A stretch of DNA of 63,031 nt, the filler included, from Folioceros fuciformis (lineage: Eukaryota), in NCBI GenBank assembly GCA_049999805.1. It is 18 parts of 18 records of this genome, joined end to end, with 100 filler letters (N's around TTAATTAATTAA, not from the genome) between each part and the next. Parts side by side here need not be neighbours in the genome. Positions count along the whole stretch, not along the records: positions 22,605 to 23,984 come from JBNGIO010006694.1; 17 more parts are not named here. One strand, written 5' to 3'. Shown here in pieces: positions 1-63,031 of the stretch; the first letter of the stretch is position 1; each line of letters opens with the position of its first letter. The notes under the pieces were generated by a model that was given only the letters and a program-made list of their open reading frames with translations, was not told where the DNA came from and did not search any database. The translations under genes were made by a program, and so were the position numbers.

Positions 1-47
1 TGATGTCCGTATGATGCCCATATCACAAATTTGCCCATATCACAAAT

Positions 48-60
48 TGGTATCAGAGCC
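48..60 (+). promoter_or_regulatory. Primer-binding site, initiator tRNA-Met (element A)
   Basis: TGGTATCAGAGCC, the canonical plant tRNAiMet PBS, a few nt after a CA LTR end. Confidence 0.93.
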
Positions 61-930
61 ATTCTGAATCATGCCGTAGTTCGGTATTACCAATGCCCCG
101 CGTCATTGGATCAAGGCCGCAATTTTAATTGACCCAAGGAAGCGGGAACGGCGGCTTGTTTTCAACATTCTACGATGTCTTAGGAGCGCAATTAGGCGTC
201 TTTTCTCCCTGATGTTGATAGGGATGGACAGGACAAACGCTCTCTCCAGAGACCGCGCAAATTAGAACACGCAAGTAATTTTGGCAGGCACAAAGCAAAT
301 GGGAGTGTTTTGAGAGAAAGCACAAGTGACTTGCTTACAAATATGCCTTGCAGGAGGAATGACAGCAGATTCCAACATTGCTGTAATCAGCCAGCACGTG
401 AATACACTTGCTGTCATCAGCAGTATACACAGACTCCTACACGATGCAATAGTTCAGTTTTTCCTGTCCAGAGTAAAGACCCAGCACTCTTGGCCATTAA
501 GAACCTCAGATCACACTTAAGACTTCTGCAAGAATACACACATGTAGCAAAACATAATCATAAGAAAGAACTGATCTCTTTGCACAAACAAATTGGAGTT
601 TTGACTAAGCAATTTACACGACTGTCACATGACTTTGCTAACTTAGAACTAGTTGCTGCAACCCGTCTTCATACAAACAAATCACCTGACATCTCCTGTT
701 CAGATTCCTCCTACGGCTACTTGCTCATGCCTGAACCCATTGAACAAGTCTTAGAGTCTCTCTCCACCATGTTTGGGGAAGATCCCAATACTGTCTGACC
801 CCTTAGCCATTAGGTCAGCGAGGCTAATTGTAGCATAGCCTTATTTTGCATGTGGTCTCCTCCAAACAGATCTTTACATTATATCCCACGTTTTCCCAGA
901 CCAGTCCCTTTTCCTCACACAGTACAAACC

Positions 931-3900
931 ATGGCTACAGGAGGAGGTGGTAGCACTAGTACCATCATTAACAATACCACAAAAATTGACTTCAAAGACC
1001 GAGATCGGTTTAATGGCACTGATTACCCAGTCTGGGAGATGCGGATTACGGCGTTGCTGGAGGAGCATGACCTAATGGATATGGTCCTTGGAAAAGTAGC
1101 CAAGCCGACTGATGTTGATAAGCTGACCGTCTGGAACAAACAGGATAAGCGAGCCAGAAGTATTATACTTTTCGCACTGGACAAGAATATGATTCAGCAT
1201 ACCCAAGGCCAAGGTACATCAGCCGAAGTATGGAAGGTTTTCACGGACCTATTCGCAGCTAAGGACTCCATGTCCTTAGTTAATGCAACTAGATTACTAT
1301 ACGCTCTCCGTATGAAAGATACGGACAGCATTGAGCATCATGTGCATAAATTCCGCACCTTGAGAGCCAAGCTCGCCTCTTGTGGCCAGGACCTGACTGA
1401 ACCACAAGCAGTGGTTGCTCTTTTAACGTCACTTCCACCCAGCTATAGGGCTTTTGTCAGCACGCAGACTTCCATCACCAGGCAAGGTGCTGCTGGTGCT
1501 GCAACAACAGTGGCACAAATTGTTGGAGCCCTGCTTGAGGAGGAGTCAAGCAGGACAGGATCAGGAAGTGGACGTACTCAACATCACAACTCGCAAGTTC
1601 TTTTTACCTCCAGGGGACGTGGGCGAGGTCGAGGTCCTTATAGGCCACCTTTCCAATCCAGGAGACCCTACACTTCACCCTCCTTTCCACAGATGCAGCG
1701 AAAGGTTAAAGGTACATGTCACTGGTGTCGAATACCAGGACATTTTGAGCATGAGTGTAGAAAAAAGCGCGCTGGGGAACCCAGGCGAGAAGCTCCTCTT
1801 GGAGGAGAATCACACCTAGTGACTCGTGGACAAACAAGCAGCCCACAACGTGTTAAGTCTCCAACCATTTTGGCAGTGTGCCTATCCTTAACACAAGCAG
1901 ATAGTGACATGTGGTTTCTCGATTCTGGCGCAACAAACCACATATGCCAACTGCGAGAGAAGTTCATCACTTACACTGCCACTTCGTCTAGTCAATTTGT
2001 GCTGCTCGGCGATGACAGTGGTTTGGCCGTAGCAGGCTTAGGAGAAGTCCTGTTACCCCTGGGAGGAGACAAAGAGATACATCTTCTGAACGTACTCCAT
2101 GTACCTAGCATGACTAAGAACTTGCTATCTATACGAAAGCTTATTTTAGACCATGAGCTACAAGTAGTTTTTACACCTACTGGCTGCATGGTTACATCAG
2201 CATATGATACATCCCTCCTACTTGCAACGGGAGTGGTATATCATGACCTATATAGGTTTGAGGCAGTATCTTCAGCAGCCCGCTCATTAGTTATTGACGC
2301 TCGACCTGATGTGGATAAGACTTTGCTCTGGCACTGTCGCATGTGTCACCCCAGCATCACCTACATACGACAGCTGGTTGGTAAGCCAGAACTATATAAA
2401 GATGCTTTAACATTTAAAGTTACTGATCACCTTTTCTGTGAGAACTGTCAAGTAGGGAAGTTGGCTCAGAAGCCATATAATGACCCTGAGCCTACAAAAG
2501 CAGCAGGCCTTCTCGATATGGTCCATTCTGATATATGTGGACCCATGTCCACGAGCTCTTTTGGTGGAGCTATCTATTTTTTAACCTTTCTGGATGAATG
2601 GAGTCATTTTTGCACCTTATATTTCCTGCATGGCAGACACCAAACATATGACAAGTTTGTAGAATACGTGCACATGGCTGAAACACAAACTGGAAAAACA
2701 CTAAAGAGATTGCGCAGTGACAATGCACCAGAGTACCTCAGCCATGTTTTTCAGTCCTTCTGTCAGGAGAAAGGAATCATCCACCAACTTACTGTGCCAT
2801 ACCACCCTGCACAAAACTCTTTCGCAGAACGTTACAACCGCACGTTACAGGAAAGATGCAGGGCTACACTCTCATTGGCAGGCCTGACCAGAGGATACTG
2901 GGCCGAAGCTATTGCAGCTGTAAACTATGTTCATAACAGACTGCCAGCAAAGCCCCTATTTGATCACACACCTTTTGAGAGATGGCATACTTCTAAACCT
3001 CGAATCAGCCATCTTCGTATTTTCGGTTCTGCAGCATATGCTTATGTACCTGCTGACAAGAGAGGAAAGATGGATAATCGGGCAACCAAGCACATTTTTG
3101 TCGGCTATTCTGACACTTCCAAAGGTTATAGGCTCTACAACCCTTACACTAAGCAACTTACCTTGGCCCGTAGTGTTAGCTTCAATGAGAGTTTTATTCT
3201 GAATGCACATCTCCAGTCCTCCACTAGCCATGAGCCTCTTCCACAACCTTCCTTGTATGGCCACCTTCCATTAGATCAGTCCATTGATAATACAACTGAT
3301 TTCGATACTGATATGGTTGAATTCTTACCTGATCTTACAGCCCAAACCACACCAGTAGCAGCTATCCCCATTCTAGCACCTGTCAATGATCAGTTGTTAG
3401 ATGCGCCTGCACAGCATAATTTAGTGGATGAATTAGACCAACCACACAATATTCTAGTGGACGATTTAGACCAACCTGCAGACTTACCAGATCCACCTGC
3501 AGTCTTACCAGATCCACCTGTTGACTTACCATTAGAGGCTCCAGCTGTGACACCTTTGAGAAGATCAGCCAGGTCACATCGCCCTCGTGAAGAGTGGCTT
3601 AATCCACCTTATTCACCTGGTGATACTTTTACCTATCAATCACAGCCAGATCATGTAGCACAACCTCGTGCGAGTCTCTCAGCTTTTGCTTATGCAGCAG
3701 CATCTTCTGTCCTAGATCCCCCTGAAACACCACTCACCTATCAAGAGGCATTGTCTGGTCCTCAAAAGGCAGAATGGCAGAAGGCTATTGATTCAGAATA
3801 TAACAGTCTTATATCAAACAAGACATGAGAGTTGGTAACCTTACCACCAGATCGTAAACCCATCACATCCAAATGGGTTTTCAAATTGAAGCTCCATCCA

Positions 3901-5334
3901 GACGGTTCAGTAGCCCGCTATAAGGCCAGGTTAGTGGCGAGGGGCTACACTCAGGTCCATGGTCTGGATTACACAGAGACCTTTAGCCCAGTTGTAAAGC
4001 CAACGTCTATGCGTATATTACTCTGCTATGCTGTCAAACATAAGTTGATTGTCCATCAAATGGACGTCAAGACCGCTTTTTTAAATGGAGATCTTACCGA
4101 GGTGATTTTTATGAACCAGCCTGAGGGCTATATTGTCGATCACACCAAGGTATGTAGACTCCTGAAATCCCTGTATGGATTAAAACAGTCAGCACGCCTA
4201 TGGAATTCACGTGCTGATAAGAAACTACGCAAGCTGGGTTTTGTACCTCTAGCTGCTGATTGCAGCGTCTATGTCCTCAAGAAGACCAATCAGATATGCA
4301 TCATTGCTTTGTATGTTGATGATAATTTCATCTTCGCAAGTGACAACCAGATCCTGACCTACATCAAGCGAGAACTCTCCCAGGAGTGGGACATGACTGA
4401 TGTCGGACCTTTAAAGTTTGCACTTGGCATTCAGTTTGCTTTTGATATGGGCAAGACCTGTGTATGTATTCATCAATCACATTTTATACGTCAGCTTCTC
4501 ACTAAATTTAATCTGCTGGATGTAAACCCAGTCTCTACTCCAGTTTCCACTAGTGACAAGCTATCTATTGAGGACAGCCCAACTACTGATAATGAACGAG
4601 CAGCTATGTCAACTATACCTTACAGAGAGGCAGTTGGGAGCCTTTTATATTTAGCTGGCTGGACTCGTCCAGATATTTCCCAGGCTGTCGGTATAGTCTC
4701 ACGCTTCCTCAGCAACCCTGGACAAAAGCATTGGGTCGCTGTGAAACGTATCCTTCGTTATTTGAAAGGGACCCAACACATGTATCTGGAGTATTCACAA
4801 CATGGCAGCAGTATTCTTACCTCGTTTTCTGATGCCGACTGGGCAGGGGACATTGATTCTCGGAAGTCTATAGCAGCTTATTGTGTCCTGCTGCAAGGTT
4901 CAGCAATCAGTTGGCAATCAAAAAAGTTATCCACTGTCAGTCTCTCCTCAACCGAGGCAGAGTATGGTGCTCTTTCGCTTGCTGCTCGTGAGATCACTTG
5001 GGTCAGACAGTTTCTTGATGGTATTCACTGGGAGCAACCTGGAGCAACCCTGTTGCAGTGCGACAACCAGTCAGCTATCGCGCTGACAGCCAACCCCATC
5101 CTGCACGCGCGATCAAAGCATATTGAGATTCAATTTCATTTTATCCGTCAAGCAGTGGAAATGGGAATCATACAGCTCCAATATGTTCACACCTCAGCCA
5201 ACATTGCTGACATTCTTACTAAGGGACTCCCTAAGATGTCACATGATCAGCATAGATGCTCCCTCGGGCTTAATGATTCCACCAACACTTATCTTAAAGC
5301 AGCGAGTCGGGATCCTCCTCTGGATTCAGCTTGA
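931..5334 (+). pseudogene. Copia Gag-Pol polyprotein with one in-frame premature stop
   Basis: ATG 931 (MATGGGG); zinc knuckle CHWCRIPGHFEHEC; protease WFLDSGATNH; integrase HHCC (WHCRMCH...CENC) and catalytic core; RT YVDD; RNase H DADWAGD. TGA at 3826-3828 replaces the conserved W of N-K-T-W-E-L-V and the frame continues to 5334. Confidence 0.93.
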
Positions 5335-5890
5335 TTTTGAGCCCTACGATGCAGCATTGGGCCATCCCCTCCATTTTCAGTTCCTATGTGTGACGCACAG
5401 GATCGTTTCGGGAGCCCTAGCTGCAAATCACTACACCCCTGTTAATCCTGGATGAATCAACACTCTCAGCTAAGCAGGTTAGCAGGACTGGTGATCACTT
5501 ACCTTCGATAGCAGAATTAAGCAGCTTGGAAGTTCGCGAGTTACCTCCTCTCTCGCCATTCTTAAGCCGGCGACAGCAGCGGGCGTCTTCGCGCATTTCC
5601 TTCCTCACCTTTTTTTTTATGGGAACTTCATCAGGCGCCTTATCTTCAGCTACATCAACCAGGTTTTGCATCCGCCTTCTGCTTCCAGCTCTGTGTGATG
5701 CAGAATGCCTCGGAGGCAGCAGGATCCAAATAGCGAGTATGATCGCAATCGCGAGCTCTAACAGGTGAGCTGTGATCAGACTGTATGATCGTTTTTATGC
5801 AAGCCGTGAGCACTTTACTGAAGACGGGCGCGCACCTCTACCGGACCTCGTGGATTACGTATCCAAACGTTTTGTTTTCGAGTTAGGTCT

Positions 5891-5899
5891 GAGGGGGCG
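5891..5899 (+). promoter_or_regulatory. Polypurine tract (element A)
   Basis: GAGGGGGCG, matching AAGGGGGCG just before the LTR of element B. Confidence 0.8.
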
Positions 5900-5946
5900 T
5901 ATTGGATAATATGGTTTTGTTTCATACCTAACTCTAGTTAAGAGTA

Positions 5947-6046
5947 NNNNNNNNNNNNNNNNNNNNNNNNNNNNNNNNNNNNNNNNNNNNTTAATTAATT
6001 AANNNNNNNNNNNNNNNNNNNNNNNNNNNNNNNNNNNNNNNNNNNN
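5947..6046. other. Artificial contig-joining spacer (first of 17)
   Basis: 100-nt N run with central TTAATTAATTAA (stops in all six frames). The same spacer begins at 12431, 15789, 22505, 23985, 26428, 29159, 31641, 32917, 36720, 38693, 41588, 43691, 46077, 47604, 55825 and 60608. The N run at 9623-9722 lacks the motif and is an intra-scaffold gap. Confidence 0.98.
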
Positions 6047-7055
6047 GCAATTGTGTGTATATGTGGTAATACACGCAATTCAATTTATCAACATGGTATC
6101 ACAGCATTAATGTTGTATATTTCTATAGGTGCAATGTTTCTATCCTGGTGTATTAGATGTCTGTAGAAAGGAGTACGTTCTCTTGATACAAAGTCTCTTC
6201 TACTCTTACACATCTGCATCAGCGATGGGTTTTTAACCGAGATATTGCACGATAGAAAATGCAAACGCAAAATTTCCGCCGCGCGGATCTGGCTGCTTTA
6301 CGGCAGCAGGTTCGACTGTTTTAAATCCGGTTGAAGATGACTCGACGGGGACGATCTCGCGTCGAGCGATCCACATCTCCCACCTGCCATCAATACAGAG
6401 AGAGGAATCAAATTTTCAGGATTCGAGAGGGGTCGGATCTGGAGGAGACTTTTCAATCCAGTGTCCCTGATCTACCTGAAATTGTTGGAGCATATAGGAT
6501 GCTCAACAATCGGCTTACCACAACGGAAACAGTACTTCTTGCTACTCTTTCTCGGCAGAGCGAGATTCACACTGCCCGGCATCAGGAATTTCTGGAAGCC
6601 ATTGATCATCTCCTGCGCAGGCAAACCTTCGCTATTAAAGGGCGTTCAGCAACTTACAGATCTGGTCACAGATTTGCAGCGGCGAGTTGCCTTCAAATTC
6701 GAAGTCCTAGCCTCTGAATGCTCTGGCTTCGCCGCGCGAGATGCCTAGATCGCAACCGTCGCCAGATGCTTGCTGAAGGGGCGCGTTGGCTGCTTGCGTG
6801 GCATCGCCGATTCCTCCCGCCGCAGCGTCGGTGTGGGTGCCCTATGCGCCTCCTCCCGGTTGCCTGCGCCCTTTCACTCCAGCCGCGAAGCGCTGGGTCT
6901 CGGCCCCAATCGACAACCATCTATGTCGGTTGACACCTCTTGATTGCCTCGCTCCTTCACCTTGCAATCCTTGCAATCCTGACCCATTTTTTTGAAGATG
7001 ACCCTGTACCAGCCTGATCACCTGGATTAGCGTCTTCTTCACAAAGCAGGTCAGC

Positions 7056-10000
7056 ATGGCCACAGGAACAGGCGGAGGAGGAGGAACAGGAGGAAGTGCA
7101 GTAGGTGGTGGCGGAGGGGGAGGAGGTGTAGTCACCCTCCCGCTCCCTGCCGTACCTGTGATTCCTCAGCCATCCTACTCTGTTGAGTTCAAGGAGCGGG
7201 ATCGATTTAATGGGATGAAATTCGAAGGTTGGAAGGTGCGCATGACAGCTGCCCTGCAAGCGAGACACGTTTGGGGAGTTGTTAGTGGCACGCTTAAGGA
7301 ACCTCCACAATCTGCCACACAGGAGGAAAAGGACAAATGGGCAAACCTGAATTATGTCGCTCGCGCCGTCTTAATTAGCGGACTGGATGAGACACTGCTT
7401 GCAGACGTTGCCTTCCTCACCAAGGCTGACGAGATTTGGACTCTCCTGACTCAGACTTATGAAGCCAAAAATATTCTTACCATGTGTGCCGTTCGAGGAG
7501 AGCTCTTCTCTCTGCGTCTTAAGGAGGGTGAAAAGGTGTCCCCTTTTGTCATCCGTTTTCGCCAACTTCGTGCCCAACTCATCAACTTGGGTTCTCAATT
7601 CCCGGAGCTTGATGCAGTTAGTCAGTTGTTGACGAGTCTGCCCCCCAACTATCAGACTTTCGTCTCCAGCTATGGTGCCACAGTTCGCGCTGCTGATGCT
7701 GCTCGGGCCGCAGGTTAGCCTACCAACATCAACCTGGCTGATGTTATTGGCGCCTTGCTACAGGAAGAACAAAGCAGGGCTACTTCTACTTTACATGGTG
7801 GACGAACCAGGACAGACAAGGTCCTTTCGACTCAAGTAAAGCAAAACCGGAGGAAACCTACCTCGAGTGGAGGTGCAGGTTCTTCGAAGACCATTTCTGT
7901 GAAACATACTGGCGCCTGTAATTGGTGTGGTATACAGGGCCACTGGGAGAGAGAATGTCGGAAGAAAAAATCTGGCGAGCCTCGTAAAGCTGAGAAGCCT
8001 TTGAAACAGGCTGAGGCACACTTGGCTGCCAAGGATCGGCTTTCTCAGTCGATCACAAGTAAACCACCTGTCGTCATGACAATCTGTCTTGTGTCTTCTG
8101 CACATCCTTCCCCACAGTGCTGGTATTTAGATTCAGGAGCTACATCTCATATTTGCAAAGATAAGTCCCTGATTAGCAATTTTCAGTCATCTACCACTTC
8201 AGATAAAGTGCTTTTGGGTGATGAACTTACCCGTACAGGTCTGCAGATAGAAGGCTCTGGGTCCTGTCGCTTTATATTGCATGATGGTTCCATCCTTCAC
8301 TTGGATAACGTCCTGTATGTGCCCCGCATGGCTAAACATCTGCTTTCTGTTAGCCAACTTATGTCCTTACGCACTTTCGATCTGCTCTTCACTTCTTCAC
8401 GCTGTGAGCTTATGAAGAGAGGGGAGAGAGGTAAGGTAGTTGCTACAGGACACTTAGTGCACGATTTATATCAACTTGATTTAAAAGCCATACCTGTGGA
8501 CACTGCCAATGTCACTCTGTCCACCCAAGCTGCTCAAGCCAGTCTCTGGCACGCACGTCTAGGACATGCCAATCGGGATAAGCTCATCAAGATGTCCAAC
8601 CTAACCTGTTACAGGGAACCACTGCCCAAATGTTTCAAGGACTTGCCTTTGTGCGATGCTTGTGTGATAGCAAAGCAAAAGGAAGTGCCCTTTCCCAAAC
8701 AGACAGCATATAGAGCTTCTCAGATTCTGGACCTCGTGCACACAGACATCTCTGGGAAGATTCACATACCTTCTCTAGGTGGTGCCTTGTATTATCTTAC
8801 ACTCACGGATGACTTCAGTAGGTATTCATGGACCTACCCGATGCGTTTGAAGTCAGACACCTTTGCTTTCTTCCAGGAATGGCTGCAGATGGTTCAGAAA
8901 CAAACAGGTCGCCAGCTGAAGTGCTTGCGTTCAGATAATGGTACAGAATTTACACATGGCAACTTCAACCAGTTTCTTCTTGACCGAGGGATTGTCCGTC
9001 AGCTCATAGTCCCTTATACCCAGCAGCAGAATGGCATTGCTGAGCGCCGCAACCAGACCCTGTTAGGCATGACGCGCAGCATGCTGGAATGGTCAGGTCT
9101 CAGCAAAGCATTCTGGGCAGAAGCAGTGGTGACTGCGACTTACATCCTTAATCGTCTCTTGACAAGTGCTGTGGATGGCAAAACACCTTATGAGGTTATA
9201 TGGCAAAGGAAGCCGAGTTTACTTCATCTTCGAGTATTTGGCTCTCCTGCTTATGCATATATCCCTGCTGAAAAGCGAAGAAAGTTAGATGCACGGGCTA
9301 AACCCCTGCTGTTTGTTGGGTATGGTGAAGAAGCGAAAGCTTACAAGTTGTATGATTCACTCACCCAGTCAGCACAATTCGCTAGGAGTGTTACCTTTCG
9401 AGAACTCATCAGTCCTGCCAAACCTTATTTTGAATCAACACTTTCTGTACCAGCGAATCTTACCGATGCAGATGCCAGTGCAGAAGAGGACCTGTCTGAG
9501 TTCCCCCAGGATGATTTTATTGATGTCAGCTCAGTGGTCCAACCAGTTGTTTTGCCTGACCCTGGTCTCTTGCAGTTTCCAGTGGCACAACCCGTTGCTC
9601 CTGCTGCTGCTGCCGGTGTCCCNNNNNNNNNNNNNNNNNNNNNNNNNNNNNNNNNNNNNNNNNNNNNNNNNNNNNNNNNNNNNNNNNNNNNNNNNNNNNN
9701 NNNNNNNNNNNNNNNNNNNNNNCCCTTCCTGCTCCTCCGCCTGAACACCGGTACCCCACTCGTGAGAGAGTGCCCCCTGCTCACTGGAAGGAGCCTCCGT
9801 ATCAGTCTGTGGACTATCGGCGTCCTAGGGCTGGCATGTCTCTCAAGACTAATAACTCTGAGTTTCCTTTTCTCAAGCCTGAGCCCCGCACTTACACTGA
9901 AGCTGTTACTGGCCCAGACAAAGCACACTGGATTCCATCCATCAAGGATGAGTATGACTCGCTTATCAAGAATGGTACCTGGGATCTCTGTCCTCTGCCT

Positions 10001-11461
10001 GTTGGCCGCAAAACTGTCAGTTGTAAGTGGGTTTTCAAGCATAAACTGAATGAAAAAGGGGAGATTGCTAGATACAAATCCCGTCTTGTGGCTCGGGGTT
10101 TTACTCAGATTCCCGGTGTTGACTTTCAAGAAACCTTCAGTCCTGTCGTCAAAACCCAGTCCATCCGAATGATACTTGCCCTCGCCGCTGCCAATGCTTG
10201 GGACTTGCAACAGATGGACGTGTGTACCGCCTTTCTGTACGGTGAGCTTGACGAGGACATCTATATGCAGCAACCTGAAGGTTTTATTGCTCCAGACCAT
10301 CCTACCTGGGTGTGCCGTTTAAAGAAGACCATTTACGGTCTTAAGCAATCCGCCCGGGAATGGTACAAAACCATCGACAAGTATTTGCAGTCCATTGGTT
10401 TCGTGCAGAACCCTGGTGATGCCAACGTGTATATATATACCAAAGGAGGTCATCTCGTCATACTGGCCTTGTACGTTGATGACGCTATTCTGGCATCAAA
10501 CAACTCTGAGTTACTTGCCTGGGTCAAGGGCATGCTGCACCAACAGTTTGACATGAAGGACATCGGCCCTCTTACCTTTGTTCTTGGGGTTCAACTTGTC
10601 CGCAACTTGGAGGATCAGACTCTCATGCTTCACCAAAGCAAATATATTGCCGAAACTCTCTGCCGTTTTCACCTTGATTCTGCCAAGCCCGTTTCCACCC
10701 CTGGTGTTCCAGGTCTCAAGCTTTCTGCTGATGACTGTCCACAAGATGATCATGAGCGCCAGGCTATGTCTCAGTTTCCATATCGTCACGCTGTTGGCTG
10801 TCTGAATTACATCAGCTGTTGGACCCGCCCTGATATTCAATACGCTGTTAGCTCGGTTTCCCAGTTCCTTGACAATCCTGGCCAAGTTCACTGGGCAGCC
10901 GTCAAGCGTATCTTGCGCTATCTTAAAGGCACAATGAATCACGGCTTATGCTTCAGGGGGCGAGATACAACACCTACCGTGTGTGGTTATGCCGATGCTG
11001 ATTGGGCAACAAACCCTGACGCCAGACGAAGCATATCAGCCTACTGTTTCATTCTCTCAAATGCTGTTGTTCACTGGAGCTCAAAGAAGCAGGCTTCCGT
11101 TTCTCTGTCCTCTACTGAGGCAGAGTACAAAGCCCTAACTGAAGCTGCCAAAGAAGCAATTTGGGAGCGTGCCTTCCTGCAGGGTCTTGGTTTTCCACAG
11201 CTGAAGCCCACTCTTATCCACTGCGACAATGTTTCCACTATCAGTATGACAGCAAACCCGCGTTTCCATGCCCGAACAAAGCACATCGAGGTGCAGCATC
11301 ATTTTATTCGTCAACAAGTGGAACAGAAGGTGGTGCGACTTCAGCATGTCTCAACAGATTACAACACTGCAGACTTGTTGACCAAGTACCTGCCCGCGAG
11401 TAAACATTATCAATTCATGGAGGCGATGGGTGTTGCACCATGTTCTCCGTCTCAATCCTGA
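7056..11461 (+). pseudogene. Copia Gag-Pol polyprotein (one in-frame TAG, 100-N gap)
   Basis: MATGTGGGG start; TAG at 7716-7718 inside gag with the frame continuing (AAG*PTNINLADVIGALLQEE); CNWCGIQGHWEREC; WYLDSGATSH; WHARLGH...CDAC; YVDD; DADWATN. The gap at 9623-9722 separates the INT and RT ORFs. Confidence 0.92.
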
Positions 11462-11540
11462 CATATCCAAGCCACAGCCGATGCGGATGAAGCTCCACAG
11501 TCCAGTCCTAATCGCATACTGCAGCTTATGGTGCCTATGG

Positions 11541-11876
11541 TCACTTTTCAGGCAGAAGTGGACAGGCGCCTGCTCTTTTCAGTTGCTCTGCCAGCACCTT
11601 TTCTTCAGTCAGTTGCTGGCGCCTTTCAGGCCAGGCAACCCTAAACCCAGGCACTCTCTTCGCCGAAAATGCAATCCACAGTCGACACTCCCAGCCTGCG
11701 AGACGCCATGTCTGGTCCGTCGTTATTTCACTCCAGCTGCTTACAGGCAGCTGATAGGTGGTGCGGCCCGCTCTCTTTCTGCGCCCTCTCTGTTGTTCTC
11801 TTATGTGTTGATACAGGAGGGACACAGCAATCACGATTGCACAGACTGCGAGACTCAGGCTGAAGAATCCCGTCAT
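11541..11876 (-). CDS. Antisense additional ORF of copia B, putative single-pass membrane protein (111 aa)
   Basis: ATG-started; hydrophobic N-terminus FFSLSLAVCAIVIAVSLLY followed by basic QQRGRRKR; lies between the pol stop and the PPT; similar architecture in element A. Confidence 0.45.
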   Translation of the reverse strand: MTGFFSLSLAVCAIVIAVSLLYQHIREQQRGRRKRAGRTTYQLPVSSWSEITTDQTWRLAGWECRLWIAFSAKRVPGFRVAWPERRQQLTEEKVLAEQLKRAGACPLLPEK

Positions 11877-11922
11877 GGCTGCAACTTCGCCACGCTAACA
11901 GTGCGCTCCGTTTAAGGGGGCG

Positions 11923-12122
11923 TGTTTGAAGTAAAACCCCTCGTTAGGGTTACATACATATAAACGTAGCTTATGTTAGCTAGTTAGGATTATGAGAGAT
12001 TAATGAACAGTCGTGACTCTTGATATATTGTATATAAGACACATCAGGTTCCAAAAATTATATACTTTGCTTTTGGCAATTGTGTGTATATGTGGTAATA
12101 CACGCAATTCAATTTATCAACA
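11923..12122 (+). repeat. Complete 200-bp LTR of element B
   Basis: Begins TGTTTG immediately after the PPT and ends AACA immediately before a PBS; its last 47 nt equal 6047-6093; TATA-like TATAAA near 11960. Confidence 0.9.
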
Positions 12123-13362
12123 TGGTATCACAGCATTAATGTTGTATATTTCTATAGGTGCAATGTTTCTATCCTGGTGTATTAGATGTCTGTAGAAAGG
12201 AGTACGTTCTCTTGATACAAAGTCTCTTCTACTCTTACACATCTGCATCAGCGATGGGTTTTTAACCGAGATATTGCACGATAGAAAATGCAAACGCAAA
12301 ATTTCCGCCGCGCGGATCTGGCTGCTTTACGGCAGCAGGTTCGACTGTTTTAAATCCGGTTGAAGATGACTCGACGGGGACGATCTCGCGTCGAGCGATC
12401 CACATCTCCCACCTGCCATCAATACAGAGANNNNNNNNNNNNNNNNNNNNNNNNNNNNNNNNNNNNNNNNNNNNTTAATTAATTAANNNNNNNNNNNNNN
12501 NNNNNNNNNNNNNNNNNNNNNNNNNNNNNNGCCTGTGCGTCGCCAAGTGTCGCTTGCGATCTGGGTGGATCACGGACTCAAGGGCTCAGGACTCCGGTGC
12601 AGGCCCGGAATTCGGCTCAGATCCGGGAATCGGTGGGATCGGGGCCGTGCTTGGTCCCGCCTGCTAGCAACCGTGGATGCATGGTGTCTTAACACTAGAC
12701 AACTACAACATCCCTGTCATAAGTTGGGTTCTGACTTGCAGAGATCAGGGCTGTTTAACACAGGCTGTTGTTGACGGCCATTCTGGAGTCTGTGACTGCC
12801 AGGGCAGAAGAAACGTGCTTTCGAGGTACCAGACCCACTTCTTATTTCCCGGAGAAGGCCGCCACGTTCACGAAATAAGCGCCTAGTGTATGATGCTGAA
12901 AATTGCAATCCGAATAAGGTGTCGGGTCCGCACAATCACAGAGTCGATCAAGGTTCATATACGCATTCACGAACCTGGAAGCGCCGTACTATCCCCTGAA
13001 GTGTATCAACGTGACAGCGTTGTTCAGGCGACGGGGTTTGATTGTCCTTCAACGGGCACTAGCAACGGCGATCCTCCACAAGGCAGCAACATTATGTGAC
13101 ACTTTCTCTGCCCCGTGGATTGTAGACCTGTTTTTCTCAAGAAACTAATACATGCACACAGAATTAACACAAGGAAAACGGCCACAAGTACCTCCAAAAT
13201 GGAGAGGACTCAAACCGACATCCTCAACGTGCACTTGAGCACTTGAAAGTGTGGTATGAAAGGCCGGCAAGTTTCGAATCTGCTTGTCCTACTGCATCCA
13301 CGATTCGATCGAGGAAGCAAGTGCGTCCCGCATCTTGCCTAGGCATTTTTAGGGAGCTGAAA

Positions 13363-15788
13363 ATGGCACGGGGCGAGGAGCTAGACGTTAGTTGTACCGA
13401 CGTTTGTTCTTGGGCTCGTGGTTTGGCTGACCCATTGGAATCTATCCCTGAGAAAGAAAGAAACCGCACCATAGTTGATACTGCAAATGCACTTGAAGGA
13501 TTCTTAGAGTGTGCGGAAGGGGAGACTGCCCCAATAGACGCTGATAGGCTAGGCGCCTTGAGTTGTGGTCTTTCAATTCTATGGAAGTATGGGGTGGAGA
13601 GGAGTCGGGATGCTGTGGTTCTGGGCCTAGAGGAGGGCAACGCGGCAATGAAGGAGGCAAAATTGAGAGCGAACGAGCTGTACAAGATCTTGGTGCAGGA
13701 AGAGGACATCGAGCGGCGAATGACAATAGAGACGGAGCTGACCAGAATCACCACTCAGCTCTTCCACCACCAAGACTCCAGCCGGCGGGCGGTGCTCAAG
13801 GCCACGAGGTCTGTGAGAGCCCGCTACCACGGGCTGGCGGCGAGGCTAGCACGGTTAGCCAGAGCCAGGCCAGCCGTTCAGCATCCTTCTGACGCAAGCG
13901 CGTGGGATCTGGATGGTGCTTTCAAAGTGGAATGTGACCAGTGCGCAGACACAGGTGCTCAGGCGCTTTTGGCTTGCAAAATCAGCGACGAACTGCTGCA
14001 AAGGAACATACTACAGTCGTCCGTCAAGGATCCTTTCTCCCTAGGACCTTCCAATGCGGAGTTCCTCCCGGCATCCTCTCTGTGCATCAAGTGTTCTTCC
14101 TTGGCGACCGAGAGTTCTGTGTGTCCCTACACCCGCCGGCAGCTGGCCACCTTCTTCCCTGTTGTTAGGTACACGAAGAGGAACATGATGCATCTAGCCT
14201 CGAATGCCAGCCACTGGCTGTTTGACGGAAAGGAGCTCGGCACAGAGTGCCAGGCACTGCTCTCTGTCTTTGAGTCTGCAAGGTGTCACGGGAGGAACAT
14301 CCTGTCGGCTCTGGAGTTCATGGAGAAGGAGTACATCCCGCACTTGCAAGCGAATTTTGAAGGGTTTGAAGGCCACAGCAAGCCCCTGTGTAGTGCCATC
14401 TGTGAGATGTTCCACCCTGCAGGGCTGGGCCTGGGAGGGTTGCCTGCAGGGCCTGCATTCCCCAATCTCGAGGATCTCCTTCTTGTCCTCCGCCGCAAGA
14501 GTTTGACTTCAGTCATGATACTCGGCCGCTTGGGGATCAGGATGGGCGCCATCGGGTCAGCACAGGATGTCAGCAACATGGTGAACAGGATGCTATTCAA
14601 GTGGATCGTAGTGCGTCTGGTGAGATGGCGGCGCAACCGGACGAATGAGAATTTGGAGGATCTGGGTAGACTGCTGGAGGCAGACCTCTTCGACACAGAT
14701 GCCGGATTCCCGGTCAAGGGCTCCGGACGGTTGCTTTCCTCTCTTGGGGGCTCCAAGTTCCTTTGCACCATCTTCGGGGAGAAGACCCTGGCGTCCACTT
14801 TGGAGCAGAGGTTGTTGGAGCCTGCCCGAATATCGTTAGAAATGGTGACTTTGCTGTTGTACATCCTGTTGAGGGATGGGTTGATTCTGCGCTCACCGGG
14901 CAGCGGGACGGAGGGACTCATCCGACGACTGGCCGGTAAGCATCCGCTGCTTTGGCTCGCATTCGCCTGTCCAGTGGGAGTGGAGGCCCAAGAAGTGGGT
15001 AAGCTCATGGCGCAACACCACCAGAGGTTTGGAAGCATCCAGGACGACGTGCACAGGGAGGTGATCCCCTGCTTCTCCCCTGCCCACTTACGGGGCCCTG
15101 CTGTATTGTGCTGTGGCTGCTGCGGAGCTGGATTCATTCGCCAGCAAGAGATCCAAGACTACCTCCACGCTTCTGACGAGGTTGTGAAACTTACCATCGC
15201 CGAAATAGTTAAGGGCCGCCGCAGCCAGCACTTCCGCCAAGTGTTTGCGAGCGACAGAGAGTCTGGAATGGTGGGCTACAATTCCGGCCACAGTAACCTC
15301 CACCGGGCTGTGGCGACTGTCCTGCCGCGACTAGTGGAGCAGCGGGAGGAATCCAAGCCTCCGGGACCCACCCGCTCCATGGTGCTCCATGTCTTAGCCT
15401 ACCTCTGGCGGTTTCCGAAAGGCGGGCACCTTCACCACCCGCACTTCCTCTTTCACCTTGCTGCCTGCCTTTTTGATTACGTGGAGCAGAGTAGGAGAAT
15501 GCATCCTTCCGCAGAGGTTGCTTATTATTCAAACTCCCCTGGTAGCAACAGCCACTTGTCCTTCCGCGAGCGACTCTCAGCGGAAATCTCTTATTATGTG
15601 GCTAAGAATTTGCCGAAGACGCTCACGTCGGCCGCAGGCAGTGACGAGGCGCGGCACTGGTTGGAAGTGTTTCCGCCTGTGAGCCTGCAGAATCGGGACC
15701 CTCTCCTCTTGGAGGAGCTTACCAGAGCCGTGGCCATTCACGAGCTCCAATTTACCAACGAAAACTCACCCGTAAGAGCCCCCATTAT
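13363..15788 (+). CDS. Intronless uncharacterised protein (>808 aa, 3' truncated) with CxxC...CxxC-PxTR and CCGCCG motifs
   Basis: Uninterrupted frame from 13243 (first ATG 13363) to the contig end; helical N-terminus; ECDQC...LCIKC...CPYTRR; later PAVLCCGCCG, RSQHFRQVF and SGHSNLH. Confidence 0.8.
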
Positions 15789-16527
15789 NNNNNNNNNNNN
15801 NNNNNNNNNNNNNNNNNNNNNNNNNNNNNNNNTTAATTAATTAANNNNNNNNNNNNNNNNNNNNNNNNNNNNNNNNNNNNNNNNNNNNAGTACGCTGAGC
15901 ATGTACGTGATTCCTGCCTGGACAGTCGAAGCTGGCAACCAAGTCACGGATGTAACGGCACAGGAGGCATGTTCGATTTGAGATGTGATGGAAGCAAGCC
16001 ACGGTACAGGGTAGGGTTAACACACTGGTCGGACAGTTAGAGCCTCGCCCTCTGAGCCGACGGTATGATCGGCGCCAATTGAGGGTGGAAGGCCAATCGT
16101 GGACAAAGAGTAAAATAAATACAAGATGAAAAGTGAAAAGAACCGGGTCTACATGCGTCGCAAGAATCTTGCGACACCTGATACCCCTCTGAGGCTTGAG
16201 CGTAAGAAGATGGAAACCAGGAACAAAACAAGCACGCTTGCCTTCCAAGGCAGAAACATCTAAGGTTGGCAATCGCGGCATACACAGTAACGTGCAATTC
16301 CGCAAATTCAGATTCGCATCTTAGCACTGCGAAATTCTACAATGTCCAGATGCGGAAGTGGAAGTGCTTCAACCCATGCGTCCAACGTCAATGCAAACAC
16401 GCCAAATTGCGAACACGTATACCCTAACCCGGAGTGTGCGCCACAGTGTCACAACCCTCCAGCAAGCACGCACAGCGTTTCCAAATTGCTCCAATTGTCC
16501 CAGATCTGAGGCACACCGGATCTGCCA

Positions 16528-16755
16528 TCACACTTCCTTCGGCTGCTTCTTCACATCCTCCTCCTCCTCCTCGTCCTTGCTCGGAGCTTCCGAATAGCTG
16601 CCGCTCAAATTGTCGTCAGGATCATAGTCGGGATCCAGTGAGCGGCTCATGGCATCGCGGCCCGATTGAAGGCAGGGTTTGCAAGCCACCTCCACGGCGG
16701 CCCAGCCAAGTAGCAACGCAGCTCCTGCGAGCACCAAAGTCGTGACGACTCCCAT
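16528..16755 (-). CDS. Chloroplast outer envelope protein 7-like (OEP7/OEP14 family)
   Basis: MGVVTTLVLAGAALLLGWAAVEVACKPCL...RDAMSRSLDPDYDPDD plus an acidic tail matches the OEP7 pattern (GW-x-x-x-E-x-A-x-KP...DPDD). An alternative in-frame ATG is at 16800. Confidence 0.8.
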   Translation of the reverse strand: MGVVTTLVLAGAALLLGWAAVEVACKPCLQSGRDAMSRSLDPDYDPDDNLSGSYSEAPSKDEEEEEDVKKQPKEV

Positions 16756-19700
16756 CTTCTTCTTCTCACCGCTGCGACCCGCGTCCGTATGAGGAGCCAT
16801 CTCGTACTGTCAAACCGACCAAGCGGAGAGGAGCCAACGAGGTTTCCTTCGTGTTACTACCCAAGCATGTCCGCTTGGCTTTCGATGACTGGCTTTGCGT
16901 CGAATTTATGTCAGGGGGATGCGCAACTGCCTACATCTGTAAAGGGACATAAAATTTATACTTCACAGGAATTACTCTCTCAGCGATGGTTCGATTCGGT
17001 ACGGAATGTGGTGATCACAGCGTTATGCCGAATATATATATATTGGAGATTTTAAAAAAAAATTATGTACAGTAAAAATATATCAGGTTTAGCCTAGGCA
17101 GCTCAAAGTCAGGCTACGCTGCTAATGAGTTAGCCTTCATCATGCCAGAGGCCAGCGGGCTTCTTACTTTAGTAGCGTTTTTTTGCAATTTTTGGTGGCG
17201 ATTGGAGCAGGACTACTCGTGATTAAGGTCTATGTTCATCATCGATCGAGATAAGGTACTAAAGCCAAATATTATTGCCCAGCGAGCAAGCCAGGCACAG
17301 CTGCCTTAGTATCTATAACATGGTGCATTTGTGGTCCGCTTACGGGCTTCTCACCCCAGATGAATCCGCCGACTCTACACAACCTCGAAAGATTGTGTAC
17401 TTGGGAATAGCTGAGCAAGAAACTGCCGACGCAGGAGTGGATAAAGAGGGAGAGGAGGATTAGGCACCGACCTCGCTGGCCCTGATAGTGGTACCCCAAG
17501 GGAGGGCCGACCTACCCACGGAGGCTCCTCCCCCTCTCATAGGGGCCGATCGAGTGGAACAACAGAGGGCCTACGTAAAGTACCTAGCTCTGTCCGGAAG
17601 AAAACAGTCCAGCAAATGGGTGCCATGTGTTGCTTGCTTGGGTAGAACACCGAGTCTGAACAGGGCGGTTAATATGATAAGGGTAGGGTTTACCATGTAG
17701 AATGTATCATGTTGTAGGTGTTCTAAGGTGTGCAAGGTAGAGAGGATGGCATATGAGAGCATACACATTTCATTCAGTTAACGTCAGCTTGAAAGAATCC
17801 TAGCGCCAGAGATGGTATATAATCTGCCCGTCTGGACAACTTCTTCTCACTGAGGTCTTCTGATACACTTCGAGAGCAGCCTGGCCTCTGGAGTACCCCT
17901 AAGTAGACGCCGTTCAAGGAAGGACCATATATAGTGCAATGTGATTTGTTTAGCGCATCCGCCAACCACTGTCCTCAATTATCATAAGCATGCACGTACA
18001 GAGGGAACATGCTAGTCCACAATCGTGAAAGGCCTTGTCTGATTACTAGCACCACGAAACTGGACAACATTTGGTTAACCGCACCTTGTGCAACTTCACT
18101 GCCAGCTCATCTGTGAAATATGTTCTGCAGACATCCGGAGAACGTCAGTCTCCTGACCCCGTTCTCGCTGAGAAACTGACGGCATCTAGATCTATGCAAG
18201 CCGCAAACACTTACAGATTCTCGTATGTCACTGCTCGGCTGGACAGAGTTTTCACAACAACTTTGGTAGTGTCATGTTGCACCTCCCGCAACTGCCTTTA
18301 CCAGAGGCCTAAAGATAGCAAGAATTGTTTGATACTGAAAAAAGGTACTCCAATTAAGATCAAAGGAGAGGCCAAAACGACAATTCCAACGGGACTTGGG
18401 ACGTCAGAACACGACTGGGTTGAACAAATTGCAGTTACAATGTCTTCGACGAAAAGTAGGTAGTCAACGTTGTTTGCATATTCGGGCGGGGCGGAGTCTC
18501 GGTGCGCATAGATGAGGTTTCTGCTAGAAACCATAAACATGTCAGGAGAGTGGCTAGAATGATCTCCAAACGACCTACCACGATATCCTAGCGCAAACGT
18601 AGCCACACTACTATAAGTGCAGATCTCCCTTTTCAAGCAGACAGCACACAAAGGTCCGGTGGAAAGACAATCCTCCACATATTCTGCCGCCGTGCACGTT
18701 TCTCCAGCAACTCCGAAACCTCCTTCATCTCCTAGTGATTTGCACCTCTCAACACCTGCAAACCACCATCAATATGAATAGAGTAAACGTGTGCAAACAC
18801 ATCAACCTGCAGGAGACTCGCAACCTACAAGCGCAGAATTGCACTCGCGAAAAAACCAGCACAGCACAAACACCGGCACCACCACGACGCCGAGCATCAC
18901 CGTGCGTTCCCGTGATCGGTCTTCCGCGTTCAAATTGGCACCTTCGTAGACGAGAAACGCTCATAAGGAGCTCTCGCTGCTGGCGTTCTCAGGAAGCCAC
19001 GTACAAATATATTCGGTGGGGTTGTGAACATCCGGGGAGATCATCACGTCCAGTCCTACAGCAAGAAGCGACTGTATTCCACCCTTAGATATTCCCTGTC
19101 CGAGCGTAGAAGAGCAATTGTGTTATGTCCTCCTTGTCCTCGGGGCCGCGGCGAACTTGTCGTCCTGACCTTGAACGGCATCTAGTGGCTTCAGAGAGCA
19201 CAGGCTTCCGAGATCGAACGACAGTAGCTTCCATGTCCTTCGAGAGCTAAGGTAGCTTCGGCTTCTAAAATTTACCCCTAGTAGAGCACAGTAGTATGTA
19301 CGTGGGAGATGGGGGCCCCGCCTCGCCCAGCGCGGTCTGTTCGGAAAGAAACAACGAGCCGCCGCGGACGCGTAGGCAGTGCAGAAGCGACCCCAGGTTG
19401 TGAAGAAGGTGGCTCCTTAGACGTGGGAAAGGCCATCAGGATGTTCGCACCGACTCCGCTAATAATAGCCAGCCTGGCCCCACAAGCCGCCTGCCAGTGC
19501 CCAATAGGTAGAGGGGAAACGGAAAGCAAGGGGGCAGAGGCTAGCGATGACGGGCCCGGGGTGCAGGGATTATTCTGAATGGGGCCATCTGATTGGCGAT
19601 TTTCTCGCCAAGTGCTTGGACTTGCAAGGCGGACGAGCAGGGAGCAAGCTGCAGAGTCCCAGGGATGTGGAGCAGACACCAGGGTGGATGCAGTGATATC

Positions 19701-20310
19701 TGAGCCTTCCGTCTGCCTGGGACCCGGAGGCATAGGCCTCGGGGCCCGCCAGTGCCACGCTTTCCCATCTCCTTTTTCTTACACCGAAGTTTCCACGTTC
19801 CATGGAGCAGTCGTATCCGTAGATGCAGACGTATCGCTGTGTGTCAGCGTCCGGTTTAAATTAATGGATTGCTTGCACGGAGAGCTGCAGCCAGCAAGTG
19901 GACCAGTGCAGGTGCAACGTTACCAACATCATTCCCTCTCACGAGGAGTCCTTACTGTCCGTAGACATGAAGTTTGAGGGGCGCCACTCGTACGGCTTGA
20001 TGCCTTGGTACCTTGATTTAGCGGCAGGCCTCGGGGCAAACTGATTCTCCGAGGAGAGAGGGAAGTTTCCCAGCCCAGGCTAACCCAGTTGATAACACGG
20101 CCCGCATGCAACAGGTTGCTTGCCTCTGCCTCACAGATTCCCACCTATAATTCCCGGCGCCCAGTGCAAGCACTGCCCTGCAGACGCAACTCCTGGCAAT
20201 GAAAGCCATGGAATCTGGCTGCTTCTAGTTGATGTAGACGGGGGGAGTCGCCGTGCAGAGGAGAGCAGGACCGGATTCCCAGGTCCCGGGACTCCGGTAG
20301 CTGGACGCAC

Positions 20311-21873
20311 ATGGCTTCCTGGGAAATGGCAGTGCAACCCACGGCCGGGACGCCCCCGCGCCCTTCCGGATCCACGGAGGAGCTGGAGGACGGCGGTGTC
20401 GGCATCAAGGAGCGTGGGCCTCCCACCACCTACCTGCAGCGACGCCTCAATGTGTTCCGGATCCGGAGGCAGGACCTGCTCAGAGAGGTGAGCGGCTCGC
20501 TGGGCGATCTGGGGACCTACGTCCCCATCGCCGTGGCGCTCACGCTCTACAACCACATTGACCTGGGCACCACGCTCATCTTCAACGGTTTCTTCAACGT
20601 CCTCACGGGCCTGCTATTCGACGTACCCATGCCGGTGCAGCCCATGAAGTCCATCGCGGCGGCCGCTCTCAGCGCCAACAAGCTCACCGTGAACCAGATC
20701 ATGACGGCGGGCCTCTCCGTCTCCTTCATCCTTGTCTTCCTCGGCATCTCGGGCCTCATGACCATCTTCAACTGGATCATCCCGCTGTCCGTGGTGCGGG
20801 GAATCCAGCTCGCGCAGGGGCTCAACTTCAGCCTCACTGCCGTCAAGTACATCCTCAACACGCAGGACTTCTCCAAGTCCAAGCCGTCTGGGCCCAATCG
20901 GCCCTGGAAGGGATGGGATGGCCGGATTCTGGCCATCTTCGCCTTCTGCTTCGTGATTGTGGTGAGCGGGGTGGGCGGGGAGCTGATGAGGAAGAAGAAG
21001 GTCACGGGCAAGGATTCGTACGACGAGGAGGCGGACAAGGACATCGCCTGCGCGGCCACCAAGTCGAAGGATTCCAGCAGCCTACCGGGCGTGCTGGCCA
21101 GGAAGGTGGATGCGTTTAACGCCAAGTTCTTCAAGACGGACGAGGAGGTTGCGGAGGAGGACGCGCAAGGGAAGGGGCTGGCCACGGTGCCCTCCTGCCT
21201 CATCATCTTCGTGCTGGGGATCATTCTGGCGTTCGCGCGCTACTCTAGCGTGGCCAAGAGCCTGAAGGCGGGGCCGAGTACCCCCAAAATCACGCACCCT
21301 ACCCGCCATGACTGGCGAGAGGGTTTCATCCGGGGAGCTATCCCGCAGCTGCCGCTTTCCGTGCTCAACTCTGTCATCGCCGTGGTGAAGCTGTCGGAGG
21401 ATCTCTTCCCTGGGAATCCGGATGTGTCGGTCATGCACGTCGCCACCTCGGTGGGGATGATGAACATTGTGGGGTGCTGGTTCGGGGCGATGCCGGTGTG
21501 CCACGGCTGCGGCGGGCTTGCTGGCCAGTACCGGTTTGGGGCGCGCTCCGGGCTGTCTGTGGTGATGCTGGGCGCGGGGAAGATGCTTCTGGGCCTGCTG
21601 CTGGGGAACTCGCTGGCCAAGATGCTGCAGCGCTACCCCGTGTCTCTGCTGGGTGTGCTGCTGCTCTACGCGGGTATTGAGCTGGCCATGACCGTGCGGG
21701 ACATGAACTCGCGCAAGGACATTTTCATCGTGCTCGTCATCACCTCGGTGGCCCTGCAGTGGAACAATGCAGCTTACGGCTTTCTCTGCGGATTGGCCGT
21801 GGCTTTGGTGTTCAAGGCCAGGGCCATCAAGCTCCAGGCTCTGCTGCATCCTTTCAGCAAGCCCGAACCCTGA
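20311..21873 (+). CDS. MOT1: Molybdate transporter, MOT1 family (520 aa, intronless)
   Basis: Family motifs GSLGDLGT, PMPVQPMKSIAA, PQLPLSVLNSVIAV and FGAMPVCHGCGGLAGQYRFGARSG; multiple transmembrane segments; high GC3. Confidence 0.93.
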   Translation: MASWEMAVQPTAGTPPRPSGSTEELEDGGVGIKERGPPTTYLQRRLNVFRIRRQDLLREVSGSLGDLGTYVPIAVALTLYNHIDLGTTLIFNGFFNVLTGLLFDVPMPVQPMKSIAAAALSANKLTVNQIMTAGLSVSFILVFLGISGLMTIFNWIIPLSVVRGIQLAQGLNFSLTAVKYILNTQDFSKSKPSGPNRPWKGWDGRILAIFAFCFVIVVSGVGGELMRKKKVTGKDSYDEEADKDIACAATKSKDSSSLPGVLARKVDAFNAKFFKTDEEVAEEDAQGKGLATVPSCLIIFVLGIILAFARYSSVAKSLKAGPSTPKITHPTRHDWREGFIRGAIPQLPLSVLNSVIAVVKLSEDLFPGNPDVSVMHVATSVGMMNIVGCWFGAMPVCHGCGGLAGQYRFGARSGLSVVMLGAGKMLLGLLLGNSLAKMLQRYPVSLLGVLLLYAGIELAMTVRDMNSRKDIFIVLVITSVALQWNNAAYGFLCGLAVALVFKARAIKLQALLHPFSKPEP

Positions 21874-22453
21874 TTGCCCCAATGCGTCCTCTCGGTTTCA
21901 ATGCTTTCCGAACACGGCTTCACAGCCTCTGGACTTCCTCGGTTTCTTCGGTAGCTTCCCCAATAAGTGTGTCAAATGTTTCCTGTGTAGATTCACACCA
22001 ACCAACGCAGTTGTGTGCCAGTCTTCACCTCGAAGACTACAGCCCTTCGTTTCAACGTGAACCAGTTGTTGTGACGGTCCCTCCGGATCCAACATTTCCT
22101 ATCCACTTCACATCCATTGTACTGTACTTGTTGTAGATAGTAGCGAGCAAACCAGGAACTACGACCACATCGCCTACCTCATGTTCTGTGCAATATGATT
22201 CATTTGACAGTCCACATTACGCACGCAAGGCGAGTTTCTATGCTTGTTTTCTCTCCCTTTCCGGACGAAAAGGGAAATGCGTGCCTTACTCTAGTACCGA
22301 CCTTTCCTTCTCTGAACGATCACCTACGAGACTCGAGCTTGCATGTACATACACTTCTTGTCACTTGTCAGATCTTCCTCCTCCCTCTGTCCCCTGAGAC
22401 ATGCAAGCAAAGCAACTTGTTCTTACTGTCCACACATCCGACACCTTGGGCTT

Positions 22454-22504
22454 AGTACGCTGAGCATGTACGTGATTCCTGCCTGGACAGTCGAAGCTGG
22501 CAAC
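22454..22504 (+). repeat. 51-nt exact terminal direct repeat of contig 15889-22504
   Basis: AGTACGCTGAGCATGTACGTGATTCCTGCCTGGACAGTCGAAGCTGGCAAC occurs at 15889-15939 and 22454-22504. Confidence 0.95.
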
Positions 22505-22604
22505 NNNNNNNNNNNNNNNNNNNNNNNNNNNNNNNNNNNNNNNNNNNNTTAATTAATTAANNNNNNNNNNNNNNNNNNNNNNNNNNNNNNNNNNNNNNNN
22601 NNNN

Positions 22605-23984
22605 CATCAGCATCATGCGTGTGCCGTCATTGAGCCTAAGTGGAGGTGAGTGTAACTTCCATCAGCAAAGAAATAGCGAGGTGTTATACACGGCTGCAGT
22701 ACACTTCTTCTGAGCCTGCCACGACACGACAGGAAGCAGTAAGGTGCTCACCTCAAGATCTCTGCGGACCAGCTTCACAAGCAGATTTTGCAAGTCTAGC
22801 AGACTCATGTAGTTCTTCCTCGAAAAGTCCATCGCCTCTGGAACCTGTGATGACATGTCGGAGGGCCGTGGTGACATGATTAGCATATGCAATCAGTGCG
22901 TTATGGTCTTGTGTAAGACCACAAAATGACGGCGGTAGGAAACGACATCGTACCAGTTTCTCATCTTCAGTGACGTATGCAGTCCCCACATGCACTCCTG
23001 GCAAGGAGCTGTTCTCCGGAAGCACAAGGTTGCTCTTCTTGGGCGGCAGCGTAAGGATGGTGACCCCTGACTTCAAGCCGACCGGTTCGCTGTACTGGTT
23101 TTCTTCTGGTGTCAAGCACACAGAGAGTCGATGTCGGAGCCTTGCACTCAACAAGCCAAGGCTCCACCTGCAGCGCGTGATGATTCATTTCGGCCAGAAA
23201 TACTGTATTCCCGCCAGTGAGAGTGACGAACACAATTTAACTGTCCTCCTCACCAAGAAACAAAAGCAGCATTCCGTGACCAACACACTCACATGGCTCT
23301 GTTTATACTGTGGTGACCAACAAAGGTATACAGGCGGTTATACGCGGCGTTATCCGATACCTGGCAAAATTGTCAGCCACGCCATGAGTACGAGAGGCAT
23401 CTAACCACAGCTCCGGCTCAAAAAACAACCGAAACACACCTGCCAGAACTTCATACCAGGAAAAGCTTACGAATCTCATGCGCGATGGTGATGTTCTGGT
23501 GATCCAAGTTGGAGCGGTCCACCTTCTCCTCTTCTGCTCCGTCAAAACGAGGGTAGAAGGAAATAGGAGTGGTGTAATTCACGTCCACAGCTGGAACCGG
23601 ATCCTAAGACCAATCAGCTCAGTATCCCGACACCAAGCTCGAGCACATTCCAGCTGGAATCCAAACACGGCCACGCACCTAACACCTCCTTCAGGCGTCT
23701 AACCTTCTGAACAGCTGCCACAGCGCCACAGAGCTTGATCGCACTGCTCCAAACAGGCAGCCCTCGTTACAAGCATTCCCAACACCAAAGATCCAGCCAA
23801 CATCACCTAACCCTCCTGTACCGTCCCCTCCCCTCCGCAGCGCTCCTCACCTGGCAGGATAAAAATACTCATGATCCAGACGGTACGAGTGGCGCAGGAG
23901 CTGAGGAGGCCCAGCCCCGTCCCCCTCCACCACCTCCGACACTAGCACCTGGAACCTGAACATAGTAGTAGCCTTCTCCATAAC
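22605..23984 (-). CDS. Multi-exon class A beta-lactamase-like serine hydrolase (partial)
   Basis: Manual splicing of the minus strand: exon 23984-23851 joined to an exon starting 23743 gives EYFYPA-S-AIKL (SxxK); later exons give IAHEIRKLFL|VSDNAAYNRLYTFVG (SDN), WSLGLLSARLRHRLSV and MDFSRKNYMSLLDLQNLL. Introns are GT-AG. The gene runs off both contig ends. Confidence 0.8.
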
Positions 23985-26527
23985 NNNNNNNNNNNNNNNN
24001 NNNNNNNNNNNNNNNNNNNNNNNNNNNNTTAATTAATTAANNNNNNNNNNNNNNNNNNNNNNNNNNNNNNNNNNNNNNNNNNNNCTCATGATGTGGCTAT
24101 GTACAATACAGGCATCTATACTAAATTCTGAGGTATATTCATGTATGACGTACATATTTGGAAAAAAGAACAATGTGTCCAACCACTGTTCCTGTCGATA
24201 TTCCATACTTAGATGTAAAAGGTTATGGTAAAAGAAAATATCTATTATATATATATATATATATTCACATTATTTGAGTAAACATTGTAACAAACCCTAA
24301 ACCCTTTCATGAGCATCTCACGAAAGAAAGGACAGGTATATCCATTGCATCATATAATTTTAATATTTAATATGAATCAAAAAATAAAACATGATAGGCC
24401 TTCAAAGATTTTCCTATCCCCCGTCTGTTGGATAAAAAGATGCACTTGAGATCCTACTTTAAACAGTTTCCCAACAGGACAAGACCAATCCCTATACAGC
24501 AATTCAGCGTCTACTTTCGATGTCCGAGAAATCTTTCGATGTATCTGCATGTGGATAAGATAAGAGTATGTATTCTCATCAAAACTTTCGAAGAGGCATC
24601 GGCCGTTCAGTAGCAAGATCTACCGGGGCGAAATCCAAGCACCGAAAAGGGTTTCAAACTCTACTCAAATCGACTCGCTCGCGCCTTCTCGGCTTAAAGC
24701 AAAGGATCGTACAACAGCATACCCATATCTGCCTCCACCTCTAAGCATGTTCGTATGCGACTCATCTTGGTAAAGAACAGACAGGCCGCCTTTCTGAAGG
24801 CATCGAACGCATCTGCGCAAGTCTCATCAAACCCACACGACGAATCACGAGCAGAAATGTGAGCGGATAGCAACCTGTGTCGGAAGACATGCTGCTAGTA
24901 CTGAAGAGGACTTTCAGTCACAAGAACTGCACATGATTGATGGAAATTGCCGGAAAACACAATTGGACAGGAGGCAGCAGCCAAACCAACGGAGAAGCTC
25001 CCTAGCAGAGTCCCGGAAATATTGGAGCACTTCATACTTGGAGCAGCACAAGGTCCGAGGTACAATATCAAGGATGCCAAGACTCAAATTCGCTAGTGGT
25101 CATCTAATTTCCTATCTCTTGCTCAGTGAGATGTCGTGCACACTTCACGAGTTGCCCGCTTAAACCTAACCAGGAGCACAGTCTGAGCACAACATGATCT
25201 TTTTCCCCCTAAGAGATCGCATACAGGAGCCAAAAGAATGTCACTTGAAAGAGCAAAATACGGTGTCGCTCGAAAAGCTAGAGCAATAGGACTCGGAAAA
25301 CAGTGTCTTGGACGAGTATGACTTGGACGACCAAGTCATATGACTGGGGAGAGCAAAACCGATGAGAATTTGAAGAGAGAAGGCAGAAGACTAGCGACAT
25401 TTGGAAGAGCCAACAACAGTGTACATTGTAAGAGAAATCAACAGTCGATCACTTACGAAGAAAACCATTCTCACTTTGACGCAGGCAAAAGGGAAAGGGA
25501 AACCCAACATAGACAAGGTTTTGATCTTTGCAACAGCAACCATGACCTAATCTCTGCTGTGCCATAAGAGTGCCTCAGCGGTAGTGACAAAAAACAATTT
25601 CTCGTCATGGACATTTCTGATTCGATCGTAGTCGTCACAGGCACTCCACTCACTATTTGGAGGTAGATGCAAAGAATTTCTTCGAAACCTTCCTCAAAAC
25701 TCATGCAACAGAGACGGTGTGTGCAGGTGACAAAGAACCTTCAGAGCATCGCAATACAGCCGCACATGAATACCCACAACTACCTGTGGCTGGTGTTCAA
25801 TAACAAGCGCCATGGAGTGTGCAGGCATGCGAGAAGTGGTGCATACACTGAGAAGGCCACATTTTCCAGTGCCAAGACAGCGTACACACAAAGTCCAGAA
25901 GCAGCGTACCTCTGGAACTCCATCAGCATCTGTCCTGGAAGCAAGCAGCACCAACCGAGGATTACTCCACGACTAATCCAGTTACATCGATGACACCTCC
26001 AATCAGACCCGCTCCACCGCCCACGAAGTCATAGAGCTCAGGTGTAAGGGCAGCAAGCTCTGATATACTTCTGGGCAACAAGTGGCATATCCATGAAACT
26101 GTGAGAGCTTTCCCCCTGTTGATTGGCGGACAGGATCCACCTGAAAATGTTGTCTGCCACATCACAGCGGCACACAGTCAATTCTTCCTGCTACGATGGC
26201 GAGATGCCAAGCACTCTCGGCAGGAGCTGACTGCCCTCAAATACTCCACCTGCGGAAAGATGTGTAAGCATGGCTGCGAGAGGCTCAGTACCCTGCTGCA
26301 GGGTTGGCCGAAACCTCAAGCAATAGACCTAAAAGTTCGAAGCTGTTACCGATTGTTAGCGACATGACGCACAAGACGAAGCTCGCAACCTTCTGCCCCT
26401 TCAGATGACGACACCTTGTTGTCAACANNNNNNNNNNNNNNNNNNNNNNNNNNNNNNNNNNNNNNNNNNNNTTAATTAATTAANNNNNNNNNNNNNNNNN
26501 NNNNNNNNNNNNNNNNNNNNNNNNNNN

Positions 26528-27197
26528 ATGATGCGGGACGCTAACGCTTTGGAATCCTTGTCGATGATGTCCAATGCGTCCAGCTGCTTCAAAATACTCC
26601 TTGTTATGACACCACTTGCTCTTGGCGAAGTGCGATGGTCTTACACTGTTGCTCTTGCGGCCTTCATACATCCACCCAACCCAGATCCCCATCGTAAGTA
26701 AACCTTCCTCACCATAGATGCTGTTCAAGACTTCAGTAACACACGTCAAGGTTCAGGATTAGAAGGAGCAAACTGCGCAAAAGCTTACTGCTCTTAATCA
26801 GGAAGAACAAGGGAATACCTCAACAGATACAGTAGAACTTCCGTCCACTACCAGATCGAGACACACACAGAAAATCAAAACCCTAAAGGACCAGCCCTAA
26901 TAAAGTACCAATCAGCGTCATAAGATGCCAACTGTTGGAAGGTAGGAGTCTTCACTACATCCACCAAACCGGACGGGTTGTTCCACAATACAACGCAAGA
27001 CCACCACAGGTCAGGCCAAAGCCGGCTTAGCTGCCCGCACCCATCGCAGCTGGAAAGCTCCGTGCAAGCAAAAAAATTGGAAAAGTGAAGCTACCTTGAC
27101 CGAATGCTTAAGCTGCGCAGTGTAAACCATCACGAATTCGGGTGATGTCTTCTTCTGAAGCGAACACAGTTTTCACAGTCCTCACCGTGGCCGCCAT
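26528..27197 (-). pseudogene. RPS19: 40S ribosomal protein S19 (eS19) pseudogene, introns retained
   Basis: Fragments MAATVRTVK, PEFVMVYTAQLKHSVK, VDVVKTPTFQQLASYDADWYFIRA, YEGRKSNSVRPSHFAKS and ILKQLDALDIIDKD align with eS19 but need several frameshifts and are strongly diverged. Confidence 0.82.
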
Positions 27198-27977
27198 GGC
27201 TACAAAGACGGACATTCAGGAGCCCCTGCCGATTGTAGGTTAAGGGTGAACGATCTGCAGATACATAGAACACTTCCGACCCTCAATAGCTTCAGTGGTC
27301 GTCTCTCTTCCGCATCGTGCGCAAACTGAGCACTGTTTTGAGTTTTGGAAACCACCTTTGTTTTGCACCTCTGCCGAGTTGTCGTCATTGCCTGGTCTTT
27401 GAGCTATCTCTATGTCGCAGCGTGCGGATTTGCAATGGTGAGCGTGGTGTTGACGCGGAAGCCTTGAGCAGTCGTGAGGAATTACTTTCTTGGACTGTTC
27501 AGTGCTGCTGGACAGGCATTTCGTGGCGAGCTTCGTAACCGATCATCTTTGTCCGTCCCAGGCGCTTCTGCATGTTGTTTTCAGAGGCAGTACAGTTGAG
27601 GGAATGGCCACCGCTGGTACGGGTCTGGCCAGAGATGGTACCCTGGTAAGGATTGCCGCTTTTGGTATCTTTCCAAACTGTCTTCTAGTTTGACAGCCGC
27701 CTAGGTGATCCGCGTAGGCCATGGGATTAATGTCCTTAGGATTAAAGCCGGTGCCGATTCCTCCCCATTCATATCTCTCTGGAATGCACGAGGGAGACCA
27801 TATTGAGTGACTGTAGGGAGTTACAGTACTCCCATCTACATGACTTTGTTGCCTTATACTCTCATGAACTCTGCTTGAGAAGGTATGCACAGGCACAGGC
27901 ACCTCCTCTGTAGTAGGAGGTCGGCGAGGTAGCCAAGCGTTTCAGGACAGGCTGGACAAGGTTGTTGGCCACCAGCA

Positions 27978-29057
27978 ATGGCTTTGGACCTTGTCTCAAC
28001 AGAGATGAAAAAATGTAAGCAAAAACATGTGCTTACAGATGCTCTGCTGAAGAGAAGGGTGAAGAAGAAGAGGCTGCGAATATGCAATCCGTTTGGGGAG
28101 ACTGGAAACTCGAGGATGCGGTAGGCGACAGGTTGGACCGATGATCTTGCTCTGGTGCAGGACGGTGAGGCGCAGGAGGTGCCAGTCAGGAAGCCTGCAT
28201 GGGTTGATGAGGAGGAATCGAAGTCCCCCGTGGCCATTTCCATCGTGAACAGACTGAGGAAGCTCAGTTTGAGAGGCTGAGGGCTAACTACAGGAAGCTT
28301 AAGCCTGGTACCAATCGGCCCGAGCTTGTCTTTCAGGAGGACCGGACCAGGCGAATTAGGGCTGACGATTCGGAGTAGGCACAGAGGTCGACGGTACTGA
28401 GCCAGAAAGCACGGCCCTGCGTGCCCTCACTGGTGATGCGGACCTTGTGATGCAGAGCAAGTCCAAATTGCCGCCGCGGATTATTAGTGTTTGCCGGATG
28501 CGGGATGCTAATTGTGAACTGAAGATGAATGGCAGTGTTAGGGCTATGTCTTTTGCGGAAGATGGTAGGGAGTTGCTAGGTCTTGGATAAGGTGGAGAGG
28601 TGTACACTTGGGACATGAGGACCCAAATGTGCATCCACAAAGCCCGAGATGAAGGTAATGTGAACAGCACAGCATTTGGTGTCTCGGCTGATAGCACCCT
28701 CTTTGCCACGAGGTCATGCAGTGCGATGGGGAATGTGTATGACAGGGACTCTTTTTGGGAGGTAATAGGAAAACCAGAAAGACGCTCAAGAGTCTTGCCA
28801 CCAGCCTAGAGAACGTCAAGTTCAACTCCGCCTCTCAGATTTTTGGCTGTCACTTTGCAGATGCAGAGGGAGAAGCTTTCAGGCTCGTGCACTTGCCGTC
28901 TTACACTGGTTTCTCGAATTGTCCAACAGCAAGGACTTTTTTGCAGCATGTCCACGCCTTGGACTCTAGTCCTGGAGGAGGCTATCTTGCACCCGGGAAT
29001 GCTGTAGGCCGAGTGTCGCTCGACAGATTATTATTATATTACGACAAGTGTGCGTAA
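27978..29057 (+). pseudogene. UTP18: U3 snoRNA-associated protein 18 (WD40) pseudogene
   Basis: RKPAWVDEEE, RLRKL, RMRDAN, LKMNGSVR, WDMRTQMCIHKARDEG, FRLVHLPSYT and SPGGGYLA(P)GNAVGRV, with stops, frameshifts and an apparent internal deletion. Confidence 0.88.
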
Positions 29058-29259
29058 TGGGAGACAACTACGTTCTGAAATCCTCAATCGAGTAGGTACG
29101 AATGTAGAAACCTAGTCGCTCAAAATGCGCCTAATCGGCATTTGATTCCGAGCAGGAANNNNNNNNNNNNNNNNNNNNNNNNNNNNNNNNNNNNNNNNNN
29201 NNTTAATTAATTAANNNNNNNNNNNNNNNNNNNNNNNNNNNNNNNNNNNNNNNNNNNNA

Positions 29260-29814
29260 GGTGCAGGCTACGGGGGTGGAGGAAGCTCTACTGGCTACGG
29301 GGGTAGTGGAGGCGGGAGCATGAGTGGCTATGGGAATACAGGAGCTTGGGGATCGGGTGGTGCTGGCACTGGTCAAGCCACCGGTAGCAGTGCTGGCTAC
29401 GGCGGTAGTGCAGGCTATTACAGTAGTGGAGACAGTGGGTATGGGTCCAATGCTGCGGGTTATGGAGCTAGAGGTAGTGGGTATGGAAGTAGTGCTGGAG
29501 GTTATGGAAGCTCAGGAGGCGGGGGTGCAGGTAGTGGCAGCTATGCAGGGGGTTATGCGGATATGTACGGGAGCACGGGGTACGCGGATTCCACATGGAG
29601 ATCTGGGGCAACCGACTCGTACAGTTCAGCACCAGCGGGTTCGGGTGGTGCGGCTAGTGGAGGCTATAGCATGGGTGGCGGCTCAGGAGCTGACGCAACC
29701 GTGAACGGGTCGGCTGGCTATGGGGGAGGCTATGGAGTGGCTGGCAGGCAGACACAGCGAGGTTCTGATGCCCGCTTCAGGCCCTATCCTGCTGCTGGTG
29801 ACCGCACTGGCTAG
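29260..29814 (+). CDS. C-terminal Gly/Ser/Tyr-rich domain of an hnRNP A1/Musashi-like RNA-binding protein (5' truncated)
   Basis: GYG/SSAGYG low-complexity repeats, GYADSTW, and terminal DARFRPYP (PY-NLS-type). The RRMs are not in the contig. Confidence 0.75.
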   Translation, partial: GAGYGGGGSSTGYGGSGGGSMSGYGNTGAWGSGGAGTGQATGSSAGYGGSAGYYSSGDSGYGSNAAGYGARGSGYGSSAGGYGSSGGGGAGSGSYAGGYADMYGSTGYADSTWRSGATDSYSSAPAGSGGAASGGYSMGGGSGADATVNGSAGYGGGYGVAGRQTQRGSDARFRPYPAAGDRTG

Positions 29815-32800
29815 TAAACACTGCTGATGTGCATGTCTCGAAGAAAAAAAAAAGTTAAAAGATTATGCACGGGCTTCGTAGAGCTCACCTGGAGTCATTA
29901 GTGTTTTAATATACATAGGATTTTCCTATAGAGGCTTTTTTTCCCCCTGAAGGAGAAGTTAACCCACAAGATGAAAAGATTTTTCTGGACTTCGGCTAAT
30001 CCACTTTTGCAGATGTTCTCCGTGAGGGAAGAGGATAAAAGCTTTTGGCAGTTGTCTGTAGTTTTTTGTCTGTTAGTCTGCAGTTTTTGTTGAGGGTGAT
30101 GTTTTAGTGTTATACGAGGCCAGTCAGGCAGGTTAGAAAGGTCAGCCATATTCCTATGCATCTTTCGTGCTGTGATAGCAACGTTGGAGTGCGCTGTCTA
30201 GTCTGATGTTGTTTTAGTTGGTTGCTTAGGACGTCAAAGCATAGCCTTCTTGGTCAGGTTCTGTTGGTATCTTTTAGTGGGATTGCAGCATGGTAGGTAA
30301 TGTTGGATTCCTTTGTGCGTAGGATGGATTGCTAGGGTGTAGGCGATGTCGATTCTGGACTATAGCCTCGTCTTTGACCTTTCTGTAATGCTGCAGGCCT
30401 GTTGTTGAGTGTATGCCTCTAAGAAAAATGTTTAGTTTCCGAGTTTCTTAGTGCTTCAACTTAGGGTGGTCTTCTAAGGGATCCAGTCTTTTGTTTTAGT
30501 TTGATGCTTCAGTGCATGCTTGTTCGGTTTCTCTCAGTTGACTGTCTGTGAGAAGGTTGTTTTTGCATTTCTTCTGGACAATAGAGCATGTTAACTGTGT
30601 AAGGAATGAAGGAATGAAAGAACTGAGTAGGCAATCTGATTGTATTTTGAATCTGAAAAACCGGTATTGATTCGTTCATAATTTTGTTTCTTCCTGAATG
30701 TGCCCTATGTACAGGGGTCGCTGCATAGTCTTGATAGGGGGAGGCAATCTCGACTATTAATATGTTCCTGAAGTCTGGAGCGCACACACTCACGTTCGGC
30801 CGAGGTTGTGATCTGTATCAATTGGATGGGTTGCTGGGGGTTGCGAGTATTTGTGGCGAAATTATAAAATGCTAGTCTAATCAGAAACATTTTTTACAGT
30901 GTTTACATTATCATTTTTAGATTCTGATCAATATTCTTATGTTTCACCAATTTGTAGATGGTGAGTAATTCCTAGATGCTAATCAAGAAACTTGAATCTA
31001 TCAGGGTGGTCATGTAAGGCAGATGATGAAACTTAGCAATCAGTACTTGCAGTTCTGGTTTTTGATTGTTACATAAAAGGATCTCCGCCATGTTTTGGTG
31101 AAGAAGTGGTATCAGCATCTGGAAGGCAGAAGGATGGTTTGTAGGGAGGCTGATGCCCCTGAAGAATCAATCATGTGACTGGGGTAGGTCAGGGCAAGTC
31201 AGGACAATGGCATGGCCGGAGTTGAGTGTATACTGCTGAACGAGGTGTTTAGCGTAGTGTTTTGTGCTCTTGTGAATGAAGTTTATTTCCCCCACTCTGA
31301 AGGCGAGGCCTCTAGTCATTGGAACCTTTTGTCTGGTTTGCATTTGCAACCTCTTGTCTGGCTTGCTTGCCTTTGTAAAGGTCAACTACCCTGGCTCACT
31401 GCAGAGCCAGAGGAAGACAACCAGACTAACATGACAAACGGGGTGTTGTGAATGTTTTGATTATAAATCCCGAACCCTGAGTCCCCAGGTTTCAACAGAC
31501 CTACCCAAACCTAATCGTCAAGAAATTGCAAAAACTTGGGCAATGTTTTGATGCTGTGCAGCCGCAACCAATCCCACCCCTCTGCCTTAATCTCGCCACC
31601 CAAATCCCTCACCACAGCCGCGCCAGAAGCACATCCGAGCNNNNNNNNNNNNNNNNNNNNNNNNNNNNNNNNNNNNNNNNNNNNTTAATTAATTAANNNN
31701 NNNNNNNNNNNNNNNNNNNNNNNNNNNNNNNNNNNNNNNNCTGCGGCACGGCTGCCCGCCTGCCCAATCTAACCCATCCTGCCCTGTGCTGCCCACTCTG
31801 CCCGTGCTACCCAATCGTTGCCCGCTGCCCGTCTCGCCTCCCTCCCCTTTTCCCATTTCCTTTATTTTATTTATTTTATTTTTTTGCTATTTTCTGAGAG
31901 ATAATTCTACAAAGCATGAACCTTACTTACCTCACTTGGTCGACAATTTGAACTGTCCCGGGACCCCAGGATCAGCTTTCCATGGCCGAGGAACCATTTC
32001 GGCTAGAAGCCGATTCTGCTGAATAAGCTGCCGATTCCAGGCCCGGTTCCGGCTACTGATCCTACTTCTTCCCACCTCTTCCCTATCTTCTTCCACTGCT
32101 CATACTCCTCCCGTGCAGGCAAGCTTAGCCACCAAGGAGGAACAGTTGCAGGAGAAGGCTTTGTGGGCGGCCATCCAGCAAGGAAGAGGCGGCAAGAACT
32201 TTGAAGATCAGGCATCCTTCAAAGTCTTAGGTAGTTTAAGAGGTGGTAGATACTTGTGGTGGTAGGGTTAGCAGGTCGTAGGGCCGGCTCATTGATGGCA
32301 TGATGTGCTAGGAAAGTCTAAATAAGTGGCTGGTGACAGCAGGCTAGGCTAGTGTTCCTATTAAAATAATATTTCTCAAGCTAGATAGAGGTGAAGTTAG
32401 AGAGAGAGAGGCTCCTATAAGATCAGGTGAGCCTATAGGAGGCAGGTTGTCACTTTGCGAGTTCTCTCAGGTTGTCCCTGCTTGGATACAGCAGTGTGTG
32501 CCGGCTGTGCATGTGTGCAGCATCTGGTAAAGCTTTGAGAAGTGGTGGCAAGGATTAAGGGCGAGGTTCCTTTTAATTCTTGATCGTGGTCTCCGTGTTG
32601 TGTCTCCATGATCTGTCATTTTCGTTTCCTCGCAGGGCTGGAGTGAGTGCCGACTGTGCTTGCATGGTGTCTGGTAGGATTGTGGGTGGCGGCATGTTCT
32701 TCTTTGGGGTTAGTCTAGTGACTCTTGCCGAGTAGGGGGAGTCCATAGGGAAGCGTAGAAGGTAGTGGTGTCGTTGCTGGTTGCTAGTTGTTGCCGGTGC

Positions 32801-33693
32801 TGGTGATGGAGTGAGTGAGTGAGTGAGAGAAGTGAAGTGAAGTGAGGGAAGTCGCAGATTTGAGAAGTTAGGGTCGTTGTAGTGACTAGAGTGAGTTTGT
32901 GGGCACCAAGAGAGGTNNNNNNNNNNNNNNNNNNNNNNNNNNNNNNNNNNNNNNNNNNNNTTAATTAATTAANNNNNNNNNNNNNNNNNNNNNNNNNNNN
33001 NNNNNNNNNNNNNNNNTGACATATCTAGATCACGTGGGTTAGTCCTACACTTACTGCACCCACAACAGAAATTCTACCCTTCCAACCAGTTCAGTCTCTC
33101 AAAACCCCTTAACCGCCAGACTCTTTAATCCCGCATTCGCTTCTAGTGACATTCGAATCTTCCCCCAAAATTCATATCCCAGTGGGTAGTCAGTCATGTT
33201 GGCCCCATGGAGAAGGAGCATGCCCACACGCTTTCCCCGCTCCAATCCAAAATCCCATCAACTTGAGGAAATGTTTTCTTGAGGCTTAAGCATCGTATAC
33301 ATAGTCACTGGGTGGAATTCCTCCTGCTTAACTAAATGGAATGCAGCAGGAAGCAGTGGCGAAAAACAAGCAAAGTGAGAAGGAAAGAAGCTAACAGCAT
33401 CAGCTTAACATGGAAACTTCAAAAAAGTAAACTTTTTCACTTAAAATTCAAAAACTGCATGTTGTCATACATTGAAGTCCAAGTAGATGAGGAGAACCAA
33501 AGAAGGAACCAAGGGCAAAGCTAAAATGGAGCATCTAAGCTCCTTACTATGTGGTGCTTCATAAACATCACCCTAAAATGTAATGTTCAGACATCCAGCA
33601 AATTGCAAAGCTTGATTCAAAACTTTGACAAACTTGAATCTAGCTGTTTTTTTCTAAACTTAAACCCATCACCTACTTTGGTTTTACTATCTC

Positions 33694-35150
33694 TCAAGTC
33701 AGCCAACTAACTACATAATTCGGAACACTGGGCTGAACATATACCTTGTAGTGAAGAGTATCTATCGCAATGTAGGTATTTCTTTGCATGAAGTTTCCTA
33801 TTACATGTGCAGCACATCAATCACTAGGTCTAGACCCAACCATCAGACAAACCATATCCTCAAGGGGATTGTTATCTTGTGGCACTGATATCCATAGATT
33901 TTTTAGTGGAATTTTCCATTGAACAAGATTGTGTGCAGGGTCAGTAAACTCAAAAGACATTTCAATAGGTTCAAATCCATCAAGAGGAAAACATAATGAG
34001 AACTGTTTAGATGAGATTGGACGGGTTGGCAACTTTCTAAGCATTACCTCCTTTGCAATAACATTGTATACGTTTTCACTAAAGTATGTCAATATAGTTC
34101 CAAAATCAATGATAGTGCCCCCAGTTCCATCAGGTTTCATTGCAAATCTAGCTGGAGGTATGATAAGCTTAGATGAACCCACATAGATATTAACTAGGGG
34201 CACATACTAATAGTGTCTTGAATACTTACTATTCCTCAATAACGAAATGTTTAAGGAACTTTTGTCGGTAGGTTGGGGAGCACTTCCAGGTATCAATTTC
34301 CCTGTAGGTCCATTTGGGTTCACAGAAGGTAATAAGCACCATCCGAATACATCACCCATGAATGATCTTATTTGTGAAAGAAAAGATATATATGCTTCAT
34401 TAAGGCCGAGTAATCTGACTCATTCGGGGTAAATAATCCATTTTGTATATTACCAACACCAAATGTGAAAACAAATTCTTCAAACTTTGATGGAGATGGT
34501 ATTCAAGATTGGATGTTGAACCCACGGTGCAGCCTATTGTGACCCCCGAAGTCACTTTGCTTGAAGAAGTATTGCTGCGGGATCTCCCACCACGAGATAT
34601 GTTCATTGGCACATATCCTAATTGTCACCGACAACGACAAGAAATGGATAAAATGCACGGGGATGTAGGGGACATACGGAAGGACATGTTCATAGCGACC
34701 GCTTATTGCAATTACACTCACAACAGACCATTTTGGATCTCGAATGTGCTTGAGGCGAAGCTAAATGGTTTGAGACCTTCTTTACTGGTGCATTGGTACA
34801 GAATTGAGCACACGTATGCATGAGGGGAAGTATGTCAAGAAGTTTGTTGTGTGTGGCAGAATGGTTGAAGTTGGTGGCAAACCCTCGAGGCACATGGGGA
34901 AGGGTGTGTTCCTGAAGAATGTGTTAGAGGTTTTCTTGAATGACACCATTATATTGTACTATGGATTCAGTCTTACTGCACGAAAGCACTTGTATGTAGC
35001 GGACAAGAAGGCCATACGAGACAAACTTATGGCCCTCTGTGGCTGCATCGACTCTCCTAGTGGAGCCGAATTCGACGGTAGCGAGGACGTCGATGTTGAT
35101 AGTTGTTCCAAAGTGTAGGCCGCTTAATCATAGAGTGACATAAGGACATA
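33694..35150 (-). pseudogene. A1 aspartic protease (nepenthesin/TAXi-like) pseudogene
   Basis: GLLGLNEAYISFLSQI, FGWCL, DGTGGTIIDFGTILTYF (DSGT motif altered), FSLCF, VCLMV and VIGNFMQRN, with multiple stops and frameshifts. The 5' limit is approximate. Confidence 0.85.
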
Positions 35151-36559
35151 CTTGTGGATTGTGTCAAGTAGTGTGAACCATGTTTATAGTTCTTTGAGGT
35201 TTCAGTTGGGGCACGTACCTACTGTAAGTGCCCCGTCTAGACCCTCAGAGTGGTCCAAAAAAAAGCATTGGAAAGGGTTTCCTCAGCCAATGCTAGTGTT
35301 CACGATTTAGACAGCCCCATAAAACATAGCTGCCATGTGCATGCATTAAAGATGAACAAAGTTGGTCCATATCAAAGGCTGTCATTTCCCTTTCCTCCAA
35401 AGCCACAGCAGTGTTCTGGGTTTGTGTTAGTGTTTCCGCAAGTGGACACTCCCCGTAGATAGAACTGCGGTGCCAGCCAACCAGCGCTCTTGGGCAACCC
35501 ACACAGACTATGGATCATGGATGCTCCAACATGGGTCTAGGTGGAGTGTGCAAGCAGTGTCAACAGTACCCCGCATTGCACTGAGGCAAGTCTTAGTTGA
35601 ACATAGGCATGCGTTATTAACAAATTTGTGGATAGTTTGAAGGAGCACATCCACATTGCGTTATTTGTTTTAGGGCTTAGAGAAAACTAGGCATTTGCAT
35701 GCAGCTTACCAGGCAAACATGGTCTGCAATATGGGCTTCATATCCGATTTCTAGGGCAAGACACATATATCACGCACCATTCACGAGCAATATGTGTTAT
35801 AAAAACTAAAGTCTATCCTTCCAACCATACCTTACCTTTTACACACTTTCGGGGTTGAATGTTCAAAAATACCACTATGGATCTCATCAGTGACCTCCAT
35901 AGGAAAATATTGTACATATGCCACCCTTTAGGGTTATTTCCCCCCCTTGCAAATTGACCGCGTTTTTTCTTCTCATAGGATGCCATCCAAAGAAATTCCA
36001 GGCTAGCCCTTCAAATACTGAGGCCATGATGCCATGGGCTGCAAGTGCGGCCTCTTGTGATGTTGCTCCGTCATAAAACCTGCAAGAGTCTCGCAACCCT
36101 GCCCAAGAGAAGGAGGCCCAAATGCCTCGGTGCATAGCTTCCCGGAGGGTGCGCTTGGCATCTTGGCCCTTCGTCCATCTCTCATTAAAACTCCAAGTTG
36201 GCGTTTCAATGAGAGCCTACGTACTCACTAGGTTTTGAGAGATCACTAGGTTTTGAAATTCTTGATGTTTAACATGATGGAATGTAGTAGGAAGTAGTAG
36301 GCAAAAAAGGGCAAAGTGAGAAAGGGTTTAGGGCTTAAAATTTCACTTAAATTTCAAAAACTTCTAGTTACAATAAATTGCACTGCACCTCTTGAGACTT
36401 AGGACAGCTAAGAAGGACACACGAGCAAAGCTAAAATGGAGCACCTAACCTCCTTATTGCGGTGTTTTTCAAAATCATCGCCTTAAAATTTTGACATCTA
36501 GTAAACTAGAAAGCTTGATCCAAAACTTTGAACAAACTTGAATCTAGCTAACCAATCTG

Positions 36560-36719
36560 TCAACCCAACCAGCTAACTCTACAATCGGGAACATTTGGTT
36601 GAACATATACCTTGTAGTGAAGAGTATCTATCGCAATATAGGTATTTCTTTGCATGAAATTCCCTATTACATGTGCAGGAACTGCACCATTAGGTCTGGA
36701 CCCAACCATGAGACATACC
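36560..36719 (-). CDS. 3' end of a second, tandem aspartic protease copy (truncated)
   Basis: VCLMVGSRPNGAVPAHVIGNFMQRNTYIAIDTLHYKVYVQP, near-identical to 33694-33850 but without the stop; the downstream flank is also duplicated. Confidence 0.8.
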
Positions 36720-38914
36720 NNNNNNNNNNNNNNNNNNNNNNNNNNNNNNNNNNNNNNNNNNNNTTAATTAATTAANNNNNNNNNNNNNNNNNNNNNNNNN
36801 NNNNNNNNNNNNNNNNNNNGGAGCCTCCGACCGAAAATCCGAGACTCCGGCCGAGAAACCAACACTCCGAGACCATCTTCACTCGTGGCCACCCCCACCA
36901 CTTCTACATCCAGGTTTGCGTCTGGAGTAGAACTCTCACCGCCTCTCAAACACCTGATCGCAGAGGTGCCGACACCTTCAGAAGCCTCCTCGGATCCCCG
37001 ATTAAATAGTCTTGGGCTATCCCCACCAGGATGAATGCCTAGTGACGCGCCCCTAAACTGCAACTGCATCCGACGTGTCGCTTGTGCTGGAGGAATATGC
37101 TGCTCATGGTGATGCTCATCGGACCAAATCTGGCTGCCGGCGCCATCAAACATTTGGTCCATTCCCCCATCCTGGAAAGCTATGCGAGTTGATTGCACAT
37201 CACTGCTCTCCAGGTTCCTTTCATTTTCTGGAAAAATACCCTGACGGGGTCCATGATATCCCATATACATACTATAAGGACTAGGAGACGCAACTAATAA
37301 ATCCGAACACATCAATTCTTCATTGTACATATAGCTAGAGGTAGAGGGATCAGATCCTGCACAAACAGCCGAAAGACATCATCAGGACAGATCGCCTAAC
37401 GAAGACTCCGGAATCACCCACGTTTGCCTACCGTGGTAAAGCTGCACACTCAACGGAGAGCAGGGCACATCACTAACCCCTTCAAACGCAGCAGTACCAC
37501 ACCTTTCTCAAAGCGAGCTTTTCCATCAATACACCTTCATAGGGGTAAATTATAGAAAGGGCAAGGAAGCGTTAGCCTCTCGAGGTGAGAACATTTACTC
37601 CGCTGATCAGAAGTAAATATTCTCACCAGTAGATAACTTAGCGCCAGCCTTGCAATGAGACCGTACCTGGAATAAACATGGTGGATCTGTTCTCCGTTAC
37701 TTCCGCATCTCCTACTGAACCAAAATTCGTGCTTGCATGAGCACCAACTACTCCGGGTTCATATCCAGACTGCATAGGGGCCCCAGAACCATGAAAGAGA
37801 TCCTGAGAACGGAAAAATAGTCACGGTTAAGCATCTGACCAGACAGACCAATAATAAGTACCACAAGAGGGACCTCAAAGTCCAGGGAAATCTTGAGCCA
37901 CCAAGACATTGCTCTCAAACCCATCACAGGACAGACTGTCTTGAAACCCCCCTAAACCCCCCCCACTCGACTGAAGAACGACAGCCGTTTCCTTCGGGGA
38001 GAGAGATCGAGGGCATCCCCTGCTGAAATGAGCCACACCCCTCCCAGTGGCTCTAACCATCATCTCGTGCACATTTGCACATGTGCCCACATCTAGTTGT
38101 TCCAGTTGATCAAGAGACGCCTTACACCTTAAAGACCATTGTTCCCCGCAAGGAGAACCATGGCCACACAAGATAATCATCGAACATTTACAGAAGGGTA
38201 ACCATTCTCACCTCAGTGTTCCTCATCAGCCCACCCGCAGGCTCTGCAGCCTGATGCTCTGGGTGATGGGGTGATACACGGGCCATGGTCGCATCCTGGG
38301 CGGCGAACGCGGAAGGAACATCTTCAAACCTCATAAGCGCGTTCCCAATGACGTCCTCCGGTGGATCATGAATACAAGGCCACGAAAAGTGCATCCCCCT
38401 TCCGCGGCCTTCGGGTTCTACACAGTCAGCCCAATCACAATCCAAATCGACATCTGCGACGCCAGTCTGCTCCAGCTGTTCGAACAGCTCCTCCAAACTG
38501 CGATTCCCGTCGAGACCAGTGAAGGACGAAGTATCAAAATTACTCGGCACTTCACCCAAATCGTCGGGGAGTGGCTCATCATCCCAAACCTGCTGGAGAA
38601 TATTCACCATGTGATCCGCTTCACCAGCAGTATCATAATCGGGAAAATCTGTCGGGATCTCCGGGCATACGAAGCGCATATCGCAATCCATGNNNNNNNN
38701 NNNNNNNNNNNNNNNNNNNNNNNNNNNNNNNNNNNNTTAATTAATTAANNNNNNNNNNNNNNNNNNNNNNNNNNNNNNNNNNNNNNNNNNNNGATATGCA
38801 GCTCTTTAGGTCAACATGGAAAGGACTGACAAAGAAGCTCTACAAAGATAATAAGATATCAAAGGGGCCAAGCTTATTTGAAGGAGCAACTATATTGCTA
38901 TACATGATACGAAT

Positions 38915-41587
38915 ATGGTTAAGACTATTATTGTTGGAATGAGTGGTGCAACCATTTTCAGAATCATAGTTGCTCTCATCTCATTTACAATTTTCTCCAT
39001 CACATTTGGGTATATTGGTTTAGTGCAAGGAGGCTACACCAAATGTACTTTAGGGAAAGGTATAAGCTCGAAGCTTTACAATTGTGGAACAAAGTATAAC
39101 GATGGCAATGATCAATCTAATCTTGAACAACAAACAACACCAAATAGGTTTGTGATTGAATGTAAAGATGTGGTGCTGTGTGTGATTTTCAAGTTAAAAG
39201 AAAAAAAAAAAAGATTAGGGATATTGAGCTAAAGTATTCATGCAGTTATCTTATAAGATTGAAAAGTGGAGTAGCTCCTACTGAAGTTGATGACATATGT
39301 AATCTGGTGGAAGCAGATACTACATATTCAGGCTATTGTTCTCAAAAGTATGTTTTCTCTTCTTTTCTGTTTTTTGTTTGAAGGCAAGGTTTCATTCTTT
39401 TCTCCTAGTGCACAAGTTAGCTCTTACTTTATACAAGACATATCATCTAGAAAAGATAAAACAGAAAAAAAAATGTTTAAGGTTTTATTTAACACACTAA
39501 AACCTTTGCAGGTTTAAGAAGGTGTGGCTTGGTATGTTGATAGTAATCAGTGGGGAACATTTAGTTCAGTTGTTGAATGTGAAAGGGGATGAGATTGATC
39601 AAGTTGAAGTTGAGGGCACTCTAAGATTAGCTGCGGGTGTGACTCAAAAAAACCCAGCTAATTGGGGTCTTGATAGAATTGATCATCAAATTGGGGACAG
39701 TTATCTGGATCAACTTTACAATGTTACAGCTACTGGAGAAGGAGTACACATATATGTTTTAGACACCGTATGTATTGCATATATGTAACATGTTAATTGA
39801 GATTTTTACACGTAACAGCAGAATGATAACTTAATGAAATTAAATTAATGTAGGGAATTAGATGTTCTCATCAAGAATTCCTCTATCAAGATGGTAGGAA
39901 AGACAAGAGTGGAACACCCTTGAGAAGATGTCTTGCTGGATTTGATGGAATCGGTGATGGACAAGGCACAAATGATTGTAATGGACATGGGACCCATTGT
40001 GCAGGTTAAATGCATTTTCATGACATAAATGTCCATATTATGTATCTGAATATGCATTAAGCAGGCTCAGTCATATCAAACATGGTGTTTGAAGTTGACA
40101 ATATTTGGTGTAGGAATCGCCGCTGGATTACGAAATGGAGTTGCTAAACATGCCTTTGTACATCCTGTTCGGGCCATGGGGTGTGATGGAAGTGGAGGAT
40201 ATGGAGCTATCATGGCTGCTCTGGAATGGATAGGAAAAAATCAAATTCGTCCTGCTGTGGTGTCTATGTCAATAGCCACTCAAGCTTCGATAAGTATCGA
40301 TCAAGCTGTCAACAACCTTGTAAACCATACCGGAATCATCGCTGTAAGTAAACTCTCTTTGCAAATGTTAGATTAGCTTAAAGTTTTGTATTCTAGCTCG
40401 AAGTTTCTTGTGCTAGTGTTGAAGTGAATTCACACAGATTGCTGCATCGGGGAATTTTGTCCAAGCTGCATGTAACTATTCGCCATCACGAGCATCGTCA
40501 GTGATTTCTGTGGGGTCCTCAACAAAGACCAACACAATGAGTTGGTTCTCCAACTTTGGAAAATGTATGACAATCTTTGCACCTGTAAGTATAGTTTGTC
40601 ATTCTACTAATAGAAATTAAATACATAATTTACTAAAATTATACTTATCTTATTAAAAAAAATGCATAACAAATATTTCTAATTTATATCTAAGGAATAT
40701 CTATGAGAAAAAATACACCACGAGATAAATTGATCTCTTGACTCCCATGAGAATATCATACTTTAGATGGCATGGATGACATTTGATAATTGAGTTTGAA
40801 CAATGTTGAATAAATTACCATACCAACATCCTTGGCTTTGGTATATGCAGGGCGAATTGATTCTAAGTTCTTATAAAGATAGTGATACTACCTACACAAT
40901 TCTATCAGGAACATCAATGGCATGTCCTCACGTGGTATTTTATTCCTCTAGCTTATTATTGTATATTATGTATGAATATATGTTCTAAAATACATGCTTT
41001 GTTCTGTTACGAAGAAATGAAGGAACAAAGCCAAATAAATATTTTTATAACACATATTCATAAATAACTTGCAATTAAGTTGCCCCACATTTTAGTTATG
41101 AAAGTATGATCATGTTAGGCCGGAGCATCAGCTCTTTATCTGGAAAAAAATCCGGATGCAAGACCTGCAGAGGTTAGAAAAGCTATAATAGATGCTGCGG
41201 AGTCAAACGCCATTTCTAATACTAAGCCTGAAACGTCAACAAAGCTTTTGAATGTGAACTTCAAAGATCCACTTGTAGATATTCATCCAGCTTCATTTTA
41301 TAATGCATCCGAGGGCACTTCATTAACGGCTACAATAGGGTTACGGGTGAAACCCAATGCTAATGTCATCCTTACACCTACACTAAGTGATTATACTCTA
41401 GGTGATAAGCTTGTTTCGGAAACCATACTATAGTCACGTACTTACATCACCAGATTGGTTTCATTTGTAGAGTAGTTGAATAGACAAAGTGAAAAAAATG
41501 CAAAACCTGATTAAGCTAATTGTTGGGATGCACAGGGCGGTTTCAGCCATCTCAATTAACGTTTGGAACTGGTTCAAGATGGAGTGA
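38915..41587 (+). CDS. Multi-exon S8A subtilase, proteinase K/aqualysin type, with I9-like propeptide and C-terminal extension (3' truncated)
   Basis: N-terminal hydrophobic anchor; spliced NSYLIRLK propeptide; NWGLDRID; catalytic [22 protein letters not shown] and [12 protein letters not shown] spread over GT-AG introns (first donor 39148, next exon from 39246). Confidence 0.9.
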
Positions 41588-41687
41588 NNNNNNNNNNNNN
41601 NNNNNNNNNNNNNNNNNNNNNNNNNNNNNNNTTAATTAATTAANNNNNNNNNNNNNNNNNNNNNNNNNNNNNNNNNNNNNNNNNNNN

Positions 41688-43041
41688 GAGCACGACTGCG
41701 GGGCGTCGCCGTCCTGCTCTTTCCGGTAACTGGTGGGCGTGCGTTCCCGAACGTTCCTGGACCTGGCGCAGCTGCGTGTCCACGGTCGCGATCTGTCAGC
41801 CACCACACGAACTCAAGAAAGGAATAGTTAAGGAACAGAAGGGAAACGAAGAACAGGACACGACAGGAAAGGAAAGGCGAGGGGAGGGAAGGGCACACAC
41901 ATAAAACACAATTGGCAGCAACTGCATCGAATTGAGCGATCGCGTGTACCTGGCAGGGTCCATGGCAGAGTGTCCGTCCGGCTCGGCGTTGTCACCAATT
42001 GCGTTCTCCCCGCACGACACTTCCACCTCCACCTCCAGCTCTACCTGATAGATAATGAAGCAGGCAGGCCATGGATGGCGAGAATTCTCAGAACACGCAT
42101 TTCCTTCTCTCTGTGCCTCCCGGACAAGGCAGGCAAGTGACAGCTCAATCGTTCGGACAGCAACAGCAGGGAAACCAGGAAAAAAGGAAGTTGTGTGCTA
42201 CAAGTTTCCTAGTAGAGAGAAAGGAAGCATGGGGCCCGCTGCGGTGCCTTGCACCCACATCTCAAAAAATCAGGTTCAGATTGGGCGAGAGCCCAGCACC
42301 GTACTCGGCCAAATTGCCACTCACCTCAGGGCTTTTGAGATGAATATCCGGCACCGCCTCCTCTTGCGCCAGCTGCAGCTCTTGCTGCTGATGGAGCTCT
42401 CTGTCTTTGTCTACTCTGCTTCTCGCAGCATTGCTGCGAGTGTTGGGGGCTCTCCGCTTTGCCTCAGGCTCCGCCACTTGCCTGCCTTCCGCAGCTACGG
42501 AGCCCCGAGCTGATGCTGATGCTGCTGCTGTTGCCGCGGCCGCCCTGGTTCTTGAATGCCTGCCTTCTCTCAATTGGGCGTTGCCGCTGCGTCTGGCCTC
42601 TGAAATAACTCTGGCTTCTGTGGACGCGGAACCGCGGCGTCGCATGTTCATTGGTCTGTCGGGCTCTTCGCTGGCCTTGTCTGCCTGACTCTTCCTGCTG
42701 CGCAACAGGTAGGAGCTCGGAGTGGAATTGGGCTCCACAGGCTGCTTCCGCTTCGGCTGCACCTTGGGCTGCTGCGGCTGAGCCTGAGTGGGAGTGGGCG
42801 GCTGATCGTCCGTCGGCAGGGGTAGCGGAGCCGGTGCCGCTGCTGGTACCGGTACCGGTACGGGTACCGGAACCGGAGCATCCTGTCCGGCGGACCCTTT
42901 GGCTGCCTCCTCCTGTTGCTTGCGATCCTGTTCCAAGGCGAGAGTTCTGGCTCGAGTTCGCACCCCCGTCGTCCCTTGTTGCGTCACATCCATCACGGCC
43001 ACTTCTTCCACGCTTTTCTGCTTCCTCATATACTTGCCCAT
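41688..43041 (-). CDS. KRP: Cyclin-dependent kinase inhibitor ICK/KRP (3' truncated)
   Basis: MGKYMRK, EVAVMDV, GVRTRARTLAL, SYLLRSR, EVSCGEN and RERTPTS motifs; exons 43041-42325, 42044-41950 and from 41792. Confidence 0.9.
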
Positions 43042-43791
43042 GCTAGCCCGTCATCCAGTCTCTCCAATTGCACACCGCCCACAATGCGCACATGAGCAAG
43101 CGAGCTACCTGTCGTCCCACATCTCTAGCTGCCAGCCCTTGGCTACGGACATGAACCCCCGGCGCCTCCACTCTGCTATCCTGGCCACGCAGGGTGTCGC
43201 ACACGAGAGTTAATCGACAAGCCGCCGGGAAGCGAGCAGAGGCTTTGTAAGCAGACGAGGGAGGAGAAGGAGGCGCAGCCGGTCTTGTTGCCCGGATCAT
43301 GACGCACTCACGCACCCTAGGCCCGAGCTTGCAAGATACACCTTCCCAAAGCCCTCCTGCCCCTGCTGTACCGCGACACGAGCAGCGCAGCGGTACGTCA
43401 GTCGAAGGAAATGGGAGCTCACAGAGAGCCAGATGGACGCTCGACACAAAACCGCAAGGTACCTACCTCCCTTCCAATGCGCAATTGGCCAAGGGCAGAG
43501 ACGGCGAACACAGCTCCGGATGACGGATTGCTACTTGAACCCACAAAGCGTACAGGCAAGCGCGAGAGCGAGAGCGAGGGCTAGCCCACCCAGCTGGAAG
43601 TCTGAGAAGCACCTGCAGGGCAATGAAGCAGGGGTGAGGGCAGCCCAATTGTAAGCTCCACAGCTTCGGGAGCCAGGCAAAGAAGAGAAGNNNNNNNNNN
43701 NNNNNNNNNNNNNNNNNNNNNNNNNNNNNNNNNNTTAATTAATTAANNNNNNNNNNNNNNNNNNNNNNNNNNNNNNNNNNNNNNNNNNNNC

Positions 43792-44247
43792 GGTCCTCCG
43801 CCGTTTAGTAGCGATGTGAATGCGTCGCAGGAATCGGTTGCGCTGAATGTTGCAGCTCATAGGAAGGAGAAGGAGGGGGGAGACAGGAAATCTGCGTGGT
43901 CGCCGCTGGGAGGAGGCAAGGGAAAGAAGCAGGAGAAGAGGAAGGCCAAGGATCATGGGACGCTGAGTAAGGAGATCGTGATGGAGATCGGTGATGGGAT
44001 GCTGGCACCGGGCAAGGTTGGCTCGGTGGACGTGGTAATAGCAGGGCCTTCCAGATCGGACGAATTGAGTCCGCGGATGAATGGCCATATGGATTCCCGG
44101 ATGAAGGGCCATCAATTAGCTCAGCGGACGTGGTGGAGCAACGTCAAGTTTGTGCTGTTTCTGGATGTGATAGTCTGTGTGTTACTGTTTGCAGTGTGGC
44201 TTGGGATCTGCAGAGGTTTCCAATGTCTGTCCAGCAGGAATGGATGA
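43792..44247 (+). CDS. Phytolongin (non-SNARE longin) C-terminal part (5' truncated)
   Basis: C-terminus AQRTWWSNVKFVLFLDVIVCVLLFAVWLGICRGFQC is typical of phytolongins. Confidence 0.8.
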   Translation, partial: GPPPFSSDVNASQESVALNVAAHRKEKEGGDRKSAWSPLGGGKGKKQEKRKAKDHGTLSKEIVMEIGDGMLAPGKVGSVDVVIAGPSRSDELSPRMNGHMDSRMKGHQLAQRTWWSNVKFVLFLDVIVCVLLFAVWLGICRGFQCLSSRNG

Positions 44248-44899
44248 TGATGCAAGTATTGGAGGTTGTAGAGGATTTAATTGCGGGCTTGCACAATACA
44301 ATTATTTACTACTGTGGTGACGACCCAAGTAGCGCTGGAGCTTGGCACGAGGCAGAGGCATGTGTCGGTGCAGGCTACGGGAGCCTGCTCTTGTGCGGTT
44401 CAGCTGGTTGATAGCCACCAATGTTCATGACAGCCGCCAAGGTGTTAAGTGATCAGTGTCTCGTTTTCAGTGACTATTGTGAGGCCAGGGGCTGCTCCAA
44501 TCCCACAGCTGACTGCACACGTTTTCAAGCAACTTGGACGAGGCCTAATGAGGGTTTAGGGTTCACGTTTTCAGGATTTTCATCTTGGTGAGATCCGTAT
44601 GCAGTCTCTGAAATTTCTCCTCTTACATAGACCCGCATCCAAGTGACAGGACATGGGGTGGCATCTCTACTGGAGCAAGGTGTCGGAGGAATTTTCGCAT
44701 CGGGAGTCTCCAGGAAGTACATTATTTGTGTGGCACTGTTCCACCGCGAATGCAGGGGGCGGACTATGGTTGCGAAGTTGGTTTTCAGTGCGGGAGCCTT
44801 AGAACTACAGTTTGGTTAAATCAGTTTTAGCTATTTCCATTCTTTTCTACAGCGATGGTGAAAGATGTGATGAAATGACGTTAACTTGTAAACGTATTC

Positions 44900-45700
44900 G
44901 AGATTTGGGTTGTAAGTACACCTTGGGCCCTTCCTCCTTCGGAAGTGGATTCGTTTGACATTCCCCTACTTCTTCCAGCACAGCACAGGTAATGCCAACT
45001 CTATACAACCTGCACAGTGCAGCTTCTACGTACGATACAATCTACGCGCTTTCTGCAAGCTTATCTGAAGAGCAAGTAGCTGTCATGGATACCGAATTCT
45101 CCTGGGTCTTACCTTCACACCTTTGGATGAAGGCGAGTGGGCACACGACCCGGCAAGTCAAGGCGATTTTGGTTTACATTGTTACGCATTCAAACCGCAA
45201 TTTCTGCGTCTCCTGGATCAAGAACCCGAGTTTCGGTCAGGTTCTGAAAGTGCTGCCGCCAACTACATGTGCCATTCCATGCGATTCTCAGCCAATTCAG
45301 GAAGCGAGGACAAACACAAACGAAAAGAAGACGATGAACTCGGTAGACTGGAAGACCAATTGTAGTCCAAGTCGCTCGAATATTGATGTATCATGGCATA
45401 GTATGCCAGAATAAGTGGCACAAAACTTGCATCAATGAATGGCTGTTGTTACAAACGAAGACTTGTTGCAACTGAGGACCCAATATGTAGCTGTGGGCAT
45501 CACGAAAAGGTCAGCGGCTTCGTCGGGCACACATCGCACAGCACTGCATTGCATGGAGCACGATCTTCCGCCCGCTTGAGGTATTTACAACAGTGATCTT
45601 GGTGTGTCAAGTCATACACACCTGTGATCACTTCTTCTCCGAGATAGGGTCCATCAGTCAATGTGTTCTCTCTACAAGAGGGCGAGGGACATTCGTACAC
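44900..45700 (-). mobile_element. Possible degenerate Mutator-like transposase remnant
   Basis: Stop-riddled frames with Cys/His clusters and segments resembling DSTFRT (GGSTFRT) and GxPVAFI (CPLAFI). Weak. Confidence 0.25.
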
Positions 45701-47985
45701 CCACTATGTGCTCATGGAAGACGAGTACTGCATAGATACGGATACCTCTCCATCTCCTGCACGTCCACCAACACCACGTGATGCTCTGGGCAAGCAAGTT
45801 ATCACCCATCCCATCCCTGAAGAGATGCACCACTTCCTATCCCCCGCTGCCCTGTGCGTCAATCCCCAACCCTCGAGGGATTCAGTCATGCAGAATTATC
45901 ATCTGCCTCGCAGGCACTTGAACCCTCCGCAGATCCCAAGCCAGATAAAAAACAGAACCAAACACACAATCACATCCAACAGCAGCACCAGCTTCACATT
46001 CCGCCACCACGTCCTCTGCGCGGGGGTTTGCATCCCTTTACTCCTCCCCACGCCGTGGTGGCCATTCATCTGATACNNNNNNNNNNNNNNNNNNNNNNNN
46101 NNNNNNNNNNNNNNNNNNNNTTAATTAATTAANNNNNNNNNNNNNNNNNNNNNNNNNNNNNNNNNNNNNNNNNNNNCAATCTCCCATACATAATATTTTT
46201 GTTTTAAACCTATTGATATTTCCTTCTTTTTCTTCCCATGAAGAATTATTTTCTTTTTTCCTACATCTAGATGGATATTTCTTTCTCCCAACATAGAGTG
46301 ATGTTTTTTTCTTTCTTTCTCACCCCACATTGATGGTTTTCTCTTTATCCCATATTAATATTTTCTCTCCAATTTGTCTCACCCTCACTCATAAGTTTCC
46401 TTACCAAGAATTATTCATTAGCATTCACTTTCCTCAAGGCATGTTCTTTTCCTCCCTTCCATTCTTAAACACTTATTCTCAAACACTTATATTCATACTT
46501 TATATGCCTATACTAAAACTTCCAGCACCTATACTCACCCTCTATATCAAATTAAAATAAATATTTCTATCTACTAGTACATAAAATTCCTTCATCACAA
46601 TGAACCATCATGTCAATCATTTTCTCACCTTTCCCCCTTCATCGAGGATAGTATCTCAAGGATAGTCTCAAGAATAGTATCAAACATAGCATAGACTAAT
46701 CTTCCTTCAAAAGCTCTTCCTAATCTGTTAAAATCACAACTTATCAAGAGAGTATTATGCATCTAGAGAATACTTCGCTTGACGAATACTATGCATCTAG
46801 AGTATACTTTGCTTAAAGACATACATTATCACCTGCACCAATAGTCACTCACAAGCATACCGGTTAATTAGTCAATAAAAAATAAATAAAATTCAATCAC
46901 TTATATCTAAAGAATAAACCCTTAGAGAAAGAAAGAAAACCAAAACCAATCATAGAAAAGAATTTATTTAGATCACAAACTTCTCACCAGCATTCGGAAG
47001 GGTTGTGCATTGTATAGCGTCCTATGGAAATTTATCCATCTAGAAAATATGTGCAAGGCCAAAACAGTACAAAAAAATCCATCCATTGCCAAACACACCA
47101 TGAGAAAATAACAAAATGATATTTCTTAAACAAATGCAGCTTGAAGCCGTCGGAGGACTTGTAACGTGGAAGGACAACACATGCAGTCTCAAAGCTGGGG
47201 CACACAAAATGCAATCAGAAACCCTATCGACGATGTGTGAGCAAGATTGGAAGCAAAGTGGACGCATACGACAGATTCTTGTCTGCTTCCTCTGACCCGT
47301 AGGACCAAGATCCGGACGTTGTTCACCCATCAGGGGCGACACGGTACTACCCTCCACAGTTTCACGCACACCACCACGGAAAACGAAGGAAGGGGAACAG
47401 CTGAGTGAAGGCACAGGACAAGTGTCAAGAGAGGCAGAGATTCGTAGGCCGAGAAGGTTCAGGCTCATCTTCGTCGGACTCCACAACCAGAAGACGCGAG
47501 TCTGTCCGTCCCCTCCCAACACATACCGGCTCGGCAGCGCACGGCGACGGCGAAGGGCCCGGCACACCCAAACGCTCCTCATGCTTCCTCCCAATGTCTC
47601 TACNNNNNNNNNNNNNNNNNNNNNNNNNNNNNNNNNNNNNNNNNNNNTTAATTAATTAANNNNNNNNNNNNNNNNNNNNNNNNNNNNNNNNNNNNNNNNN
47701 NNNGACAGGAGAGGAGAAGGGAATCCCGAATTGTGAATCGTGATTTGTGAATGAGTCGTGAATCGTGGTGCGGTGACCGGCGTTCAGCGGTGGTTAAGCG
47801 ACATTTGCGGGGTGGGGGGAGAGGGCAGTGGGGTAAAGACGGAAGCGTCTGGGTCCAGGTCCGGGGCCGAGGCCGGGTCCGGGCTGGAGGTACACGTTGG
47901 CTTTTGGGCGAATGGCGAATGCATCGCGAGAGGTCTGCTGCCCCAGATCCACGCGCCAAAATCCGGCACCTTCGGCAAGCACGGC

Positions 47986-50639
47986 ATGGATGCGTTTGCC
48001 AGCATGCTGATTTCCAAGCTGTGCTGTAATCCTGTGACTCTGGACAAGCAATCGCTCATCGCTATGCACAACGAGGCAGCTCAGGGCCTGAAGATGCTGT
48101 CAGGAATGGGCTGGCACCCGCAGTCTGTGGCCGACTCCGACTCCGACGCCAGGCGCTCCTCTTCGGCTGCCATCTCCAGCCTGCGCAGAATCGGCATCAG
48201 GTAGCTGCTCCGTGGATTCGTTGGGCCTGGCTTGCAATGCCGCCGCTCTGGCTCCAGCCCCGCCCCAGTGCTCACGTTTCTGTGGGGCGTGGCGTGTTTG
48301 GCAGGGATTTGACGCCGGGGAAGCGGCACCCTGGGAAGGTGCTTCACGGCCGCCTATGTGTCAAGGCGTTCAAGATATGCGCTTTCATCCAGACCGTCTT
48401 GGAGGAGGACAAGCCGGAGACGGGCAAGGCCATCACGCTGAAAATCAGGCATTCCGGGAGCTCGGCTGCCGGGGAGACGGAGGCGGAGGCTGAGGTGGAG
48501 CTGCTGTACCCGCTGGGGCTCAAGGTGGCCATCAAGGAGCCTTTGTTCGTGGAATTTCCGGGAGGTTTCATCGGGCTCAGGATCGATGATCCCGCGGACA
48601 TCGTGCGCCTGGAGTCGGACAAGCTGGAACCTAATCTTGCCCTGCTGCACAGCGACGGGCCCGGGGACCTGGAGGGGGCGGATTCGTTGCGAAAGGAAGG
48701 GAACGCCTTCTTCGCCAGCAAGGACTGGGACAAGGCAATTGAGCTCTATGGCAGGTGCATTGATGAGATTAGAGTTAGCGCTAGGGCTATCCAAGAAGAG
48801 TACGATGGCAGGCTAGAGGTGGGCAAGCCGGCCGGGGAGGGTGCCTCCACCCCTGCGCCGCACGCTAAGCGCAAGTCTAAGCAGGCCAGGACCAGGAAGA
48901 AGAAGCGGGAGCTCAAGACCGTGGCTGTTGCGCTGCAGATCAGGGAGGAATTCCAGGCCGCGGCCGTCGTTTTGCTCACTGCGGCCTATTCGAATAGAGC
49001 CGAGGCGTGGCTCAGGTTGAGGCATTTCGAGAATGCGTATCTGGATGCTCAGAGGGCGCTGTATTTCACGCCTACGCATGACAAGAGCTTGTTGAGGAAG
49101 GGGAAGGCGCTTCATGGTCTGCAGTGCTACAAATTAGCTAGTTCTTGCTACCAACAAGTGTTGGACCTGCCTTCTGCCAAGCTGTCTGCGGAGACGCGGG
49201 AGCACATCAAGTCCAGTCTGTTGAGGGAGGCTCGGGTTGCGGAGATCCAGTCTCGCCTAGGAATTTACAACTTGGAGGATTTCTTTTTAGGGGGATGCAA
49301 GGGGGATCCACCAGCTTGCGCCGACTATGTGGGGCCTGTGGAGGTTCGGCATGTCAACCAGACTGTAGGGAGGGGCTTGTTTGTCACTAAGGATGTGAAG
49401 GAAGGGGACCTGCTCCTGGTTTCCAATCCGGTAGCGGTCGCTCGGGGTAGTTCAGATGTAGGGTTAGGGCACGGATCTGCAGAAGGAGCGGAGGCTGATG
49501 TGGCTGTCCTACAAGACTTGACGTCTCAGCTAAGGGATGCAGCCAGGAGGAGCTGTCGGAAATTGGAGCAGATTTACACTCTGGCCGATGGGAATAAGGC
49601 TAGGAAGGGGGAGGTCCCTTCCATGGCCGTCTTCACGCCTCAAGAGCCCAGCACAGCTTTTCTGCAACACGATGTACAGTCCTTTTCAGGAAAGTTAGAC
49701 GTGCTGCTGGAGCGGGACGTCATCGAGGTCCACATCGACAACCCTAGGATGCGAAGAGTAGTAGACATCAACGTGTTCGAGGGAAGTCGGTTCACCAGTT
49801 CGCCAGTCATCAATCTGGTTTGGGTTCCAGAAAGGGAGACTCCTGCTGGAATTTGGATACTGCCCTCCTTTATAAACCACTCTTGTATACCCAACTGCTC
49901 TCGGAGGCATGTGGGTGACACCATGTTCGTCAACGCCTCCCGAGATCTTCATGCTGGAGAGGAAGTTACAGTCGCTTACTTCCATCTCTTCATACCAGCA
50001 CATGAACGAAGGTCTTTGTGTGACAAGAGGGGCTTCTGCTGCTGCTGTCCTCGGTGCACTTTGGAGCAAAGCCTAGCATCCAGAGCTCCCGCGTTGAGAA
50101 GAGTTTCACAAAGGTACGTCAAGTACTCGGCTCTGACTGATGCTGTGGGCACCTTGTCTGCTGCTTCGAAAGGTGCCAGTATGCGACGTGATCTCAACCA
50201 GTTTCTGGAGTCCAACCATCTGCAACTCAACGCTGAAAGCAAGAATTGGATACGGGCTTCTTATATAAGACCTTACCTTCAGGCCATCGTACAGGTTCTG
50301 CACTCCAGAAGGGTAACGGGGGCCAAAACTCCCATCACCACTCAGTCCTTCGACATGGTATTTGATGCCATGATATCCGTCCATCCGGGCTCAGAGGACA
50401 CACTTTCGATGCTTTGTCACCCTTTTTCTTATGGAACAGCAGATGTTTCTCCTAGTAAGAGCAAGGCCTGGGCAGATCTAGCTCTTAGGATTTGCAGATG
50501 TGTGTACGGCTCTTTCAAAGAATCTACTGGTGAGGCCATTTTAAAACATCACACTGAGAGTTCTTTGAGATACATGGAGAAACAGGTTGCTTCTCACTTA
50601 GATACCTTTAGATTCGAATGGTTTTGTGCTGTCAAATAA
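47986..50639 (+). CDS. TPR + SET-domain protein (SMYD-like lysine methyltransferase), 2 exons
   Basis: Exon 47986-48200, intron 48201-48304, exon 48305-50639. N-domain RHPGKVL...IKEP...GLRIDDPAD; TPRs LRKEGNAFF, SNRAEA and KSLLRKGKAL; SET GRGLFVT, SFINHSC and GEEVTVAY; post-SET CCCPRC. Confidence 0.9.
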
Positions 50640-51413
50640 GGCCATGGGTTCCTGTCGGATTGATTTCTGACTCTTGCTCAGGACGTCCAAATGTTTCCGG
50701 AAAAACAAAAAACTGTTGCAAAAAAATTGCTGCTTTCAGCACTTCCTCGTAGAACCCCTTGCTAGCCTTGACAGATTCATCTTTCTGTTGTTTGGTTCCC
50801 CTGAGAAGTTGCTCCTGAGTCATTCTGAAGGTTTGCTTGGGTACACACTAAGAAGAATCCACCTACCTGCTATCCACAACAGCACACATACATTATGAGG
50901 GGCCGTGGGTCACATAGTTGATGAGGTCTACAGGACGGGCCTTCAGAGCAAGCAAGACACTGGTGCATGCCGGTATTGAATCAGGTCACTCACAATCTCA
51001 TCAGCCCTGAATGATCTAAACACCTTTCTCGAAGCCATATTTTGAACACGTCTGTTGTGTCTCTAGAATCCGGCGTTCATCCTGTTGGGTGGAAGGATTG
51101 ACCTAAAAACTGGGGAACACCCATTCCACTAGGATGTGCTCGACTTCACATCGTTTTGCCCTAAGTGGTCTGTCCACCGAAGTGAAGCTTCACTACCGCC
51201 CCCACCAGTAGCAGCTGCTGGTGTTGCGACAGGTAGGGGGAGCATGCACGAGTCGAGCTGCCAGTGTGACTTAGAATTCTCACGGTTATGCTTGTAGTCT
51301 GCGGGTGCAGCATCATTGCCTGGGGCGCTGTTGTGCTGAGGGGCAGGACCAGCTGAACCTGCACAGGGGCCGAACGGTGTGGAAGGGGATTGAAGGGGTT
51401 CCGTGTCCTTAAG

Positions 51414-52847
51414 ATGATGCTTGGTACTGGGCGGTGGCTGCTACAACAGAATTGGTACCCAGTCTCTGCGGCGAAAAGCGGCCGAAACTTCTACTTCACG
51501 TGCTCTCGTCCAAGGAAGGTACCTGCCTTCGCAATGTGTTCACTTTCCCAGGCTCACCCGAATGTGAGCCCCGTAAGCTCGACTGCAGAGTCTGAGAATG
51601 CTCTTGCAGCATTCAACCTAGATGACTATTTTGTGAAGGGCTGCGTCGGAACTGCTCCACAGTGCCCAGACTACGTTGGGCCTGTAGAAATTAAGATGAC
51701 CGGCGGAGTTGTTTCAGTCGGTCGCGGATTGTTTGTCACCAGGGATGTCAGGGAAGGTGACCTGCTAGTGGTAGGTCAAGCTCTGGCTATGGCTCACCGG
51801 GGGGATTCTGAGGAACAGCAGAAAGCCAGCAAGCAGGAAATAGCACGCCAGCTAATGGAGATGGCCGTCAGTAGCCCTTGGAAAATGAAACAGATTTACT
51901 CTCTATCTGATGGGCATAGTGATCATGAACGTGAGGTCCCCTCGCTGGAATTGGTCGCAGCTGTTCCTCCGGAGGGCCAGTCTCTGAGAGCGCAGCCTGT
52001 GGATTTTGTTCGTATCTGTCGTATCGTCCAAGCAAATGTGTTTCATGTGCAAAATCCAAGCTGGAGAACGTGCTGGAGTCGCGGGGACGCCCAGTCGAGC
52101 GTTCTAGGGGTATTTTTGCTTCCTTCTTTCATCAACCATTCTTGCGCACCTAATTCCTCGTGGAAGGTTTTGGGTAAAGCTATGTTCATACAGGCTTGCC
52201 GTGATATGAAATCTGGAGAGCAGGTCAGCATTTCGTACATGGACACGTTTCAACCAGAGCAGCAGAGGGGAGATATATGTAGATCTAGGGGTTTCACATG
52301 CCGCTGTCCCAGATGTACATTGGAAAGGACTGTGGAGTCACAATCGTCCAGTGCTTATGATCTGAAATATCAATTTGGGGTGTATCTTCAATCACTATCT
52401 GCACTGCAGACCGCACCAGCGTATGCTCAAGTGCAGGCAAGGAAAAGTTTAGCTGAAGTGAGTTCAAAGATCTGTGAGAGTGTGGAACGGGTTATTCAGT
52501 TACCTGAGCTGAAGTTAGACTGGGAAGCTCGGAACTGGGTGCGGGCTTCCTTTTGCAAACTGTATGTGATGCAGTTGTTCAACACTTTTGAGACGAGGAA
52601 CAATGCGCTAGCTGCTAAATGTCTTGACACTGTACTGGAGATGGTGCTTGCTTCTCATCCTGGTGTGGAAATAGGTCTGCAACTGTCTTGTGTTCCATGG
52701 CTTATGAAAAACACGAACTTCCCGGAGCACAAGATCAAAGAGTGGCATGACTTGTCTCTCTTGTTCGTGAAATGTATCTATGGAGATCTGAAGCTATCAA
52801 CCAAAGAAGCTATCGTCAAGGCTTACAAGGAATCTGCTAGGTTCTAG
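51414..52847 (+). CDS. SET-domain protein, tandem paralog lacking the TPR region
   Basis: CPDYVGPVEI, GRGLFVTRDV, QIYSLSDG, SFINHSCAPN, GEQVSISY and FTCRCPRC align with the upstream gene; intronless. Confidence 0.9.
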   Translation: MMLGTGRWLLQQNWYPVSAAKSGRNFYFTCSRPRKVPAFAMCSLSQAHPNVSPVSSTAESENALAAFNLDDYFVKGCVGTAPQCPDYVGPVEIKMTGGVVSVGRGLFVTRDVREGDLLVVGQALAMAHRGDSEEQQKASKQEIARQLMEMAVSSPWKMKQIYSLSDGHSDHEREVPSLELVAAVPPEGQSLRAQPVDFVRICRIVQANVFHVQNPSWRTCWSRGDAQSSVLGVFLLPSFINHSCAPNSSWKVLGKAMFIQACRDMKSGEQVSISYMDTFQPEQQRGDICRSRGFTCRCPRCTLERTVESQSSSAYDLKYQFGVYLQSLSALQTAPAYAQVQARKSLAEVSSKICESVERVIQLPELKLDWEARNWVRASFCKLYVMQLFNTFETRNNALAAKCLDTVLEMVLASHPGVEIGLQLSCVPWLMKNTNFPEHKIKEWHDLSLLFVKCIYGDLKLSTKEAIVKAYKESARF

Positions 52848-53399
52848 GGGAAGCTCAGGGTGAAGCTGCTTCCGAGATGTCTCTCTCATGTAGTGCAAGG
52901 AGCTTGCGAGGAAGCTTGCGGCCCGTTGACGTGGGCATGGTGTATCGGCCTCAAACTTGGAGTTTAATTCTTTTGCGCGACCTCATCCGATCAGTGTAAT
53001 TCTCTTACTGGCCTGGGAGAAAGCTTGTAGTTGAAATGTGAATGGTGGATACCAGAGGGAACTTCATTGTTGACTTTAGCTGATTGTTTCATGGACATTT
53101 TATGACCTTTGCACGGTGATTGCGTACTATGACATCCGCTAGCGGCTCAGGCTTAGAAAATCTATGACAGGTTCGGGGGACATGCTTCTGCAGATATGGA
53201 TGCTACCAACTGGCTCTATCGATTGGCAGCCAGGCCTGCTACTTCTATGAGAGGTGAACGAAATTGTCTGAGCGTTCCCTTGAGCTTTTCCTTAATAACA
53301 ATCTCCTGTCGAGGAGGGTGGTCTTCTTTACTGGTGTACTGCCGTCACCATCTGGTGCTTGCTCATTCTAATTCGAGTCCTTGCCGAAGTCTTTTCAGT

Positions 53400-54360
53400 G
53401 GGTGAGGTGGAGTGCTGCGTTTCTAGGGGTGGCCAGGCTCGTGAGGTTCAGGAGTCTGCTGGATATCTTTACAGTGGATCCGCCTACTGGCTCGTATGAG
53501 GTCATCAGCGATCACATGGTGGTGTTGCTTTTCCCCTTTTCCAGATGAACAGTCGTACAAGTCAGCCCAAGTAGCACACTTTCACGGTTGTATCGTGCCA
53601 TACTCATCACGAAGATGCCGTGCCGCCCTTTACCTGTTCGGTGAGAAACTCGGATGGCTCTTCCCATTGCGGAAGAGTGAAGCTCTCAAATCAGTATCGC
53701 CTGCGTGAAACTAGGTGGGCAGCCTCTCGGAATACATGCAACCCTTCGGGCAGGAAGTGAAGGTGCGTTTTCTCCATCGGCTCCTCGATGTCTGGAGTTG
53801 TGTAAGTAGCAAAGGTTCAACCTGGCGTATGACTTGTTTGTCAAATGGCACGCAGTCCTTTGTACTAAAATTCTAGAATCGTGTTGTAGAAGCCACAGTC
53901 CATTCCTTGCTCGTACCGGCAGTCACAGATACCGAGAGCAGTACAACTTCCCGTCACGAATTGAAAACCCCATGCGCGTTGCATATCTTGAATCTGTCGC
54001 CGAAGAAGTCTTCCCACAAACTTCGGTCTCAAGTCTGTCACATCAGGATATGCAACAGGTCCGTCACTTACGTATACATCGGGATATCCTCAGAGTATGG
54101 ATACTCTGGTTCACTGAAGACCAGGGAATTGATGCATGACGAACATCCCATGCATGAGTCGGCAATCCGGAACCCCGAATTTCCACCCAAGACCTGCACA
54201 AAGGACGGGTTCAGAACCAACAGCTCGGTGCCTGCCCGATGGAGCCCCAGGCCGTGATTGGGCGACGAAGCTATACTCAGGTATACATGTATTGGTACGC
54301 CATCAATATCTTCAGCACAACAACAGTCTATGGATGTAGAATAGCAAGGCTCCACAAGCT
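53400..54360 (-). pseudogene. Probable degenerate third TPR-SET family copy
   Basis: AEDIDGVPIHVYL...GTELLVLNPSFVQVLGGNSGFRIAD resembles GLKVAIKEPLFVEFPGGFIGLRIDD of the first gene; downstream RHGIFV resembles GRGLFV; many stops. Limits approximate. Confidence 0.4.
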
Positions 54361-55309
54361 GCGTCCCATAGACGTATCACTGCGGTGGCAGTGGAACACC
54401 TTATCGAGCAGGTCCCTGCAACACACGGCATACAGTTTAGACCTTTAGAGCAGCACATGCAAGTTGCACCAGAAACCAGTCCACCACCAGCTACAAGGGA
54501 AGAGCTCGTTCGACTTCAAGAGCTACCGAAGGGGCCTGATACGCAATCGGACCTTCCTGCACGATGTTTGTCCTGTGTTCGAATCCATGATCTGGCACCG
54601 ATTTAGGCATAAGGAAATATTTATGCTGGTCCAGGCAGGCATTTCTGTGGTCTACATTCAAAGGATTGGGAACTGGTGGAGATGAGGCAGGTCCTCAGAT
54701 GCATTTGAGTGAGGTCAGCTTGAGCAGAGTGTGATGGTGGTTTCGGTTCAATTTTATCAAAAACTGACGCTTGGCATGTCTGTGAACACATTTTAGGATT
54801 GGCTTCTAAGCTTTCTGTTAAGAGAACATTTGCCAACCAGATTCTGGAAATGAAGGGACAAGAAAGGTCTTTCCACTGGAAGGTGTTCTTCTCCTGTTAA
54901 CGGACATGTCAGTGCTTTCAACCGTTGAAAGGGGTGAGTAACATGAGGGTAACGTATTGGATTGCAAATCCGAGAAAGATGGTTGGAATCTCTCCGTTGC
55001 CAACCCTACGACAGTGCTGTTCTCACCTCTCTATTTCTGTTTCCCTAAAAGTTTTTCCTATGGCACGCCTCGTGTGGGCAAGAAGAGTTCAGGCAACCCG
55101 AGGTCGGGGATGACTTTTGACTCCAGCGGTTGTGCTCCTGCATGAGTGTTCTGCCACTCTCTGCGAGTTGCGTGTGTTGCAAGACATCTCAAGAAGAGGG
55201 GCGCGTGGTTTCCCTCATCCCTGTCTTTTGATTGTACGGAAATTCGATTCGAAAAGGGCGGCGGGCGGACACGGACTCTGACTCCTGCCCCAGCTCTTGA
55301 TTCAAGAAG

Positions 55310-55574
55310 CACCGCGCTCACTGAGCAGCGAGCTCGTGCCGAGGGGCCGCCCGCCGCCTTGTGACCCACGTTCATCTATGGAGGCCCCAAGGAAGGTAGC
55401 ACTCCTTTGCTCAATCTAGTTACACGCATGCCCAGGCGAGCGGCCGCGCTAGCTGAGCAGCGAGCTGGTACGGAAGGGCCGCCCGCCGCCCGTGTGAGCC
55501 ACGTTCACGTATGGAAAGCTCAAAGAAGGCGGTGCTCCTTCGATCATTCTAGCTAAACATGTGCCCAGGCGAGC
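55310..55574. repeat. Diverged tandem duplication of a ~130-bp GC-rich unit
   Basis: CTGAGCAGCGAGCT...GGGCCGCCCGCCGCC...CCACGTTCA...TGCCCAGGCGAGC occurs twice in tandem. Confidence 0.85.
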
Positions 55575-55988
55575 TGCTTCGCCTCGCTACGGCTAACAGG
55601 CTTTCGACGGCCGGCCCGTCCCTTGCCTTTTCCTTCCTTGCTGTTTATCAGGCGGGATTCCCACAGTGCTCCGGCAACGCCGTGGGAGGGAGGAGACGCT
55701 AAACCTAAAACGTTCATTCAGCCAGGGCCGCACCTCCACGGTTATGTCGTGCCTTTCTCACCTGTCAGGTGAGCCTCTTCCCATTGCAGAGGAGTGTAGC
55801 TCTCCAGTCAAAATCTGCCTCATGNNNNNNNNNNNNNNNNNNNNNNNNNNNNNNNNNNNNNNNNNNNNTTAATTAATTAANNNNNNNNNNNNNNNNNNNN
55901 NNNNNNNNNNNNNNNNNNNNNNNNTGGGCGGCAGATGTGCAGATCTGTGGAGAAGCGCGCGCGGTGGAGGTAGGGTGGGCCGAGAGGC

Positions 55989-58363
55989 ATGGGGTGGTGC
56001 TCGTGCTTCGGAGGCCGTAAGCAGGACCGCAAGCCGCCGAAGAAGGATGACACCAGCACTGCGGACCGGGCGGAATTGGCGGGCTCTGTCACTCCCGCCA
56101 TCACCAAGCAGCCCAGTGGTACGGGATGCTGCTGCTGCGGGGCCTTTGCCCTCGGCTCTGTCGGGGGCCTGTATGTCGTCGTGATGCAATTTGGGGTGGC
56201 CGGGTGATTGGGAATTGAGTCTCGGCAAGGTTGCGTGAGGGTGCGGGTGGTGGGTCTGAGTGGGATTGGGCTGGTTGTGGCTTGTGTGGGTGTGCAGACA
56301 AGATTAAGGGGAAGTTGTCGGCCTCGGATGCCAGAGATCCTTCTATCAAAGATGGCTCCACATCTCACATTGCCGCTCAGACATTCGCCTTCCGGGAGCT
56401 AGCCAATGCGACCAAGAACTTCAGGCAGGAATGCCTGCTCGGCGAGGGCGGGTTTGGCCGAGTTTACAAGGGGCGTCTCGAGACCACTGGCCAGGCAAGT
56501 GTAGTGTCGTGTCGTGTCTTCTCTGTCGTCTGTATGCTTTGAACTTGTTTGTCAAGCAACTGTGTGAGTGACTGATGCTGCTTCGCCGTGTAGGTGGTGG
56601 CCGTGAAGCAGCTGGACCGCAACGGGCTGCAGGGCAACAGAGAGTTTCTCGTGGAAGTACTGATGCTCAGCCTTCTCCATCATCCGAACCTGGTGAATCT
56701 GATCGGCTATTGCGCGGATGGGGACCAGCGGCTTCTGGTATACGAGTTCATGCCCATGGGATCTCTGGAAGACCACCTGCACGGTACGCGTTGCTCTTCT
56801 AGGGTTCAATGCCGGTCGTTGGTAGCATGGTGATGGTGTTCATTTGTTTTTCGTGGTTCTGGTGAGCTGCAGATCTTCCTCCGGACAAGGAAGCACTAGA
56901 CTGGAATACGAGGATGAAGATTGCAGCTGGTGCAGCTAAGGGCCTCGAGTATCTCCACGACAAAGCAAACCCACCCGTCATATACAGGGACTTCAAGTCC
57001 TCGAACATTCTCCTGGATGATGGATTTCATCCGAAGCTCTCCGACTTTGGGCTTGCCAAGCTTGGTCCGGTTGGGGACAAGACGCACGTGTCCACGCGTG
57101 TGATGGGCACCTACGGATACTGTGCCCCAGAGTATGCAATGACTGGTCAGCTGACTCTGAAGTCTGATGTGTACAGTTTCGGAGTAGTATTGCTGGAGCT
57201 GATCACAGGAAGGAAAGCGATTGACAATGGCAGGGCTGCCGGAGAGCATAACCTGGTGGCATGGGTAAGTATACCTTTTCATGTCTCTGATCCGTGAGGG
57301 TTGTGAGTGCTTGATTTGTGTGAGAAGTGGGGTGTCTTGTTTGTACGTCAGGATGCGCTTCTAGCACATCAGATGTCGGCCAGAGTCTTGGACGATACCA
57401 AGATCAGGTCACCTGGGTACCCTAGGACCTGATCTTGGCTACATCTTAGTTATTTGATAGTCAAGTGTGTGAGCTGGTGATGTTGTAGCTAGATTGCCAT
57501 GGTGAGGATGTTTGAACTGCTGCTTGCATTGACATCCTTACACTTGCAGCAGATTGTGTGTGAGCATGCCCGTTGGTCAGAAGCCATTGGATGTGACAGC
57601 CGCCATGGGTGGCTGGTGCTGTATGACATTGCGACGAAGATGGCCAGGGAGACTGATGCTGTTTGTGTCTATGTTGTAGGCTCGGCCTCTGTTCAAGGAT
57701 CGAAGGAAGTTTCCATCTATGGCAGATCCCATGCTTCAAGGGAGGTACCCCATGAGAGGTCTCTATCAGGCCCTGGCCGTGGCAGCCATGTGCCTTCAAG
57801 AGCAGGCTGCAACCAGACCTCTGATTGGTGATGTTGTAACAGCTCTCAGCTATCTTGCGTCCCAGACTTACGATCCTGGTATGCACCCGTATGGAAGCAG
57901 CAGATTCACGCCAGGAACTCCATCTCGAGACAAGAAGGAAAAGCGGATGACGAGTGGTACCGAGCGGAGTGGGATAACTGCACCAGCAGCAGCAACGGTG
58001 GAGGAAAGAGGCCCCAAAGCAAGAACGGGTGGCTCCAGATCTCCCTCCTGGCAAGCGCAGGTGTCTCCAGATGTTGTCCCGAAAGAGGTTCCTCGCTCAC
58101 GGTCGAATGGTCAACTGGACAACGGTCGTCAGGATTCAAGTTACCCACGGAAGAGGGATTCAGACGAGTGGGAAAAACAGGATGGTCAGAAGGAGAGCCC
58201 GGGTCGTGCAGTGCGTAACAGCAAAGATTCACAGAGAAACGCACTGCCTTCAAGGGAACGCGAACGAGCGGTCGCTGAGGCAAGGACCTGGGGCGAGAAT
58301 TGGAGGGAGAGGAAAAGGGGTAACCTGGGTGTTGGTGATGCTGGTGATGGTGGGTATGGTTAA
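55989..58363 (+). CDS. Receptor-like cytoplasmic kinase VII, PBS1/PBL27-like
   Basis: Exons 55989-56118, 56298-56494, 56594-56783, 56873-57264 and 57680-58363, phase-consistent. MGWCSCF acylation motif, [40 protein letters not shown] and C-terminal [17 protein letters not shown]. Confidence 0.95.
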
Positions 58364-59910
58364 TTTTTGGGAGAACAGTTGGAATGCTCTGGGAGGTGAA
58401 TCTATTGTATATGAATATAACCGCACATCGGTGTTTCGCGGTACAAACCTAGTGCAGGGAGCAAATTCTGACCATTCAAGTAGGCTGTTTGTGGAGGTTA
58501 TACTTCCCCCAACGTGTTTGGGAAACGGCTCTCATGGATTGATTGTTGCTGTTCATCATAGGTGGACTAGCTGTACATTTGCTTCATGGCTTTGAGTCAT
58601 AGACAATGTGTCAATGTGAATACCGCATCATTTGTTTCCAATTTTGATTTAATCACTAGAAGGTCTGAAGCTCGGCATCTCTCATCTTGATGATCGATGC
58701 CAGCGAGTGAGACTGGGACAGTTGAGATGGAATCAGCAATGGAAGTTGTGTCCGCAACCAGGTCAGCAGTGCCTTGTTGTCATGACAGTATGCAATCCAT
58801 AAGTGACTTGGCCCATCAGCAGTTTAGGTGCATTAGGTGGTGTCCATCTATGATGCGGTTTATGTTTGCCACATTTGTGAAGCTGCGGTGGGGTGATGTG
58901 AGGAGGACCTCTGGGAACAGGTTCACAGGTTTCAGGAGGAAACAGTCTGAGATGCTACTCCCAAGCTGGTGACTAGTGCTTACCAGTGGGCGTGTTGAAG
59001 AATACTAGTACCTTCTTCTAGAGGTGCATAATAATGAAGGGTATGGAGCGATACAGATTCGAGCCTCAAGGAGTCCGGGGGGCCTGTCTCCAATCAGGCT
59101 GATGAATAATGATCACACACACTCCCAAGAGAGCCCAGTTGTTGTGTGCGTGGACTGAAGGGCGGACAACTTGAGTTGCGGATTAGACTCAAGGAGCTTG
59201 GATCTGGCTTAGTTTTTAGCTGAGAAAACGGGCACGGCTTCTATAGAATGTGGTCTACATTAGGTTCGAAATCTCTGACTTAAATGTTGCTGAGGGTGTA
59301 AGATGGGGTGTGTCGGCAAGCACTAGGTTGCTAGCAAGTCACATGCCTCATCCACCATACCAGACATTGCCATCTTTGCAAATACATATACGCTTGTATT
59401 TTGTTACCTTGGTCCTGTCGGTTGTGAACGCCTGCTTATCAGATGTCGTGATAGATTGACCCAAGGAGCCAGAACAAAACAACCAGTGGTAAGCAAATCC
59501 GCTTTGTAGGTACGACAACCAGGCTTGTGTGTGCAAAGGCAAAAGGAGACATTTGGCGAACGCTACGAAACCCAATGCCTCCTGTACTTGGGATTTTCGG
59601 GATATTTTGTTTGCTGGCTGCCTTGGTCCTCCCAGGTAGTGTATAAGATTATTCCGCTCAGGACAAAAGCTCGCATCGCAAGGAAGAGCGTCCTCCCACT
59701 ACTCACCGACAGGGCTAACAGCCAGACATGGGCATCAATACTGTTAGCCCGCTGGAAACAAGAAACAAGTGTGCCGTGCTCCAACAAGTGCTCTTTGTTC
59801 TGCGGAAATTTAACTGTTCCATGGGCTCCTGCTTTGTCCTGGACTCCTTCCCACTAAAGGCAGAGCAGAGGTGAGAACGGAGGGAAGAATCAGGATGGTG
59901 GAAAGATGTG

Positions 59911-60606
59911 CTACTCCAGAGCTTTGACATGATTCACCGCTGGAGAACTCTCCTTCCGATTCCGATTCCATGTGCTCACTGCCTTGACAAGTCCGTCCCT
60001 TGTCACGAGCCTCACAGCATCAACTCCTCTCTGAAACGAGAACAATAGCTCCTCCCTCTCCTGTGATGTGAACCTCTGCAGGACGAAGTCTGGCACCTCT
60101 GTGCTACCACGTGGTCTTCCCACACCGATCCTCAACCTAGGAAAGTCCCTACGCCCCCTGAAATGGTGGATGAGGGATTTCACCCCGTTGTGGCCGCCGT
60201 GCCCTCCCTTGGGCAGCAGCTTCATCACCGCAAACTCTAGATCCATGTCGTCGTACATCACCAGCACTCTCTCCACAGGGACCTTGTAGTAAGCGGCCAT
60301 CGGCCCTACAGATTCCCCGCTGAGGTTCATGAAGGTCTGCGGCTTGGCCAGCAGAACCGGTGTCCCGTTGATGTGGCCCTTCCCCACCAGCGATTTGTGC
60401 TGGATGGTGGACATGGTGATCCCTTCTGCCTCAGCAATGGCATCAATCATCTCGAACCCTACATTGTGCCGAGTACCAACAAACTTCGACCCAGGATTCC
60501 CCAACCCCACCAGCAGCCACGGGGTCTGCCCCTGCTCGCCGGACGCTTGAACCGAGAGGCTCCCGGGCTTTGGGGATCCCGGGGGGGAGCACCACAGGGG
60601 ACAGCT
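59911..60606 (-). CDS. PTH: Organellar peptidyl-tRNA hydrolase (Pth/CRS2 family), 5' truncated
   Basis: PWLLVGLGNPG, TRHNVGF, KPQTFMNLSG, YDDMDL, GGHGGHNG and RLRIGVGRP; Ser/Pro-rich transit-like sequence upstream; no introns. Confidence 0.93.
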   Translation of the reverse strand, partial: SCPLWCSPPGSPKPGSLSVQASGEQGQTPWLLVGLGNPGSKFVGTRHNVGFEMIDAIAEAEGITMSTIQHKSLVGKGHINGTPVLLAKPQTFMNLSGESVGPMAAYYKVPVERVLVMYDDMDLEFAVMKLLPKGGHGGHNGVKSLIHHFRGRRDFPRLRIGVGRPRGSTEVPDFVLQRFTSQEREELLFSFQRGVDAVRLVTRDGLVKAVSTWNRNRKESSPAVNHVKALE

Positions 60607-62857
60607 CNNNNNNNNNNNNNNNNNNNNNNNNNNNNNNNNNNNNNNNNNNNNTTAATTAATTAANNNNNNNNNNNNNNNNNNNNNNNNNNNNNNNNNNNNN
60701 NNNNNNNATTTTGTTGCTCTTGTCCGGAATTGAAGGAGGTGGAAGGTCGGACACCAGCTCGCACGCGGATTAGCCCATGGTGAAGTGGGATCCACGACAG
60801 GAAGCGTTGCATTGGGCGCCCCACTCCAGGTTGAAAGCCTACCTATTCCCGTCGTTGCGATCAAACAACTTTCGGACGGGCTCCTCATTCACAACACTCT
60901 AGTCTTCTCCTCCGAGTATCATCAGTGACAAGAGTTCCAGTAGGAAATGAGAGGCAGATCCAAGTGTACGAGATTGGTGGTGTTTCGATGAAGAGCTGTT
61001 TCATTGCTACAAACTTTACCTCCGTGATGAGGGGCATGGGCATGCCTGGCCTATCGAGGAGAACACTTCCTGTAATCCAATTCCCCCACACACACCGTCC
61101 GCAGCTACCCTGATCCTTGGTGGAAAGGATTGGGGTCCCCCGAGTGGATACGAAGTGCCCCCTGAGCTACTCTGTCATACAGGAGGTGGTCCACGAAGAG
61201 CGGAGACTTCCGAGGTCGACACGGTCTTGCTAGTGCAGATGCTAGCAACATATGCGGGGAGAATCTCCGCGAAGATCAATTCGCAAACTGTCTTGAGGCC
61301 CCAGGCATCGCTAAGGGAGTCGAATTACTAACCGGCCCTAGTACCTTGGGATCAAGTGATGTGCCCTTTCACGGTGCAGGAGAAGGACTCATGGCTGGCC
61401 TTGACCCCTCGGGTAAAGATATGCAGCGGTCTCTTGATCCGGCTTCACAGAATCATGGCAGCACCTTAGTTTTCTTGAATGAGTCTGCTCAACCTGAGCG
61501 GGTGCTCTCCAACGAGAGGTTCACTACTCTGGAATCCGGCTTGAATAGCAACTTTTTCTAGCAGGGCGGTGGTAAACGGAGCCGGCACCACAGGAAGGGT
61601 TCAACGAGAAACCAGACACTGGCAAAGGGAAGCGTTCTTGCACATTTGTGGACCCTTCAACTGTCCTTAAGAGACAAGGTCAAATTGCAGTGGCAGTGGC
61701 TGGGAAAGCCCTGAACTAAGTGGTTCAGAGGATGGTTTCGGCGGCTGCCTCTCCAGAACGAAAAAAGGTGAGGGTGGGGGATGTACCGGTGCGAAGGAGG
61801 AAGGAAGAGTCCTCACAGGGGCTCCACTAACAGTTGTTAAGGCTCAAAGTGAAGATGGTGGGTCGACATCCATTGGTGTCTCCCCCAGGGTATTCAGGCT
61901 ACTGAAGTTGGAAAGAAAGGATGTGAGTTCGCGGATCCCGACTCTCATACTGGTAACTGTCTCAGTCCATCCATGCAATCTAATGCGTCATATGCATCGC
62001 AAGAAGAGTGTTTCTCTACCCCATGCGCAGAGGATGAAGCTGACCCAGTCTGGCATGAGCTGATGGTCGGCTTCTCTGATGAAGAAGGTGCAACTATGCC
62101 CTATAATTCGGAGGGAAGGAATTTCGTGGGGAGTTGTGTTATAGATAGAGCTACGCCCGGAACAAGCCCATAATGTTACGTTTTGGTCTCAGGAAGGATG
62201 TTCTACATGTTTTAGATTCTGGATGAGGAATATTAGAATACTTCCTTCTAAGTGTTCTCATACTTTCCATCACGGTTGATTGATGAATAGTTCACTTTTT
62301 CCATGACCTGTTCTTTACATAGGTTATACTTTTACAGTGGACTAGGAGATTAGTGGTGGTGTTGTTGGTGTTGCATTTATTGTTTAGAATATGACATGAA
62401 ATTTGAACTTGATCACTCATATGCTTGTAGTAAAATAAGAGATAATGACTTTGGAAGGAGATCTCAAAACAAAAGAGAGCCTAATTCTACCATACCAAGT
62501 TAATAAGAATTCTAGGTTTAAGCATATTGCGACCTAGTGAGATCCTGAAAAGGGAAGCTAAGTAGCTAGGTACAAGCTGTCTGTCAAGTAGCAAATTTCG
62601 TCTGTAGTGATCTCTAATAGAGTTCGATCCTTCCTCTACAACTCGATCGACCATGTGATTCGGTTGTCCAGTGACTATCCTACTCAAAAAAATCATGCAG
62701 TGACTTTCCTACCCTGGATTTAACGGTGCCTTGAGCAACAACAAGTGGTTGGAGCGCGAAACAGCGGATTCATGTGAGACAAAGTTGTGGGTGGGCCACA
62801 GACTTTGAGAATTGGAGCGTGATCGTTTGCTTCCAGCAAGCTTCCACTGCCAATGCC

Positions 62858-63031
62858 TCAGCGGGGGAGGACACCTTTGAGGGTGACAACGGCATCGTAG
62901 CCGCCGGTCGGGAGAGTGGTATAAATGGCTGATCCAGTGACGAATTTGAAGACGCCGGTGCCGCCTGCGACGGGGAACTCGTGCACGGAAATGCCGGAGA
63001 CGAGGCGGCCGCCGAGGGTGAGGGAGCTGCC
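62858..63031 (-). CDS. Dirigent-like protein C-terminus (5' part outside the window)
   Basis: GSSLTLGG...HEFPVAGGTGVFKFVTGSAIYTT matches the dirigent E-x-x-V-x-GGTG-x-F-x-F-x-x-G motif. Confidence 0.75.
   Translation of the reverse strand, partial: GSSLTLGGRLVSGISVHEFPVAGGTGVFKFVTGSAIYTTLPTGGYDAVVTLKGVLPR

What the first reader, a model, noticed from the sequence alone, without database searches (positions are those of the whole stretch)
22605..23984. Intron-bearing plant gene for a bacterial-type class A beta-lactamase-like serine hydrolase
Seen: invisible in the ORF track, but GT-AG splicing rebuilds YFYPASAIK (the catalytic Ser codon is split by the intron 23850-23744) and VSDNAAYNRLY, followed by RLRHRLSV and MDFSRKNYMSL. 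Established: SxxK and SDN are active-site motifs of class A beta-lactamases and related penicillin-binding proteins, and some non-seed plants retain plastid peptidoglycan. Inference: a domesticated bacterial gene (by recollection most like Bacteroidota serine hydrolases) that could act on plastid peptidoglycan or on microbial beta-lactams.
Basis: partly seen in the sequence, partly recalled or inferred. Interest (0 to 1): 0.7.

Follow-up and report, generated by a model that had tools for sequence, protein, structure and literature searches.

The report
Spliced plant beta-lactamase-fold hydrolase gene fragment
A small unplaced contig carries seven exons of a transcribed plant gene for a serine hydrolase with the fold of bacterial penicillin-destroying enzymes; the family is already in databases for mosses, lycophytes and green algae, but nobody knows what it does.

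Summary
22605-23984 is one whole 1,380-nt contig between assembly linkers. It carries seven minus-strand exons (759 nt, 253 codons, no stop). All six GT-AG introns, including 23744-23850 that splits the Ser codon of S-A-I-K, are removed in contigs of one run and present in two DNA runs.

The product is 69% identical to an unnamed relative and 55% to a Ceratodon (moss) protein. It keeps 35 of 37 family-conserved positions. It falls in a green-lineage clade beside Planctomycetota, Acidobacteriota and Verrucomicrobiota proteins (44-50% identity). Bacteroidota are more distant, and no cyanobacterium is among the best 80 bacterial loci.

Relatives pass Pfam Beta-lactamase2, and a modelled orthologue superposes on CTX-M-14 (Z 23.5). 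It is not a true class A beta-lactamase: the NCBIfam model gives 16.7 bits against a cut-off of 200, and no conserved Glu166 equivalent exists. The third box (K-I/V-G in relatives) lies off the contig.

Plant members have no N-terminal presequence, which argues against plastid targeting. In bacteria the gene sits directly downstream of lysA in 18 of 54 loci, which hints at a DAP or murein-peptide substrate.

Verdict: a real, expressed, fragmentary member of a known but uncharacterised family. Interest is moderate.

The parts
22505..22604 (.). Assembly linker (44 N + TTAATTAATTAA + 44 N). It marks the 3' break of the gene.
22605..22655 (-). Exon 7, cut by the contig end (LHSPPLRLNDGTRMMLM...).
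   Evidence: Joint 22655|22752 in X3. It aligns with relatives.
22656..22751 (-). Intron 6 (96 nt, GT..AG).
   Evidence: table 5
22752..22844 (-). Exon 6 (31 codons; MDFSRKNYMSLLDLQNLLVKL).
22845..22953 (-). Intron 5 (109 nt, GT..AG).
22954..23167 (-). Exon 5 (214 nt; WSLGLLSARLRHRLSV...). This exon was the query that recovered the family.
23168..23292 (-). Intron 4 (125 nt, GT..AG). A second acceptor is used at lower depth (the exon then starts at 23202). It adds 35 nt and shifts the frame.
   Evidence: joints 23164|23290 (cut +3) and 23202|23293
23293..23360 (-). Exon 4 (68 nt) with the S-D-N box (codons 23357-23349).
   Evidence: (PF13354, 12.5 bits for this exon alone)
23361..23456 (-). 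Intron 3 (96 nt, GT..AG).
23457..23590 (-). Exon 3 (134 nt; VDVNYTTPISFYP...ITIAHEIRKLFL).
23591..23678 (-). Intron 2 (88 nt, GT..AG).
   Evidence: One X3 contig (23563-23708) also runs through it unspliced.
23679..23743 (-). Exon 2 (65 nt). It holds the third base of the Ser codon, then A-I-K (Lys codon 23736-23734).
23744..23850 (-). Intron 1 (107 nt, GT..AG). It splits the codon of the nucleophile Ser.
   Evidence: joint 23743|23851
23851..23984 (-). Exon 1, cut by the contig end (...RFQVLVSEV...EYFYPA + AG of the Ser codon).
   Evidence: One X3 contig runs on 414 nt beyond 23984.
23985..24084 (.). Assembly linker. It marks the 5' break of the gene.

Best explanation
The contig holds the first two thirds (253 codons) of the catalytic domain of a nuclear, transcribed and spliced gene of a non-seed land-plant type. 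The gene belongs to a distinct, uncharacterised subfamily of the class A beta-lactamase fold (Pfam Beta-lactamase2, PF13354).

Shown for the subfamily:
- It occurs in streptophyte and prasinophyte algae, mosses, liverworts and lycophytes.
- At 44-50% identity it also occurs in Planctomycetota, Acidobacteriota and Verrucomicrobiota, where sources name it 'serine hydrolase'.
- Its core is E-Y-F-Y-P-A-S-x-x-K, V-S-D-N, H-R-L, D-L-Q and N-K-[IV]-G-x-A-Y-G-F. About 125 extra residues are inserted into the beta-lactamase scaffold.

Inferred mechanism: Ser45 (window product numbering) is the acylated nucleophile, activated by Lys48. Ser113 and Asn115 and the K-x-G strand (off the contig) position the substrate carbonyl, as in all SxxK acyl-transferases.

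Inferred function, my odds about 0.3: no Glu166-type deacylation base is conserved, plant members lack any targeting presequence, and the bacterial gene often follows lysA. I therefore read it as a cytosolic amidase or peptidase for a D-amino-acid- or diaminopimelate-containing peptide (murein-peptide-like), not a beta-lactamase.

Inferred origin: the green-lineage copy most likely came by an old transfer from a non-cyanobacterial bacterium. The direction of transfer is not shown.
For: Gene reality:
- Seven exons give 759 nt with no stop.
- All six introns are GT..AG and are removed in X3 contigs. Four of the six have zero X3 cover. X1 and X2 DNA contigs are unspliced.
- X3 holds 0.58 of the sampled words; the exons make up 0.55 of the contig (759 of 1,380 nt).

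Family:
- Exon 5 alone finds P0001 (E 1.1e-19, PF13354) and 27 representatives at E <= 1e-3.
- The joined product is 69% identical to P0001 over 238 aa (E 9.5e-121), 55% to Ceratodon P0030 (E 3e-97) and 46% to P0040 (unnamed source), the best hit of bacterial length (390 aa) (E 1.3e-67).
- PF13354 is above its cut-off in 13 of 16 relatives.
- 35 of 37 columns that are at least 90% conserved in 118 family members are kept in the window product.

Fold:
- The AF2 model of P0030 has pLDDT above 90 over residues 11-395.
- Foldseek gives class A beta-lactamases at E about 1e-10.
- VIA-align gives Z 23.5, rmsd 3.0 A, with 251 of 263 residues of CTX-M-14 aligned.

Phylogeny and distribution:
- 19 of 20 eukaryote rows form one clade (SH-aLRT 95). 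The window product plus P0001 has 99.
- Named hits are Ceratodon, Calypogeia, Diphasiastrum, Selaginella, Klebsormidium, Closterium and Cymbomonas, plus three EukProt entries that I read as Mesostigma, Spirogloea and Chlorokybus.

Function leads:
- No acidic column at 90% or more lies between SDN and KxG.
- lysA lies directly upstream on the same strand in 18 of 54 bacterial loci, 7 Planctomycetota and 11 Acidobacteriota. All 5 of 5 tested score above the lysA equivalog cut-off.
- Single loci have an LD-carboxypeptidase (L074) or a D-Ala-D-Ala dipeptidase (L072) as neighbour, and two have a PF00144 protein (L039, L058).
Against: - The K-x-G box and 23 other conserved columns lie beyond the contig end. 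Completeness of this particular gene is therefore not shown, and no other contig of the window holds the rest.
- The Pfam profile could not be run on the joined product. Single exons reach only 12.5 bits against a cut-off of 22.
- X3 is RNA only by the tool's guess. It also holds unspliced pieces over introns 2 and 4 and a frame-shifting alternative acceptor.
- The tree is unrooted and was a 'quick' search. Klebsormidium falls outside the green clade with weak support (87).
- lysA synteny is absent from the Verrucomicrobiota and Hymenobacter loci. lysA is a housekeeping gene, so the adjacency may be incidental.
- Absence of a transit peptide was judged by eye from alignments, not by a predictor. 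The window's own N-terminus is missing.
- No biochemical data exist for any member that I could find.
Confidence: 0.75

Rival explanations
1. It is a DD-peptidase or carboxypeptidase that works on the plastid peptidoglycan layer retained by non-seed plants.
For: Named eukaryote hits are only streptophyte and prasinophyte algae, a moss, a liverwort and lycophytes. No seed plant is among the 120 rows listed in either. Bacterial neighbours include lysA (18 of 54 loci), an LD-carboxypeptidase and a D-Ala-D-Ala dipeptidase. The catalytic boxes are those of penicillin-recognising enzymes.
Against: The plant and algal orthologues with an intact N-terminus (P0030, P0013, P0008, P0032, P0038, P0001, P0012, P0021) begin about 10-30 residues before the conserved core. 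Many bacterial members carry a signal peptide or lipobox there instead. No cyanobacterium is among the best 80 of 351 bacterial loci. No row is named Physcomitrium or Marchantia in the lists; this is weak evidence, because most rows carry no name.
Confidence: 0.12
2. It is a working beta-lactamase that protects the plant from microbial beta-lactams.
For: The class A fold covers nearly the whole of CTX-M-14 (Z 23.5). S-x-x-K, S-D-N and K-x-G are invariant in the family. Three of 74 bacterial members have K-T-G.
Against: The NCBIfam class A equivalog NF033103 scores 16.7 bits against a cut-off of 200 for P0030 and gives nothing for P0001. No conserved Glu or Asp stands where the deacylating Glu166 should. 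Identity to solved class A enzymes is only 12-21%. About 125 residues are inserted. A plant has no obvious beta-lactam target outside the plastid wall.
Confidence: 0.08
3. It is a non-catalytic binding or sensor protein that only keeps the fold, like the BlaB protein of Streptomyces cacaoi.
For: The best Foldseek match is BlaB, 2wuq (E 1.2e-10). That BlaB lacks enzyme activity is my recollection and does not come from any call.
Against: Ser, Lys, Ser-Asp-Asn and Lys-x-Gly are invariant or nearly so in 118 members across bacteria and plants, and 35 of 37 conserved columns are kept here. That pattern is what a working active site would show.
Confidence: 0.07
4. The contig is a contaminant (bacterial or from another organism) or a dead gene fragment.
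For: It is a 1,380-nt unplaced contig cut at both ends. An alternative acceptor shifts the frame, and X3 holds unspliced pieces.
Against: Six spliceosomal introns rule out bacterial DNA. Runs from two studies carrying the same organism label hold it at 99% or more. It lies in the land-plant part of the tree. There is no stop in 253 codons and 35 of 37 conserved positions are kept. Contigs of X1, X2 and X3 run on beyond both ends.
Confidence: 0.03

Closest known systems
Uncharacterised 'serine hydrolase' / 'Beta-lactamase class A catalytic domain-containing protein' subfamily of PF13354. Examples: Ceratodon purpureus M758_8G077600 (P0030), Klebsormidium nitens KFL_000500260 (P0038) and Planctomycetota/Acidobacteriota MAG proteins P0047 and P0149.
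   Same: Same family. Identity is 55% to the moss protein and 44-50% to bacterial members, collinear over all seven exons. The conserved blocks are the same.
   Different: The window copy is a fragment that lacks about 30 N-terminal residues and everything from about residue 280 of P0030 onwards. Land-plant members add a disordered C-terminal tail ending in C-Y-K-Y-F-[LV]-D-E that bacteria lack. Bacterial members often carry a signal peptide.
Ambler class A beta-lactamases (CTX-M-14, 6v5e; Toho-1; BlaC).
   Same: Same fold: Z 23.5, rmsd 3.0 A, 251 of 263 residues aligned. The S-x-x-K and S-D-N boxes and the third K-x-G strand are shared.
   Different: Identity is 12-21%. About 125 extra residues are inserted. 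No conserved Glu166 equivalent exists. The third box is K-I/V-G, not K-T/S-G, in most members. The NCBIfam bla_class_A model scores 16.7 bits against 200.
LRA-5, a metagenomic class A beta-lactamase precursor (8eo5; mutant Y69Q/V166E is 8eo7).
   Same: It is the best hit of the family profile among PDB sequences (E 0.014) and is near the top by fold. The title of the mutant entry implies that the native protein also lacks Glu at position 166.
   Different: The sequence match is marginal and covers only the stretch from SxxK to SDN. LRA-5 has the normal class A length without the insertions.
BlaB of Streptomyces cacaoi (2wuq).
   Same: Best Foldseek E-value (1.2e-10, TM 0.71 on the target). It is a class A-like fold that is not a classical resistance enzyme (the last point is recalled, not from a call).
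   Different: 16% identity. BlaB is an actinomycete protein linked to bla regulation (recalled). No kinship beyond the fold is shown.

Membership tests
Pfam PF13354 Beta-lactamase2 | The window's own product scores above the gathering cut-off (22 bits). | not testable with these tools
Of the five exons scanned alone (1, 3, 4, 5, 6), only exon 4 matches: 12.5 bits, E 0.093.
Pfam PF13354 Beta-lactamase2 | The closest relatives score above the cut-off. | tested here: met
   P0001 (69% identical over 238 aa) scores 32.2 bits. 13 of 16 relatives pass; the 3 that fail lack the N-terminal (SxxK) part of the domain.
Class A beta-lactamase fold | A 3-D model superposes on solved class A enzymes over the whole domain. 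| tested here: met
   This was tested on orthologue P0030, not on the window product. Z 23.5, rmsd 3.0 A, 251 of 263 residues of CTX-M-14 aligned. Foldseek E is about 1e-10.
Bona fide Ambler class A beta-lactamase | Ser70-x-x-Lys73. | tested here: met
   S-A-I-K at product residues 45-48. The Ser codon is split by intron 1.
Bona fide Ambler class A beta-lactamase | Ser130-Asp-Asn132. | tested here: met
   S-D-N at 23357-23349, product residues 113-115. It is invariant in 118 members.
Bona fide Ambler class A beta-lactamase | Glu166 on the omega loop (deacylation base). | tested here: not met
   No Glu or Asp column reaches 90% between SDN and KxG in the 118-member alignment. This is judged from conservation, not from residue-level superposition.
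Bona fide Ambler class A beta-lactamase | Lys234-Thr/Ser-Gly236. | tested here: inconclusive
   The box lies beyond the contig end. Relatives have K-x-G with x mostly I or V. K-T-G occurs in 3 of 74 bacterial ORFs.
Bona fide Ambler class A beta-lactamase | NCBIfam equivalog NF033103 at 200 bits or more. | tested here: not met
   16.7 bits for P0030, 15.5 for P0025, and nothing for P0001, P0047 or P0040.
Plastid peptidoglycan enzyme set of non-seed plants | An N-terminal plastid transit peptide. | tested here: not met
   The window's N-terminus is missing. The orthologues with an intact N-terminus start 10-30 residues before the conserved core. No targeting predictor was available.
Plastid peptidoglycan enzyme set of non-seed plants | Cyanobacterial (endosymbiont) ancestry. 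| tested here: not met
   No cyanobacterium is among the best 80 of 351 bacterial loci. The nearest are Planctomycetota, Acidobacteriota and Verrucomicrobiota.

The most novel reading that the evidence does not exclude
An enzyme taken early in green-lineage history from a non-cyanobacterial bacterium (Planctomycetota, Acidobacteriota or Verrucomicrobiota type) and kept only by algae and non-seed land plants. It would work in the cytosol as an amidase for diaminopimelate- or D-alanine-containing murein peptides. Plants would thus have a way to degrade, salvage or sense bacterial (or leaked plastid) wall fragments. The plant-only C-terminal tail (C-Y-K-Y-F-L-D-E), which the model folds back on the domain, would regulate it.
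Probability: 0.12. Interest if true: 0.65.

Novelty: new member of a known kind. Interest (0 to 1): 0.38.

Why it matters
The gene itself is ordinary as a find. Orthologues are already deposited and auto-named for a moss, a liverwort, lycophytes and several green algae.

What is open is the family's function. It is a well-conserved enzyme with an intact active site and a beta-lactamase fold. Bacteria and non-seed plants share it at nearly 50% identity, it was not seen in seed plants in my lists, and I found no characterisation of it in six literature searches.

- Plant members lack a targeting presequence.
- In two bacterial phyla the gene follows lysA.

Together these point to a diaminopimelate or murein-peptide substrate rather than antibiotics. 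If that is right, it would bear on how early land plants handled bacterial wall fragments and on the fate of peptidoglycan-related genes in plants.

Tried and rejected
- No whole genome is held for this window, so the missing ends of the gene could not be sought in the assembly.
- tblastn of 16 relatives against the whole window found no further piece on any other contig at better than E 0.045.
- Pfam on single exons gave only exon 4, weakly.
- My first exon 2/3 boundary (donor at 23703, acceptor at 23604) was wrong. Homology and the X3 joint replaced it.
- PDB by sequence: the single protein gave nothing below E 0.29. The family profile gave a best E of 0.014.
- NCBIfam names no family for these proteins.
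- Rfam finds nothing in the window.
- Plus-strand ORFs on the contig (174, 104, 82 and 79 aa) have no Pfam match and are taken as chance.
- No RNA holder is listed on record for the contig. X3 is RNA by guess only. X5 (another organism, same study) laid nothing.
- The ESM Atlas returned only PF13354 bacterial clusters.
- Earlier findings of this scan returned nothing in three look-ups.
- Six literature searches found no paper on this plant family.
  - PMC9667741 (passage read) lists 'beta-lactamase' among plant genes of likely bacterial origin, but the details are in an external table I could not see.
  - PMC5324141 (passages read) does not treat eukaryotes.
- The first locus scan failed because alignment A1 had no conserved stretch. 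It was repeated with A2.
- In the neighbour scan, only 108 of 146 flank ORFs (54 of 73 loci) were scanned because of a size limit. Only the longest ORF on each flank was taken, so 18 of 54 is a lower bound.
- 6 of 80 bacterial loci were dropped from the tree because my ORF extraction did not recover the motifs.
Full report
**What the interval is**

The window is not one stretch of chromosome. It holds 17 copies of the word TTAATTAATTAA, each flanked by 44 N on both sides. It is therefore a chain of about 18 small contigs joined by 100-nt linkers. The finding, 22605-23984, is exactly one such contig of 1,380 nt. Two things follow:
- The genes beside it in the window are not its neighbours in the genome.
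- Any gene on it may be cut at both ends.

**The observation**

Exon 5 alone (71 aa) found a 269-aa protein, P0001, at E 1.1e-19, with Pfam PF13354 on record. It also found 27 cluster representatives at E <= 1e-3. tblastn of P0001 against the contig aligned collinearly with all the coding pieces. It also corrected my first guess for the exon 2/3 junction.

The exon model, on the minus strand, is:
- 23984-23851
- 23743-23679
- 23590-23457
- 23360-23293
- 23167-22954
- 22844-22752
- 22655-22605

Joined in a script, these give 759 nt, 253 codons and no stop. S-A-I-K is at residues 45-48 and S-D-N at 113-115.

**Splicing**

Three runs hold the contig:
- X1 and X2 are DNA by the tool's guess, come from one sample, and may be the source of the assembly. 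They hold 1.00 and 0.96 of the sampled words.
- X3 comes from another study with the same organism label and is RNA by guess. It holds 0.58 of the words, close to the exon share of 0.55.

Laid on the contig, X3 contigs skip exactly the six predicted introns: 22656-22751, 22845-22953, 23168-23292, 23361-23456, 23591-23678 and 23744-23850. Each has CT..AC ends on the + strand, which is GT..AG on the gene strand. Four of the introns have bins with zero X3 depth. No X1 or X2 contig shows a joint.

X3 also holds:
- unspliced pieces across introns 2 and 4;
- a lower-depth joint to a second acceptor (the exon then starts at 23202), which adds 35 nt and shifts the frame.

X3 contigs run on 414 nt beyond 23984 and 176 nt beyond 22605. 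X1 and X2 contigs run on as well. So the gene continues in the organism and the assembly has broken it. No other contig of the window holds the rest.

**What family it is**

blastp of the joined product against the 141 proteins stored by then gave:

| Subject | Identity | Aligned | E-value |
|---|---|---|---|
| P0001 (unnamed relative) | 69% | 238 aa | 9.5e-121 |
| P0030, Ceratodon purpureus M758_8G077600 | 55% | 245 aa | 3e-97 |
| P0040 (unnamed source, bacterial length) | 46% | 257 aa | 1.3e-67 |

Further evidence:
- PF13354 (Beta-lactamase2) passes its cut-off in 13 of 16 relatives. The three failures are truncated.
- Single exons of the window are too short for the profile. Exon 4 gives 12.5 bits against a cut-off of 22.
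- The joined product could not be given to the profile tool, so the profile match is indirect.
- Added to a 118-member alignment, the window product keeps 35 of 37 columns that are at least 90% conserved in its span.
- 23 further conserved columns, among them K325-x-G327 of P0030, lie beyond the contig end.

**Fold**

An AlphaFold2 model of the moss orthologue, with 118 aligned sequences, has pLDDT above 90 for residues 11-395.
- Foldseek returns class A beta-lactamases at E about 1e-10. BlaB of S. cacaoi and LRA-5 rank first.
- VIA-align gives Z 23.5, rmsd 3.0 A, with 251 of 263 residues of CTX-M-14 aligned across model residues 12-387.

So the whole class A scaffold is present, with about 125 residues of insertions.

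**Why it is not a class A beta-lactamase proper**

- The NCBIfam equivalog NF033103 scores 16.7 bits against a cut-off of 200.
- Sequence identity to solved enzymes is 12-21%.
- The family profile reaches PDB sequences only at E 0.014.
- Between S-D-N and K-x-G no Glu or Asp column is conserved at 90%, so the Glu166 deacylation base has no evident counterpart.
- The third box is K-I/V-G in most members. It is K-T-G in 3 of 74 bacterial ORFs, which shows the box is homologous to K-T-G.

**Who has it**

Two searches of the 5.8-billion-protein collection were run:
- profile A1: 235 hits at E <= 1e-5, 120 listed;
- P0030 residues 1-400: 1,812 hits at E <= 1e-20, 120 listed.

The eukaryotes named in them are:
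- Ceratodon
- Calypogeia
- Diphasiastrum
- Selaginella
- Klebsormidium
- Closterium
- Cymbomonas
- EukProt entries 'Mesvir1', 'Chlat1' and 'SM000...'. I read these from memory as Mesostigma, Chlorokybus and Spirogloea.

No seed plant, Physcomitrium or Marchantia is named in either list. Most rows carry no name, so this is weak evidence.

UniRef already calls the Klebsormidium and Cymbomonas proteins 'Beta-lactamase class A catalytic domain-containing'.

A scan of one genome per prokaryote species found 351 relatives. The best 80 are Planctomycetota (mostly Phycisphaerales), Acidobacteriota (Thermoanaerobaculia) and Verrucomicrobiota, with a few Myxococcota, Halieaceae and Hymenobacter (36-40%). 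No cyanobacterium is among them.

**Tree**

A quick IQ-TREE run covered 94 rows: 20 eukaryote and 74 bacterial. Six loci were dropped beforehand because my ORF extraction failed on them. Results:
- 19 of 20 eukaryote rows form one clade (SH-aLRT 95).
- The window product is sister to P0001 (99).
- That pair sits in a group (94) with the liverwort, lycophyte and moss sequences.
- Klebsormidium falls outside with weak support (87), next to the long Hymenobacter/Halieaceae branch.

The tree is unrooted, so the direction of transfer is not shown. It does not fit 'most like Bacteroidota'.

**Clues to function**

1. Targeting. Plant and algal proteins begin 10-30 residues before the conserved R-x-Q-V-L block. 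Many bacterial ones carry a signal peptide or lipobox there. No transit peptide fits in that space. This was judged by eye.
2. Plant-only tail. Land-plant members add a long low-confidence tail whose last ~20 residues (C-Y-K-Y-F-[LV]-D-E) are conserved and modelled at pLDDT 85.
3. Bacterial neighbours. I scanned the longest ORF on each flank of 54 loci with Pfam, 108 ORFs in all.
   - The gene directly upstream on the same strand is an Orn/DAP/Arg decarboxylase in 18 loci: 7 Planctomycetota and 11 Acidobacteriota.
   - All 5 of 5 tested score 391-441 bits on the lysA equivalog, whose cut-off is 297.9.
   - Other neighbours include an LD-carboxypeptidase (L074), a D-Ala-D-Ala dipeptidase (L072) and PF00144 proteins (L039, L058).
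   - lysA was not seen beside the Verrucomicrobiota or Hymenobacter copies.

**Reading**

- Shown: a real, spliced, conserved gene fragment of a PF13354 subfamily with the class A fold and intact S-x-x-K and S-D-N boxes.
- Inferred: acyl-serine catalysis as in all SxxK enzymes.
- Inferred with low confidence (about 0.3): a cytosolic amidase or peptidase for a D-amino-acid- or diaminopimelate-containing peptide.

**Novelty**

The family is already in public databases under automatic names. Six literature searches found no study of it in plants.

PMC9667741 (passage read) mentions 'beta-lactamase' among plant genes of likely bacterial origin. Its table is external and I could not see it. That table, and the closed supplements of other gene-transfer surveys, may already list this family.

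I rate the find as a new member of a known kind, of moderate interest.

Noticed in passing
window 1-63031 (linkers at 5947-6046, 12431-12530, 15789-15888, 22505-22604, 23985-24084 and 12 more): The window is a chain of about 18 small contigs joined by 100-nt linkers (44 N + TTAATTAATTAA + 44 N). Gene order across linkers means nothing. There is also a plain 100-N gap at 9623-9722.
   Followed up: yes
window 814-5334 and 7002-11461, + strand: Two Ty1/copia-type LTR retrotransposon reading frames (gag, integrase, RVT_2; E down to 2e-70), each on its own contig.
   Followed up: partly
window 20233-21873, + strand: An uninterrupted 546-codon frame in a 61% G+C stretch matches the MOT1-type molybdate transporter family (PF16983, E 1.7e-56).
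   Followed up: partly
window 48030-50639 and 51357-52847, + strand: Two long open frames with SET domains, the first also with TPR repeats. An 873-aa frame at 13168-15787 has no Pfam match.
   Followed up: no
window 23202/23203 (within intron 4): A second 3' splice site is used in one X3 contig at lower depth (23.7 against 52.6). It adds 35 nt and shifts the frame. X3 also holds unspliced pieces over introns 2 and 4.
   Followed up: partly
L002-L074, about 1-1440 of each locus, + strand: In 18 of 54 bacterial loci, diaminopimelate decarboxylase (lysA) lies directly upstream of the family gene on the same strand. This is seen in Planctomycetota and Acidobacteriota but not in the Verrucomicrobiota or Hymenobacter loci.
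   Followed up: partly
P0030 residues 545-563; also P0005, P0008, P0013, P0018 and P0032: Land-plant-type members (moss, liverwort, unnamed transcripts) end in a conserved C-Y-K-Y-F-[LV]-D-E-like tail after a disordered linker. The model gives the tail pLDDT 85, as if it packs on the catalytic domain.
   Followed up: no
P0034 (Closterium, 1,207 aa); P0063 and L011 (bacterium, 876 aa): Fused forms exist: a GH5 cellulase domain (PF00150) plus PF25490 ahead of the hydrolase in the Closterium entry, and amidohydrolase domains (PF07969, PF01979) on record for the same bacterial protein. Either could be a gene-model artefact.
   Followed up: no
P0001 residues 264-269: The closest relative ends with a few unrelated residues and a stop exactly where intron 6 begins in the window. 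This looks as if its source contig keeps that intron.
   Followed up: no
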